Assembly (NCBI GenBank): GCA_026023565.1
Contig: JAPETS010000001.1
Coordinates: 496,001 to 560,000, forward strand
Length of the DNA stretch: 64,000 nt
Origin: Cirrosporium novae-zelandiae
Taxonomy: Eukaryota
Direction: 5' to 3'
Shown: positions 1 to 64,000 of the stretch, piece after piece
Layout: every line of letters begins with the position of its first letter
Numbering within the stretch: the first letter of the stretch is position 1
Position numbers and translations under genes: made by a program
Notes under the pieces: generated by a model
Database searches by the model: none
The model's input: only the letters and a program-made list of their open reading frames with translations
What the model was told of the DNA's origin: nothing

Positions 1-688
1 GGCCGCCTCCCTCGCCATAGACTACCCGCAAGCCCCTGAGTTCGCAGCCGCCGGGTACCAGACGTTCCTGGTAAATGGAACCGAGCGCGGCCAGGTGCGC
101 CAGCACGGGAACTTGAGTTTCGTTAGGGTTTTCGAGTTGGGGCATATGGTCCCCTTTTATCAGCCCGAGGCCGCGCTCGCGTTGTTTGAACGTACGATTT
201 GGGGGCTAGATATTGCTGAGGGGAAGATGCGTGTAGACGAGAACTTTTCGAGCGTTGGTCCCGCTAACTCTACATCTGGAATCGCTACTACATCTAGATT
301 GAGATCGAGATCGAGATCGAGCAGGGTGCGCTTTCATCATGCTTTAGTGACAGCTTCCCCTTCCCCTTCCCCTCTCCGTCCCTCTCAACCTCCACGGATG
401 GAAGCGAACCAGCAGAACCACCAGCAGAACCACAACATTTCAAAAGAAGAAGAAAAAAAAATTGTTCAAGGGACAGAAGAAAATTTAGCTTCGGTTGGGT
501 TGTTGTTGTTGGGCTGGGTGGTTTTTATTGTTATTATCACTGTTGGTTCAATCTATTTATCTGTCTATCGGATAAAGTGGGTGGTGAGTGATGAGTGGTG
601 GTGGTGGATGAATAGTCATAATGAGGTACCGGTAACAGGGGGGTGGGGGTGGGAGTGGGAGTGGGAGGAAGTACCGGGAGCGGATTAG
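1..688 (+). CDS. Serine carboxypeptidase (S10 family), 3' part; gene starts left of the window
   Basis: Frame 2 from base 2 reads AASLAIDYPQAPEFAAAGYQTFLVNGTERGQVRQHGNLSFVRVFELGHMVPFYQPEAALALFER, the typical S10 C-terminus with the catalytic His in GHxVPxYQP. The ORF runs on to a stop at 686-688 through low-complexity sequence. Confidence 0.85.
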   Translation, partial: AASLAIDYPQAPEFAAAGYQTFLVNGTERGQVRQHGNLSFVRVFELGHMVPFYQPEAALALFERTIWGLDIAEGKMRVDENFSSVGPANSTSGIATTSRLRSRSRSSRVRFHHALVTASPSPSPLRPSQPPRMEANQQNHQQNHNISKEEEKKIVQGTEENLASVGLLLLGWVVFIVIITVGSIYLSVYRIKWVVSDEWWWWMNSHNEVPVTGGWGWEWEWEEVPGAD

Positions 689-1518
689 ATTGGTTGGTTG
701 TATGGGTTGGTTGTATAAGCATAAGCATAAGCCTTTCTTTCTATGTCTAGGCTTAGGGCAACCAAACCGTGATAAGTTATAAGTAGTTGTATTGAGGGTC
801 GGGAGGAGGTCGGGAGGTCGGGAGAAGGTTGGGATTTAGGATTCCCGTGCTTCCATTTCCTTTTTACCAAGTTATACTTCAATACCTACCTATCTACCTA
901 TCTAACCAACATGCTAACCAAATAAGAAAACACTTCTTTTAATTTTTTCCAGCTTTTGAAAATTAGAAGAATAAAGATGGTGAGTTATATATATTTTTTG
1001 TTTGTTTTATTGTTTTGGGGGGGGGGGACGAAAAAAAAAGGTTATTTGGTTTCGTTTTTTTTTTTTTTTTTCAATTTTAATCATTTAAGTTAACCTAGGT
1101 ATGTAAGTAGTTAAATATGTATCTCGTTAATTAATGTAGTCAAAGAATTATTTTTTTTTTTTGAAAAAAAAATATATATATAGAGAGAGGAAGAAGAAAA
1201 GGGTTGAGAAAATTGTAACAAGTTTATTTATTATTATTATAATTTATAAAGTCGTGTGACTAGACTAGGGAGGGGGGCGGTTGGGAGATTTTAGTTTAGG
1301 GTTTAGGGTTTTTGGCTTTGGAATATTGTATTATTGTTATTTTTGTGTCTGGAGAAAAAAATATGTATTTGTTATTTGGGGTGGGTATCGTATACTCGTT
1401 TCGCGTCGGTCCTTTTTGAGTAAAAAGCGTAGGAAATTCTCTCGTTACTTAATTACTTTATTAGCAGCTCTCTTTCTCCCCAACGTGCGCCATTCAAAAG
1501 ATGGAAGCAACCTCGCCC

Positions 1519-2919
1519 CTAAACCATGTTATCTCCGTGGCCGTGGGTGTGAGCAGGAGGAGCCACGGGTTTCCTGTTCATATGCGAAGCGCCACCATAT
1601 CCTTCCGTGGCGGAAGCTGTTCCACCACCCCTCGCGGAATCAAACGGTGCACCCCCATATGCGCCATCCTCATGTCCCCAGCCCGCTTTGCGTGTCCAGA
1701 TTGCAGACTCGAAGCCGCCAGCGCCAGGCTCGGCTCCGTAGCTAAAGGGGATGTTCCGCGTGAGAGGGATATGGTTGAAGCGAAAGTCCCAGACGCTGGC
1801 GTAGACCATGCGGTAGGAAGAAAAGGCCATCATGGTGCCAATGACCGCGCCAGCAACACAGTCGTACCAGTTGTGATATTTGTCGATTGTTAAGGCTCCG
1901 GCGATAAGAGTGGCACCTGGTTTAGAAGATGAGTTTGGGAGAAATGGAAATTTTCAAGTGTTGGGTAGGGAAGACTTACCGAGAACAGGGGCGTAGACGG
2001 CAAGAAGTTTCCACATAGCAGGATGATAGTTCGACCAGACTTTCAACTTGGCGTTCAGATAGAGGTATAGATACATGAAACCGGCGAATGCAGCTGTAGA
2101 ATGACCACTTGGGAACGATTCAAGGCTGTCGTCGATCTCGTCCTGGTCACCTGTGCAAATTGTCCGGTCGTACATGATCTGCCTGAAGCCATTCCCAGCT
2201 TGTGCACCGCTGAGTGAGACATCTGGCTTGCAGACGTCAAGGAAATGAGGGCGAAGGCCGCCAATAAGCCACTGGATTGGAGTCAGCCATGTCTCAATAT
2301 GCTAACCGATGGCTGGGAATTTGAACCTTTAAGAAGACTTGAAAGACAGCAGCCGTAATAAGCGAGTATAAAAGTCCAATAACTCCATTATTGACATCCC
2401 TGAAATTATCATTGTTTAGCATAGAACATGGCTGGATGCCGTCTCATGCGACTTACCAAAATGAACGAATTCGGATTTGCATGAAGAGAATGACTGCAAT
2501 CGGAATAAGGGAGCCGAGGAGTGCAGCCAGCCAAATAGGAATGATCTCATTGCGGAGAGGATATGCAAACTCAGGATATACAATCTCTCCATCTTGAAAG
2601 TCAACTGGAAAGGATCGCGATGGGGCAGGATGGGCTTCGTAGACCTGAGAAGATGGTATTAGCAAAACTGGCCGAAATGGTGAATGATGGATCTGCTTAC
2701 TCCAAGACCAACTGCACCCATTGCAGCCATAGTCAAAATATCCAGCCAAGTCATCTTTAGCCACTGGCCAAAGGAAGGCCGTCGATTGAGGTATCCCGAT
2801 TCACTATCATAGTGCTTCTCTCGACGGCCATGATGATGGCGAGCATTGACAGCATCTCTGTTGGCTGTTTCGCCGTTAGCTACTTCATCTACAGGAGCGC
2901 GACGACTGAAGAGACCCAT
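1519..2919 (-). CDS. PAP2-family phosphatidate/diacylglycerol pyrophosphate phosphatase (DPP1/LPP1-like), multi-exon
   Basis: Exons give MGLFSRR..., KWLIGGLRPHFLDVCKPD, SFPSGHS and TIDKYHNWYDCVAG, the three PAP2 motifs. GT-AG introns with CTAAY/CTGAC-type branch points. Confidence 0.92.
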
Positions 2920-3477
2920 GTTTGTTGATTATGAGTAGTTCAACAATAGATCTATAGCTAGCAGAGGAGAGGAGTGGGCGAGAGAAGATAAATCTCCAAG
3001 AGTAAGTAGGAGAATAATGTCCTCTTATACTTGGATGGAGACAATGAGAAAAGAATGCATGTTTTGGGAGGGAAATGGAGGCTTTTTGACCTCAGTACAA
3101 CTGGCTCTCTCTCCTCGCATCACTATGAAACATCGTCATAGTTAGTACCAATGACAGCAGCTAATTACAGTGTTACAATGTTTTTGTGCCTTGTTTGCAA
3201 CAACAAGCCCAAGTGAAGTAATTAAAGTCACTTGAAATGTTGGCTCCAATCTTGACCTGACTTTGGCCAAAAAGCTTACTTATGACGTCTCCCCTGGTCA
3301 GTGCCTCTCCCTAGAAAAGCTTAGTTCAAGGGGAGGAGAATTAATTAGCGAGATTAGTTGGCCTCTTTGACTTTTATAGTACCACGGTTGCATTATTATT
3401 TACAACCGTCCTTCTTGCTCTTCTTCTAATTCCCAGAACAAGCCGAGAAGTCAAGATGAAAAGATACAGGACACAAA

Positions 3478-3661
3478 TTTGCGTCACCTGGAAGTAGTGT
3501 AATACCAGGGACACGGTGCAAAGAGACATGCGCAAGCACAGAGGCCTCCTCGCCAAAGCCAAAAATATGATTAATCAATGTTTGGTTCCTTGGAACCATT
3601 TCAGAGATTAAACTGAAAAGAACAGATACTACACTTGATCTAAGCCAAAAGGCAAAGCTGT
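3478..3661 (-). ncRNA. U2: U2 spliceosomal snRNA
   Basis: Minus strand reads ACAGCTTTGCCTTTTGGCTTAGATCAAGTGTAGTATCTGTTCTTTTCAGTTTAATCTCTGA (stem I, branch-pairing GTAGTA, stem IIa), then Sm site ATTTTTGG and a stem-loop IV CCTGG-TATTACACTACTT-CCAGG. Confidence 0.97.
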
Positions 3662-4657
3662 AAAAGCTATTAGCAACTGGCCTTTTGTATCAAAGTATAG
3701 GGTGCAAGTGGTGAAAACTTACAGAGCTGAAGAGTTTTGCAAGGAAGAGGAGTCTGTTTTATAGAGGTTGGCGAGCACGGACCACGCACTAGTAACCAGC
3801 AAACGGAGCAAACAGCTATGCCTCAGGCTATGTTACCACGTGATAAACCTACATCAACGTTTCTGAAATTACTGTGGTAACGAATGCTACATTAATCCAA
3901 AGACAGGTCAGGCTATCATGGGGCATCATATTGAAAACACAAAACATATCAAATTGCTTTTTTTTTTATCCGTTATCCATATAAGATGGAAATTTTTTAT
4001 GTAGAAGGCCATCATGAGAATCATGAGAATAACAAGAGGGCCTATCAGACTTGACCAGCTTCTGAGGACAATCACTCCCTCCGATCCGTGTATGCCATGC
4101 GATTCCAATTCCATCCAACCCAATCCAAACGGCGAGCTCGAATAATAGTACCAAGATAAAATCGATGGTCCATCACAAGCACACAACCGTCCCATTGGTC
4201 CACATGTTCCTAATGCTCCCGGTGAGCTCTAGCATGGTCTTACTCGAGTAGACTCATTGCGAGCACACAACCGTTCGCCCTACCGCCCTACCGCCCTACC
4301 GCCTTTTCATCGTCCCAATCGCATACTCCCAACATAGATAAATCAAATGCTCAGCAGAGTTTTTATGGACCAATCGAGTTTTCATATCCACCCGCACTAT
4401 GTATGGAGGAAAGAATACTGTCATTGCTACAAGCCGTCGCTCTATGCACCGAGTCTTTGATTTTGAGTTCCATGATTGTCATCCTTGTTGTAGTCCAGCA
4501 TCCAGTCTTGTTAATTCGTTAAAGTATGCGCATTGTTGATGTCACATGCAAAAGAAAGACATCTAGGATCTAGAAATATCCAATGCCCTCCTCGGTATCC
4601 CATACCATAGTCGTACTATCCTTGTCCTTGATTGAAATGGAACGCTCTAGATTTGTT

Positions 4658-4990
4658 TCAACGCTCAATATAATCCAACGTATCGAAATAATCAAGCATC
4701 CGACGGCAAAGGCCAACGTCGTCTCCTGGCTCGCCACCAAAAATTCTCTGTTGTTCTGCTTCGAGGGCATCCACTCCACGTTGTTGTTTGGGTCGTTGGT
4801 CTGGCAAGGATTGGTACCGCTGATAGGGATGTTTGGCGGTCAGCTTGGATGAGCTGTTGGCTCGTGGAGGACTAGGAGGGTAATCGACGAGAGGGTTTGC
4901 AGCGGAAATTCCATATTGAGATGGCGTCAAGAGAAATGTAATGCTGTTTTTCTTCTGTCTGCTGCGACGTCTGTTGTGCTTGTGTGCCAT
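4658..4990 (-). CDS. Small (110 aa) hypothetical protein with basic N-terminus
   Basis: ATG in good context (CAAACCATGG). MAHKHNRRRSRQKK is NLS-like. The C-terminal EAEQQRIFGGEPGDDVGLCRRMLDYFDTLDY looks like an ordered motif that I recall from fungal hypothetical proteins. Confidence 0.6.
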   Translation of the reverse strand: MAHKHNRRRSRQKKNSITFLLTPSQYGISAANPLVDYPPSPPRANSSSKLTAKHPYQRYQSLPDQRPKQQRGVDALEAEQQRIFGGEPGDDVGLCRRMLDYFDTLDYIER

Positions 4991-5735
4991 GGTTTGTAGC
5001 TTGAGGTAGATATAAAAATTGTAATAACACCTAGAGAGGTTGCAGGCGCAACCAGCGGGTGAGGCTGGCTTGCGGATAATCAAGGGAGATCTGGGTTAGC
5101 TTTATACATGACTACAGAATAATGATGACTCGGCAAAATCAAACACTGTCAGCAAGGGTTTGAGTCATTGTGTTCATCTGTTGATGTGGCACTATCCCCA
5201 CGGTTCCAAGTGGATATGAGTCAGACCGAGAGATTTGGGTACCCATGGTCCATAGAACTTATGCAAGGTACGAGGGGTAAGGCGCCAACAAAAAGATAGT
5301 CGCCAAAGCTTTCTAGATTTCTCCTTGAATCAAATTTTGAAATTTGGCTATCCTTTTGTGGTTCATGTTCGTGTCCGTCGCTTCCCATGAGTGGTCTTCT
5401 AGAAGTCCACCGTGTCTTCCGTCCTGCACCCCCGGTCGAATTATAACCTCCGACACCGGCCCTCTGACTCTTTTAGTCGTATTAGGTAATAACCAAGTAA
5501 CCCCGAACGGGAAATGTCTCCTATTCAACTTTAAAAGTACGGTGTACGGCATTTTACTTAATGTCCAAGTTGCGGTCAATTGGAATATTATGGTACAATT
5601 GGCATTTTCCATTTCATTCTTCTTCTTTGCTCAGACCATAGCTCCTGTGAGTGGTGGGTATCCAGCGAGTTTTGACAACGCATTTGCCAAGTAAACTCCA
5701 TAACAAAGTGCCGTCTATGCAAAGGCAGAAAGGTC

Positions 5736-8342
5736 CTAATAAGGAACCATCTTGAGTTTAGGCAGAAGGTCCGAGGGAAGTTCGTCCTCCTTTACTATGC
5801 CCAATGACAACACATCTCCCCAGAAGAACATTGCTCGTTCTTGAGCGTAACCAAGATAGTCAAATTCCTCTTCTCCTTCCTCTCCCTCCGCGGCCGCCTC
5901 CATTGCTAGCTCTCCCGAGCCGTTGTTATGGTTTTCAACTATCTCTTTGTGCTTTCCTTGGAGTGGATCCGGAATGACAGCAGCCTCGTTTTGTTTCCCA
6001 TTTACAACCACCTTCTGGTCGTCAGTTTCCAATGATGCGTTGTTATTTTGAAGTGCTTCATCAATGCCCCCCGTTTTGGCTTGGACTACTCCCCAAGCTA
6101 CCCAATGGGCCGAGTTAACTACTCGCCAAAGCCTTGTTTCCTTAGCAAATTGTTCAACATCTTGTTCCACTACCTCTTCTTCTTTCTCTTCCGCTTCAAT
6201 TTGTTGTGAGGCAGGAGTTCTACTATCGAGCATGAAGGCTGACAAAGACGGAGAAGGCCCTTCACCTGGTTGAAAGGGTAGAGAAAAACGCTGTGGTAGC
6301 TGGGATTGATGTTTGACATACGCCTGAAGAAATCTTTTCTGTTCTTCGGGAGTAGGATACCGCTTTTCGTGGCATGCATATGAGCAGTCCGCGTCATGGT
6401 AGTTATAACACCATTCGGTCTAGATACTATCAGCTAAGAGGTGATAGACCAACGAGAAAAACTTACAAAATGATTTGCAAATTCTAGGGCAGCCATATTG
6501 GCTGAAGCGTATTCAAAGTCAATGACAACGAGTTGCTTATGTTCATTCGCTGGCAGAAGTAAAGGGGACTCCCCACTGGGCTGTAGGCGCATCAGGTTAC
6601 CATATTGAGTCTATGAGAGTCAGCAATTCGAATATGAACCACGGTCTCTGTAGACTCACATCGCTATGTGCGAAGACAAGGCGATCCTTGATGACTTCCA
6701 GACCACCATATTGCCCCTCGAGCCATTTGCGATATCGTTCGACAACTTGACGGAAAAGAGGCCATTCTACTCCACAAACCAAACCTCGGGATCTCCAGGC
6801 TTCGGCGCGTGGAGAAAAATTACCTGGCTTTTGGGAGAGAATCTCTTGGTCCAGCCACGACATTATTTGCTCGCACCTGTTGACCCATTTATCCCAGTTC
6901 CTCCATACGTGAGGGCCAGCGTGTCGTTCCTCCGGGAGCAGTTCAATGCCATCGTGAAGCTCTCGCATCCGTTTCGCAATGTGCCTCGATATCTCGGGTA
7001 CTCGCAAATCTTGAGCAGTCAAGGTACGAGCATGCAGGAACTCTTCAAACCTCCCATTCGTGAATGTACCGAGTAGACGAGGGCCAATCTTTTTGCGGCC
7101 CAACCGACGGAGGATTTGCAACTCATTATCCCGATCAATTAGATGTTCAGCCTGAGGACCATAGACCCGAAGAAGCAATTTTCTTTGAAATGTTAGTATT
7201 AGTTGGCAAGTACGGATTTATACCTACGGTGGAGGTTTCTTAGGTGAAATTAGAGCTGCCGTCTCGCCATTTCCCATCTTCACAGGGGATAAATTCCTTG
7301 GAGGCGAGACTACATAGACAGCGTTGGTCAGTGCTCCGCTAAGACGCTCGACGTCAATTTCCTCCGCTTGCTCCATTGGGATTCTTCTCCAGCCTTTCAA
7401 TTTAAGAGTATGCGCTAGGCGTACGATCTCAAATTTGAAACTTTTCCAATTTTCGTTTTCCTTTGTAACTCTTTTCGTAAGGCCATTGACGTCGAGGATA
7501 CTTTCCGAATTCCCGCCGACATAGCTCAGGGTCTTGGTATTATCTAACACGACTTCAGCAGAGGGAATTAGGACATCACCGTCTTGGTAGTCTGTATCCG
7601 AAGAAACGGTAGTAGAGCCACGCTTGAGAAGTGTCCCCGACGAAGGCCTTTTTCGTAGGCGTCGTCTATGAAAATGAGGCCCGTCACTGTTATGTGGAAG
7701 TAGTGTAGCAGCTTCTGCTAGAATACGTTCGAGTTTATCAAGAGCCATCGACTCCCCTGTTCCATCCACTTCTTTAGGCGCTGATGGAGTGATTTCTTGT
7801 GTCGGGTCGCTACTTAGTTTATGTGTTACTTTCTTTTTCTTCTCTTCCTTAAGCCACTCTGCTACTTTTGATAACAGATTCAGCTGCAAGGCATCGTTGG
7901 GGTTAATATCGTCATCGTCGCCACGAATATCGAGGGTTGAAACCGATTGCAAGGACGGGGAAATGGGAGGTCGACCAGACAATCGTTTCCCAACATTCGC
8001 CCAGTGCTTTCTAGGTAGGGAAGCCGTGTCATTGTTTTTCTCGATCGGGGTTGGAGATTCGGATATTAAAGGACTGGATTCTGGCTCTGCAATGAGCACG
8101 GCTGATCACCAAGGAGCTGTAAGCTAATACATTCGGCAAGAAATATAAAAAATTTCATCTAACTCTTTCTACAAAAGAATAAGCCCAAAGGACGGGCTGG
8201 AAGTGACTGGCAAAGAAGTGCCGGCGGCATTGTTCGGTTATTCCAGTTGTACTTGGAGGATGTGGCTTTACTTACACTTGGTTGAAGCTTTTCTTGTGGA
8301 TGGGTAATCCTCAGAGTTGGCTGAACCTTCAAAGGAAGGCAT
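5736..8342 (-). CDS. Choline/ethanolamine kinase, multi-exon
   Basis: RLSGALTNAVY, LLRVYGPQ, GPRLLGTFTNGRFEEF, LVFAHSD-TQYGNL, VVIDFEYASANM-LEFANHF-EWCYNY and SAHWVAWGVVQA are choline kinase motifs. Confidence 0.93.
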
Positions 8343-9462
8343 CCTGGCCAGCGGAGGAAGATAACTGGATAGGAGGTAGTGTTGAGGTAAGCTCTTAAGG
8401 TTTAGTGAGTTATCGAGTACGTTTTTTGATACTAGAGTCAAATTGTTGAAAGAAGCTCTTGTTCTGAATTGACAATGGTCGCAAGATCTATGTGAAGGGC
8501 AACAATAATATAGAGCATAGACGAGGTGTTTGCTGTTAACATCTGAGAGTGATTTGTGTGCGCTTGTGGCGTATTTGGATCCTAGAAAGGAGATGCGATA
8601 AGGAAGCAATAACAAGCAAAGATACGGCGCACAGGTCACAATTAGAAGCTCGTTGTCTCTGTTGGCTTGAATCCGACTGGCTATTTTGGTGCGACCATAT
8701 CAAGGAAATTCCTGTGCTTTTGGACCTTCTGATGCCGTGTCTATCTATCTTAAACTCACCTTGCTAGATTTTATTTTTTGGTGTCGCATCGGGCACGAAG
8801 GAAAGATTTTCAACCGACCTTTTCCGTCACATGACCACATGCCTTTTTCGCCTCTGCCATCACTTCCCGTCTTTTATCCATACACCTGAATGGTTGAAAA
8901 TACCGGAACTTTGCGTACCAATAAGACCATCTTATCCATTATCTATTCCATGTCTTGCCACTTGCATCACCAGCAGAATATCAAGATTTGGTTTCATGAG
9001 TGTCGAATGACATACCAGTCAATCATCGCCTATCTATCGACACGTAGTCTCCTTGATAAAGGATCAGGCAAATAAGTAATCCATCCACATTGTTAGACTT
9101 GATTAGTCGCGTGCCTACTTAATCAGGGCGCCAAAAGTCATCACAACTCTTCACAATTGCTTTATATTGGTCGTATCCTGCTATGTATTTACCGGAGGAA
9201 CATCATAATTCCATCAGAATCCTTAAACACAGTCAAAACCTGTTTGAGGTTCCATGATATGCACCGGTGTTGTGCCTATCTCTATCGATCATCATAAACC
9301 CTAAAAAAAAACTAGGATATAATAATACTACCCAGGATGCGCCCGAGTAAACACGTCATCACAAACCGAATCCCTCAAAGCCGATACGCCGAGCTCATTT
9401 TATTGTACATCAAATCAAATCATCTTCGCACATGGGTAGCATCAAGTGGCCTATCAAAAGGG

Positions 9463-11396
9463 TTAGGTAGCTGCCCACTCGACAACCTCCAAGGCACACA
9501 TAACGAGCATGAGAGTTGAAGGGAGAATCCTATTATGGTCAGCGGCTGTTTAAATATGGGGGATGAATAAATTGACTTACCAGACAACATAGCTCTGGAA
9601 TAGAAGCTTCGACATAGCTCCCATGTATACATTGTTGATTTGGCATATTTGGGCCAATTGCAACGCGCTCGGGGCTCCGGTAAGGAGGAAGCAAACAATA
9701 ACGAATATGGGATCATCCAAGATACTGACTGGTACGTACTTGGCTATCAAAGCAAGAATAGGTGCCATAACAAGAGTAGGCAACAACATTCGGCTGACTA
9801 GAGCAGCAATGAGAAGTTTCTTCTCTTCACGCTTCTCTTCGATGGTTTCTTGGAACTCGTTTTCAGGCAAGGTGTTCCTGGCGAGATTGGCTCCTAGAAC
9901 AACCAGGATAAGTGGAACCGCAACGCCTCCACTTTGACTGATGGCGGATGTTACTGAGTTGCGTATGAAAGTGCCCTCACTAAAGAAAGCTCGTTGCAAA
10001 GAAGGAATTGAAGCAATCACAATAGCCGATAGCATTGCCCACAGAGGAGGATTCATGAATTCCCAAAGGCCATGGGCGAAGCGACATATCCAAGCCCAGA
10101 CCTTTGACGAGCATGTTTGCACAGGCTGTGGCAAAACAGAAAAGACTTTATCGCTACATTCAGAAATAACCTCGAGGGAACGATCTTTTCTGGCTAGGAT
10201 AGCTGATTTTGCCCGTGGTAGCCACCCTTTCGACACTTGGAAATTATGCGTTGAGTGTAGGGTGGGAAACTCCGTTATATGGCCATCTGATCGGCTATGA
10301 GGAAGTAAGTTCCTGTCCGGTGGTATGAGTAAAGTAGGAGCCTGTAGAGCTGCCCTTCCGTCTTCGTTCAGGGATACCTTGGAGCTAACCGAAGATAAAT
10401 AGCCTTGTCGTAATACTGGCGTTTGGGAGGTTGAGTCGAATTCAGACTCCCCAAGAGTGCCTTCAGTATCCTCAACATCAGCTTGTCTATGCGTTTCTTC
10501 ATCGTCAGAGTAGTCCAATAGAATATTTGGCTCATTCTCGGCTTCCGGATCATCATAATAATGACCTTCTCCTTGTTCTATGCGCGAGTTTGTGTGTTGG
10601 TCTTCTTCTATGTACTTGTCTGCGGGTGCCAGCAATACATGATAGCCCCATGTCCAACGAACCAGCTGCCCAAGCTGTTGGAATATCATTAGATATAAGA
10701 TACCTCGAGCAGCAACTTCATCGTCGTTGTCGCCAGGGACTTTATCCCAATGAAGACCTTTCAAGGTCTTTGAGAGTGAGAGAACTAAGGAAATCGGGAG
10801 CGAATTCGAATTACCAAAAACCTAGCAAACTTATTAGTTCTTACTAGCAATAAAAGGGTTCTGTGAATGCTTTCTAGTTACATACACCCATGGCAACAAC
10901 AAAGTTTGTCGGCCTCTTCTTGAAGCCAAATAGTTTCGATACCCCCCTCGAACAAAGAAAGGAGACAAGGATTTGCACAACGAAGATGAAGGGTATCACC
11001 CCCAATTCTGCTAATTTACCGGCAGTGAGTTGTGATGCCAGTTTGGTGAAAACTAAATGCACCCAGTCAATATCTATGTAGAAGCTACGGAGTCTGGATG
11101 GACGAACTCAGGCATGGCGTAAATAACTGAACATTGAGATTTGCCACGAATTTTTGCATCTCAGCGTCAAACATGCCCTGCCTAGCGATAATGTATCCTG
11201 GTAAACTGACACATACTACCTCCAGTACGGCCTCAAAGACCAGCAATATAAGATGGCCGAAAGAAGGATGCGATGAGTGTGGTGGTAACTCGGTACCTCG
11301 TTTGAGGATGGAAAAGGTAGCCTCAGCGAGTGTTGAGGTTGTGTTCATATCCGAATTTGCCAGGCGAAAAGACCTGATTGAGGGAAGGAAGGACAT
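9463..11396 (-). CDS. Auxin efflux carrier (AEC/Mem_trans) family membrane transporter, multi-exon
   Basis: VFEAVLEVVCVSLPGY, ANLNVQLFTPCL, FGNSNSLPISLV, GGVAVPLILVVLGANL and DDPIFVIVCFLLTGAPSALQLAQI. The last exon ILPSTLMLVMCALEVVEWAAT ends at a TAA at 9463-9465. Confidence 0.9.
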
Positions 11397-14193
11397 AGTG
11401 TATATTAAAGGCCTCAGAGATAGGCCTAATGGTGGTTGAAAAGGGTTCTTGGAAACCCCTGAAGGCACTAGATGGGTACTTTTGTAAAGATGTAGATACT
11501 TTGATGGTAAAACCTAGGTCGTAGGATAACCGTGTGGATAGCGGATGTAGGTGTCGGTGCAGATATAGGAGCCCACCTGACAGATGTGGTAGATGTGGTA
11601 GATGTGTGACGATAATGTCACCGATAAGCGGCTGATTGTTGGAATTGACAGGTTATCTCAAACCCGATACACCATTTAATAAAATGTAGTTAAATTGAAG
11701 TATCCAAATAGGATCAACGATGGAGAAGGAAGAAATGCCATGAGAAGGGCATTTTAGGGTAGGTAGCTACATATAAGAGTAACTACAAAAAGAAAAGAAA
11801 CGAGATAGAGGTTGGCAAGGCGGCACCTCCACACCCTACTCTTTAAAGGTAGAAGACTGGGCAAGCAGTCTTGGGTTTAAGTCTTGGTTGGTTCATGATG
11901 ATAGAAAAAGTAGGCGGCAGCTTTTCGTCAAGAAAGACGGAAGTTCCAGTTCCAGGTTAATGCTACAGGTCTATTGTCTGAACTGGGATTAGGACAGAAT
12001 CTCAAACCAACATGCCGTGAACCTGAATGGCGCAGCACCTCTAATGACTCCTTGGGCTTTAAAACCCAGCCCTTGGTAGGCAAATCAAAGAGCCAATGAT
12101 GGCATCATGCTTGGCGAGGCTTGGCTCCCTTGGCTCTCTTGGCTAATTTAATGTCCAAGCAGTCCAATTCAAGCATGTGCAGTAATTATCCAACATAATT
12201 AATTGAAATATTTTTATGCCTATCTTAATTTGGGTTAGGCTGGCACATTATATTATCTACTATCTGCAGGCAAGGATTACTCCTCTGTCAAATTCAAGAC
12301 AATGGATAAAGCTTCCCATATTTACCTTTGTGTTTGTTGCTACTCCTGATCATTACTTTTTCTTGTGCTGCAAATTAAAGTACATACATAGTTCAATCGA
12401 TCCATTTCATGATTTGGGTGGAGCCCTCTCCACATCCCTGTGTATGTGACAGATCTCGATCAATATTACATGTACTCGAGCAGATAATTAGTTAATAACG
12501 CTAGACTACTTTCGAAAGCAATCACTCTTCTTTTTTCAGACCTTGTTTTGCTTCAAAACTTCTTCCCCAAATATCTATGTCATTCATTCTGCAAAGTAGA
12601 GTCTTTCTTTCTAGTAATACAGTACAAAGTAGCCGACAAGGAATTCCTCAAATTTCTAATCCTTTATCCTACAACGGCATAAATAATGTTTGTTCTCAAT
12701 ATTCTAGATGTATATATGTGTGTGTGTGACCTCATATCCTTCCTTCATCGTGAAATTTGTATCTGGACTCATCCTTACTGTCTATTATCTGGGATCCGGA
12801 TTGCTTGATCATAGTTTTCATCTAGCAACTAGAGCATCGATACACAGCAGCAGCTATCAACCGAAGTCCTTTTATTGACACGCTCATACCTATCAAGTAC
12901 ATGTTATATTCATTCTATAAATTTCCACCCCAACCCCAGCACCGGAGATTTTTGGGAATCCCGTATGGCTGGCTTCTCGAGCGAATAATACTTATGAGCA
13001 GAAAAAGGAATCGCACAAAGAGAATGCGCTCACTCAGCTTTCTGACTAACCTCGGAGATGTTAAGCAGGAAGATTTGTAATGCAGTCAAGAAGAAGTACT
13101 TCCGAGTCAACAATCTGACGGATCAACCCAACCGCTATCGGATTCCTCATCTCAGCTTCTACCCCGAGCGATCGCCTCGAGGATTTACAATTTCGATGCT
13201 CCTCAAAGTCCATCCGAACTATCTTAGTAATCACAGACAGCATTCCGCCGAAACGATGCAAACTACACGACATCCAACACCACTTGAGCGATTAATACCG
13301 TGGGGAGATGATGAGCTGTTTATACCACCACCGACAGTGCAGCCCGACAATTGGAATCTAGATCATAAATTTAATAGGCTATCTTATGCTAACCTTTAGG
13401 CCTTGGCTGGAAATCCAATTGATATTTTCGGCCTCACGTCATAGCTCATACTTATGCTAGCTATCCTCGCGCGAAGGAAAATGGAGTAATAATACAAGGC
13501 AAAATCACTAGTCTTCTCCTACTTATGTTGTCATTTGTAAAAGGGAGTAAAATCTATAAATTTTTACAAGAAGGTCTGCAAGTAGTGTAGGGGGGTAAAT
13601 CAATAGCGACCCCTGTACTAAAAGCGTTGAAGCGAGCTTAGATATAAATTACCTAGTAATATAACAACTTAGGGGTTGTAAAAACTTCCAAGTTCTATTA
13701 ATCTAATTAATCTCTTCGAGAGAGGCGTAAAAAATATCCATATTTTACTTAGACAGGCTTATTGAACCACCCACACTGAAGGGTGGAGAGGGAATTAGAA
13801 TGAGAGAGCTAGCTATATATAAAGGAGAGAGAGAGAGAGAGAGAAATAATTGAAAAAAGGTGGAAGGAGGAGTTCCTTTATTGGAAATTATTTATTTTTA
13901 TGCAAAATATAAAAATGTCAGATACCAAGTCTAATAAGTGATGAGGATCCTTTAAAAAACGTTAGCAATAAGGGAGTTTATATCTAGGAGAAGATGTTGA
14001 ATTTCCTATTAAGGGCTTATGAACTTGACCTCTCAACACCAAAAAATAAATAAAAATATCAAAAAGCTCGGCTTCTTCTGGTGTGAAGAAACCAGTACGA
14101 AACGACCCTTCTCCAGAAGTATTGATCAGGTACTTCTAGGTCGGGGTGGTTATCTCATCAATCTTCGAACCTTCCTGCATTTTTATATTTATT

Positions 14194-14284
14194 TGTTCTT
14201 GCCAGGATTCGAACATGGAACTTTGAGGTGTTACATTTTACTCTTGCGCTGAGTAAAGCGAACTCTTAACCAGTGGGATAGAGC
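14194..14284 (-). pseudogene. Degenerate tRNA-like element (tRNA pseudogene or tRNA-derived SINE head)
   Basis: Minus strand: A-box-like TGGTTAAGAG and T-arm/B-box CCATGTTCGAATCCTGG followed by CAAGAACA. The acceptor stem is mismatched and the anticodon arm is not canonical. Confidence 0.4.
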
Positions 14285-14383
14285 TCTGGTTTATTGTTTG
14301 AGCTAATCACCCGGTAACCTTGGTTGGAAGGACCTTACAACATAGTATAAAGACCTTCCTTACCGAGGCACCGTGGCCATGAC

Positions 14384-14417
14384 CCAGCCTTATGGTCCAG
14401 CCTTATGGTCCAGCCTT
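14384..14417. repeat. 13-bp tandem repeat (CCAGCCTTATGGT) x2.6
   Basis: CCAGCCTTATGGT CCAGCCTTATGGT CCAGCCTT read directly. Confidence 0.8.
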
Positions 14418-15646
14418 GTTCAGTGAAAGTCTCAGCTCCCCAAACTTAGCAGTGGCAGGTTAGCTGACCTTCATCTAGCCTTTTCAAATCGGATACCCTC
14501 ATTCGGCTTTCACAACAGCTCTTGACATCTACCATCACAACTGCACCTGATCTCGTTGACCCTCATTTGACGAGTTATTGACACACCAAAGCACTTCCAA
14601 TAATAAGCCACCTCTTTAACATTGTGCGTGCAGGCTCCAACAGGTCCTAAGCGATCTTCCATCATTAGCGACTGGACACCATCAACTAACATGATAGGTT
14701 TCCTTGATGTATCCCACGGTCCTAGATCATCCATCGGCAAACACAACTCCTTATCCAGCTGCACAAGAACAACGGCAATAACAAAATAGAAAGACGTTTC
14801 CAGACTCAGTTTTGAACGCTAACATCAACGACACGGTTGAGATACTCAGAAAGCTTGACATAATAGTAGCGCTACAGCTATTACACATCAACGATGAAAG
14901 AAAAAGCTTGGGGGCGAAACAAGAATGAAAAGTCTTATGGGAAAAGGGCTCTGGCGATACCATTTAATACAGGTCTCCAACATGAGATGTTGTCAGTCAT
15001 ACTTGTGAGCTGAGGTTGAAGATTGATGTAGCACAAGGGCTAGTGCCGGGTTGATCGGTCATCCTAAGTACTGTACTTACCATAGTAGGTAGTGCTAGTT
15101 GTCTAACCTCTCGGCTAACGGCATGAAGCAGGAACTATCAAATATTATTGACTAGAGGGTATGTACTTGAAATTGTGAGACTAAATCCTACATGGAAGTC
15201 TCCAATGTACCACTCGAGTACTCTATGGTGTATATATAATTAGATCGAACACTCTGTACTACCCTACTTACGGCCGAAAGGATCGCTCTGATCGGGAGGC
15301 ACTTAACTACGTGAATTATTTACTATGGATATACTTGAATCACATTGAAAAGCTTTGGACTTGCAGGTGGTAAAAAAATCCCCATCATAACGGGAATATA
15401 TTGATTGTTCAATTGCCACCTTAGTCATCCATAAAATAACATAAAAAAAAAGCCGTCTACCCCGTTTTTCTTCATTTCAGGGAGTCGGTCCCGAATACCT
15501 CCCCCCTACAAAAAAATCCTATCCCTGTACACATGAATAAAACCATGCGCGCAAAATGCCAGTCATCATTGAACGAAATGAATGCGCCTTGATTGTCCAT
15601 CTCATTTTATATACTTTCTCCTTTCCTTCATTAATGCCCTGACTAC

Positions 15647-18610
15647 CTACAGCTCATCGCGCGTGTGTGGAGTTGATGAAGTCGCAGCTGAAGTGGTGGT
15701 AGTGGACGTATAAACATCCGTGCTCCTGGCCTTACGACCCGGTTTCTTGGAAGAGCTGGAGCCGGGACCCGAGCTCGACTTTGTCTTGGTGGATCTCTTT
15801 GATGATTTTGCTTTTTCTTGTGATTTGGCTCTCTTTGCGCTCCTTTGGAGGAGATCCGTGACTAGCTTGTTTAGTTCCTGAATTTTGCCTTCCAGGTCTA
15901 CGCTTAACAATACGGCGTCTTCATGTGCTGCGAGTGAATCCTGTTCCTTGGTTTTGGAGACGAGCCAGAATGAGATACGGGTATAGGTTTCTGAGACGGA
16001 AGAGAGTTCGGAGGGTGTATATGGGGATGGTGGGGGAGAGGGGATGGTAGATGCTGTGGAGCTAGATACGCTGGTGGAGGGTTCGTCCAGGGAGGCGAAG
16101 GGATCGGAATCGTCGCTTTCTGATGTGGTTGCTGTGGTTGCAGAGGATGAGCTATCAGACAAGGAGCTGGAACTTGACCAAGAAGCCGCAGCATCTGCTG
16201 CCTTATCAATCGACCCCTTGATAATTCCTTCCATCATCTTAGTCTGTTCCAATTTTTCTTCCAGGTCTTTTATCAATCCTGGTCTCTTCTTTGCTTCCTC
16301 CACCCTCTTCTTCACCGGATTGACTAAATCTTCAATCTCCTTCAGCCTAGCCTTCAGTATCTCGGTTGATGCATCTGATCCATCTCCATATAGCCAATCG
16401 CTGGCCGCCTCAAATTTCTCTTCGATGATATTGCGCGCAGAGTCCGTGGAAGCACCAATGAAATCATCATCAGAAAGAAGTTCACGTGCACGGTAAGTAT
16501 ATGATTCGAGAGCATTGAAAGCTTCTTCACGAAGCAAACGGGCACGATCGGAGGCATCAAAGGCCGCAAGCCGGGATTTTATCCGTGTCAGAGATTTGCT
16601 CGGAATAGTTGGCAGGCCTAGGGGCGATGTCGTGAAGGAAATCGGGATAATTACTGTGCTAGGCTTAGGGGGTTCGCTAGCTTCTGGGGAAGAGGCTGAC
16701 GAATCACTGTTTGTTTCCGTTGAAGCCGATGGAGACCCCGAAGTAGAAGAAGACGTGGTTTTTGATGATGAAGTATGGGATTCCGCCTGCAGAGGTTCCT
16801 GTGCATCAGCTTTCTTGGAACCAAATCCAAAAAAGCCTTTCATTTCATCCATAACGCCCCCTTTCTTGCCAGTTGTTTCGCAGCTCACAGACCCACGAAC
16901 AACCTCCGGTAACCCATCGGAGGGACTCAATTGGAGAACGAAGCTGGTGCTGATGTTTGTAGCAGCACAGCCGTATTTATCCTTAAGTTCTGAAACAGAA
17001 GCAGTCAGGTTCTTAGTCTTGATGTTGGTGATTGGAGAGTCGGTTGGTGAATCAGCCCCTGGAAGTTGCTGGTAGAGATCAAATGAAAAGTCATCAAGGT
17101 TCTTGAACGGAATCTGCTTCTCCACACCAACCTGAGAAGTAGGTGTAAAGACCTTCTGGTTTCGGGTCTTGCTATCTGATTTCCATTGCAGACCAACGGC
17201 GTAACCTGCGGCATCGGAAGTTCGGATATCTTTGACTCGAAAGCTGGGGCTAAGTCCTGCCGCTTTGAAAGCAGCACCAAAGACGGCTGCTTCATCAGCA
17301 TTGACATTCGTTCTTATTTTGCTGGGGTCTTTCGTTAAAGCCTCAAGCTGCTTTTGAACAAAGGGAGTTCGAACAGCCCCACCATGAAGGATGATAGAGT
17401 CAAGATCTGAAATATTCAACTTTGCAGCTTCGAGAGCTTGAGTGATAGGGGTTGATACTTTTAGGGATTGCGCTGATGTCAACTCCTCGAAATGGGTTCG
17501 AGGAAGCATATACTTGAAGTGACTATCTTCATGGTATAAGCTTTCGAGATTAACGTATGCCTCAGAGTTGGCACTTAGGACTTGTCGGATCCTTTCGGAT
17601 TCTTTCCAAAGCCTTGCCATAGTCTTTCCATGACCCTTGATTTGTTCAGCACTAACACCTAGACTGGTCATACTGTCTGTCTTCGCAAGCTCTTTGACCA
17701 TGTCTTCAACAATCAGAGAGTTCAGACTGTCACCTCCCAGTGTTCGATCCCAGCCTGTACCTATGACTTGGACTTCTTGGACATCCTTGGTGAATTTACC
17801 AACATCCTTCACTGTTCTACCCTGGAATCGTATAAGTGTTGCGGTCGTTGAGCCCGCACCCATGTCATATACGAGATGGTATTCAGGACTTTCGCCTTTG
17901 CTAACACTAGGGAACGTCCTACTAGTAGCGTAATTCAACCCAACGGCAAGCCCGTCACTGATCAATGCGAGAACTTTTAAACCAGCCAGATCGGCAGCCA
18001 TTAAGATTGCTCTTTTTTCTTCCGCTGTGTAGAAAGCTGGAATCGTGATAACAACGTTATCAAGAGAAGTGCCTTGGCCAGCCATTGAGTCTGCATTATG
18101 TTTGATATTTTTCAGTTCCATAGCTAGTATCTCCTCTACTAAGAAGGGCTCTTGTGGTTTTCCGGCGCTTTCGCTTTGAAACCCAACTGTGCCCTTCTCC
18201 TCTGTTTCGACCAGATGTAATCCTGGAAATATTTTTTTATATTCCCCAACAATATCGGAGCCCTTGACAGGCATTCCAAGCAACGGTTTCAAGTTGAGAT
18301 AAACATCCGCCGGAAATCTTGCCGCCACAGCTAGCGCATCTCCCCCATATAATCTTTCTGGAAAGGATTTGGCATCCTGTGATTGAGATCTCGATGGCTT
18401 AAAAGCAACTGCGGCACTCTCTTTTCGTTTGGAATCTTTCGTGAGGACAATCTCTAATGGTACCCCAGGCTTGACCAAGACGGCTTTGAGATACTCGGTT
18501 CCAAAGTCTATGCCTATAACCCCCCAAGCTGCCGATGCAGTAGTTGTGAAGAGGAGGAAGGAAAGAAGGACGTTTAATAGGGTCAGCCGTCGGCGCCCTG
18601 GAGGTTCCAT
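15647..18610 (-). CDS. LHS1: ER lumenal Hsp70-family nucleotide exchange factor Lhs1/GRP170
   Basis: Signal peptide, GIDFGTEYLKAVLVKPGVPLEIVLTKDSKRKE, YDMGAGSTTATL, NVNADEAAVFGA and C-terminal RDEL. Intronless. Confidence 0.95.
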   Translation of the reverse strand: MEPPGRRRLTLLNVLLSFLLFTTTASAAWGVIGIDFGTEYLKAVLVKPGVPLEIVLTKDSKRKESAAVAFKPSRSQSQDAKSFPERLYGGDALAVAARFPADVYLNLKPLLGMPVKGSDIVGEYKKIFPGLHLVETEEKGTVGFQSESAGKPQEPFLVEEILAMELKNIKHNADSMAGQGTSLDNVVITIPAFYTAEEKRAILMAADLAGLKVLALISDGLAVGLNYATSRTFPSVSKGESPEYHLVYDMGAGSTTATLIRFQGRTVKDVGKFTKDVQEVQVIGTGWDRTLGGDSLNSLIVEDMVKELAKTDSMTSLGVSAEQIKGHGKTMARLWKESERIRQVLSANSEAYVNLESLYHEDSHFKYMLPRTHFEELTSAQSLKVSTPITQALEAAKLNISDLDSIILHGGAVRTPFVQKQLEALTKDPSKIRTNVNADEAAVFGAAFKAAGLSPSFRVKDIRTSDAAGYAVGLQWKSDSKTRNQKVFTPTSQVGVEKQIPFKNLDDFSFDLYQQLPGADSPTDSPITNIKTKNLTASVSELKDKYGCAATNISTSFVLQLSPSDGLPEVVRGSVSCETTGKKGGVMDEMKGFFGFGSKKADAQEPLQAESHTSSSKTTSSSTSGSPSASTETNSDSSASSPEASEPPKPSTVIIPISFTTSPLGLPTIPSKSLTRIKSRLAAFDASDRARLLREEAFNALESYTYRARELLSDDDFIGASTDSARNIIEEKFEAASDWLYGDGSDASTEILKARLKEIEDLVNPVKKRVEEAKKRPGLIKDLEEKLEQTKMMEGIIKGSIDKAADAAASWSSSSSLSDSSSSATTATTSESDDSDPFASLDEPSTSVSSSTASTIPSPPPSPYTPSELSSVSETYTRISFWLVSKTKEQDSLAAHEDAVLLSVDLEGKIQELNKLVTDLLQRSAKRAKSQEKAKSSKRSTKTKSSSGPGSSSSKKPGRKARSTDVYTSTTTTSAATSSTPHTRDEL

Positions 18611-18997
18611 TATGTTTACAGTGACGTAAGAGTTCAAGGTCTATAAGAAATTTTTAGGAAGGAAAAGATGGAAGAGAAATAAGGGAATGAGTTGGAGGTG
18701 TGCAGATTTCTATAGAGAATGAAATGGCCACATAATGGCTTTATCGTTGCGATCTTCTACCTGTTTCTTCTTCAGCATAAAGGACAACTTGCGATTGGTA
18801 TAGGGCTGAGGAAGCAAACCGCTCAAACATACCAAATGTGTTCAGTGGGCTTTTGATTTTCCTTATCGATAAAGAGGAAGCTTAAGGTTACCGCTGATCA
18901 CGAAATTTGCAAAATCAAAGCTCATTAGTTAGCTATCTACCTACACTTCCCGCAGCTTTCTACAGCTATTCTAAACAAAAGCCATACTCCTAACAAA

Positions 18998-21401
18998 ATG
19001 GTTAAAAGAAAGGTTGGCGCCCTTGAAAAGGTTGATGCTGATCTGTAAGTGTCTGATGTCTTAATTCTTGATTTGGAATTACCGCTAATCAATGCATGCG
19101 CTATTAGCCCAAATTTACAGAACAAAATTCGAAGAGATCCAACGTAAGGCCCATCGCACAAAAGAATAAGGCAATTCAATAACAGCCATATAGGTCTTAT
19201 GAGACAGACTTTTTAAAACAATATTCTCAATATGAAACGCAAAGAGAGCTCTTTCTACAGGCGCCATCCACCGCCACGGATTCTGGCATTATTAGTTTAC
19301 GCGATCTAATCGACTTTATCTCCCATGTCGCAGACTGCTACCGTGATATTACAAAAACGTTTCCGGGGGAATTAATGCACATATTGACTTTGCACCATGA
19401 AAGCCTTGAATATGAGCTCCGAGAGAAGATTGTGGGAAGTCTAGTTCTCTTACGAAAGAAGGAAATTATTGATTCACCGGCGTAAGAATACATGTTTGGT
19501 GGGGAAATCTTGGTACTAATTATGGTTCTAGGCTTTTGAATACCCTTTTTCCTATTCTTACGACGACAAGCAGTAAAATTCTTCGAACACTTCTTTTTCA
19601 GAAGATACTATCTGATCTACGCTCCTCGAATTCCAAGACCACCAATCATAAATTAAACCGTACTGTACAATCCCTTCTACATAATCTGGTGACAGCCGAT
19701 AAAACGTCGCCGAAAGGAATATGGGCTGTAAAAATAACCCGCGAAATGTGGAAACGGCAAATATGGACCGATGCAAAGGCGGTGGAAATAATGAAGGAGG
19801 CTAGCCTGGCAGAGAATGAGAAAGTGATAGGAGGTGGGGTCAGATTCTTTCTCGGGGGTGACAAGGAAAGAGAAGAGATGGAAGAGGAGAGTGATGACGA
19901 AGAAGGTATTGACATTGCTAAGATGCGACACCAGACGGGAATAAACAAGAAAACGAAAAAAAAGGCAAAGGCAATGGAAAGAGCTATTACGACAGTGAAG
20001 AAGAAGGAAAAGAACAAAAACAAACCACATCCATTGAATTTCTCTGCATTGCATTTACTTCACGACCCACAAGGATTTGCAGAATCGCTATTTTCTAGGC
20101 ATCTTCAAAATCCAAAGTCAAAGCTCAATCTGGAGCAGAAACTTCTTGTGCTTCAACTAGTATCTCGACTTATCGGTCTTCACAGACTCTCACTCATCAA
20201 TCTATATTCATACTTTCTGAAATATCTAACGCCTCGTCAACCATCCGTTACATCATTCCTCGCGTCTTTGGCTCAAGCAACCCATCCTCTGGTCCCACCT
20301 GACGTTCTCGAACCACTCGTGCAAAAGATCGCCAATGAATTCGTCTCTGAAGCAGCAGCCGCAGAGGTTGCATCTGCAGGCCTGAATGCTATCCGTGAAA
20401 TATGCGTCCGTCAACCTCTTGCTATGAATGATACACTACTTCAGGATTTAGTCATGTACAGAAAAAGTAAGGATAAAGGTGTGGTGATGGCTGCCAAGGG
20501 TCTCCTAAGTCTTTATAGGGAGGTGGGTGCGGGCATGCTGAAAAGGCGTGACCGAGGAAAAGATGCTACGATTGGATTGCGATTAGGCGAAAAAAGAAAT
20601 GTTCGATTCGGAGAAGAGCAGGCTGGGGAGATTGAAAGAATTGAGCTCCTTGAGCAATGGAAAGAAGAACAAAGGAGACAGAAGAGGATCGAAAAAGGGC
20701 TGCCATCTGATGGCAGTGACGAAGAAGAGGGCGCGGACGAAGACTGGGGGGCCTGGGATGTTGAGGATGACGATAGCGATGATTCGGGAGGATGGATCAA
20801 TGTTGAGAGTGATGAAGAAATTGAAATCAGTGATAGCGAAGACGAAAATCGACCCTCCAAAAAAGCCAAGACCGAGTCTGGTGCCACAGAAGGAGATAAG
20901 GAAAAACTAGAGCAGGTAGAAGGAGAGAAAAAGATTTCTACGTTAGCGACGACAAAAATCCTCACTCCGGCAGATCTTGCGAAGCTTCAGGAATTACGGA
21001 TGGAAGCGAATGTAAACAAGCTCCTTCCCTCAGCCAGACGAAGACAGCTAGCACAGCAAAAAATACAAGATCGCCACATGGATGACCCATTGACGGCGGC
21101 CGAAATTGAGGGACTTGCGGCACTTTCTGCAAAGAAGACTAAAGAGGAAAAAGTCGCTGCGGTTCGAGAGGGGAAGGGAGAGCGGAATGAACACAAGAGT
21201 ACCCAGGCGCTTCGCAAAGAGAAGAAAACTAGCGAAGGGAAGAGTACAACGAATAAGGAAAAGGCCAGGAAGAAGAATTTCTTGATGACTTTGGGAAAAG
21301 CCAAAGGAAAGCAAAAAAGAAGTTTGGTGGAACAGGGCAAAGTCCTGAGAGCTCACATTGACAGGGGAAAGAAAGGAGGGAGAAGAGGAAATCGTGGATG
21401 A
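18998..21401 (+). CDS. SDA1: SDA1 60S ribosome biogenesis protein, multi-exon
   Basis: MVKRKVGALEKVDADL|PNLQNKIRRDP|SYETDF..., LNFSALHLLHDPQGFAE and KSTTNKEKARKKNFLM. Confidence 0.95.
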
Positions 21402-21798
21402 TTGATTATTGTCTTGTTTAATTATTACCTCAATACCACAGTAGTTTGTGGGTGTCGTGTTCGTATTCTGGGGATTCTGGCTGTGCTGATGCTGGCTGTT
21501 CCACGATGGTGCGTAAACCTTTGCAGGACAGGCAGGGTAGTCGGTCCATTTTGTCATTTTGTGGCTTTGACCTTGGGGCTCAGCCTTGGCTCTAGAACCG
21601 GCTCGTGCCCCTATCTGCCTTGGTACAAGCTTTGTTTTATCAGGAAAGCTCAAAACATCGTCATTTCCCCTCCAAAGAAACAATTCAACAAATATTCAAG
21701 AAAACAACAGCTCAAGTACTCTTTTCGCCTCTCTCTTAATTTTATCTCACTTCAATCCAACCTTCAACCCCAACATTCGTTTAGACAATTGCTTCACC

Positions 21799-22608
21799 AT
21801 GTCATCTTCACAAGTTAAACGGCCATTTCAACCCAGAATCACTTCATTTTTCGACCGCACTGACGAAATCAATGCACCCACCACATCCACATCCATCTGG
21901 ACACAATCTTCTGCTCCATCAGTACCTCGCCCGGTGCAAACCTCTCTCCTAAACGTAGGAATGCGAATCCGAAAATCCGTCCCCTCAGGCTACAAAACTA
22001 AATCATGCTCATCTCCACAGCAAAACCCGGCTCAATTTCCTCCAGTCACACCAACCTTACGTCCTCGCGGTCTCTCATTATCTAAACCCAACAACCTCAT
22101 GCCCTGGTGCGGCATCATCAAAGACGACGGCATGTCCACGGAACCCACGCCATCCATCAACGACGTCCCAGCACTAGCATTTGACGACAGCCCTCCACCA
22201 AGCCAAGGCTCCCAATTTCCCAACGAAGCACCATCATCAACCCCCAGTCCACTGGGTCTCGCACCTCCGCCCCCGCCACTATCCTTGTCCTCCTCCTCTC
22301 CACAGCGCCCCCGCAACCTAAACACCCTCAAGCGGTCTTTCCAAGACTTCAACGAACTAGCCGATCCTACAAAAACCCTGGGCGAGAGCGGAATCCACGA
22401 CCGAGAATTCTACCCCATCTACCGACGCATGGAACCCAGATCCCCATCGCGACAGCGGTCGAATGCGTTTTCCACAGCCGACGGTGTAGGCTTGGGATTG
22501 TACATGAACTCGGATGACGAATTCAAGGAAGCGGATTTCTTGACGGAGGATTTTTATGGGAATCATCGATATAGCGATAGCAACGATGATGAAATGGAAA
22601 CGGATTGA
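21799..22608 (+). CDS. Ribonucleotide reductase inhibitor family protein (Spd1/Dif1-like)
   Basis: VQTSLLNVGMRIRKSVPSGYKT is the HUG/RNR_inhib motif. N-terminal PIP-box-like QPRITSFF and acidic C-terminal DEFKEADFL. Confidence 0.82.
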   Translation: MSSSQVKRPFQPRITSFFDRTDEINAPTTSTSIWTQSSAPSVPRPVQTSLLNVGMRIRKSVPSGYKTKSCSSPQQNPAQFPPVTPTLRPRGLSLSKPNNLMPWCGIIKDDGMSTEPTPSINDVPALAFDDSPPPSQGSQFPNEAPSSTPSPLGLAPPPPPLSLSSSSPQRPRNLNTLKRSFQDFNELADPTKTLGESGIHDREFYPIYRRMEPRSPSRQRSNAFSTADGVGLGLYMNSDDEFKEADFLTEDFYGNHRYSDSNDDEMETD

Positions 22609-22619
22609 GCTTTCTGGTC

Positions 22620-25600
22620 CTGGTCCTGGAATGGTTTTTTTTTTTTTTACCAACGACACCAATCAATATATCCTCGGGTATAATCTGGCTCCCCTGGCTC
22701 CTTTGTACTCCTTATGTGAGCTTCCTGGATAATTGTATTTCTAATGTTACTTTACGATTCCAAGAACGAAAAAGAAAACGAAGAAGAGGTATTCTTGAAG
22801 AAAATCAACTTGCTGAAGGGTACTAATTACCTTAATGCGATTACACCCTAAAAGTTTTCTCTCTCTCGCACACACATATACATACACGGACTTTATTATG
22901 TACCTGCCTACCCACACAGGTTCCAAAAATGAAGCAGGATTGATTCACACAAAACTCGTTTCCTCACTACACTATTTGCCTTACCAAATGATGGGTGTCT
23001 TATATCTAATGCATGTATATGTCAAATATATAATATTTAACACAAGCAATAATCATCATCATCATTATTATTATCTTGCGAAACAAACAATGGTAATAGG
23101 AACAATAAACCATTAGTAAACTTTTAAAAAAGCAAAGCCAACAACTCTTAGTCTACCTACCTAACTAGCTAAGCTAAGCCAGAAAGGAACGTGGGATATC
23201 TACAGTATCTATCCGTTAGATAATTACTTGAGCGGATACCATACTGTACCTAGTGTTAGTGTTAGGAAACTAGAAAAAAAAATGATCGATCTTAGGAAAG
23301 TAGGTAGACTAGCTAGGCCTTTAACTATAAATAAAATCACTAGCAGTTTTTTTTTTGTTTTTTGCAATACCAAATTTATATTTGAATTTGGATTTGAATG
23401 TCCCCTTAAAGCTGAAAGAAGGATGAAAATTAATTTTGTGTGAAGGCCGCCTGCACAGGAAAAATAATAGTGGGAAAGAAAAGGAAAGGAAACGGGGATT
23501 CGGGGATTTGGGGATTTGGGGATTTGGGGAGGAGTTTATTTGGGGGATATATAAGAGGAGGGGGGAGGTAGTTGGAAGGGGGATTTTTAATAAGTAACGG
23601 TAGTGTTGAAAGCGTTCTGCAGTAGTGGTAGTGGAAAGTAGAAAGGTTTGATTGTTATACTTACTTACACATACACTTACATTGACACTTGCTGTCTATC
23701 CTACCTTCTATTTTTCCCTTTTCTCCTCCTCCCTTTCTTCCCCCTCCCTTCTACCCCCCTACCCCTACCTATATACAACCATGTCAAATTCCAATATCCC
23801 CCCCCCCCCCCCCACACATACATCCACACCAAGCAAGTAATTAACACAGCATAGCATAGATTTCACTCTAGATATATTCATATTCATATTTGGAGAGAGA
23901 GAGAGAGAGAAATAACGATGGGAAAGAAAGATGGGGGAAGTTGGAGAGGAGGGGAAAGTTGGCTGACTGAAGGTGAGTCTTGAGGGCTGGGAGAGGAGAG
24001 GGGAGTTGGTTGATTGAGGATAAGGGATTTAGATAGTCTAGTTATAAACCCTTTTCCTCCCATTATTAAATATCAAGTTGTAAGCAAGTAAGCTATGAAT
24101 GAAAAACACTAGGCAGGTAGGTATAAGACTTGAAACGGACGGACGAAGAGTCCCTTCCTTTGTAATTATCCATCCATCCCATCCTAATTGCTGTGTTGTT
24201 ATAGTTGGGAACCAAAAATAAAGTAAATGAATCTTATAAATCCCTCAGAAGTCTCTCACAGTTCTTCCATCAAATATAAAATGAGATGTTTTTTCTTATT
24301 CTTATCCTTGTTTTAACTAACTGATTTTAGGAACCGCTACTTTTGAACGTTTATCCCATAGTTGAAAGAAAGCATGAGGGAGGGGGGAAGGGAAGAGAAG
24401 GGAAGGGAAAGAAAGGGAACTTAGGGCGTTGGGCGTTTGGACAGAGAGATATTTTTTCTTCCAAGGAAGGGTGAGGAAGAACCTTGTTAGTAACAGTAAT
24501 AATAAATATCTTGATTCAGTCAGTCTATTTTTTCAAGTAAGCAAGCAAGCAAGTAAGTAAGTAAGCAAGTCCATGCAAATCATAAATCTTTGATATTGAT
24601 ATTGATATTGATATTTTTTAAGCCTATGGAAGGATATAAACTACATTATACTATATACTATATATCTTATAGTCTATAGTCTATAGATAGGTCCGGGTTC
24701 GATACCCTATCCAGTTTAAAAAAAATTATATAAATCTCTCTCTCTCTCTCCCTCTCCCTGTAATAACAAACAAATCCACTCCACTCGCTCCCTTTCTTGG
24801 ATTGATTCATCTATCTGGATTAATTAATTATTTCAATAGGAAAAAAGTGAAGTGATCATAAAAAAATGGGTAGTTGTTAGTTGTAGTTTGTCACACACAC
24901 ACATACATACACACACGCACACACAACGCTTCTACGAATTTGGAGAAGAAGAAGTAGAAGGGGCTGATTTGATTTGAACCATGTGGGTTAGTTACCTAAC
25001 TTATGTTCGAGATTTTAGAACTCTTGAGGAACTTTCTTCAGGGAGAATGAAGACAGACAAAATGATAGAATCTTTTCTAAACTCGACTTGCATTCATCAA
25101 TCGTTCGCAAAGATCCCAAACCAACAGACAGACAGCATGAACAACATTCTATACCAGGAGACATCGACGCATCGAGGTGGATCAGAAAGAATGTGGTTCG
25201 ATAAAAACGATTCCGATTTTTTCTAATTCTTTTTAGAACAAAACGGATTGGATAGTTACCATAAAGCTTGTAAGCCGAGAAGAAAGAATAACTTAGTCGA
25301 ATCCCATCTATCAGTCAGAAAAAAAGAAAATACCCATTTGCCGTTGTTTGTTTCCAACGAACGCTCTCTCTAAGATAAGGGAAGGGCTGAGTCTAAGGGC
25401 TTCAAATGCAGGAGGGAGTTATCGATAGACTAACTGGTGTAGGATCTTTTATCTACTCTATAAAGTTGTAGGGCATAGGACCAGACTATCACTTTATTAG
25501 GGCAAGGCAAGGAACCCTAATGTAAGCAAGCCCCTTAAGTGACCGTACTCGAGTACTGTAATATAAAAACTCTATGTATCTATCTATTCTTACTGGAGTA

Positions 25601-25993
25601 AGATTTATTGCTATTCTATTCTATTCATTTTTATTCCCCGCGCGTGAGTACCCAGTACCCAGTACCTACCCTAATACAATACATGTACATTTACTAATAA
25701 AATCATCTATTCCTTGGTTAGACTACCAACTTCCCTTTAATTAGATCACACGGTTAGTCTATCTCTTTTGGCCCCTCCCCTTTTCTTGCGTAACATATAT
25801 ACACTTACACCTTACACCTACACCTACACCTATGTCGTATTTCATGTATCACTAACTTATTATCCTTTTTCGGTTTTTCTTATGTGTTTCTTGTTTCTTG
25901 TTTTGTAGGAGCTGGAATGGAATGGAATTTTGTGAAACAAGTACAGGGCCCGTACGTATTTGTACTTGGAGAGTACATGGAAAGTATGATTGG

Positions 25994-26024
<31 letters not shown>

Positions 26025-26640
26025 TATCGCACATTTATACTTATCTATTAGATATATTCTAATAATATCTAAACAAGTACATAAGTACCTGAAGGAAGTT
26101 GAAATCAACTATATTTATGTCCCTGTATGTGTTCTTGTGTGTCTGTATACCTCTATCCTCGACCTCTTCGACCTCGATCTCCGCCCTCTGCAGTAACGTA
26201 GAGGAGCTGCTACTAGCTCATAATAGGGGAGGTATTACATGTACATGTACATACGACTATATTATCATTTGGAGGAGACACCGCGGATCTCTGTGTTGCT
26301 GCACGCTTGATAGAAAAGGAAAATAAATCTAGGTATCACGGTGGTGGTTCTGGAGGCCGGGGAGAATCGGTTGGAGGATAAGAGTATTTTGACGCCGGCA
26401 GCTTATTCGACGATTGTTGGATGGAAGGGGTATGATTCGTTGATGGTTAGTGGGGAATTGAGTTGAGTGTTTTTTCTGTTTTTTGGAGGAGGAGGGGGGG
26501 GGGGGGGAAGAAGGGGGCTAGAGAGAAGAAGAAAATTTATTCGGAGTTTTTTTTTATGGGGTTGGGGGAATAGAAACGGAGTGATGTTTTTTTTTGTTGA
26601 TGATGATGATGATGATGTGAATAGTTTTAACTAATCTATA
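22620..26640. repeat. Microsatellite/homopolymer-rich intergenic island
   Basis: (GGGATTT)n ~23495-23530, poly-C ~23798, (GA)n ~23893, (AAGY)n ~24535, (ATATTG)n ~24592, (CA)n ~24892, (TATG)n ~25996, poly-G ~26494 and (GAT)n ~26599. Confidence 0.85.
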
Positions 26641-28110
26641 ATAGCTCCGCAGCCGAATGCCGGAAAAAAATTTTACTCCATGCCTTGAGGCAAAGTGCTG
26701 GGCGGATCCAGTGCCATTAACTATCTGATGTACGTTCGTGGCTCGCTGAAAGACTATGAAGAGTGGAAGGCCCTGGGGAATAAGGGGTGGGGATGGGAAG
26801 ACCTGCTACCTTATTTTCGAAAACATTAGACTATTGACTTGCCTCCTAAAGCTGATGGGACCAAAGATGCTACCCAGTTCAGGCTGCATACAAATCACCT
26901 CAAGTTGCATAGTACAAGTGGACCGATTCATACTTCCTTTAATGACTATTGGTTGCCGGTAGAGGAGAATTTTGTCAAGGCTGCGTATAAGACGACGGGG
27001 ACGAAGAATACGCTGACGGATGCCCGGAGCGGGGATCATTTGGGTTTTTATTCCAGTCTTGGGACTGTTGATCGGATCGAGAATCCTGGAACTAGGAGCT
27101 ATGCAGCTACGGGCTTCTTGAAGCCTAATCTTGGACGGCCGAACTTGAAGATCTTGACGGAGGCTCTGGCGACGAAGGTGTTTCTTGATGGCAACACTGA
27201 AAAGGGGGTCGAGTTTACCTACAAGGGTAATATGTATCAGGTGTGGGCGACGCAGGAAGTTATTCTTAGTGCTGGCGTCATTCAGACTCCACAGCTTCTT
27301 GAACTTTCGGGTATAGGCAACCCTGAAATTCTCTCAAACGCTGGCGTTGAATGTGTTGTTGAGAACAAATCTGTCGGTACCAATTTCCAGAACCATGTGC
27401 TCACTGGCATGGTCTACAATCTTGTAGACAGTATTGAGTCTCTTGATGCGTTTCAAAATCCCGAGTACGCGGCGGTCCAACAACAGATCTATGATAGTAC
27501 GCACAAGGGCCCTTATGGTTCTCCAACGTTATGTATAGGGTTTCTCTCCTATGCATCTCTGGTCACACCAGAAGAACTTGATGCCACTATAGCGGAAATC
27601 AAAAGGAACTCTCAAGCCAAGACGTCTTTCGAGAAAGCACAAGAAAAGATCATTGTTGATCAGCTCCGAGATCCGAAATTCGCAAATCTTCAGGCCTTTT
27701 GTGTTCCCTGCAATGTTGACATCACTGCCGGTGCTGACCAAGTGAAATTTTTTTCACCACCGCCCCAAGGCAAGAATCGTCTCTCACTAGGTATCGCTCT
27801 TGAGCATCCATTATCCCATGGCACTGTGCATATCAGTTCGAAAGATCCAACAAAGCCGCCTGTAATCTTATAGGGACTGCAAGTATGGGCGAGGTTGTGG
27901 ATGACAGGTTGAAAGTGAAGGGGAGTGAATAGTCTGACAGTCATAGATGCGAGTGTGTTCCCAGGACATGTAAGTGGCAATATTATGAGTATGACATATG
28001 CGGTTGCGGAAAAGGGGGTAGATTTGATCAAGGAGGATCATGGAATTGAGGTTCACAGTTCATTCTTGAAATTAACCGAAAGGCCTCGGCCATCAACGGA
28101 GTGGACGTAA
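26117..28110 (+). pseudogene. GMC oxidoreductase pseudogene (aryl-alcohol/glucose oxidase-like)
   Basis: YDYIII/GGDTADLCVAARL (frameshifted, mutated GxGxxG), [32 protein letters not shown] and VIDASVFP..SGN. In-frame stops at 26686 (TGA) and 26827 (TAG), frameshifts near 26270 and 27922, and an apparent deletion near 27870. Confidence 0.9.
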
Positions 28111-28343
28111 CGCATTACTTCAACTAAAAAGCCAATTATAAAATCAAAAATTGTTGCATACTAATTCAGCTTTAGATATTTATTTGGTGGTGAAATATGA
28201 GAGTTTCATATGGGTCAATTGAAACTATATTGCTTTGGGCAATTTCATTGAATTTGGAGAGACTGGAGGTGAGTCCAAACATAATTGAGTAGATGAAATA
28301 TCTCCTTCAAGGACAGGAGTAATGCATACACGTGGTGATGATA

Positions 28344-30062
28344 TCATTTCCTTCCCATTGCCTTTTCTATAAGCTCCAAGGCTTTACAGACCTTCTCATC
28401 AAAGTTCCTTCTACCAACCAACTGCAGACTGACTGGGGCTCCAATGTAACTCTCCGGACTATACAACTCATAATTATACTTGTCCTGGTCGTTCATCGGC
28501 ACGTATCCCTCTTCTTTTTTGTCCTTCTCCTGATCTATGAATGTGACTGGGAAGATGGCACATGGGTAGTCGAGTAGGTTCCATTGAGAAGTGTAGCCCC
28601 AGTACCTTGCGCATTCATGAGGTGGTGCGCAGCTGGGAACTGCCGGGCATAGGATAACATCGACTTCGTCGCTGTGGGCGGTTTTGGTACTACTCCAGTG
28701 AGCGGCATAGTCTTCACGGTAGGCGTCTCTTTCTGAGTTGAGCTTCCAAAGTTCGTGCATATCTAGAGATTTGACAGTCGGCTGTTCTTTGGTGATAAAA
28801 TCAGTCAATGAAAGTACTGGCTCCCCAGATTCTTTAATTGGTCGTAGTGCATCTTCCCCTCCATCCGGAAAATATAAAGCAGAAACAATATCCCATGCCT
28901 TTTCGTGGTTCAAGGGCTCCCAGTCAAGAACGACCATACCAGCAGCTTTACAAGCTTCGGACACTTCCTTCATTGCACGAATAATGGGTGGATGAGGTTT
29001 CACGACTCCATCGGACCATTCAATGGCAATTTTTAAAGGTCTAGAGTATTCAAAGGGCGTCCATGGCATGGGAGTTAGAGAGGGGTCATATCGCCAAGGT
29101 TGTGCATCGAGAACAGTTTTCATGAAGAGATCAATTGTGTCACGGTGTGTGCAGAGAGGGCCATAGGTCCCAAAAATGGTGTCCCGGCCTGCATTCGCGG
29201 CCTTCATGCCTTTTAATGATACTCGTTTTGTGGTTGGTTTGAAGCCATAAATTCCATTATTACTGGCCGGCGCCCGTACACTTCCTCCAATATCACCACC
29301 AAGACCCTAATTATTCGCTGTCAGAGGGTGAGTTAGAACGGATCACTTGGAAAGTACTTACGAAAAGACTTCCTCGAATTCCAACTAGGGCACCCTCTCC
29401 ACCACTACTTCCACCAGCAGTGAGATTTCGGTTATAAGGATTCACGGTTATTCCATAAATATTATTGTTGCATTCAAGGTGCATGAGTGTTTGTGGTCCC
29501 GTAGTCCGTACGTAGTAGACACATCCAGCATCATATAATATATCGTTAAGTCTATTTGGCAAAGAAGGTGTTCCAATCCAGGCGACATAAGAAGCATGAC
29601 AGGTTTTTCCATTCATTCCATGATGCTCCTTTACAGAGATTGGGAGACCGTGCAGTGGTCCAATAGGCTCTGGTAAAGAATCGAGATACTTTGCTCGTTC
29701 AATGGCCTCATCCCACATGAGTTCCGTGATGCAATTAGTCTGAGTATATCAGCTATTGCCAAAAAAACAAATCAATCCAACGCGGTGCTCACAGCCTTGG
29801 CAGCAATCGCAGCCCTTCTAAGGAATGCCCTTGTCAAGTCTTCAGAAGAAAGCTTCTTGGATCGAAGCATCTCCAGAAGCTCTGAGATTTCATAATTTTG
29901 GGTGAGCTCATATTCTCGAGGTGTAAGAAGCTGTCTGGGCAGCTCTTGAGAACTCAACGGGAGTGGGTTAGGAAAACCATTCAGCGGAGGTTCAACTTTC
30001 GCAAGGGTGGCATCTCGATAATCTCGGGCTGACTGCGCTTTATCTTGCCAGGTAGTTGCCAT
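28344..30062 (-). CDS. Amidase signature family enzyme (acetamidase/FAAH-like), multi-exon
   Basis: GPLHGLPISVKEH, GGSSGGEGAL, GLGGDIGGSVRAPA (Ser-cisSer-Lys triad), YTSQWNLLDYP and PVSLQLVGRR. Confidence 0.95.
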
Positions 30063-30488
30063 TAGTACAGTATTTTAGGAAAATATTATATGAAATGACT
30101 TGGAAGAAGATTGCTTACCACCATGGTATTACCACGATTGATATAGAGCCTAGCTCCAAGTTCTCCATTACCTGCTTAGAATAGGAGTGGGGAGTATGCC
30201 CATAAATCTCTTATCAGGAACAGGAGCGAGGTAAGATATGAACGATGATGGATTTCTATGGTGCTCACGTTCCGATACAGCTATTACATTAGCTGCCCTA
30301 CCTTCAATGCATTCTGATGACCAAGAAAGTCTGCGGGCAAATACGACAATCTTGTAATCATTGTGCGCTAAGCTCCGCTCCATGGACATTGTCTCCCAAA
30401 CTGGCTTTCAATGTCACACGCTTGTAGGGGGGGTAATGCTGAAAGGTTTATTGGTCCAATAACAAGATCTTGAGGCTCAATGTTGTTT

Positions 30489-30571
30489 ATCAAAGAACTT
30501 GATGCCGACCTATTATAATCCTTACATGACACCCTAAAAGCGTGTGACATTGGAAGCCAGTTTAGGAGATC
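30489..30571. promoter_or_regulatory. Shared promoter element, copy 1 (upstream of amidase)
   Basis: ATCAAAGAACTTGATGCC...ACCTATTATAATCCTTACATGACACCCTA..CATTGGAAG....TAGGAGATC, matched by the copy at 33441-33549. Confidence 0.7.
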
Positions 30572-30840
30572 CATCGTAATTATTTTCTAAAAGATTGTCA
30601 GGTTGATGAGATAATTGATAGCTTTCTGCAAAGCTCTTCTGGGGAATGCCAATGGTTTATGCGTCATCCGAGCTCCAGTTCTTATAGACTATCAATTGAG
30701 TTATTTCTCTGGTACTTTCGTCTATAATTCCGATCCTACTGTTCATGTCGAATCGGATTTTACAACGCACTATCAACCTCAACGACATACTCTAAATTCT
30801 AAGATTTTCTAACTCTTCCCCATACTGGCACCATTTCCTT

Positions 30841-32973
30841 TTAGACCCTCTCATTTGCCTCTCTAATAATCACAGCCGAGTCCTTCACTTCTATATCTCC
30901 TTCTGCAATCCTTTCTTTCAGCTCTTCTTTCTCCACCTGTTCCCTGGCAGCAATTCCTTCAATAAGTGCCCGCTCAGCAAACTTATGCGGCACAATAACA
31001 TCATCTTCTGCAAAATAATTTGTCTCCTTGACCCGGAACCAGATGATACAAAAGACACAACAGAGGCCAACGCCGTAAATCACAAATTGTACGATTAGCT
31101 GGTCAATATAGGGGACAGTCTTTGAGTCGAGAACGAAGGAGATGCACATGCCCAAGGACGTGGTACCTTTATACATTCCAGAATAGCGAGCACATCTCAC
31201 CGGATCATTGGTCAGAGCCGATATAACCCATTGCACAACAATCTGGTAGCCAGCGTAGATTATCTGGATCATGTTTCTCAAAATTAGTCTCCTACATGAA
31301 GCCATATGCATAGTTATTTGGATGGAGGAAAGTAGCATGGGAGAAGAAGGAGACAATAAGGTCAAAAAATTCCGGGAATATAGAGTTTGATTTGGGTGGG
31401 GTGAGGTTAGTATCATAAGATATAGTGTAGGGAACTTTTGCAAATAGCCCATTTGATCCAATTCCATTTAGTGGTATCAAATGAATAATAAATGGATGAG
31501 AGGAACTTACACCAGAAAGCAAATAAAGAATGAATCCGGCCCCAAATGCGTCAGATGTCCAATCAGCTGCGGGTGAAGTATGATTTTGATTAATATCATT
31601 TTTTACAATCCAGGTTGCAAGACCCGCATTGGTCCCCATCGTAATAACGCCCATAATGCCTAAGCCGAGCATTCCTCTAAGACGCCTGGATTTTATTTTC
31701 TCGCAATCCATGATGTATGCTAAAGCCAAAGGGACTGGAATCTCAATGAACTGGAACATGACATTATTCAAAGATCGGGTGCGGAGATTGAAGTAATAGG
31801 CTGGGGGAAAAAATTAGCAAAGGGCACCGTCAATTAATCACGGGTGGACATGCAATTGATACTACTCATAAGGGCAAGGTTCATTTCACCCACAAAGATG
31901 GCTGGAAGCATGATGATTATATTCAGGTCCATAAAGCATGAAAAGACACCCTTTATCTCGGTCCAGACGTGGGCCTGTTTGAATATTGCGATATGAGTAC
32001 CATCATCTCGAACGACTTTCCTAGGATCAATAACGAAGATCAATGAAATGGCAATTGCACAAAGCATCAAGACAATGAATACAATATAAACGGGGGTAGA
32101 GACTCCAGTAGCAGCTGTCTGATGAAAGTTGCATCCAAAAGCTATGAATGACCCGACTGTTCCACCGAAGCACGTCAAGGCCCATTGCCAAGTTATGAAC
32201 TTGGCTTTTTCAGTTTCCGTTGCATATGCAAATTGTACGAAGCCAGCAGTAGTCCAGAGTATTCCGGCAGTAACACCTAATATAGCACCGCCTGTATGAT
32301 CATTAGATTGTGCTGAAACACTCACAGTGGGTTTTTACCAAAATAAGGGAACCATTTGTTGCCGACCCTGTCAAAATACCAGAGCGAGCCTACATAAAGT
32401 GGATATCCTATGCAACCCGTAGCCCTGCGATACATAAGCTCATGGGATAGCTAGCTAGCATTGTTAGAGGCATACAGAGTTAACCTTGGTCCAAGAAGAT
32501 TAAGGATGGACCCGCCTGCCCATCCGAAAAGAGTAAAGAGTCCATATAGAATTCTAGGAATCATTATCAGTTTGTCTAAATGTTCCTTTGTATAATTAAA
32601 TATCGACGATATAATTCGGGAAGCCTCCAGGCAGAACGAATTTTACAGCCTCAACTATTTTACTCTCCGGTCGTAGCTGGGTAACTCACGCATTCGTAGT
32701 TGAAGCCACATCCTGAGAGCTTGGCCTGCCCCCTCCTAAAGACTTTCATTAACATATGAAGCGAATAGAACGATAGAAAAATCATCTTATTTTACCAGCA
32801 CCAAGGCCTGTAAGGGCTAGATATATGCCCGGTGTCAAGAACAAGACACTATGAATCCACACTCAGCAATTGAATGAACAGGAGATCAACTAAACATACC
32901 ATCCAACAACAATATTCTGATTGAACGGCCTATTCAACCGAAGCAAGCTTTTTGCCTTGGACGACGAAGTCAT
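30841..32973 (-). CDS. UNC-93-like (DUF895) MFS transporter, multi-exon
   Basis: Spliced product reads NQNIVVGCVLFLTPGIYLALTGLGAGGG, GYPLYVGSLWY, KVVRDDGT, YFNLRTRSLNN and WVISALTNDP..ARYSGMYKG, with about 12 hydrophobic segments. Confidence 0.85.
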
Positions 32974-33440
32974 TATATTTTTGGCTGCAAAGGCTCTAGA
33001 AAAGTATTTGAAAAAATAGGTCTGGACGAAAGTGACAAGACAGATTCTGGGAAGCTGGTAATAGCTGCAGTCTGTCCTTTTTATTTACAAGCAGAAACAT
33101 GGCACACATAAGTATGCAGCTAGCTGATGTCTCCATTCTTGAGGCTTAAAGAAGCTAAGCAGTGGTTATCAACTGTAAATCCCTGTTCTTGTGATGAGCG
33201 ATAGTCACGGAGTACTCCATCATCCCCGAAGGTGATAATATCACTGTCTCTTATCGGTGGGAGATGAGGTATCTCGACAATATTCCCTCCCCTCTGGCCA
33301 CTTCAGCTCAATGGGTGATGCATCAATAGTGGTTAGATATGGAATACCGGACCTCTGTTTCTGAAAAGGTCATCAACATAGTGAGGAATACTGTATGAAT
33401 AGTTCGGGATAGCTAGGGAACCCTCAGGCCCAAGCTTCAA

Positions 33441-33549
33441 ATCAAAGAAGTTGATACCTGATTCTGCCTGAAAATAGTTATCTAACCTATCATAATCCTT
33501 ACATGACATCCCTACCCGCGGTAGCCATTGGAAGACGTTCTAGGGGATC
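33441..33549. promoter_or_regulatory. Shared promoter element, copy 2 (divergent MFS/PhyH promoter)
   Basis: ATCAAAGAAGTTGATACC...ACCTATCATAATCCTTACATGACATCCCTA..CATTGGAAG....TAGGGGATC. Confidence 0.7.
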
Positions 33550-33802
33550 GGCACATACAACCAAACGCTCTTATCTACTCTTTCAGTGACCTTGGTAGCT
33601 ACCTCTTCCAAATGGTGCTAGTATATACAGGAAAGACCTAGAAATAATTACAGGAAATGAGGGGGAAGGGCTATACTTGATGTAATGCTATATATTCGCT
33701 ATGTGTTCTCTACTCACTTTCTATAGTTTGGATTATAATTTCCGTCCGAGATCATCTTCACCACCTTCAACTTTAGAAAGAATAGCAAAAACAACCATCA
33801 AA

Positions 33803-34890
33803 ATGGTTTCTAGTGCGACTGCTGATGATATACCCGAGTCTACCCCAGTCAAAAAACAAGCGCTTATGAGTTCCTTATCTCCCCTCCCTCCAGTCCATGC
33901 TCTCGATGCTGCTACCACGACTAGTAATGACCTTGTTAATGAACTCAAGGTCGCCGGTGGTGTTATTATTCGTAATATGTTCACACAGGACGAGCTAGAC
34001 CAGATGGAGAAAGACTTAAGACCGCACCTAGATAGAGACATTCCATGGAAGGGCGATTTCTTTCCCCCAGAGACTCGTAGGGCATTCGGTCTGGTAAGTA
34101 AGTCACGAACTTTTGTCGAGAGAGTGATCGCAAATCCGCTCTGGTTGGGAGTATGTGATGCACTGCTTTCCAGCCATCTAAAGCATAATTGGGTGGGTGC
34201 ATTTCGTGTTAACCTCCTCTGTTGCTTATGCGCTGAACTATTCTATCAGGTCGGTAACAAGAATGAAGAAAGCACGAGTATTCCTCAATTGAATAACACG
34301 GTCTGCTTCAGTATCGGGCCGGGGGCCAAAGACCAGCCCCTTCACCGTGACGATGCTATTCACCACAATGATCGCCCTGCTGTGGCAGAGCATCATCTCG
34401 GTCGCGATACAGGAATTGGTTTCTTTGTGGCTGGGAAAAAAGCAACAAGGCAGAATGGAGCGACGAGATTTATTCCTGTAAGAACGCTGTTTGTCTCATG
34501 CGAATCTGCGCTCATTTTCTTTCCTCTCGATAGGGCTCTCATCTTTGGGACTACACCGAGGGACCTCCCAGAGAAGACCAAGCATTTTATGCAGAGATGA
34601 AGCCTGGGGATGCATTCATGGTTCTATCTGGATGCTTTCACGGGGGAAGCGCAAATAAGACCGCTGACGAAGAAAGACTGTTATATTCATGCTTCTTCAC
34701 GAGGGGATGGATGCGCCAGGAAGAGAATCAATATCTGTCATACGATATTGAGGTTGTGAAGAAGCTGTCACCTGATTTGCAACAAAGGGTTGGATATGGA
34801 TTGAGTAAACCTTTCCTGGGATGGGTTGAACTTTCCACCCCTATGAGGATTCTCCACCCAGATATGGAAAAGTACGGTGATTTGTGGTAG
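33803..34890 (+). CDS. Phytanoyl-CoA dioxygenase (PhyH)-family Fe(II)/2-oxoglutarate dioxygenase, 2 introns
   Basis: IGPGAKDQPLHRDD (HxD), NGATRFIP|GSHLWD, MKPGDAF..CFHGGSANKT..ER and RQEENQYL. Confidence 0.93.
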
Positions 34891-35211
34891 ACATGTGGTT
34901 TCTCACAGGCGTGGGATATGAAGTACCAGAACCACCTCTGTTGCCTTGAGAGGTTATATTCTTATTCGACTTTTGTTAAAGGAGGGTTTTCTATACCCAT
35001 CTACTATAGCCTTTTTAGATCAAACAGCCGGAATGCTATGTTTCTAGGCCAGCAACGTATGAGCACATGTTTGATATTCACCCAAGGCTGTCCTATTAAC
35101 CCATTTTCACAAAGATACAATTAGTGACTACATCCTTTATATTTTCCGAAGATTACATATAAACTTTTTGGTGGCTTTGCATGGTATTTATATCAAAACA
35201 ATCACCGCCAT

Positions 35212-37053
35212 TTAGTACCCCGCAGGCTCTTCCTTCGGTGGAAACGTTGGCGCATCTATATTCTCCCTGCATTGTTGCTTCCAATTTCTTGGAGTAAATT
35301 TGTCTGCTATCTCCTTAAAAGCCTCCTATAATTCCAACATAATTAGTCAGTATACCAACTAAAATAGATGTTCGTGAAGATCAATGGAAACCAACAAGGG
35401 TACAGAAACTCTCATCTCCTTCAACGTGATTGCCATTTTTTCGGCAACCTGGAATAGTGATTACGCGATCATTGTAGCGAAGACGAACGTAGTAACCATC
35501 CAATTGAGCACGTTCGGCGGGTGTTAGCTCAGAGAGTGGTCTACGGGCAATAGACTTCCGCTCGTGGCGATGGTAAAAAGGGCTCGATATATTTCCAAGA
35601 AAAGACGTTCCTTGCCCTCCTTTCATTCCCGCCGGAGGGTTCAAGGTGCTGATAGATGAGGCATGTGACTTCTGACGAAACAGTTCTATGGCGATGTGTG
35701 ACGTATATGGAGGCCAAGGTTCGTTTTCAAACGCGCCGAGGGAGGAGAGAATAGAGGCTAATGTGGTATCATGGCAACCACTAAGCGTGAACTTGATGCA
35801 TTTCTCTCCTCCCCTTTCCCTACCTTTCTGCTCGTCTTTTCTGTCGATTTCCAAGATACTATCTAATCCTGTTCTCTCGACACTCGCCATTATTTTGGAC
35901 ACAATATCTCCTACCAATGCACCTATTCCTAGGGAGCGGTACTCCACACTCTCTTTATACCCAGAAAACCATTCTTCGGTGGAGATTCGGTCTACATACT
36001 TACGCAGCTGAGGGTCGTAAAACACCGCTGGAAGCCTGGTAGCCGGTCCATGCGCAAGAGTTGAGTTTATGGTATCATTGATTCCGGATAAACGAGGATG
36101 AGAATCAACAGCTACATTTTGCGAAGCCTCAGGCATCCAGCTGGAGATGAGACGGTTAATATATGCCATTTCGGTTGACGAGTTCCCTAGAGTACAAGTT
36201 AAAGATCAAGAGAATAAAATATGTCAAAGAGTCACTTGTGTATGATCTGATATTCAGGAGTCCCTCCATATTTGTTACTAGCGTTTTCAAACCCAGTTCT
36301 TCCCTGGGCATTTCTAACCTTGGTCGAATTGGAAAAAGGGTATAAACATACATCGATCTGCGGTTCTTTGAGCGAATGCTCTACTTAGATGGTTAAAACG
36401 TCGGCAATTAGAATCATTTGGAAACAATGTCTCATCGCCAGGTGTTCGAGTAAGTATGGTAGGTGGAGGAAATGCGGCCGTCCTAGCAGTTAAAGGATAC
36501 ATTCCCCAAAACGTTTGCTGTACTGACTCTAGAGCCCGAGGAATTGGTGTTGCGCGGAGATAGAACATGTCAGCATCTGCTATTAGTCGCGGCATAAACT
36601 TCAGTTGATCAACATAAAGATGCCGTAACCGTTGGCCCAACTCAAGGGTCGTCTGTCGCCCTTTGTCTGTGAGCTCGCCAAATTGACTATAATCATATTA
36701 GGATTCTTTTGTCAATGCTATAACGTAGCTTACCAAACCCCATCAACCTCCCCATTCTTGCCAGTTGCAATAACTGGGTCATCGTCATCCCCAAAGGTCT
36801 CTATGCGGCGCCGCCATTGCAACTCACTCCAAGATGAAGAATCACTGCTCGTCATTGCAACGCTTGACATCTTCTTTGCAGCATTGCAATACGGCCAATA
36901 TGGTTCGAGGCCAGCATTCCGAAACCGTGCACTAACTGGTGTCCTCTCGCCGTGGCGAAGGAGGATCTGAACAAGTTGAAGTTGTAGTTCTGAAGGATAT
37001 AACCGTGAGATTTCATCAGTGGAGTACGGCTCCCGCGGAATCAATGATGTCAT
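35212..37053 (-). CDS. Histidine acid phosphatase (ACP6-like), multi-exon
   Basis: RHGERTP and CHDTT catalytic motifs, GELTDKG and WPPYTSHIAIEL. The last exon ends EPAGY* at 35212. Confidence 0.92.
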
Positions 37054-37318
37054 GCTGGCACAAATATCTGAATACTGAATACTTTGAGATTCAGGTCCAT
37101 AAAACTCGAGAGACTATCTATTCATCAAGAGATTGTAATAACTAATACGGGGGAAGCTGAATAACATAATAAAATAGATGAGGGGGGATTCGGGATATTT
37201 CTCGGAAGGATCTTTGAGTTTACGAGTAATAAACTCGAGATTTTGACAGCGAAGCTCCGATAAGATATAAACAAGATAAGATAAGATAAGATCTGAGCCA
37301 AGAGACATCGGCAACCCG

Positions 37319-39928
37319 ATGCAAAGCTTCCTTGATTTACGCAAATATCTTTTAAGTGTGCTAATGTCGACACCATATACGTGCCGCAACTGTCAAAGAC
37401 TACTGTTAGATAGAGGGAGAAGTTCATTCCTTGCCCTTTCTTCTATATTCATCAATACGACTACCAAAAGCCAACAATCACGCAAAAATGGTTCCTTATC
37501 GACCCCAGGGAAGCGCATTGATACTAGACGTGGCAGAATTCGTGAAAGTCATGACCACACTCTAGAATCTTTATTCAAGTCTTCCACTTTATCTCTTCCA
37601 ATTATACCTGGTATTCCCCGAGGTGCTTATACGCGCAAAGCTCAACGGCAGAATCGAATCACCAGAAGCAAAAGGGCAGTTGTTCATCGATATAGCTTAC
37701 ATGATATTTCGAAATGGAAAGAGACATTCCACGATCCCTCTTCGAAGATTGAGAATGCCTGGGCGGCAATTCTTGAATATTTAGCAAAAAAAGAAAAGTG
37801 TGATCTGAACTCAACACTAGATGCCGTGGTCAGACAGAGAGAAGATGAATTTATTTGGCCTTTGCTAAAGAAACTGATAAAAGAATGGGCAATTGGAAGT
37901 TTACCAGAACACTTGCCTGCCATTCCAACTCCAGCTATTGCTATGCGAGAGCTTTATTCTATCGATCCTGACCTAGTTTCTATTCGACACTGGAATTTCC
38001 TGTTGGTATCTATGGCTGCCGCAGTGGCGAAAAAGGAAATTCGAAAGGGGCATAGCAAAGACCCTGAGGGATGTCTGGCCGCCCTTGATGATCTCTTACA
38101 AGCTTGGGATTTATTTCTAGATACCTTTTCCTTGGCAATAGATGTTGATGTTCTCACCCAGACAAATATTACTGTAGATGACACTGAAGCCGGAGTACCG
38201 TCAGGACCGAACTCTACTGAGATGCATGATCTAGAGTATGCTAAAGTGTATTCGTACTGGCGTCAGTTTCCATCAAGGCTCCTCTTTGCCAACGACAAAT
38301 TCGCACAAAATAATTCTTCCCTGCAATTTCAGTCGATACCTCGCGCCGCATTTTATGTGAACGATTTGATGGCCAGCTTCTTGTGTACTAGATGTGAGGC
38401 TGATTTCCCGGCCTACACCGGTTCCAAGGCTTTCTGGATATCTATCCTAAATACTACCAAACCCGAATCGCTTGAAACATGCCAACATGATATGAAGGCT
38501 GCAGCGTTTCCGCCACGCATATCACGACGAGTTCGTCGCAGATGGAACTTTATAACCCTTAATGATCATACATTAGGTAAAAGCAAAAAATCCAAATATT
38601 CAGGTAATGATGCCATAGCTCACGAACTTCTTCGAGCACACAATGTGGATAGGATTGATAAGTTGTGGCAATGTCTATCAATTCGTTTAAAACCAAAGCC
38701 TAGTGACAATGGAGCCTCACCAAGGCCGGCCGAGGGTAATTCGATGGAGGAACTTTTCTGTCTATTTACTAAGAAATATATCGCTTTTCATCATCTAGAG
38801 AAAGCTTCTGCTGTTTATGAGCTCATGGTATCCACTGGCTTCCAGCCATCCGAATCTTATATCACAGCAATTGTTGAAGGATCCGTGCTTGCAAAAGATG
38901 TCGGCTTTCAAGAAGCTTTATGGAAGCGGATGGAAGAAGCTGGTGTTAATTTCACTGAGGCCATGTGGATACAGAGGTTGAAGGGCCTTCTCAGAGACAC
39001 AACATACCACCAGAAAGGAATCGACTTGCTTTCCAAATTCATTACTAGCTATGAGACGGTCAGTAGCAATTGCAATACAAACCCTACTACTCCCAAGCCT
39101 ACTACAGAAATTTTCCACTTTGCTGTTACTCAGTTTCTTCGTGCCGGGTATGAAGATGAGGCTTGGAAAGTTTTTCAATGGGCAGAAAGGACTGGAAATG
39201 TGAAAGTGGAGTTGATTAATGCGCTCCTTACCCATATGTCCCGCAATCATAAGGCAGATAGGATGCAAGCTCTCCTGGAAAAGCTGAATGCTTTGGGTCT
39301 GAAGCCGGATGTTGCCACCTTCACCATTATGCTACAGCACATCCTACGAAATCATAACATTGATCCCAATGAACAATTTTCAAGGGTTGTCGAAATTTTA
39401 CGGCAAATGGATGAACAGAATATCAAGCCAAATGTTCATTCTTATGGTGTCATTATCTACCAGTTTCTCCGCCGGTCTATAAATATGGACATTATCAACA
39501 TGATCCTTAATCGTATGGCAGCCCAAAACATAAGCCCCTCGGCACATATCTACACCACCCTCTTGGATCATTTATTTTCTCGAAACCCCCCTGACCTTGC
39601 TGGGGTTGACGCATTATGGCAACAGGTGAACAAACATGATAGGCCTGTTGATCATGTCTTCTACGACCGGCTAGTTGAAGGGTATGGTCGCATTGGGGAA
39701 GTAAGTAAAATGATGTATTTCTTTAGGACCATGCATCAACGAGGCGAGACCTCTGGATGGATCGCTCGAACGCAGGTGCTGGAAGCACTTACTACCGCCA
39801 GAGAATGGGATATTTTGTCAGAGATTATCAAGGATGCAAAAGAGAAAAAAGCTGCTTTTAAATCTGAACCTAAAGCTAAGAAAGGAAGGGATAGGTTTTG
39901 GGATCTGGTAAGGGAACTTGATGTATGA
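37319..39928 (+). CDS. Pentatricopeptide-repeat (PPR) protein, probably mitochondrial
   Basis: Tandem ~35-aa repeats (KPDVATFTIMLQ, KPNVHSYGVII, SPSAHIYTTLL, VDHVFYDRLVEGY) and an Arg/Ser-rich N-terminus. The start may be the ATG at 37364. Confidence 0.85.
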   Translation: MQSFLDLRKYLLSVLMSTPYTCRNCQRLLLDRGRSSFLALSSIFINTTTKSQQSRKNGSLSTPGKRIDTRRGRIRESHDHTLESLFKSSTLSLPIIPGIPRGAYTRKAQRQNRITRSKRAVVHRYSLHDISKWKETFHDPSSKIENAWAAILEYLAKKEKCDLNSTLDAVVRQREDEFIWPLLKKLIKEWAIGSLPEHLPAIPTPAIAMRELYSIDPDLVSIRHWNFLLVSMAAAVAKKEIRKGHSKDPEGCLAALDDLLQAWDLFLDTFSLAIDVDVLTQTNITVDDTEAGVPSGPNSTEMHDLEYAKVYSYWRQFPSRLLFANDKFAQNNSSLQFQSIPRAAFYVNDLMASFLCTRCEADFPAYTGSKAFWISILNTTKPESLETCQHDMKAAAFPPRISRRVRRRWNFITLNDHTLGKSKKSKYSGNDAIAHELLRAHNVDRIDKLWQCLSIRLKPKPSDNGASPRPAEGNSMEELFCLFTKKYIAFHHLEKASAVYELMVSTGFQPSESYITAIVEGSVLAKDVGFQEALWKRMEEAGVNFTEAMWIQRLKGLLRDTTYHQKGIDLLSKFITSYETVSSNCNTNPTTPKPTTEIFHFAVTQFLRAGYEDEAWKVFQWAERTGNVKVELINALLTHMSRNHKADRMQALLEKLNALGLKPDVATFTIMLQHILRNHNIDPNEQFSRVVEILRQMDEQNIKPNVHSYGVIIYQFLRRSINMDIINMILNRMAAQNISPSAHIYTTLLDHLFSRNPPDLAGVDALWQQVNKHDRPVDHVFYDRLVEGYGRIGEVSKMMYFFRTMHQRGETSGWIARTQVLEALTTAREWDILSEIIKDAKEKKAAFKSEPKAKKGRDRFWDLVRELDV

Positions 39929-40437
39929 CTAGGGTTATTAAATCTGTAAAATATAACTAAAATTCATGTGGATATCCTTTCGTGGTGGAGGTGGAGGTGG
40001 AGACGGAGATGGAGAACTTGGAAGGAGAATAAAATTAGTTGGCCGGGGGGTGTGCGAATGGCAAATTACACACAAATGAAACTCAATCAAAGTCATTTTC
40101 TGAACAACAATCTTCAAGTCAACTAACCTAATTATCAGAAAACATCAATCAGAATACAGGAAAGGTTAGCTACAGTGAGGTTTCTTGGTTGCTAATTAAC
40201 TAACTAATGCTTGACAGTTTACAGAGTTATATCAGTACATGAGTCCCGAAACGTTTTTCGTAATTTCCGCAAAATCATCCCTCATTATTAGTCATGACCC
40301 CTGGGTCCTCCAAGTCGCCAGATATAATTCATGGCCTTTCTGAAGCCTTGAACGAACAGATAATATGCATCATCGTTTCAGCATGAGGTGAATAGATATG
40401 AAGCTAAACATTAAGTGATGGTTTGCTTTGAAGGATT

Positions 40438-41628
40438 TTATAAATCAAGGGATCCGTGTCTTCTCCTCCGGTCCGTTTTTGTCACGCCCTTCTTTTCCTT
40501 TTTTTTCAGTTCCATCTTCTCTAAAAGCCTTCTCGCCTCGGGCTCCTTCTTTGTCGTCCGAGCACCGGTGATATGCCTTTTCACATGCGCCTTCAAATTG
40601 TCATTGCGTTTGATTGTTTTGTCGCATAAGGGGCACTTATGGACGTCCTCGCCCGTGTGTTTCCTCATATGTCGTTTGAGGTGCTCCGGTCTACGAAAAG
40701 ATTTATCCCTAGATTCACATCCATCAATCATACATCGATGTATGTCTTTACCTTTTTCGATGACAGTGTAGGGTGCATCCATATCAGGCTCCATTTTGAT
40801 TTTGGTGGTCCCTTTCGAACATTCACTTTTGGCTTTCGTGACTCGATTAACCCGAATAGATGGACACTTGGAAAACTTCATCTCGCCGTCAATTGAAGGC
40901 GTTAGAGGCTCTTCCGAGGTATCGATGGAGGAACGCCTAGAGACATCTGTGGAGTAACATGGAGTCATTATCGTTGAAAATGACCCAGAACTACTGGTTG
41001 GAGATGGGCTTCCCAAGGTCCAATTATCGAACGATCTCTCCGAATGATGACTCATTGGGGTGACTGGTTCTGCAAACGTTTGTGCAGGCACCACGGTCTC
41101 GGAAGCACTCTGATGGTCTGTTACCATTGTTGAATTAAACAACGAGGACCCAGGCATTCCAGAATAGTCTTGATTCGACTCAAAAATTGACTGGGAAAAA
41201 CATGCATTGAGGCTTTGATGTTGGGAATCATATATTGACTCAAATGATTGTGGATGCATGAAAGCGTCGTCTATCTGGAGTTGCCTTGACTCTCTCATGC
41301 CTTTCTTACTAATTTCATCCTGGCAGAGGTTTTCATCATCAAGGAACGGAAGTCCAGAAGGCAGTGCGATATCGTAGTAGTGGTCCTGGGGTGATAAAAG
41401 CCCTTGAAACAATACCTCTCCTTGGCCAGAATTACATGAGTCTGTCATGTTCATGGATGATGGTACGCAGTGCGATTGAACCCACGAATGCGGGGTCATG
41501 GCAGAATTTATTCTCTGAGAGAATGAGTCCGCAGGAGTAACCGGTATGCCACTCGAATAAGGGCTGGACAAACATCCGAATTGAGTCTCTATGCGACCAG
41601 GATGTCTCGTTCTGCTGACATCAACCAT
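40438..41628 (-). CDS. C2H2 zinc-finger transcription factor, divergent BrlA-like
   Basis: Two C-terminal fingers, CMIDGC..FRRPEHLKRHMRKH and CPLC...RNDNLKAHVKRH. N-terminal motifs NACFSQSIF and SETVVPAQTFAEPVTP resemble BrlA motifs as I recall them. Confidence refers to the C2H2 call; BrlA orthology is inference. Confidence 0.85.
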   Translation of the reverse strand: MVDVSRTRHPGRIETQFGCLSSPYSSGIPVTPADSFSQRINSAMTPHSWVQSHCVPSSMNMTDSCNSGQGEVLFQGLLSPQDHYYDIALPSGLPFLDDENLCQDEISKKGMRESRQLQIDDAFMHPQSFESIYDSQHQSLNACFSQSIFESNQDYSGMPGSSLFNSTMVTDHQSASETVVPAQTFAEPVTPMSHHSERSFDNWTLGSPSPTSSSGSFSTIMTPCYSTDVSRRSSIDTSEEPLTPSIDGEMKFSKCPSIRVNRVTKAKSECSKGTTKIKMEPDMDAPYTVIEKGKDIHRCMIDGCESRDKSFRRPEHLKRHMRKHTGEDVHKCPLCDKTIKRNDNLKAHVKRHITGARTTKKEPEARRLLEKMELKKKEKKGVTKTDRRRRHGSLDL

Positions 41629-41987
41629 GATGAAAGACGGAGTTTTATGAAATGCTTCATAATCGTTAGTGTGATTTGTTTGTTTAAGATATAGGATATG
41701 GAAGGCTATACAGTGGGTATTTATTTCGCGCCGACGTCTTAAAACCAAGATTTGTGTGCTCTTTTGCTCTCACATTCGACAGACAAGAGGGTAAATGGTT
41801 TTTCAGATATTTGAATCATATATCAAGAGGTGAAAATTCTAAAATAGATGAATATGAAATATGTGGGTGGACTCGGGGTAAGTATTAATTCAAATCAAAC
41901 ACTGACTTACTCACGATTTAAAACTGATATAGGTGCTAGGCAAGCCTTTCCCAAACGCGTAGCATTAGTACGTGAGGCAAGGTCAAT

Positions 41988-43036
41988 GGAATGTTCGTAG
42001 TATGTGTGGAGACAATGGCACGGACAATAAGGGTGTCTCTGGCAAACCTCAAATGTTTCAGATGATCACAGCTCTTTTGATAATGGGCTCTTCTACTCTT
42101 CTTGCAAAAACGAATTTCCAACAGCATGGAACCAAGAACTAGAGACCTACTTGATGATCACCATAAAAAGTGTGAGACAGATAGGAAAAGATAGAGAGTG
42201 TGACGGGAATTGGGTCTCTTCTGGTCTTTCCTTGATCCTACACTACTCTCAAGGCACTCCTCATTCTGGAATGGTTCTAAATCGTCTCCTAGGCTGAAAC
42301 GTATGATCAAAAGGCGTTTAGCAGCAATGAGCGCACATCCTAGGAGGAGCCCTAGCACTGCTGCCCCTCTCCAGGGTTGGATCTCGAACTTCTCTTCCCT
42401 AGGCTTGGACCCGCGTTGGGAAATGCGGTTGGTCTGGGGCTTTGGGAAATGTTGCTCTCCGGCCTCTGGCAGCTTACTGCATAACTAGATGCTATCGCTT
42501 AAGTTACAAGCTCATGTCGTTTAGCCTCCGAAGACACGTTATCGATTGTAGTTTGCGGAGAAGTCTGAAATTACTTGCATGTGACTTGCATTACTGGGAG
42601 ATGCATATCTGGCATCCGCAACTGGCTATGACAGCCTATGTAAACTTCTCCAAGAAAATATGTCAAGGACCATTTTGATACAGGTCAGATTGATCTCTCA
42701 TATCTTTGAACGTCATGTTCTAAGGATATTCGATTTCTGCCATGGAATGGGACGATTGACAAACGGGCCGTTACACTCGTTATCTAAACTACCGATGGTT
42801 TTCAACATTCCTAGACTTGAACCAGGGCAACCATACCAAATGCAGGTTTTTTTTATATGAATTAACCAAATGCGTCATTCCAGGAAACTTCATTGGAACC
42901 AATCAACAATCTACTTTGCAAAGTCTTGGCTCAATGTTGCTGTCTGTGCGGTTAGATGCAGGCATACGCCAAAGACCCCGGCTAACGACTCTAAAAGAAC
43001 AAGAAGGAATGGGCTGTCAAGCAGTGTTTAGGAATG
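41988..43036. promoter_or_regulatory. Cluster of eight CATTCY (AbaA/TEA-type) sites
   Basis: CATTCY or RGAATG at 41988, 42262, 42268, 42744, 42806, 42876, 43006 and 43031. Confidence 0.55.
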
Positions 43037-44779
43037 TATTAAGTGGTCACCAAGAAATTCCTTCAAATTTCTATTAGGAGCCAGCCTTACACATGAACCC
43101 CGGCACTGACTCAGGGAGCCAAATCATTTGTCGTAAATGCTTAGTAAATGGGCGTTTTGTCATCCAGTCTTTTTACTATCAGGAATATCCGGCGTTGACC
43201 CGACCTTCGATGAGAACCATCTCAAGCCTATTCTTACTTGCATATACCTGAGCTAACGCGGTGCTCTATTATTATCAAGCGGAAGGAATAGTAGCTCTTC
43301 TAGATCTGCGAATAGGTCCAAATGGGTTCGAATGGGATACCTGTCATAGTTGGAAATCTGCTTTCCCCAATTCTACCAATCTTGCAGAATTACAGGGGCC
43401 ACTACTCTAATGCAAGCTACAAACTGGAATCAACCTGGCTCGAAGCAACACCATCTCAGCAGTTCAACAAGAAACGCCTTGCAAAAAGGCTATGCGCAGG
43501 TACCGGGAAACCTGTCGGTGCACACGAACCCAGAAACCCACTTCGAAATAGCCTTGAAATTACTTATGATGTTCCTCATAATATTGTAATTCATGCCTAC
43601 AAGCTTTCTACCCTCGATGTCACATTCGGCTTGCCGTCCTTGCTTTGCCTTTCAACCCCCAATCTCCAACATGCAATCTCTTTATTATCCGATTCCCGAC
43701 GAATGGTAGTTGCTATGTATCTGGGAGCGCATCAGGGTTGTCATAACGCAAGTTACCTTAGATTGCGGACACCGTTCACCAGTTCTATAACCAACATCTA
43801 TTTCTTCGGTACATCAAATTTACAATGTCTCTTTTTACACTCAAATGTAACTCCAGAAGAGGGATCAAAAAAAAGATGTCAGATTGAAAAGAATACATTA
43901 CACGTCCTCTCTTCCTAACCCTTGAGCATAACCCACTTTCCCCCACCTGCAACGACCGAGTTCTAAAGCAGGACATTCTCGGCTGAGGTTGTCCAGACCT
44001 TTGAGTCAAATCTGGGGAAGTAATCCCACCAAAGCGGACATCTCAGATTGACTACCCTGAGCGTTTGTTTGATGCCGAATGATGGCAGCCACTTGTGTTC
44101 CGTTTCGGGGGTCCGGAGACCTTCAAGTGGCGTTCCGACTTGGAACGGGTTCTTGCTCGGTGATGATATGGTCATTCACCTCATGAACCATTAGAAAAAA
44201 AAAAGTACGACTAGAGATAAGGGGTCTCTCTCTCCCAGAACCGGCTAATTACTTGACAGGTTGGTTTATGTAAATGCAACAACCGGAAAAAAGGTTGATG
44301 GTTTTCGAATTGGACTTTAATGTTCCTTCTTCCTGCAAAAAAAAAGTCTTTGCATTTGGTTTTCTGGAACACAAAGACACAGGACAGGCCTTGTCCAAGT
44401 CTTTTTTTTAAAAAACCACCAAAGCTGAACTTTTGTTCGAGATCCAATCTAATCGATAGACTCAACACGCTTCTCAAACACATCCCTAATTTAAAAAAAA
44501 AGGGCACATCTAATCAAATCTGATTTTTTTAATTTTTTTTTTAATTTTTGGACTTCCAAAGGCCGGATATCAACTTTGAAAACTTGGTTCCAACTTTTTT
44601 TATTGGTATGTCTTATGATGTAAGAGATCTACAAATTCACTTTAACGATTTAAACGTATTTGTTACGGCGCAGCCAGGTTATATATCCCACGTCCTTTTC
44701 TTTTTTGGCTTAGTTAGGGAAGAGTGTTGGCTTGCCTTCTAACAGGTTGACTAATTTAATAACGGGGAATTCGTTTAGA

Positions 44780-46220
44780 CAGACAGCCAATATGGCTAAC
44801 ATTTAACATCCATCTAATTTAAATTTCCAAATACAAATCTATATCCGTAAAATGTCTTTCCCAACTAACCCTGGAAGAAAAAAACCACATCCAGATATTA
44901 CTCCCCACTCTTCTTTTTCCCTTTCACCTTCACCCTTTCCCCCTTCCTTTTTTCTATATATATACTAAATCCAACTAACTGATTATATCAAGTAAGAGTA
45001 TACTGTATAGTAAAATATCCCCTTCTTTCTACCACCCCCCTCCCCTACTCCCTACAGACTAAACAAGATGAGAAAAGGGGGGGAAGGGTGAGGGGGAGGA
45101 GAGGGAATTAATAGAAAATAAGACGAAGAAGAAGAAGAAAAAAGAAAAAGATTGTCTTTCCCATTTATTCACTCACTCACTCACTACTAATCCAACCAAC
45201 CAACCAACCTCTTTCACTTTCTCTTTCTCAACAAAGACCACCTAGGTATTTACCTATTCATGAAAAGCAAATCAAATCAAATATACTTATTACGCACACA
45301 CACAAAACCCAATAGACATTTAATGGAGATGATAGTAGATATTATTATTATTATAATATAATTATAATTCCACACACGTCTTTCATTCTCTCGCTTTTAG
45401 ATATCCAATTATCTCGCTCGCTAAAAAACGCCTTTCCAAATTGAACAAATACAAAAAACCAACATCGAAAAAAACGCTTCAAGCAATTAATCGCCCCATT
45501 TCTTTTTTCAACCTGAAACATCCATAATGATTATTCAAAAACAAGGTGGAGGAAGGAACGTGGAAAGTGGAAAGGGGGGGGTTAGGTCGCTACTTCTAAA
45601 CCGATAACGGAATATAAAAAATTCCCTTATTGGTCTAAAAGTCTCCTGAAGAATTGAAGATAAAGGTAAGAATATCAAGAATAATGACAAGGGAGAAAAA
45701 AAAAAGGCCTGATCCAAAATGACTGACTGGCTGACTGATAGATGTTAAAGATAATAAAATATTATCCTCTCCTCTCCTTATGTCAATACTGAAACCATTT
45801 AGGATCCGTATCCAATAAAATAAAAAATCCCTCTTATCCTTATCTTTTGGGTAAAATGTGATGATGCGAATCAAAACGCCATTGCCGAGAAAGAGAGAAA
45901 TCCGAATATCAACATGCATGTCCACTATTCTGTTCCAGCCGTGCGTACATAAGTACGTACCTAACCAATAAAATTGTACCCAAAATATTCCCAGGGCCGT
46001 TTCGTTCCATTCCATGCTGTTTCATCCAGCTCCTTTGTATTTCAATTCGTTCGTGAATGCCTGTTTTGTGCCGCTGCCGAGAAGAACTCCCCGAAAAAAA
46101 AAGCAGAAAAGAAGAAAAAGTGAACATTTGAGGATCTTTAATGAAAACATAAAACCTCTTCGTGGGGTTGAGTATTCAAGGCATGATAATCCGGGGTGTA
46201 TGGTGAATAGGAAATAGAGA
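44780..46220. repeat. Low-complexity purine/pyrimidine-tract island
   Basis: (GAA)n, (TCAC)n, (CCAA)n, (ATT)n and poly-A/G tracts between the C2H2 upstream region and the SPT20 3' end. Confidence 0.75.
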
Positions 46221-46225
46221 ATATA

Positions 46226-46562
46226 CTATCTCATCCCCCCATTCATCTGGGCTTGGGCTTGGGCTTGAGCTTGAGCTTGGGCTTGAGCTTGAGCTTGAGC
46301 CTGGGCTTGTTGTGCCTGAGCAACGGCCTGAGCCTGGCGTAACCTAAACATTTGCTGTTGTTCTGGTGTTAATGAAGCCATGTTCACGCCATTCATTCCG
46401 CTCATGGCCATGCCCATTCCCATGGCTCCCATTGCCATACTATTCATGCCGTTCATTCCATTCATTCCGTTCATACCACCAGCCATGCTATTCATCCCCA
46501 TACTTGTTGGGATTCCTGCATGCCCATTCATTTGTGCCCCTTGTTGCTGAGCATGTAGCTGC

Positions 46563-46594
<32 letters not shown>

Positions 46595-49468
46595 CTGTCG
46601 CATAAACTGTTGTTGTTGCATTATCCGCTGCCGGAGATCTTGGTGGGCAGTATCTTTCGCTTGCTTGTCAATCAGGGCTGTGACTTCAGGGGTCATGCCA
46701 TTTTGACCGACTCGTGCAAGCATTTGTCCATAGCCTTGCCGTCTCCTAATCTGAGTTCGTTGTTTTAACCATTCTTGGAGTTGATGTGCACTGTATTGGT
46801 TATTTAGATTTGGATGACTATGCTGTTGTTGCTGGACTTGAGGATGACCTTGCTGAGAGGCGCTTGCTGACATAGCTGTTTGAAGGTGGGCATGTTGGGG
46901 TTGGGCTTGTGGAGGACTTGATTGGGGTGGGTGAGGTTGAAGTTGTTGTTGTGGCTGAGGAGTATTTTGTGGTCGCGGTTGTTGTTGCTGCTGAGCATTC
47001 TGTGCTTGCTGCTGCATTTGTTGGTTCTGCATTTGTTGGTTCTGCATCTGCTGGTTTTGCATTTGTTGCATTTGAGCCTGCATCTGTCTTTGTAGTTGTA
47101 CGTTGTAACTCTGCTGGTGCATCTGTGGATTGAATTGATGCATCATTTGATTGGTCCCTAGCATGGGGGAACCTTGGCCCTGCTGTTGTCGGCGGAGTTC
47201 CATTTGTTGTTGGAGCATTCGCTGCTGATGGGCCTGCATTTGTTGCTGATGTTGAGCAGGGGTCAGCCCAAGCGAGCTCATCTGAGGAGTATTCATTATC
47301 CCGTTATTCATCATTGGCGTATTAGCCATGACAGATTGCGCTGGGCTAGCGTGAGACATTCGAGGGGTGGGAACAGCGTTCACATGTCTAGTTACAGGAG
47401 TTGCCTGCTGCATAGTAGGGGTTCCTTGAGGCATTATTGGTGTCCCCTGAGCGCTCTGGCTCTGTTGACTGCGTTGTCGGCTCATCGAGTGCGTCATAGG
47501 AACAGCTTGTGGATGAGGATGTTGGAGAGACGATGATCCAGGACGAGGACTACCGGCCTGTTGTGAAGGAGAAAAATTCATCGGAACACTTTGACCAACA
47601 AGTGGTGACGAGTTTTGAGGAGTTTGATTTCTAAGAACGGGAGAAGACTGCTGACCCTGAGAAAAGCCTATTTGTGGTGCAGTTGGACTTCCCATCATTC
47701 CGTTCATTTGGGGATGGGAGTGAGGATTTGGAATATTTACCATATTCCGTTGAGCCTGTCTCATCCGCATTTGTTCTCGTTGCTTCTGGTCTTCATTTAA
47801 CCTCTGTCGTTCTCGTTCTGCTGCATCATGCAGTTGTCGTTTCTGCTGGTCCTGTCGTACTTTCTCCTCTTTCTCTTGCCGTGCATTTGCTTCATGTAGT
47901 CGTTTAATGTCCTCGATGGCTTTGAACCTTGAGAACTGTGGCTCAAACGATGCCGCTCCTGTCTGACCTTCGCCTGTTGCTGGATTTGCCCCAGAAGCAA
48001 CACCGGCTCCAGATCCATGCAACTCATCCATGGCAAGCATATATCTTTCCGTTTCTGCAGCTTGTGCCTCGTCTGCAGCCAGTTCTGCGACAGTCCGTTT
48101 CCGAGTCTTTGGTGAGGGAAGTGGGGCTGAGTGCAGAGGGTCCTGAAGCGCGTTAACTAACTTCTGGACTTCGTTGAAGTCATGTACCAGGTCCAGAAAT
48201 AGTGGTGGGGCAGTTGCATTAGTTATTCTTGCTTCAAATTCCTTAATATCTTCATTTGAGTCGATCATCATCTTTACCTTCTTTAAAGGAGGGCCTTTGC
48301 CCGGTAGATTTGGAGGTACTGCAGAGAGGGGTGTTGGAGAATGAGACATTGTTGCTGAGCTGGGAGTCCGAGGATTGTTGTAATATGTAGACGGTCTTCG
48401 AATTAAACTTCTCGGATCTGGCTGTGTTGCATAGTACTCAAGGTCGGCAAATTTCGAGAGTGGGGTAGGATGGAGAACCCTCGTGAAAACCCGGGGGGTT
48501 TTTCGGCCATCTTTCGAGCCTTTTTCCTCTGTACCATTAGAAGCTATGTTAGACTCGCCCGCACTAGTGTCTTTCGCATCCCCTTTTAGTGAGGTTTGTT
48601 TTTGGGCCTCCTTGACTTGTTCTTTCGTAGAAGACCGAGATGGAATTGGATAAGGTACGTAGGGAGATGGCGTGAGATATTGATTGTGATTATGTATGGA
48701 GTATGGAATGTTCTTTTCTGAATTTGATATACCTGAAGGCGCAGAAGACGAGCCTGCGCCGGATCTGTGGTCGTAAACACGGACAATTAAGCAGTCTGCC
48801 ATCATAAGTTAGAACATGGATCTTGTCCCTGTAGGGAGTATTTTACCATCGTAAAATCGAACGCCATAGTTTGTGAACTCCTCTATCATATCCTGGGGAA
48901 TCGTTTGCTCTCGGAGATGTTTTATAAAAACGCTCATAACCGAATTGTAGCTAAAGCTACCATCTTGATTCTCAAATCGAAAATGCGTAGGATGAAGGTG
49001 CACAACCAAAGAAGGTTCAGCATTCTTGTACTTTTCCAAGATAAATTTGGAGGTTTTGACTTGAACAGAAACATCAATTAGTAAATGAGACCGGCCATTA
49101 CGACGGTTGAGATTCCTACCATAAGGTTCTGGATAGTGTTTTTGTCTTTCGCTGCTACTCTTATCAGATGTGCCTCCACTCCGTGCTAATGCTCTTTGAG
49201 CTCGAGCATGCATTGCATACGCATGGTCTAATCTCGCAAGGTCTTTGCGCTGTCGATTGAGCCTGGGCCCAAGCACGTTCAATTGTGTATTACCGCTCGC
49301 GGCAGAGTTTGTAGGTTGGCCCTGTCCAGGAGGAAGTCGTTTCGAGGTCATAGAGGGGGAAGTGGAGTTTGGTGTTTTGATACCGTTGATACCAGAATGG
49401 AGAGATTGAGAAGGACGCTTCAGCTTGGGAAGGGGCTGAGCAGATTTCGTAGAAATAGCAGTCGCCAT
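46226..49468 (-). CDS. SPT20: SAGA complex subunit Spt20, with Q-rich C-terminus
   Basis: PSLVVHLHPTHFRFENQDGSFSY, VRFYD|DCLIVRVYDHR, VLHPTPLS and RKRTVAELAADEA, followed by long polyQ/QA tracts. Confidence 0.92.
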
Positions 49469-50098
49469 CTTTTTTTCAAGTTTCTTGAGATGGCTAAAAG
49501 GGGGTTGAGTCAAGATAGCTTTCGAGAAGAAAATGGTGTAAGGACGCTCCTCGACCTCTTTGAGTGCCTTGGGGGTGTGACACTTGCGACATGGAGAAAT
49601 GCGAGGTGACCACGACGAGGGGAGGATAGCGACAAACGAAGAGAAGTCTCTCCAACGGGTTAAATGTAGAGCAACTCTTGAAAATGTGTAGAGTAGGTAA
49701 TTCTTCGGTGGTAACTTGATACCATTACTTAAAACTTAGCCTTGTTCGAACTACGACGTTCATGCCAAGAGTATATAGACCCTCACGTGACCGATACCGG
49801 TCTCCTTACACTTTCAATTCGTAACAAGAAAAAGCATATTATTATTTTGGTACAATAGGAGAAGCACAGTATAATATTAATTGACCTGGCTAATATATCA
49901 TTGACACATACTTGTAATAGTTATGGTTTAGGAGGGACAGGGTCACTTTGGTAAATGAGATTTATTGCATAATAACGAAAGCATAGGATATCAAACGCAA
50001 ACCAGGTATTCTTTTCACATCGTATATAAACATTCAATGGGCCCATAGTTTCATAGCAACCATTGCAAAAACATCAGACAGCTTAGAGTAGAGAAGCC

Positions 50099-51515
50099 TC
50101 AATCCCGTCCGCCTACTCTCCTTCTCCAATCTTCTCCAACCCTCATCCCGTCCACTATCTCGACGCCTTTTCCAAAACCAACCCTATTATCTCTTTGCCA
50201 CCACTTTTCCGGCTTCTTTCCTGATCCACCTCTTTCATCGTCACTATCTATTAGGCCTCCGAGGCCAGCTTCATCACCAACGACGACAAGGACTTGTCGT
50301 ACCCAGTTTGAAACATGCAGTATAGATTCTCCGCTTTCGCCAGCCAACGATTCATGTATATAAGCGATATCAGGGTTCAAATGGCGAAGCATGTGAGTAT
50401 AACCATCACGGGTAGTAAAAGGCATGACCATGGTTTCCTTTTCGACTAGGATCTGGGCTTGATTATACAAAGCTTTGAAGAGAGGAGAGGCAGATGGTGG
50501 AGCATCTGGTAAAGGATTGGGTTCGATGGGTTGTAAAGGTCTATCAAGTTCGGAACCGGGAGTTCTCGCTTCCTCTGTGAGAATATTGGAAAAAGAGGAG
50601 GTCACAGATCCTTCAGGTTTAGTCGGTGAAGAGGCAGTAAGGGGATGTTGTTTCAAATCTGGTGCATATATTAGGATAAAAACCCGGGTGGTATGTAAAT
50701 CAATGAATTCCGGAAGATGTGAAAGTATCGACTATAACTCAAGTCAGCTGGCGCATTTCAACACGTTACTTTAGGGGAAATACAGTATGGACTTCTTCGT
50801 AGTCTCTAGATTCCGGACGAAAGCCTTTTCCGGGTTGAGCAGAGATGACAATTGCAACACTCTTCTTTCTCGAGTACAATCCTGATCTCAAACTCGGATG
50901 TGAAGCCTGCCGACTGGAAGGAGGAGCACCTAAATGTGAATGTATATCGGATCCACCTCTCAAGTCAATGTTATTATGCTGTCTTTCGGCCTCTTCTTGC
51001 CATGCACTCGTCTCCTCATAACCATAATCCCAGTCTCCCCTATTATCTTCCTCCCTAATAGAAGATAACGCTCCACCGACTACGGCACCAGCTGCTGCCA
51101 TGCCAGCAACCACTCTTGTCCTCGCGCTATCGAAAAATTGCTGAGGACTGGGTGTTCTTCGCAAAGCACCAGACATGCGCGATAAAACACTCACATCTTC
51201 CTCCCCATGATCCCTATTATCTCCAGAAGGTCGAGGGGGCATTGGTGGTCCTTGATCAAACTCTGCTCCTGTAGCAAATGACGCCTCCCCTGGACCGAGG
51301 TCGCCATAATGTGGAGGTTTGTCCGTCCTTTGTTCATCATGATTATCGTCGTCATCGTCATCGTCGTCGTCACGTCGTTCGCTCCATATCCATGCAGCAA
51401 GGCCGACGGTTGCAGCAGTCACGGTAATTGCGAGAGGAACCCAGTACCCGAAGGCTGTTCTGCGACCAGAAGCGCCATATCGATGACTTCGAGAACGCTC
51501 ATAAGAATACGACAT
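50099..51515 (-). CDS. Pex22-like peroxin of filamentous fungi, 1 intron
   Basis: N-terminal TM segment GYWVPLAITVTAATVGLAAWIWSER and C-terminal GGLIDSDDE..KWWQ...VGFGKGVEIVDG..GEDWRRRV. Confidence 0.7.
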
Positions 51516-52081
51516 TTGGATAAGCGGTAAAGCTGAATGGAGTTATAGTGCTGGTTATTTAAAGCTTCGCAGGCGCACAAATAATTTGGATAGGCCCATG
51601 GGAAAGGAAATGGACATGAGTTGTCAGCTACGTGAGCAAGAGAGCTTCGGTGAGAAGAACGGGGACGGGGACTGAGACTAGGACTGGAACTTGGGACTTG
51701 GACGGGGGCTGGAATTGATTTTCGTTATTACGCCGGGGGGGGGGGGTTGGGAGCCAGGCGTACCAGACGTACCAGACGTACCAGACGTAACAGGGAGCTT
51801 TCGAGTTGGCAAGCCTGAGGCCTAAACTATTTTGAGCCACTACCGAGCTTCAACTTTATAATTCGATAATTAATTATCACTTATGACTCTTTTACGTCGA
51901 AAAAATTACAGAAAGCTTTCATCATTCTAGAAGACATTATCCCCTCTCATTTGAACCAAAAAAATATCAAACTCTTTGTTTTTTGTCTAGGTTCAAAACC
52001 ACTTGGTATTTTACAAGAGTTTAAATACAAGTAAAGCCCCATTAGGGCAATAACCCCATCATTATTATCTTCTTCTTCATC

Positions 52082-54028
52082 ATGCCCCATGCAATTCAAA
52101 TGCCTTCACCAGGCTTTCAAGCCCTAATCCTTTGTGGACCTGGTGTATCCTTGAATACATTTTGTTCAAATCCCGAGGAATTCCCTAAAGCTTTGGTTCC
52201 TATTGCGAATCGACCAATGGTATGGTATGCCTTGGACTGGTGCTATCGAATGGGAATCACATGTAAGTAGAACGTTGTATCTATTAGTATATGTTTCCTT
52301 GACATTGAACTATTATGAAGTATTGTTTCTTGATATATTGTAGATCTCTTTGGCTTTGCATGTACCTATTTGAGTTGTGAAGAGAATATATATTCGTCTT
52401 TGTTAAGTTTCTCTGGGTGAAAAAATACCTCCAAAAATATATATAAAAACCAGTTTATAAATACCTAAGGATTCTCCATTAACTCTGCATTACATGTCCA
52501 CGCTCATTCATAAAACTTTATAACTAACCTGATATTAGCAATCCACCTCATCACACCTCCAGAGGCAGCTCCGGCACTTCAAACAGCACTCTCCCAAAAC
52601 CCGCACCTGACCTCCCTCCCCCTACCAAAACCGACAGTGCTCTCCCCCCCATCTCTGGGTCTCACAACGGGGACAGCATCTCTCCTGCGCATCCCCGAGA
52701 TAGCGTCCACCATAACCTCGGACTTTCTAGTCCTCCCCTGCGACCTCATCACGACCATCTCTCCCACTTCCCTGCTCGAAACCTGGCTGATTCACTGCTC
52801 GGGCCTGGGAGGCGCAACGGGCGGGTCGGCCTCCCAGCCGGGACCAAAAATGGCTCTCGGCGGGGAGAAAACCGGCCGGCGCGGCGGGCTAGGAGTGTGG
52901 TACCCTACCAAAGACGTCGAAGGCGCCATCAAGAAAGAAGAAACCGACTTCGTCGCCACAACCCCACTCCCGCCGCCAACAAGCACGCCACCGTCAGGCT
53001 CACTGCGTCCGCACCTAGCCAAAATCGTCACCTCGATGCCCACCGACACCTTCAACGATAAAATCGAACTGAGCCACACCTACCCGGTCCGACGCAGCCT
53101 CCCCAAACACGGGCGCGTAAAGTACCTCCACACGTACCGCGATGCGCACATCTACTTCCTCCCCCACTGGGTCCTAGAATTCGTGCAGCGAAATCCAGAA
53201 TTCGAAAACATCAGCGAAGACGTGATCGGATGGTGGGCAAAAGCCACATGGCAGAACGACAAGCTGGCCCAAAAACTCCATCTGCGCGAGATTCTGGAAA
53301 CGAAAACTACCCCGGACAAATACGAAACGTACTCGGAACCGATCGCGGAGGACGAGATCGACCTCGCTAGCCTCAGCACCACTCACCCAACCACCACCAC
53401 TACAGGCACAACCACAACCGAAGCAGCATCCCCGATCCCTCCAATTCTGGGCTACCTCCCACCACCACCCTCAACCCCCCCCTCAACAACAACGCACGAA
53501 CCACTCTCGGAAATCCCACAACTCCTCCACCGCGTCGACAGCACTCCTCTCCTCCTCTCCCTCTCCCTAACCCTCGCAAAACTCCCCCCCTCCTCCCACC
53601 CCCTCTCCCACCCCTCCAAACTAACCACCCCCTCCACAATTCACCCGCACACCACCATCACTACCACCGACGTCCTCTTAGACTCCAACGTCATCGTCTC
53701 CGAACACTGCATCATCAAATCCAGCGTCGTTGGCTCCTCCTCCTCTCTTCTTGCTTCTAGTCGCCTTACGAGGTGTTTGCTGATGGAGGCCGTGGAGGTT
53801 GGGGAGAGGGCGACGCTTACGGGGTGTATTTTGGGCAGGAGGTGTCGGATCGGCAAGGGGTCGAGACTTACGGAATGTGAGGTCCAGGAGGGGTATGTGG
53901 TTCCCGATGGGACGGAGGCGAAGGGGGAGAAGTTTATGGCTAGTGAGTTTTTGCAGGAGGAGGGTGATGGGGGGGTAGGGAGTGGGGGGGAAGGTGAGGG
54001 ATTGGATTTGTCGGCTGATTATGATTGA
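52082..54028 (+). CDS. GCD1: Translation initiation factor eIF2B gamma subunit, 1 intron (~52263-52538)
   Basis: GFQALILCGPG...PKALVPIANRPMVWY, DFLVLPCDL, DAHIYFLPHWV and a C-terminal hexapeptide left-handed beta-helix. Confidence 0.93.
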
Positions 54029-54029
54029 C

Positions 54030-54860
54030 TGATTTGATTGATTGATGAATGGATAGTCATAGTAGGATGATGAGATGATAAGAAGGGGATACAAATACAA
54101 ACACAATGATAACATGATAACACGATATAATTATCTATCTTATTCTCCCTCCCACAACCCCCCCCCAAAAAAAACTCCCCAAATAAAATACACACACACA
54201 CACATAGTTCCAACTAACTTATTTCCTTTCCTTCCGCCCCGAAAACAAGAAAGAAAGCAAGAAAGCAAAGAAGCAAGAAAAGTAACCCCCCCCCCTCCTC
54301 TCTCTCTCCCCCCCTTTCATACACCCCATAGATCCATAGATCCACAGATATATGAATCATCCCACCCACATCCACATCTAACACTACAGTACAGTACAGT
54401 ACAGTACAACACAAAGAAAAGCCTACCACCGTTGCCCTTAACTTAAAACTCCCCCATCCACACAACACCCCCCAAGAAAAAAAAATAAAGAGAAAAAATG
54501 GAGAGAAAGAAAAGCAAGTAGATAAGTAGGTATATTTTCATCAGTATTATTTAATAATAATAATATGAAAATTTCCAAATGCTAAAAAAAAAAAATTTGA
54601 ACCCCTCCCCCCCCCCCTTTTTTTTTTTTAATGGATATGGATATGGACATGGACATGATATTAAGTATCGTACTGGGTAAGTAGTTTTACCAAGTTAAGG
54701 AAGTAAGAAAGTTAAGGGAATTTGAAATTAAATTATTGTGTGTGTGTGTGTGTGTGTCATTCTTCTCTTGGGGAAAAAAATGATAATTGAGGGGCTCATT
54801 ACTGATTCTCATCACTCCCTCCCTCCCTCCCTCCCTCTCCCCTCTCCCCGACGCCCCAAG
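54030..54860. repeat. Low-complexity island between convergent GCD1 and SWC5
   Basis: (GATT)n, (TACAG)n, (GT)n, (CCCT)n and poly-C/T/A tracts. Confidence 0.8.
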
Positions 54861-54966
54861 TTGAAGTTTGGAAGACTAACTAGGGATGGATGGATATCAC
54901 TGATCTAATGCCCCTCAAAGTATCGGATATAATGCAATCAAATGTATACCTTCCTTTACCCAGACT

Positions 54967-56087
54967 TTACTTTTTCTTCATCCTCTCTCGCCTCAGTTCC
55001 TCTTCCTTTCGCCCTTCCACCCGTCCCATAAACTCCATCCGGCTCAGGTAGGATCCCTTTGCTTTCTCCTGCGCATCCAATTCTTCTCTGATTCCCTCAT
55101 GATCTACGTGCTCCGCCCAGTCCAGCTTGCTCTTTTCCACGACGGTAAGTTTCTGGGCCTTGGTCTCGGCTGCTGCTGTAGCTAGAGCTGTTGTAGGGGC
55201 GAAAGGAATGGGGAGGCCGTGTAATTTAAGGAGCTTTAAGGAGTATGTGGAAGGGGGGAGGCCTTTGATTTGGCCGGAAGGGTTGGGATCATATTGGGAA
55301 AGGCGTTTGAGTGGACGGCGGAGGGGTGGTCTGTTGGATGTAGGGTCATCGGAAGAACCTTCGGCATTTTTCTTGTTCTTTTGTTTTTCTTCTTCTAGCT
55401 GTTGTAGGTAGAGGCGTGCTTCGGCAGATGATTTTGGGACGACTTTCGTCTCAGTGGTTGTTTGGCCTGCGAAATTGTAGGTCCGGGTTATTGTTATTGT
55501 TTCTTCTTCGTAGGGATATTTGGCGTTAGGCACAGGAACTCCATCGATAAGGTGCGGATCTGAGGGATTAGCTAGATACTGGGAGGGTAGTGTGGGAAGT
55601 CTTGGTCGTCCGAGGGGCTTGGAAATCATCAGGCTCCAAATATCATCGACGTTGAGCGAGGAGGCTTTGATAGATGCTTCTATTCGCTTTTGTTGTCGTC
55701 CCTCGTCCCTTTATAAATGTTAGTATACCTTAAGCAATGCACCACCAGTTCTAAAGAGCTATGTACTCACTCTCTAGCTCTCATAGCCCTTGTTTTAATC
55801 AACCCGCCCTCCGCATCGTCATCGTCACCCTCATTTTTAGCAGTCTTCCGTTTTCGTCGCTTTTTCCCTTTCTGAATTGTCACCTCATCTCCTGAATCTA
55901 GATCTCCTAGTCCTTCATCAGATTTACGCTTCCTTCCTTTTCGGGCGGGCTTCGCGCCCTCATCTTCAGATGAGACATCCTCTTCTGCCGCTACGACAGT
56001 CGGTGCGTCAGGATTGAAGTCTTCATCGAGGGACGAATCTGAGTCCTCGTCAATAATCGGGTCCTGGATTTTTGCTGGAGTGGCCAT
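54967..56087 (-). CDS. SWC5: SWR1-complex subunit Swc5 (BCNT domain), 1 intron
   Basis: Acidic N-terminus DEDFNP, GGLIKTRAMR, ITRTYNFAGQ and the BCNT domain KLTVVEKSKLDWAEHVDHEGIREELD...SYLSRMEFMGRV. Confidence 0.92.
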
Positions 56088-56413
56088 TTTGTAAAATCGA
56101 TCTTGAGGCTTGAATAGAAGTTGTAAGCTAATTAGATGCAAAGGTTGCAAACATTTATGCTTACATGAATTTAGTACCAAGAGCTAGAGAAAAGTAAGGA
56201 AAAGTGGGGAAAAGATGATGTTATTGGCAAGTTCTAACTAAAGAACCCCAAACACCAAGAACAATGAATAGTCTCAAGATGATTGCATACTGCTCTTTTA
56301 TGGTCTTAAGAATTTCTCATGACTATTGATTTCCCACCTACATAAACTACAGAACGCGTTGTACTAAGCAATATCCCATTTAAAATAAAGGTTATGTTAT
56401 ATGTTCCACTACC

Positions 56414-57967
56414 CTAAGCTTTCCTCTTCAGGAATTGTCCAATACTTCTCATTCTGTTCAACCTTTGGGTCCTCTTTGGTGTGGATGCTAATGTTGAAGA
56501 CAATCTTTCAACCTCTTCCACAATCCTTTCAACTCGTTGTGGGTGCCTTTCACCTTCCTCCAGGTGTGCGAGTACCGTTGCACCATTATACGCATAGTTC
56601 TCTGCAGCAGCGTGGACGAATCTGATAACGCCATGCGATTTTGGGGCGCCTAATAGCTCAAGAAGTAATGTAGAAACGGTAACCGCGTAACGTTTATTCA
56701 TAGTCGGCTGCAGTTCCGAAGGCAGAGCAGTGATTGTCATGAGGTACGATGGGTTGTGAAGGCCATTGAAACCAATACAAGCAGAATGTTCCAGGAGAAG
56801 CATTATGTCTTTTACCTCTCGATGAAAACATTTGGCCAGCCCTTCACAAAGACCTGAGGTCGCATTCGCTTCGTTTTCAATCTACTTGGAATGAAATATA
56901 AATCTTTTCTGCTCTATACATCAAGGATAGGATTTATGAGAGTTGGGGTTAACTGACGATAATGTTGGTTTTGAGCTCGACTGCGATCGGGGATTGGCTG
57001 ATGATCTTTTCTTTCTCCCCATCATGTTTCTCACGGGACGCAAATGCATTGTCAAAATACTTGCTTCTCTTCTTCGCAAGATCTCGACCACCAGGTGTCT
57101 GGACCCGTTGCCGAAAGGAGTCACCTGGTGTTCCACGTCTGATATCGTTCGTGATTGCCGCAGGCTGCGATAGGAATTCTGTGGGCCTATGTGGAAGAAA
57201 AATACCCTTGTCAATATCATCTCGAATTTCACAGAAGGGGTCAGCTAGCTGGAAAGCGGTGACCTTTGAATTAGGGATCGATTCCATTAAAAATTGTCTT
57301 TGTGACGATATAATAAATTCCATGTCTACAGTTTTCTGGCGGTGACAGTGGTGAGGAAATGGGATGACGATTGGAATGCAATAGTCTGGCATGCAAACCA
57401 AAGATTCCACTTACATTGAATCCGTTTCTAGAATCCCTGGCCTAAAAACACGTCCAAAAACAGGGTTGGCTCCAAAGAGTAGGTTACCGGCACACTCGAG
57501 ATCCTTGCTGCAATTGTTACCAAGCAACGACGACTTCGCAAAAGGAGATATCGTATTTAATAGGTTTCAACGTGTCCAGGAAGAATAAAGAGTGACATAA
57601 AAACATGAAAAGAAAAACATCAATGGTGAATCAGTAGCACCTTCCTATACCTCGAGAGTGTACAGTACATGGAGCTTCTTGGGTTATGCAGTCGATCAGG
57701 AGCTTAGCCCTGAACATAACCAGATTTCCAACAATTGGTATTAAATTATTCATTGTAGCGACCTCGTGATGGGTTAGAGATACGAATTCGAGATCCCACT
57801 GCTGCAGGTAACCGGGCGGGGATCTGGATGGGGATCGATAAGACTCTTGTGGCCTGTGACCTCCTTGGCGGAGTTGAGGCTGGCCATTTGGAATTTTGGA
57901 GTTTAAATGAAAATCTTCCAAAGCGGTAAGGAGAGGTCCATGTTTCACCAGAATCACCACTTGTCAT
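56414..57967 (-). CDS. Fungal MIF/tautomerase-fold domain protein; 5' exon structure uncertain
   Basis: SPIAVELKTNIIV|..LEHSACIGF...PSYLMTITALPSELQPTMNKRY...GVIRF...NYAYNGATV resembles fungal MIF-superfamily proteins. The start is tentative. Confidence 0.55.
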
Positions 57968-58284
57968 GTATCATAGATTGATTAAATGCATTCCACGTCA
58001 TGTTAGAATTCGTTCGGCGACGGAGCAAATGTCGGTAGTGGTTGGGCTTCGGAATAAAGGTAAAGGCCGAACTGCTGCATGCATTATAAGTGAGTCACTT
58101 CTGCCGACAATAATATCATTCCATTGTCATCATTATCATCATCATATATAATACTGTACACTGTATAATATATAGATTTTCAGTCAGCTGCTCAAGGTTC
58201 CATGGGGGAAACTAGTTCTTAGGTGAGATACCTTAACCTATTACTCTAATTCTTAAGTAACTTGATAAACAGGGTCAATCAGCC

Positions 58285-58950
58285 ATGAGTGCTTTATCCA
58301 TTAACTATGGGATGGTCCTTTTCCCAGGATTTCAAGCGCTGGATGTTTTTGGTCCTTTAGATGCACTGAATCTTCTGTCATCCAAAGCTCAGGTCAAGCT
58401 ATCCTTAATAGCTCACTCCAAGGACCCTGTCTCGACCATGCCTCCCTCTGACATTCATCGTAACCCAACGAACTCGTCTTGCTCTCAGTCGATCATTCCC
58501 ACCCATACCTTCAAGAATGCGCCTCCCCTGGATGTTCTCATTGTTCCCGGAGGTCTTGGTACACGGGTGGAAGAGAATATCAAGCCTATCGTTGATTTCG
58601 TGAAGCAAAGATATCCTGAACTATCCTACCTCATCAGTGTTTGCACGGGTGCAGGAATTTTGGCAAAAGCTGGCATTCTAGATGGAAGGAGGGCCACTAC
58701 GAACAAAATGGCTTTTGAAGAAATCAAGAGCTGGCGCACTGAAGTTAAATGGGTACCTGCTGCTAGGTGGGTAGTGGATGGTAATATTTACACAGCAGCT
58801 GGAATCAGTGCTGGGATTGACACCACCCTTGCTTTTATTCAAAACATCTATGGCGAAGCTCTTGCAGAGAAAATTGCAAATGAAATGGAATACGATCGTC
58901 ATATTGACCCTTCCTGGGATCCATTCTCAAAAAAGCTGGGTTTGGTTTGA
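58285..58950 (+). CDS. DJ-1/PfpI (ThiJ) family protein, isocyanide-hydratase-like
   Basis: LFPGFQALDVFGP, DVLIVPGG, SVCTGA (nucleophilic Cys), RWVVDGN and GISAGID. Intronless. Confidence 0.9.
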   Translation: MSALSINYGMVLFPGFQALDVFGPLDALNLLSSKAQVKLSLIAHSKDPVSTMPPSDIHRNPTNSSCSQSIIPTHTFKNAPPLDVLIVPGGLGTRVEENIKPIVDFVKQRYPELSYLISVCTGAGILAKAGILDGRRATTNKMAFEEIKSWRTEVKWVPAARWVVDGNIYTAAGISAGIDTTLAFIQNIYGEALAEKIANEMEYDRHIDPSWDPFSKKLGLV

Positions 58951-59780
58951 TGGTTCAATTGAAGATGCGATAATCAAACAGATTCATATTTTCGTGGTCT
59001 GAGCGATGAAGGATCTCACCATTAGGATTGTTGGTTAGCTAGAACTGTATAAACGCCAAACTAAAGATACACAGGTCGGATATTTTAGAAAGTACTTAGG
59101 CCAACAAGTTTGGGGGCTGGCAAGGCAGATTAGTCCATGACAGATTAACTATTATGGAGATTATCATCGAAGATAGTCTGGGTCTGGGTCTTAGTTCAGA
59201 GTCTGAGTGTGTGGCATGGCGCAGTTCACAACACTGCTGTGGCTGTTGAGAATCCTTCGTAGTCCGATACCCAAAGAAACAGACCTATGCAGGTAGGTAG
59301 GTAATTAGATTATTTGCAACATCTATTGTTTTTCTTTATCTTGTCCCAGCCAGTTTTCAATTAACTTAATAGAGGAAAGAGATTTATTGTTTCACAATGA
59401 TTTACAGGCCTTTGGGCGTCATTGGTTTTGGGATGGGTGGTTTGTGTTGCTGGCAGGGATTAATTGGACTACTTGAATTAATTGGATTAGTTGGATTAGT
59501 TAGCATTAGTACCCAAAGCTGAAGGAATATGGGGGCAAATCCTTACCAAAGACCCAAAGCCTATCGCTGCCCCGCCCAAAAGGCTCTTCAGCGTCGGCTT
59601 TCCAGCTGTCAGCTTCAAATCGGAGTCTTTTTTTTTGTTGAAGGATGATGGATGGCTTGAGAAATCCATCACCTATAATCTCCTTGATAGAATATAGTTG
59701 AAGATAAGTCAATGATCAATGATCAATGATCAATTAAATTCATCTTCTCTAAATAATTACTTGGAATACTCGGTACATGT

Positions 59781-59914
59781 CCACGCACACATTCACATAT
59801 ACACACACACACACACATACACACATACACACATACACATACACACACATACACATACACACACATACACATACACACACATACACATACACACACATAC
59901 ACATACACATACAT
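59781..59914. repeat. Compound (CA)n/(TACA)n/(TACACA)n microsatellite
   Basis: About 130 bp of alternating CACA/TACA units. Confidence 0.95.
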
Positions 59915-60412
59915 AATACCAAGGTTTTGGTGGAATCACTACTGTACCTACATACTCGATTATACACCGACAAGCCTCCAAAAGCCTTAAAGCCAAGCCC
60001 ATCATTTTCTTTGTTGGTCCTTTGGTCCTTGACCTTTTCGGTTCGTCAGCGCGTCTAAAACCATTCATCAGCAGCAGCAGCAGTCAGAACCCAGCAAAAA
60101 CCTACAGAACTCATAGGACTCACAGAACGCAGAGAACCCAGGAATCTCCTAATTCGATCGGTCTCAGCAATTCAATTCCTTTCCCTCGCATACTGTCCCA
60201 GACTAGAAAATCCCCCCTCCCAAACCCTTACCAAAACCAAACCCCCCCCCCCCCCACTCTCCAAAGTCTTAATTCCTAATCCCAGTCAACTAACCTGAGA
60301 GTCGCACCTGCCGCCAGATCTCACCATTGCTGCGACCTGCACTTAACAACCTTCTCCCTCTTCTCCCCCTCCTCCTCCCTCCTGCTTTTGGCTTCTCACA
60401 TACATCGACCTA

Positions 60413-62703
60413 ATGAGCTCCAAATTCAAAATCTGGAATAGAAAGAAGAGCAGCAGCAGCAACAATCTTCCCACCCAAGGCAACCTCTCGCTTCCAACTC
60501 CAGGCTCCCTTAATAGTAGCAATCAATCCGCTACAAGCATCCCACCCATGAATCCTAATCAACAACAACTCGGTAGGCCGCCGAGTTATACCTATAATCC
60601 AAATACTGGTCGAGCTAGTCCAATGCCTCCCATTCCTCCACCCATCAATACCGGTGTTTATCAAGGTGGTCATCCAGCCATGGCCGGTCCACCCGCCCCA
60701 CCAGGATATGGAGGAGCATACGTGCCTGCCGGTGCCGTCCAGCATGCCGGTTATGGTCAGACACCTGCTTTTGAGGTCGAAGGCGCTGCTAGAAGCAAGG
60801 CTCAGCTAATTGTTGGAATTGACTTTGTAAGGCTGAATATATTATGGCACCGATTAGATACTGATAATTGACTAGGGAACAACATTCTCCGGTGTCGCAT
60901 TCGCATTCGCCACCAACAACGAAGCGAAGGAAGATATTATTACAGAATGGCCTGGAGCCGGAAATCAAACAAAACAAAAGGTTGGTGTTTGTCAACATTG
61001 TTGCATATTTATCTAACACATTTATAGATCCCTACTGTTCTCTACTATGATCAATATCAGAAGGTTGTTGGGTGGGGCCCCGACATTGCAGAAGCGCTGG
61101 CTCCTACAGGCTATCCCAAGGCCGGGGTGCAAAAGGTAGAATGGTTCAAATTACAACTGATGCTGTCTGGAAATACATACATTGATCCCATCAATCTCCC
61201 ACCACTTCCTCCTGGGAAGTCCGAAATTGATGTTGCGGCAGACTATCTCTTTAAACTGCGGCAGGCAATGCGGGCTTCGCTTCAGAAAACTCTAGGTGAA
61301 GTATTCAACCGCGAAGAGCGCAACATCCGATATTTCCTTACTGTCCCTGCTATTTGGAACGATGCGGCCAAGGCTGCAACAAGAGCCGCTGCCATCCAGG
61401 CCGGCTTCCTCCGAGACGAAAACGATCCACGTCTCACCTTAGTCACCGAACCCGAAGCGGCAGCAATGTTTTGCTCCAAAATTGGCCTATTAAATCTCAA
61501 AATACATGATGCTGTTCTTATCGTCGATTGTGGTGGTGGTACGGTTGATTTAATCGCCTATGAGGTTGAAGAAGAGACACCATTCAGTGTCGCTGAATGC
61601 ACTGCTGGTTCCGGTGATTCCTGCGGATCCACTGCGCTGAACCGAAATTTCAGTAACATTCTTCGAGCTAAGATTCGAAAGATGAAACTTCCGGATGGGT
61701 CGAGAACTGCTGGTCGGGTTTATGCCAAGTGCATTATGGACTTTGAAAATCGGATAAAAGCAGATTTCAGAAATAATGGATCAAAATGGGCGGTTGATGT
61801 GGGTCTCGAAGCCGAGTTCCCAGAAGCGGGCATCGAGGAAGGATACATGACATTTACCAATGAAGAGATTCTTCAATGCTTTGAGCCTGTCGTCAACAGG
61901 ATATTAGAACTTGTCCGCAATCAAATCATTGCGATCCAAGCACAGAACCGAACATTGCAGGTAGGTCGAGCCAAAATTACACTTTCTCGCAGTTCACTAA
62001 CGTTATGCAGAATGTCCTCGTGGTTGGTGGCTTTGGTGCCTCTGAGTATCTTTTCCAACAAATAAAACTCCACGTACCTCCGCAATTCCAATCCAAAGTT
62101 GTTCGGCCGATGGATTCTGTCGCTGCTATTGTCAAGGGCGCTGTTACTGCTGGCATTACGGAACGGGTCGTTACATCTCGTGTCGCCCGCCGACATTATC
62201 TGATGGCAACCCTCCAGCCTTTCAAAGAAGGCCACCATCCCGAGCAATATCGTGTGCCAAGTCTTGACGGGAAGGATAGATGCAAATACACGAGGCAAAT
62301 ATTTGTGCACAAAGGGGAGAGGGTCAAGATTGGAGAGCCGGTCAAAGTTAGCTTCTTTAGGCAAGTTGCTCCAGGGGCATCGTTGATGTACGAGGATATC
62401 CTCTATGCTTGTGATGAGGATGTATGCCCAGAATACACAAAAGATCCCCGTAAGTTCCATTAGTTTCACTCTGCAGAGGTCGAAAACTGACGTCTATAAT
62501 CAGGCATCAAGGAAGTCGTCACCTTAACATCTGATCTTTCCCGCAAAAACCTCGAAAAGGATTTCGAGAGAATGGACACCCCCCAAGGGACTTTCTATCG
62601 TGTATATTTCGACATCTACCTTACTCTAGACGGCTCTGAATTCAATGCCGAATTGGTCTGCCAGGGTGAAGTCATGGGAAGATGCTCAGCAAGATTCAGA
62701 TAA
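60413..62703 (+). CDS. Atypical Hsp70-family (HSPA12-like) protein, multi-exon
   Basis: IVGIDF|GTTFSGVAF, LTVPAIWND, TEPEAAA, IVDCGGGTVDL and LVVGGFGASEYL. Stop TAA at 62701-62703. Confidence 0.9.
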
Positions 62704-64000
62704 ATCCATCAAGACCCCAATCTATCTCTTTTGGAATTACGGAAATTCTCGGTCAGGGTACATACAGACTTCGGCAACCAAAATACAACTAGTAACAGAT
62801 TTCTGCGGATGGCGTCCTTGAGTATCGTGCTTGGCTTCCCCAACATGAATTGCGATTAACGGCCTCGTGATACTTTCCTATACCGCATGTTTGGCGACAC
62901 TATTTGGGCGTTGTGCTTTTGACTCGCCCTTTTCATGTGGACGTTTTAATGAATGATACTCCTTCTTTGAGATACACCAATTGGCTTTATTTCTGTTCAA
63001 TGGTGATGTGAGGCGCTGGATGGATAGCAGGTTTCTTTTTTTCCCTTTCGAGGCCACATCACGATTAAATTGGGTGAACGGCATGGTCGGACGGAAGGAT
63101 GGATGTCCTCAGACTAGGTACTCTAGGGGTATGTTCTGTTGTTCTTTAGTTTATGGACTGATGGTATATCTTCTTATCGGGGTGGCCTGGAAGAGAGTTA
63201 GCTATAGATGAACAGGTACAACAAGCGTCCGTCTGTAGGTTTTTATACCTACACTCATCATGTGATTAGGGAAGTGAGAATTGAAAAGATAGTGTTTTTC
63301 AGCAGATGTCTGGCAATATTTAATTTTATCGAAAGCAAGTTCGTGTAATGCAAGGTAGGAGGAGATCGTTCAAAGGATGCACAAGGTCACTGATTATGCT
63401 GGGTAGCAAATAACTGGATTCTGTTCAATTTGAGAAGCTCAGGGGAAAGTGGAGGCTCTCCGGAGAAAGAGTGCGACGTATACCATGGGAAAGTAGTACT
63501 TGGGACAAAATACATAATGGCATTCATCCATATGTTGCATTGCGGAACTGATGGGACACTTGGGAAATCGGATAACATGACTTTCCAAAGCAATTGGATG
63601 ATTTATGAAGTGATAGAGACCAGATCTATGGCATGAAAATAATCCTTCAATCGGATGTCGGATTTATTTTCATCATGTTTTAAATCTCTAAAGATATTTT
63701 AGATGATTTTATGAAGACGATGTAATGCCATGGCCAGATTGTTATCCGAAGAAAACCCGAGCCATACTATGGAAAACGGGGAGCGTTACTTTTATATCCT
63801 TAGATCGGAAAGGTTTGCCTATTGCTTCGGCCAGGTGACTGGTACCGAACAGGGAGGTTAGACCGCGTGTTTGTGGAGTTGGAGATTAGTTGGGGATTTT
63901 CTGGGGATCTCCAGACCGGCAATTATCCCTACAGTGTGGGTGATTCCCCACATCACCTTTTCTTCATGAATCATTCATGTATGCAACAGCTGTCTATGAC

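Follow-up and report, generated by a model that had tools for sequence, protein, structure and literature searches.

A two-finger C2H2 gene beside SPT20 in Cirrosporium novae-zelandiae, a probable positional counterpart of brlA

Organization of the locus

The window analysed here is a 64,000-nucleotide stretch of the Cirrosporium novae-zelandiae genome. At 40438..41628 on the minus strand, stop codon included, it carries a single-exon gene with an ATG start that encodes a 396-aa C2H2 protein, P0001. This gene is convergent with a plus-strand gene for a PPR-repeat protein (37319..39928), and its start codon is separated from the 3' end of SPT20 by 4.6 kb without a recognisable gene (41629..46225), presumed to hold the promoter and 5' leader; none of the 24 ORFs scanned in this gap gave a credible Pfam match. 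SPT20, encoding a SAGA subunit, lies on the minus strand (46226..49468) as two ORF pieces across a short in-frame intron and has a long Q-rich tail. Beyond it are the first exon of a peroxin-22-like gene (a 249-aa ORF, 50766..51515, minus strand), which has no Pfam match and resembles A. nidulans AN0977 by eye, the C-terminal exon of the eIF2B-gamma gene GCD1 (52850..54028, plus strand; PDB 5b04_E, E 2.9e-13), and a gene for a SWC5/BCNT-domain protein (54967..55629, minus strand; PF07572, E 1.7e-22). All five neighbours named in the preliminary description of this DNA are therefore present, the Pex22-like gene on the strength of its likeness to AN0977.

Eight CATTCY (AbaA-type) motifs lie at 41988-43036, within 1.5 kb upstream of the C2H2 gene. 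The mean across the window is 2.4 per 1.5 kb, and 0.64% of 1.5-kb segments reach eight; a second cluster, at 36500-37926, matches the first, and the probability of a window-wide maximum of at least eight is 0.38. The enrichment is a weak hint.

P0001 is an intact protein with two C-terminal zinc fingers

P0001 is an intact, coding-like ORF with two C2H2 fingers near its C-terminus. All 396 aa also occur as a called gene in a public collection, on a contig of 1,751,244 nt. The frame stays open for 443 codons from stop to stop in DNA of 43% GC, and the coding score is +0.096 bits per codon here and below zero in each of the five others; scored alone, the N-terminal 295 codons are likewise positive in the P0001 frame only. 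The protein had been described as Ser/Pro-rich, of which the length and the serine hold (S 13.6%, T 7.1%) and the proline, at 6.3%, does not. Its Atlas model is of low confidence (mean pLDDT 0.48). The two fingers expected at the C-terminus were recovered by Pfam zf-C2H2 as two stretches (E 6.8e-09), above the curated cut-off and with 8/8 zinc ligands intact.

In Aspergillus and Penicillium, conidiophore development is under the master regulator BrlA, a C2H2 protein that is necessary for the process and activates abaA. The fingers of P0001 were compared by eye with those of BrlA, SteA and MsnA, from A. nidulans sequences printed in supplements. Finger 1 (aa 297-324; 40657..40740, minus strand) reads CMIDGC...FRRPEHLKRHMRKH over aa 299-324, with C-X4-C and H-X3-H ligands, a 3-residue insertion before the Phe, the helix RRPEHLKRH and the contact residues R,E,H,R. 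Finger 2 (aa 330-352; 40573..40641, minus strand) has the short CxxC already described, CPLC (C-X2-C), with H-X3-H ligands, the helix KRNDNLKAH and the contact residues R,D,N,A; it runs from CPLC to KRNDNLKAH over aa 332-352. By eye, 8/8 canonical DNA-contact positions match A. nidulans BrlA, and 7/8 match each of SteA and MsnA. Over the fingers as a whole, identity by eye is 25-26/48 to BrlA, 24/48 to SteA and 24/~45 to MsnA. The proposed parallel between the P0001 and BrlA helices is thus borne out at the contact residues and is nearly matched by the other two proteins in overall finger identity.

Within the A. nidulans transcription factor table, EHLKRH is present in six factors, RSDNL occurs in the fingers of BrlA, MsnA and SteA only, and DNL.A followed by a zinc-binding His is found in BrlA only. 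P0001 has both helices and, like BrlA, Ala at finger-2 position 6, where SteA and MsnA have Gln. Across the 3551 fingers of a set of 289 proteins, R,E,H,R was found seven times and R,D,N,A three times, and none of the 289 proteins carried the pair together.

The fingers are followed by a K/R-rich basic tail (aa 353-396; 40441..40572, minus strand), unlike the BrlA tail as printed in PMC8396895. The statement that P0001 lacks the BrlA post-finger tail was correct, the P0001 tail being unrelated to it.

Sequence similarity outside the fingers

Our BrlA reference is the single A. nidulans sequence given as text in Table S2 of PMC8396895. Of the BrlA motifs cited in the preliminary description, a 16-residue segment and SKRGGRNRYVATLD agree exactly with that text and two are slightly off: NPCLSRPIF is printed as NPCLSRSIF, and PETIAPSQV..PVTP as PQTIAPSQVGPVTP. 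In P0001, NACFSQSIF is at aa 141-149 and TVVPAQ...PVTP at aa 178-191, within an N-terminal block (aa 141-191; 41056..41208, minus strand) that is, by eye, collinear with BrlA aa 171-223. Three short N-terminal motifs stand in the same order in the two proteins, at distances to the fingers of 158 (P0001) and 151 aa (BrlA). The hand score of this block against BrlA, ~53 raw BLOSUM62, was reached by 239/3000 composition-matched random sequences (P ~0.08); both of the non-finger motifs said to parallel BrlA are present, but their similarity is not significant.

Database searches found no relatives of P0001 outside the fingers. With the whole protein, 14/2026 candidates passed in the public collection, all of them finger-only matches and BrlA not among their names. 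HMMER against 1.84 billion representatives listed 149 non-self matches, all multi-finger proteins aligned within aa 257-378 only; animal poly-zinc-finger proteins dominate among the matches listed. When the finger region was used by itself, a word-index search returned just three candidates, with BrlA absent. An Atlas search with the whole protein returned generic C2H2 clusters, the eleventh of which is auto-named brlA (0.95, 165 shared features) and serves as a lead only; with the N-terminus alone, nothing scored above 0.77, a noise-level value.

Gene order at brlA loci

In A. nidulans, brlA is AN0973, the brlA uORF AN0974, Spt20 AN0976 (Table 3 of PMC3676421) and the peroxin-22-like gene AN0977. 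In P. expansum, brlA is PEXP_049260, followed by PEXP_049270 ('Spt20 family') and the hypothetical PEXP_049280. Adjacency in both species was read from locus-tag order, not coordinates; from the same tag order, the 5' side of A. nidulans brlA would face Spt20, because the uORF tag sits between them. The order C2H2 - SPT20 - Pex22-like in the window is that of A. nidulans, with the 5' end of the C2H2 gene towards SPT20, and in P. expansum brlA adjoins Spt20 as the C2H2 gene does here, the next tag being hypothetical.

The preliminary description had placed Aspergillus brlA near both Spt20 and eIF2B-gamma. The first neighbour is upheld by AN0973 and AN0976; for the second we found no backing, as AN0978 is in no text or table searched. 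Both AN0975 and AN0978 are absent from the main texts searched and from the PMC6495382 supplement, and AN0975 is not in the PMC7641419 supplement; the supplements of PMC3293747 and PMC7641419 give gene ids without annotation. Scanning metagenomes with the Spt20 SEP domain gave a single locus, on a fungal contig; the gene that comes 585 bp after SPT20 there is a different one, and no C2H2 gene accompanies SPT20. Overall, the evidence for kinship with BrlA from sequence is weaker than that from position.

Host lineage and the known range of BrlA

BrlA is the textbook example of a master regulator that arose late and rewired a developmental network older than itself. Onygenales such as Histoplasma and Coccidioides produce aleurioconidia and arthroconidia and not Aspergillus-type conidiophores. 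NCBI files C. novae-zelandiae under Xylobotryomycetes, and two phylogenomic studies treat Cirrosporium as an early-diverging Eurotiomycete; by published placement, the species diverges at the base of the Eurotiomycetes or just outside it. An ordinary Eurotiales host, which would have lowered the novelty of the find, is excluded by both the NCBI record and the phylogenomic papers.

Published surveys report BrlA in Eurotiales or at most in Eurotiomycetes. The view that BrlA is largely restricted to Eurotiales agrees with some of them, but several papers put its origin 'with the class Eurotiomycetes'. The literature disagrees on BrlA in Onygenales, with Mead et al. describing it as kept in Histoplasma. 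Earlier surveys relied on BLASTP (de Vries 2017) or on HMMER at an e-100 cut-off (Ojeda-Lopez 2018), and P0001 would fail such similarity thresholds; judged by its sequence, it would certainly fall below the e-100 cut-off against BrlA.

A probable diverged counterpart of brlA

We consider the P0001 gene to be probably the positional counterpart of brlA, most likely a strongly diverged orthologue, mainly on synteny: it is taken for a brlA relative because it is seated at brlA's place. The earlier proposal of a positional, highly diverged or ancestral-type brlA stands as regards position, through the order C2H2 - SPT20 - Pex22-like, and is weaker than claimed as regards sequence, where the fingers do not single out BrlA and the N-terminal similarity is not significant; an ancestral type is a possibility.

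P0001 would act as a sequence-specific transcription factor. By recognition-code reasoning, its fingers may read an AGGGG-type element, similar to the BrlA response element and to the stress-response element that Msn2 binds in yeast. The Ser/Thr-rich, predicted-disordered N-terminus could serve as the activation region, and the K/R tail is likely a nuclear localisation signal. The 4.6-kb gene-free stretch upstream may combine a complex promoter with a leader, as does that of brlA, whose long leader has a uORF and overlapping alpha/beta transcripts. The least certain step is that P0001 might switch on asexual spore development in Cirrosporium, whose asexual spores are meristem arthroconidia.

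The gene might also be a true brlA orthologue by descent that does not control asexual sporulation here, the conidiation role having been gained later, in Eurotiales. Cirrosporium has, to our knowledge, no phialidic conidiophore, and P0001 differs from BrlA in almost all non-finger sequence, both of which suit such a history, as does the derivation of brlA's central role from network rewiring argued by Etxebeste et al. Fully kept DNA-contact residues point the other way, as do, more weakly, the long upstream region and its eight AbaA-type motifs; the retention of BrlA in Histoplasma noted by Mead et al., in Onygenales that lack Aspergillus-type conidiophores, also tells against it. We regard a later-acquired role as possible, though on balance doubtful.

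Alternatively, P0001 might be a lineage-specific member of the Msn2/MsnA - Ste12/SteA - BrlA group, such as a regulator responding to stress or nutrients, that came to lie next to SPT20 independently and without descent from brlA's ancestor. Such an origin would account for finger identity that by eye favours none of BrlA, SteA and MsnA, the SteA/MsnA-type spacing of finger 2, the missing BrlA tail, the non-significant N-terminal similarity and the failure of whole-protein searches to find full-length relatives (for HMMER, among the matches listed). A difficulty for it is position: for ~10,000 genes, the chance of a gene of this two-finger subgroup (three members in the A. nidulans transcription factor table) landing 3' of SPT20 in the orientation of brlA is estimated at well below 1/1000, and the SPT20 - Pex22-like linkage is kept in Cirrosporium and two Eurotiales, with the P. 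expansum gene PEXP_049280 annotated as hypothetical. The BrlA-only Ala at finger-2 position 6 adds to this difficulty, and we judge an independent arrival unlikely. A chance ORF or decaying pseudogene is highly improbable, as a frame this long, with intact zinc ligands, a Pfam match above cut-off and a coding score confined to it even in the N-terminal part, weighs against it more than the low pLDDT and the 295 N-terminal residues covered by no homologue found speak for it.

If the gene is a diverged brlA, its occurrence in the earliest-branching Eurotiomycete lineage would put the age of the locus at the class base or earlier. The find would extend the range of BrlA that far without overturning the current picture, because several papers already date BrlA to the Eurotiomycetes. 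We speculate further that P0001 may keep a transitional state of brlA, combining a SteA/MsnA-style finger pair with BrlA contact residues and an SPT20 3' flank. On this somewhat doubtful proposal, brlA would derive from a Ste12/Msn2-type finger module duplicated there before the Eurotiomycete radiation, and where BrlA has been reported absent outside Eurotiales, part of the cause would be failed similarity searches, correctable by synteny search. The SPT20 flank, if our preferred reading is true, gives a practical starting point for locating brlA where BLAST fails. As a brlA counterpart, P0001 would also provide a naturally occurring, highly divergent allele with which to probe what BrlA requires, having kept the contact residues and neither the tail nor most of the N-terminus.

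Comparison with BrlA, SteA and MsnA

Ste12-type proteins bear an N-terminal STE domain. None was found in P0001 (E<=1) or in the 24 ORFs of the upstream 4.6 kb, and the idea that P0001 is the terminal exon of a gene of the Ste12 type was ruled out because no STE domain lies upstream in those ORFs. The Ste12-like SteA (AN2290) has finger spacing identical to that of P0001 (finger 1 C-X4-C, finger 2 C-X2-C, both H-X3-H) and helices close to it (..EHLKRH, RSDNL..). It differs in the Gln at finger-2 position 6, in its length of 692 aa against 396 aa, and in its locus, AN2290 being outside the AN0973-AN0977 block.

MsnA (AN1652) likewise has a C-terminal two-finger layout, with finger 2 of the C-X2-C type as in P0001 and similar helices (RRQEHLKRH, RSDNL..), and Msn2 targets are of the AGGGG type. 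MsnA was ruled out as the identity of P0001 because the spacing of finger 1 differs, C-X2-C / H-X4-H in MsnA against C-X4-C / H-X3-H in P0001; Gln in place of Ala at finger-2 position 6, a length of 580 aa and a different locus also set it apart.

BrlA (AN0973) is likewise a Ser-rich protein, of ~400 aa, with two C-terminal C2H2 fingers, and its CDS is intronless ('No introns as predicted', PMC8396895 Table S2), as is that of P0001. In both proteins finger 1 is C-X4-C, its second Cys preceded by Gly and its helix being ..EHLKRHM, and the finger 2 helix is R.DNL.AH. The differences lie in the 3-residue insertion in finger 1 of P0001, in finger 2, which is CPLC (C-X2-C / H-X3-H) in P0001 and CWVPGC / HYTKTH (C-X4-C / H-X4-H) in the one BrlA sequence compared, in the K/R tail that in P0001 replaces the SKRGGRNRYVATLD-type post-finger tail of that same sequence, and in an N-terminus most of which is unalignable. 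Both genes lie 3' of SPT20 and point their 5' end towards it, and on its far side is a Pex22-like gene, an arrangement read in A. nidulans from tag order.

The C2H2 gene and its surroundings

P0001, a protein of 396 residues, is encoded by a single open reading frame (ORF) that runs from an ATG at 40438-41628 (-). In agreement with the preliminary description, Pfam detects only C2H2 families in it, with zf-C2H2 matching two stretches (E = 6.8e-09). The identical protein is present in the public collection as a called gene, forming a one-member cluster, on a contig of 1,751,244 nt. Scored for codon usage with seven neighbouring genes as the training set, its own frame reaches +0.096 bits/codon and the five other frames -0.25 to -0.40; the N-terminal 295 codons, scored alone, are likewise positive in their own frame only, and the ORF looks like a real gene. 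The protein had been called Ser/Pro-rich, which is true of serine (13.6%) and not of proline, ordinary at 6.3%. Finger 1 (aa 299-324) consists of CMIDGC, a 3-residue insertion and then FRRPEHLKRHMRKH, while finger 2 (aa 332-352) reads CPLC...KRNDNLKAHVKRH, the short CxxC described earlier. C-terminal to the fingers, a K/R-rich tail stands instead of the BrlA post-finger tail, whose absence had also been remarked on.

The expected neighbours were all located around the C2H2 gene, within 37319-55629. A PPR protein lies beside it (37319-39928, +), and beyond SPT20 (46226-49468, -) come eIF2B-gamma (52850-54028, +; PDB 5b04_E, E = 2.9e-13) and, last in the listed order, SWC5/BCNT (54967-55629, -). 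A 249-aa ORF at 50766-51515 (-), with no Pfam match, is Pex22-like and by eye has long motifs in common with AN0977. SPT20 forms two ORF pieces, in a single frame apart from one stop within a short in-frame intron; its C-terminal end is a very long low-complexity tail, rich in Q, M and N, in which (QA)n and (GMN)n runs occur; the (GMN)n runs account for a local CATTCC cluster at 46394-46468.

A stretch of 4.6 kb separates the C2H2 gene from SPT20. We scanned 24 of its 43 overlapping stop-to-stop ORFs of at least 50 aa, comprising all 14 minus-strand ORFs wholly upstream of the C2H2 start and the 10 longest on the plus strand; these 24 contained no credible Pfam match or STE domain, and three ATG ORFs of the stretch are absent from the public protein collection. 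A 198-aa ATG ORF in mid-gap (43322-43918, +), near-neutral in coding score (+0.03 bits/codon), with no Pfam match and absent from the same collection, could be a small orphan gene, the counterpart of AN0975, or nothing. AT-rich stretches at 44001-46000 and 24001-26000 (GC 0.37 versus about 0.44 elsewhere) could represent decayed repeats or regulatory sequence; the former lies in the gap directly 3' of SPT20 and has homopolymer-like K/E-coding runs.

Mead et al. counted AbaA sites of the CATTCY type in front of brlA orthologues; eight such motifs occur in the 1.5 kb upstream of the C2H2 gene, for a window mean of 2.4, and at least eight are found in 0.64% of 1.5-kb windows. A second cluster of eight (36500-37926, 1.43 kb), which extends from the 5' flank of the PPR gene into its start, ties with the first as the densest in the window, and random placement gives a window maximum of at least eight with a probability of 0.38. 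The enrichment is a weak hint.

Similarity beyond the fingers

Outside the fingers, no relative of P0001 was detectable by word-index search, by HMMER among the matches listed, or by Atlas. Of 2026 word-index candidates, 14 passed at E<=0.001, the query itself among them and none named BrlA, and the non-self matches cover 10-28% of the query; a finger-only query gave 3 candidates. Exhaustive HMMER produced 25,255 matches at E<=0.001, and the 149 non-self matches listed had 6-27 matched finger stretches each, all inside aa 257-378. With the whole protein, Atlas returned generic C2H2 clusters, a cluster auto-named brlA ranking 11th; the N-terminus alone scored 0.77.

Two non-finger motifs had been likened to BrlA, namely NACFSQSIF (141-149; NPCLSRSIF, 171-179, in BrlA) and TVVPAQ..PVTP (178-191; TIAPSQ..PVTP, 212-223). 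Together with a weaker third, FLDDEN (95-100; FLSGYDEN), they are collinear in both proteins, and motif 1 lies 158 aa before finger 1 in P0001 and 151 aa before it in BrlA. A hand-scored gapped alignment (BLOSUM62, 11/1) of aa 141-191 with BrlA 171-223 gives a raw score of ~53, attained by a single finger-masked segment among 838 from unrelated stored proteins and by 239 of 3000 random sequences of P0001 N-terminal composition, the fairer null because BrlA is also Ser-rich. The sequence match is suggestive and does not reach significance.

Host and reported range of BrlA

Cirrosporium novae-zelandiae is not a member of the Eurotiales. NCBI taxonomy places it under Xylobotryomycetes, and in two phylogenomic studies it is an early-diverging Eurotiomycete. 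Beyond the species itself, the best matches of the SDA1 ORF in the window have 70-77% identity and belong to Lecanoromycetes, Eurotiomycetes, Leotiomycetes and other classes. BrlA has been described as "limited to the Eurotiales" (de Vries 2017), as occurring "solely in the Eurotiomycetes" (Ojeda-Lopez 2018), and, in passages of Etxebeste (2019 preprint; 2021 paper), as present in Eurotiales and perhaps some Chaetothyriales and Endocarpon, not in Onygenales; Mead (2020) reports its retention in Histoplasma. Cirrosporium probably does not fall outside the class already accepted for BrlA. Among the papers listed, titles, abstract openings and passages yielded no report of a brlA counterpart in Cirrosporium or of brlA-SPT20 linkage.

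Comparison with BrlA, SteA and MsnA

The contact residues of P0001 are R,E,H,R in finger 1 and R,D,N,A in finger 2. Among 3551 fingers of 289 stored, mostly animal, proteins, these signatures occur seven and three times, respectively, and never as a pair in one of the 289. We compared the fingers by eye with those of A. nidulans BrlA, SteA and MsnA as printed in Table S2 of PMC8396895, which also gives the BrlA sequence. Identical residues number 13-14/25 and 12/23 for BrlA fingers 1 and 2, 14/25 and 10/23 for SteA (finger 1 printed as HSCPIPSCGRLFKRLEHLKRHVRTH), and about 15/22 and 9/23 for MsnA, so identity discriminates none of the three. Only BrlA has the Ala at finger-2 position 6, making all 8 contact positions identical to those of P0001, whereas SteA and MsnA agree at 7/8; only BrlA, too, has Met following the first finger-1 His. 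The finger-1 C-X4-C is common to P0001, BrlA and SteA, while C-X2-C and H-X3-H in finger 2 are those of SteA and MsnA, unlike BrlA.

In the same table, EHLKRH occurs in 6 transcription factors and RSDNL within fingers only in BrlA, MsnA and SteA, for which its author considers a common ancestor possible. The finger-1 helix RRPEHLKRH of P0001 recurs exactly in AN0096, a Zn2Cys6 protein whose C2H2 pair is N-terminal; the helix is therefore not BrlA-specific. Judged by its fingers, P0001 belongs to the BrlA/SteA/MsnA group. Its fingers would bind an element of the AGGGG type, the Ser-rich, disordered N-terminus may be an activation region and the basic tail a putative nuclear localisation signal, with the long upstream region possibly serving as a complex promoter. 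A role in sporulation is plausible.

Position relative to brlA loci

Gene order at brlA loci was taken from published locus tags, and thus reflects tag order, not coordinates. In A. nidulans, AN0973 is brlA (PMC7641419), AN0974 its uORF (PMC8306900), AN0976 Spt20 (RfeE; Table 3 of PMC3676421) and AN0977 "peroxin 22-like" (supplement, PMC6495382); AN0972 is "conserved hypothetical" and AN0979 BNI4, and no annotation was found in published text or supplements for AN0975 (PMC7641419, PMC6495382) or AN0978 (PMC6495382). In P. expansum, brlA (PEXP_049260) is followed by PEXP_049270 ("Spt20 family") and PEXP_049280 (hypothetical), and PEXP_049250 is an MFS transporter (Table S9, PMC7555563).

On a fungal metagenome contig (L001, 1-8811), where SPT20 has an SEP domain 65% identical to that of the window, the next gene starts 585 bp away, encodes 1058 aa and is convergent with SPT20; a DUF2834 membrane protein lies beyond it. 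The 1058-aa gene has a faint PPR_2 match (E 0.0096) and no BLAST similarity to the window PPR gene. Longer contigs in ENA (30,185 nt) and Logan (9,992 nt) carry these genes too. No C2H2 gene adjoins SPT20 on L001, which fits a slot left empty in some fungi.

By tag order, the proposed proximity to Spt20 is borne out: brlA adjoins SPT20 in two Eurotiales with a Pex22-like gene past SPT20, and the window order is alike. The uORF tag between brlA and Spt20 turns the 5' side of brlA towards Spt20, like that of the window C2H2 gene. The far side is not conserved, being MFS in P. expansum and PPR here. Given a finger group with three A. nidulans representatives and one slot 3' of SPT20, we estimate the chance of a group member falling there in brlA orientation at well under 1 in 1000, and on this basis the P0001 gene is, with good probability, the positional counterpart of brlA, the conserved place beside SPT20 singling out brlA within the BrlA/SteA/MsnA finger group.
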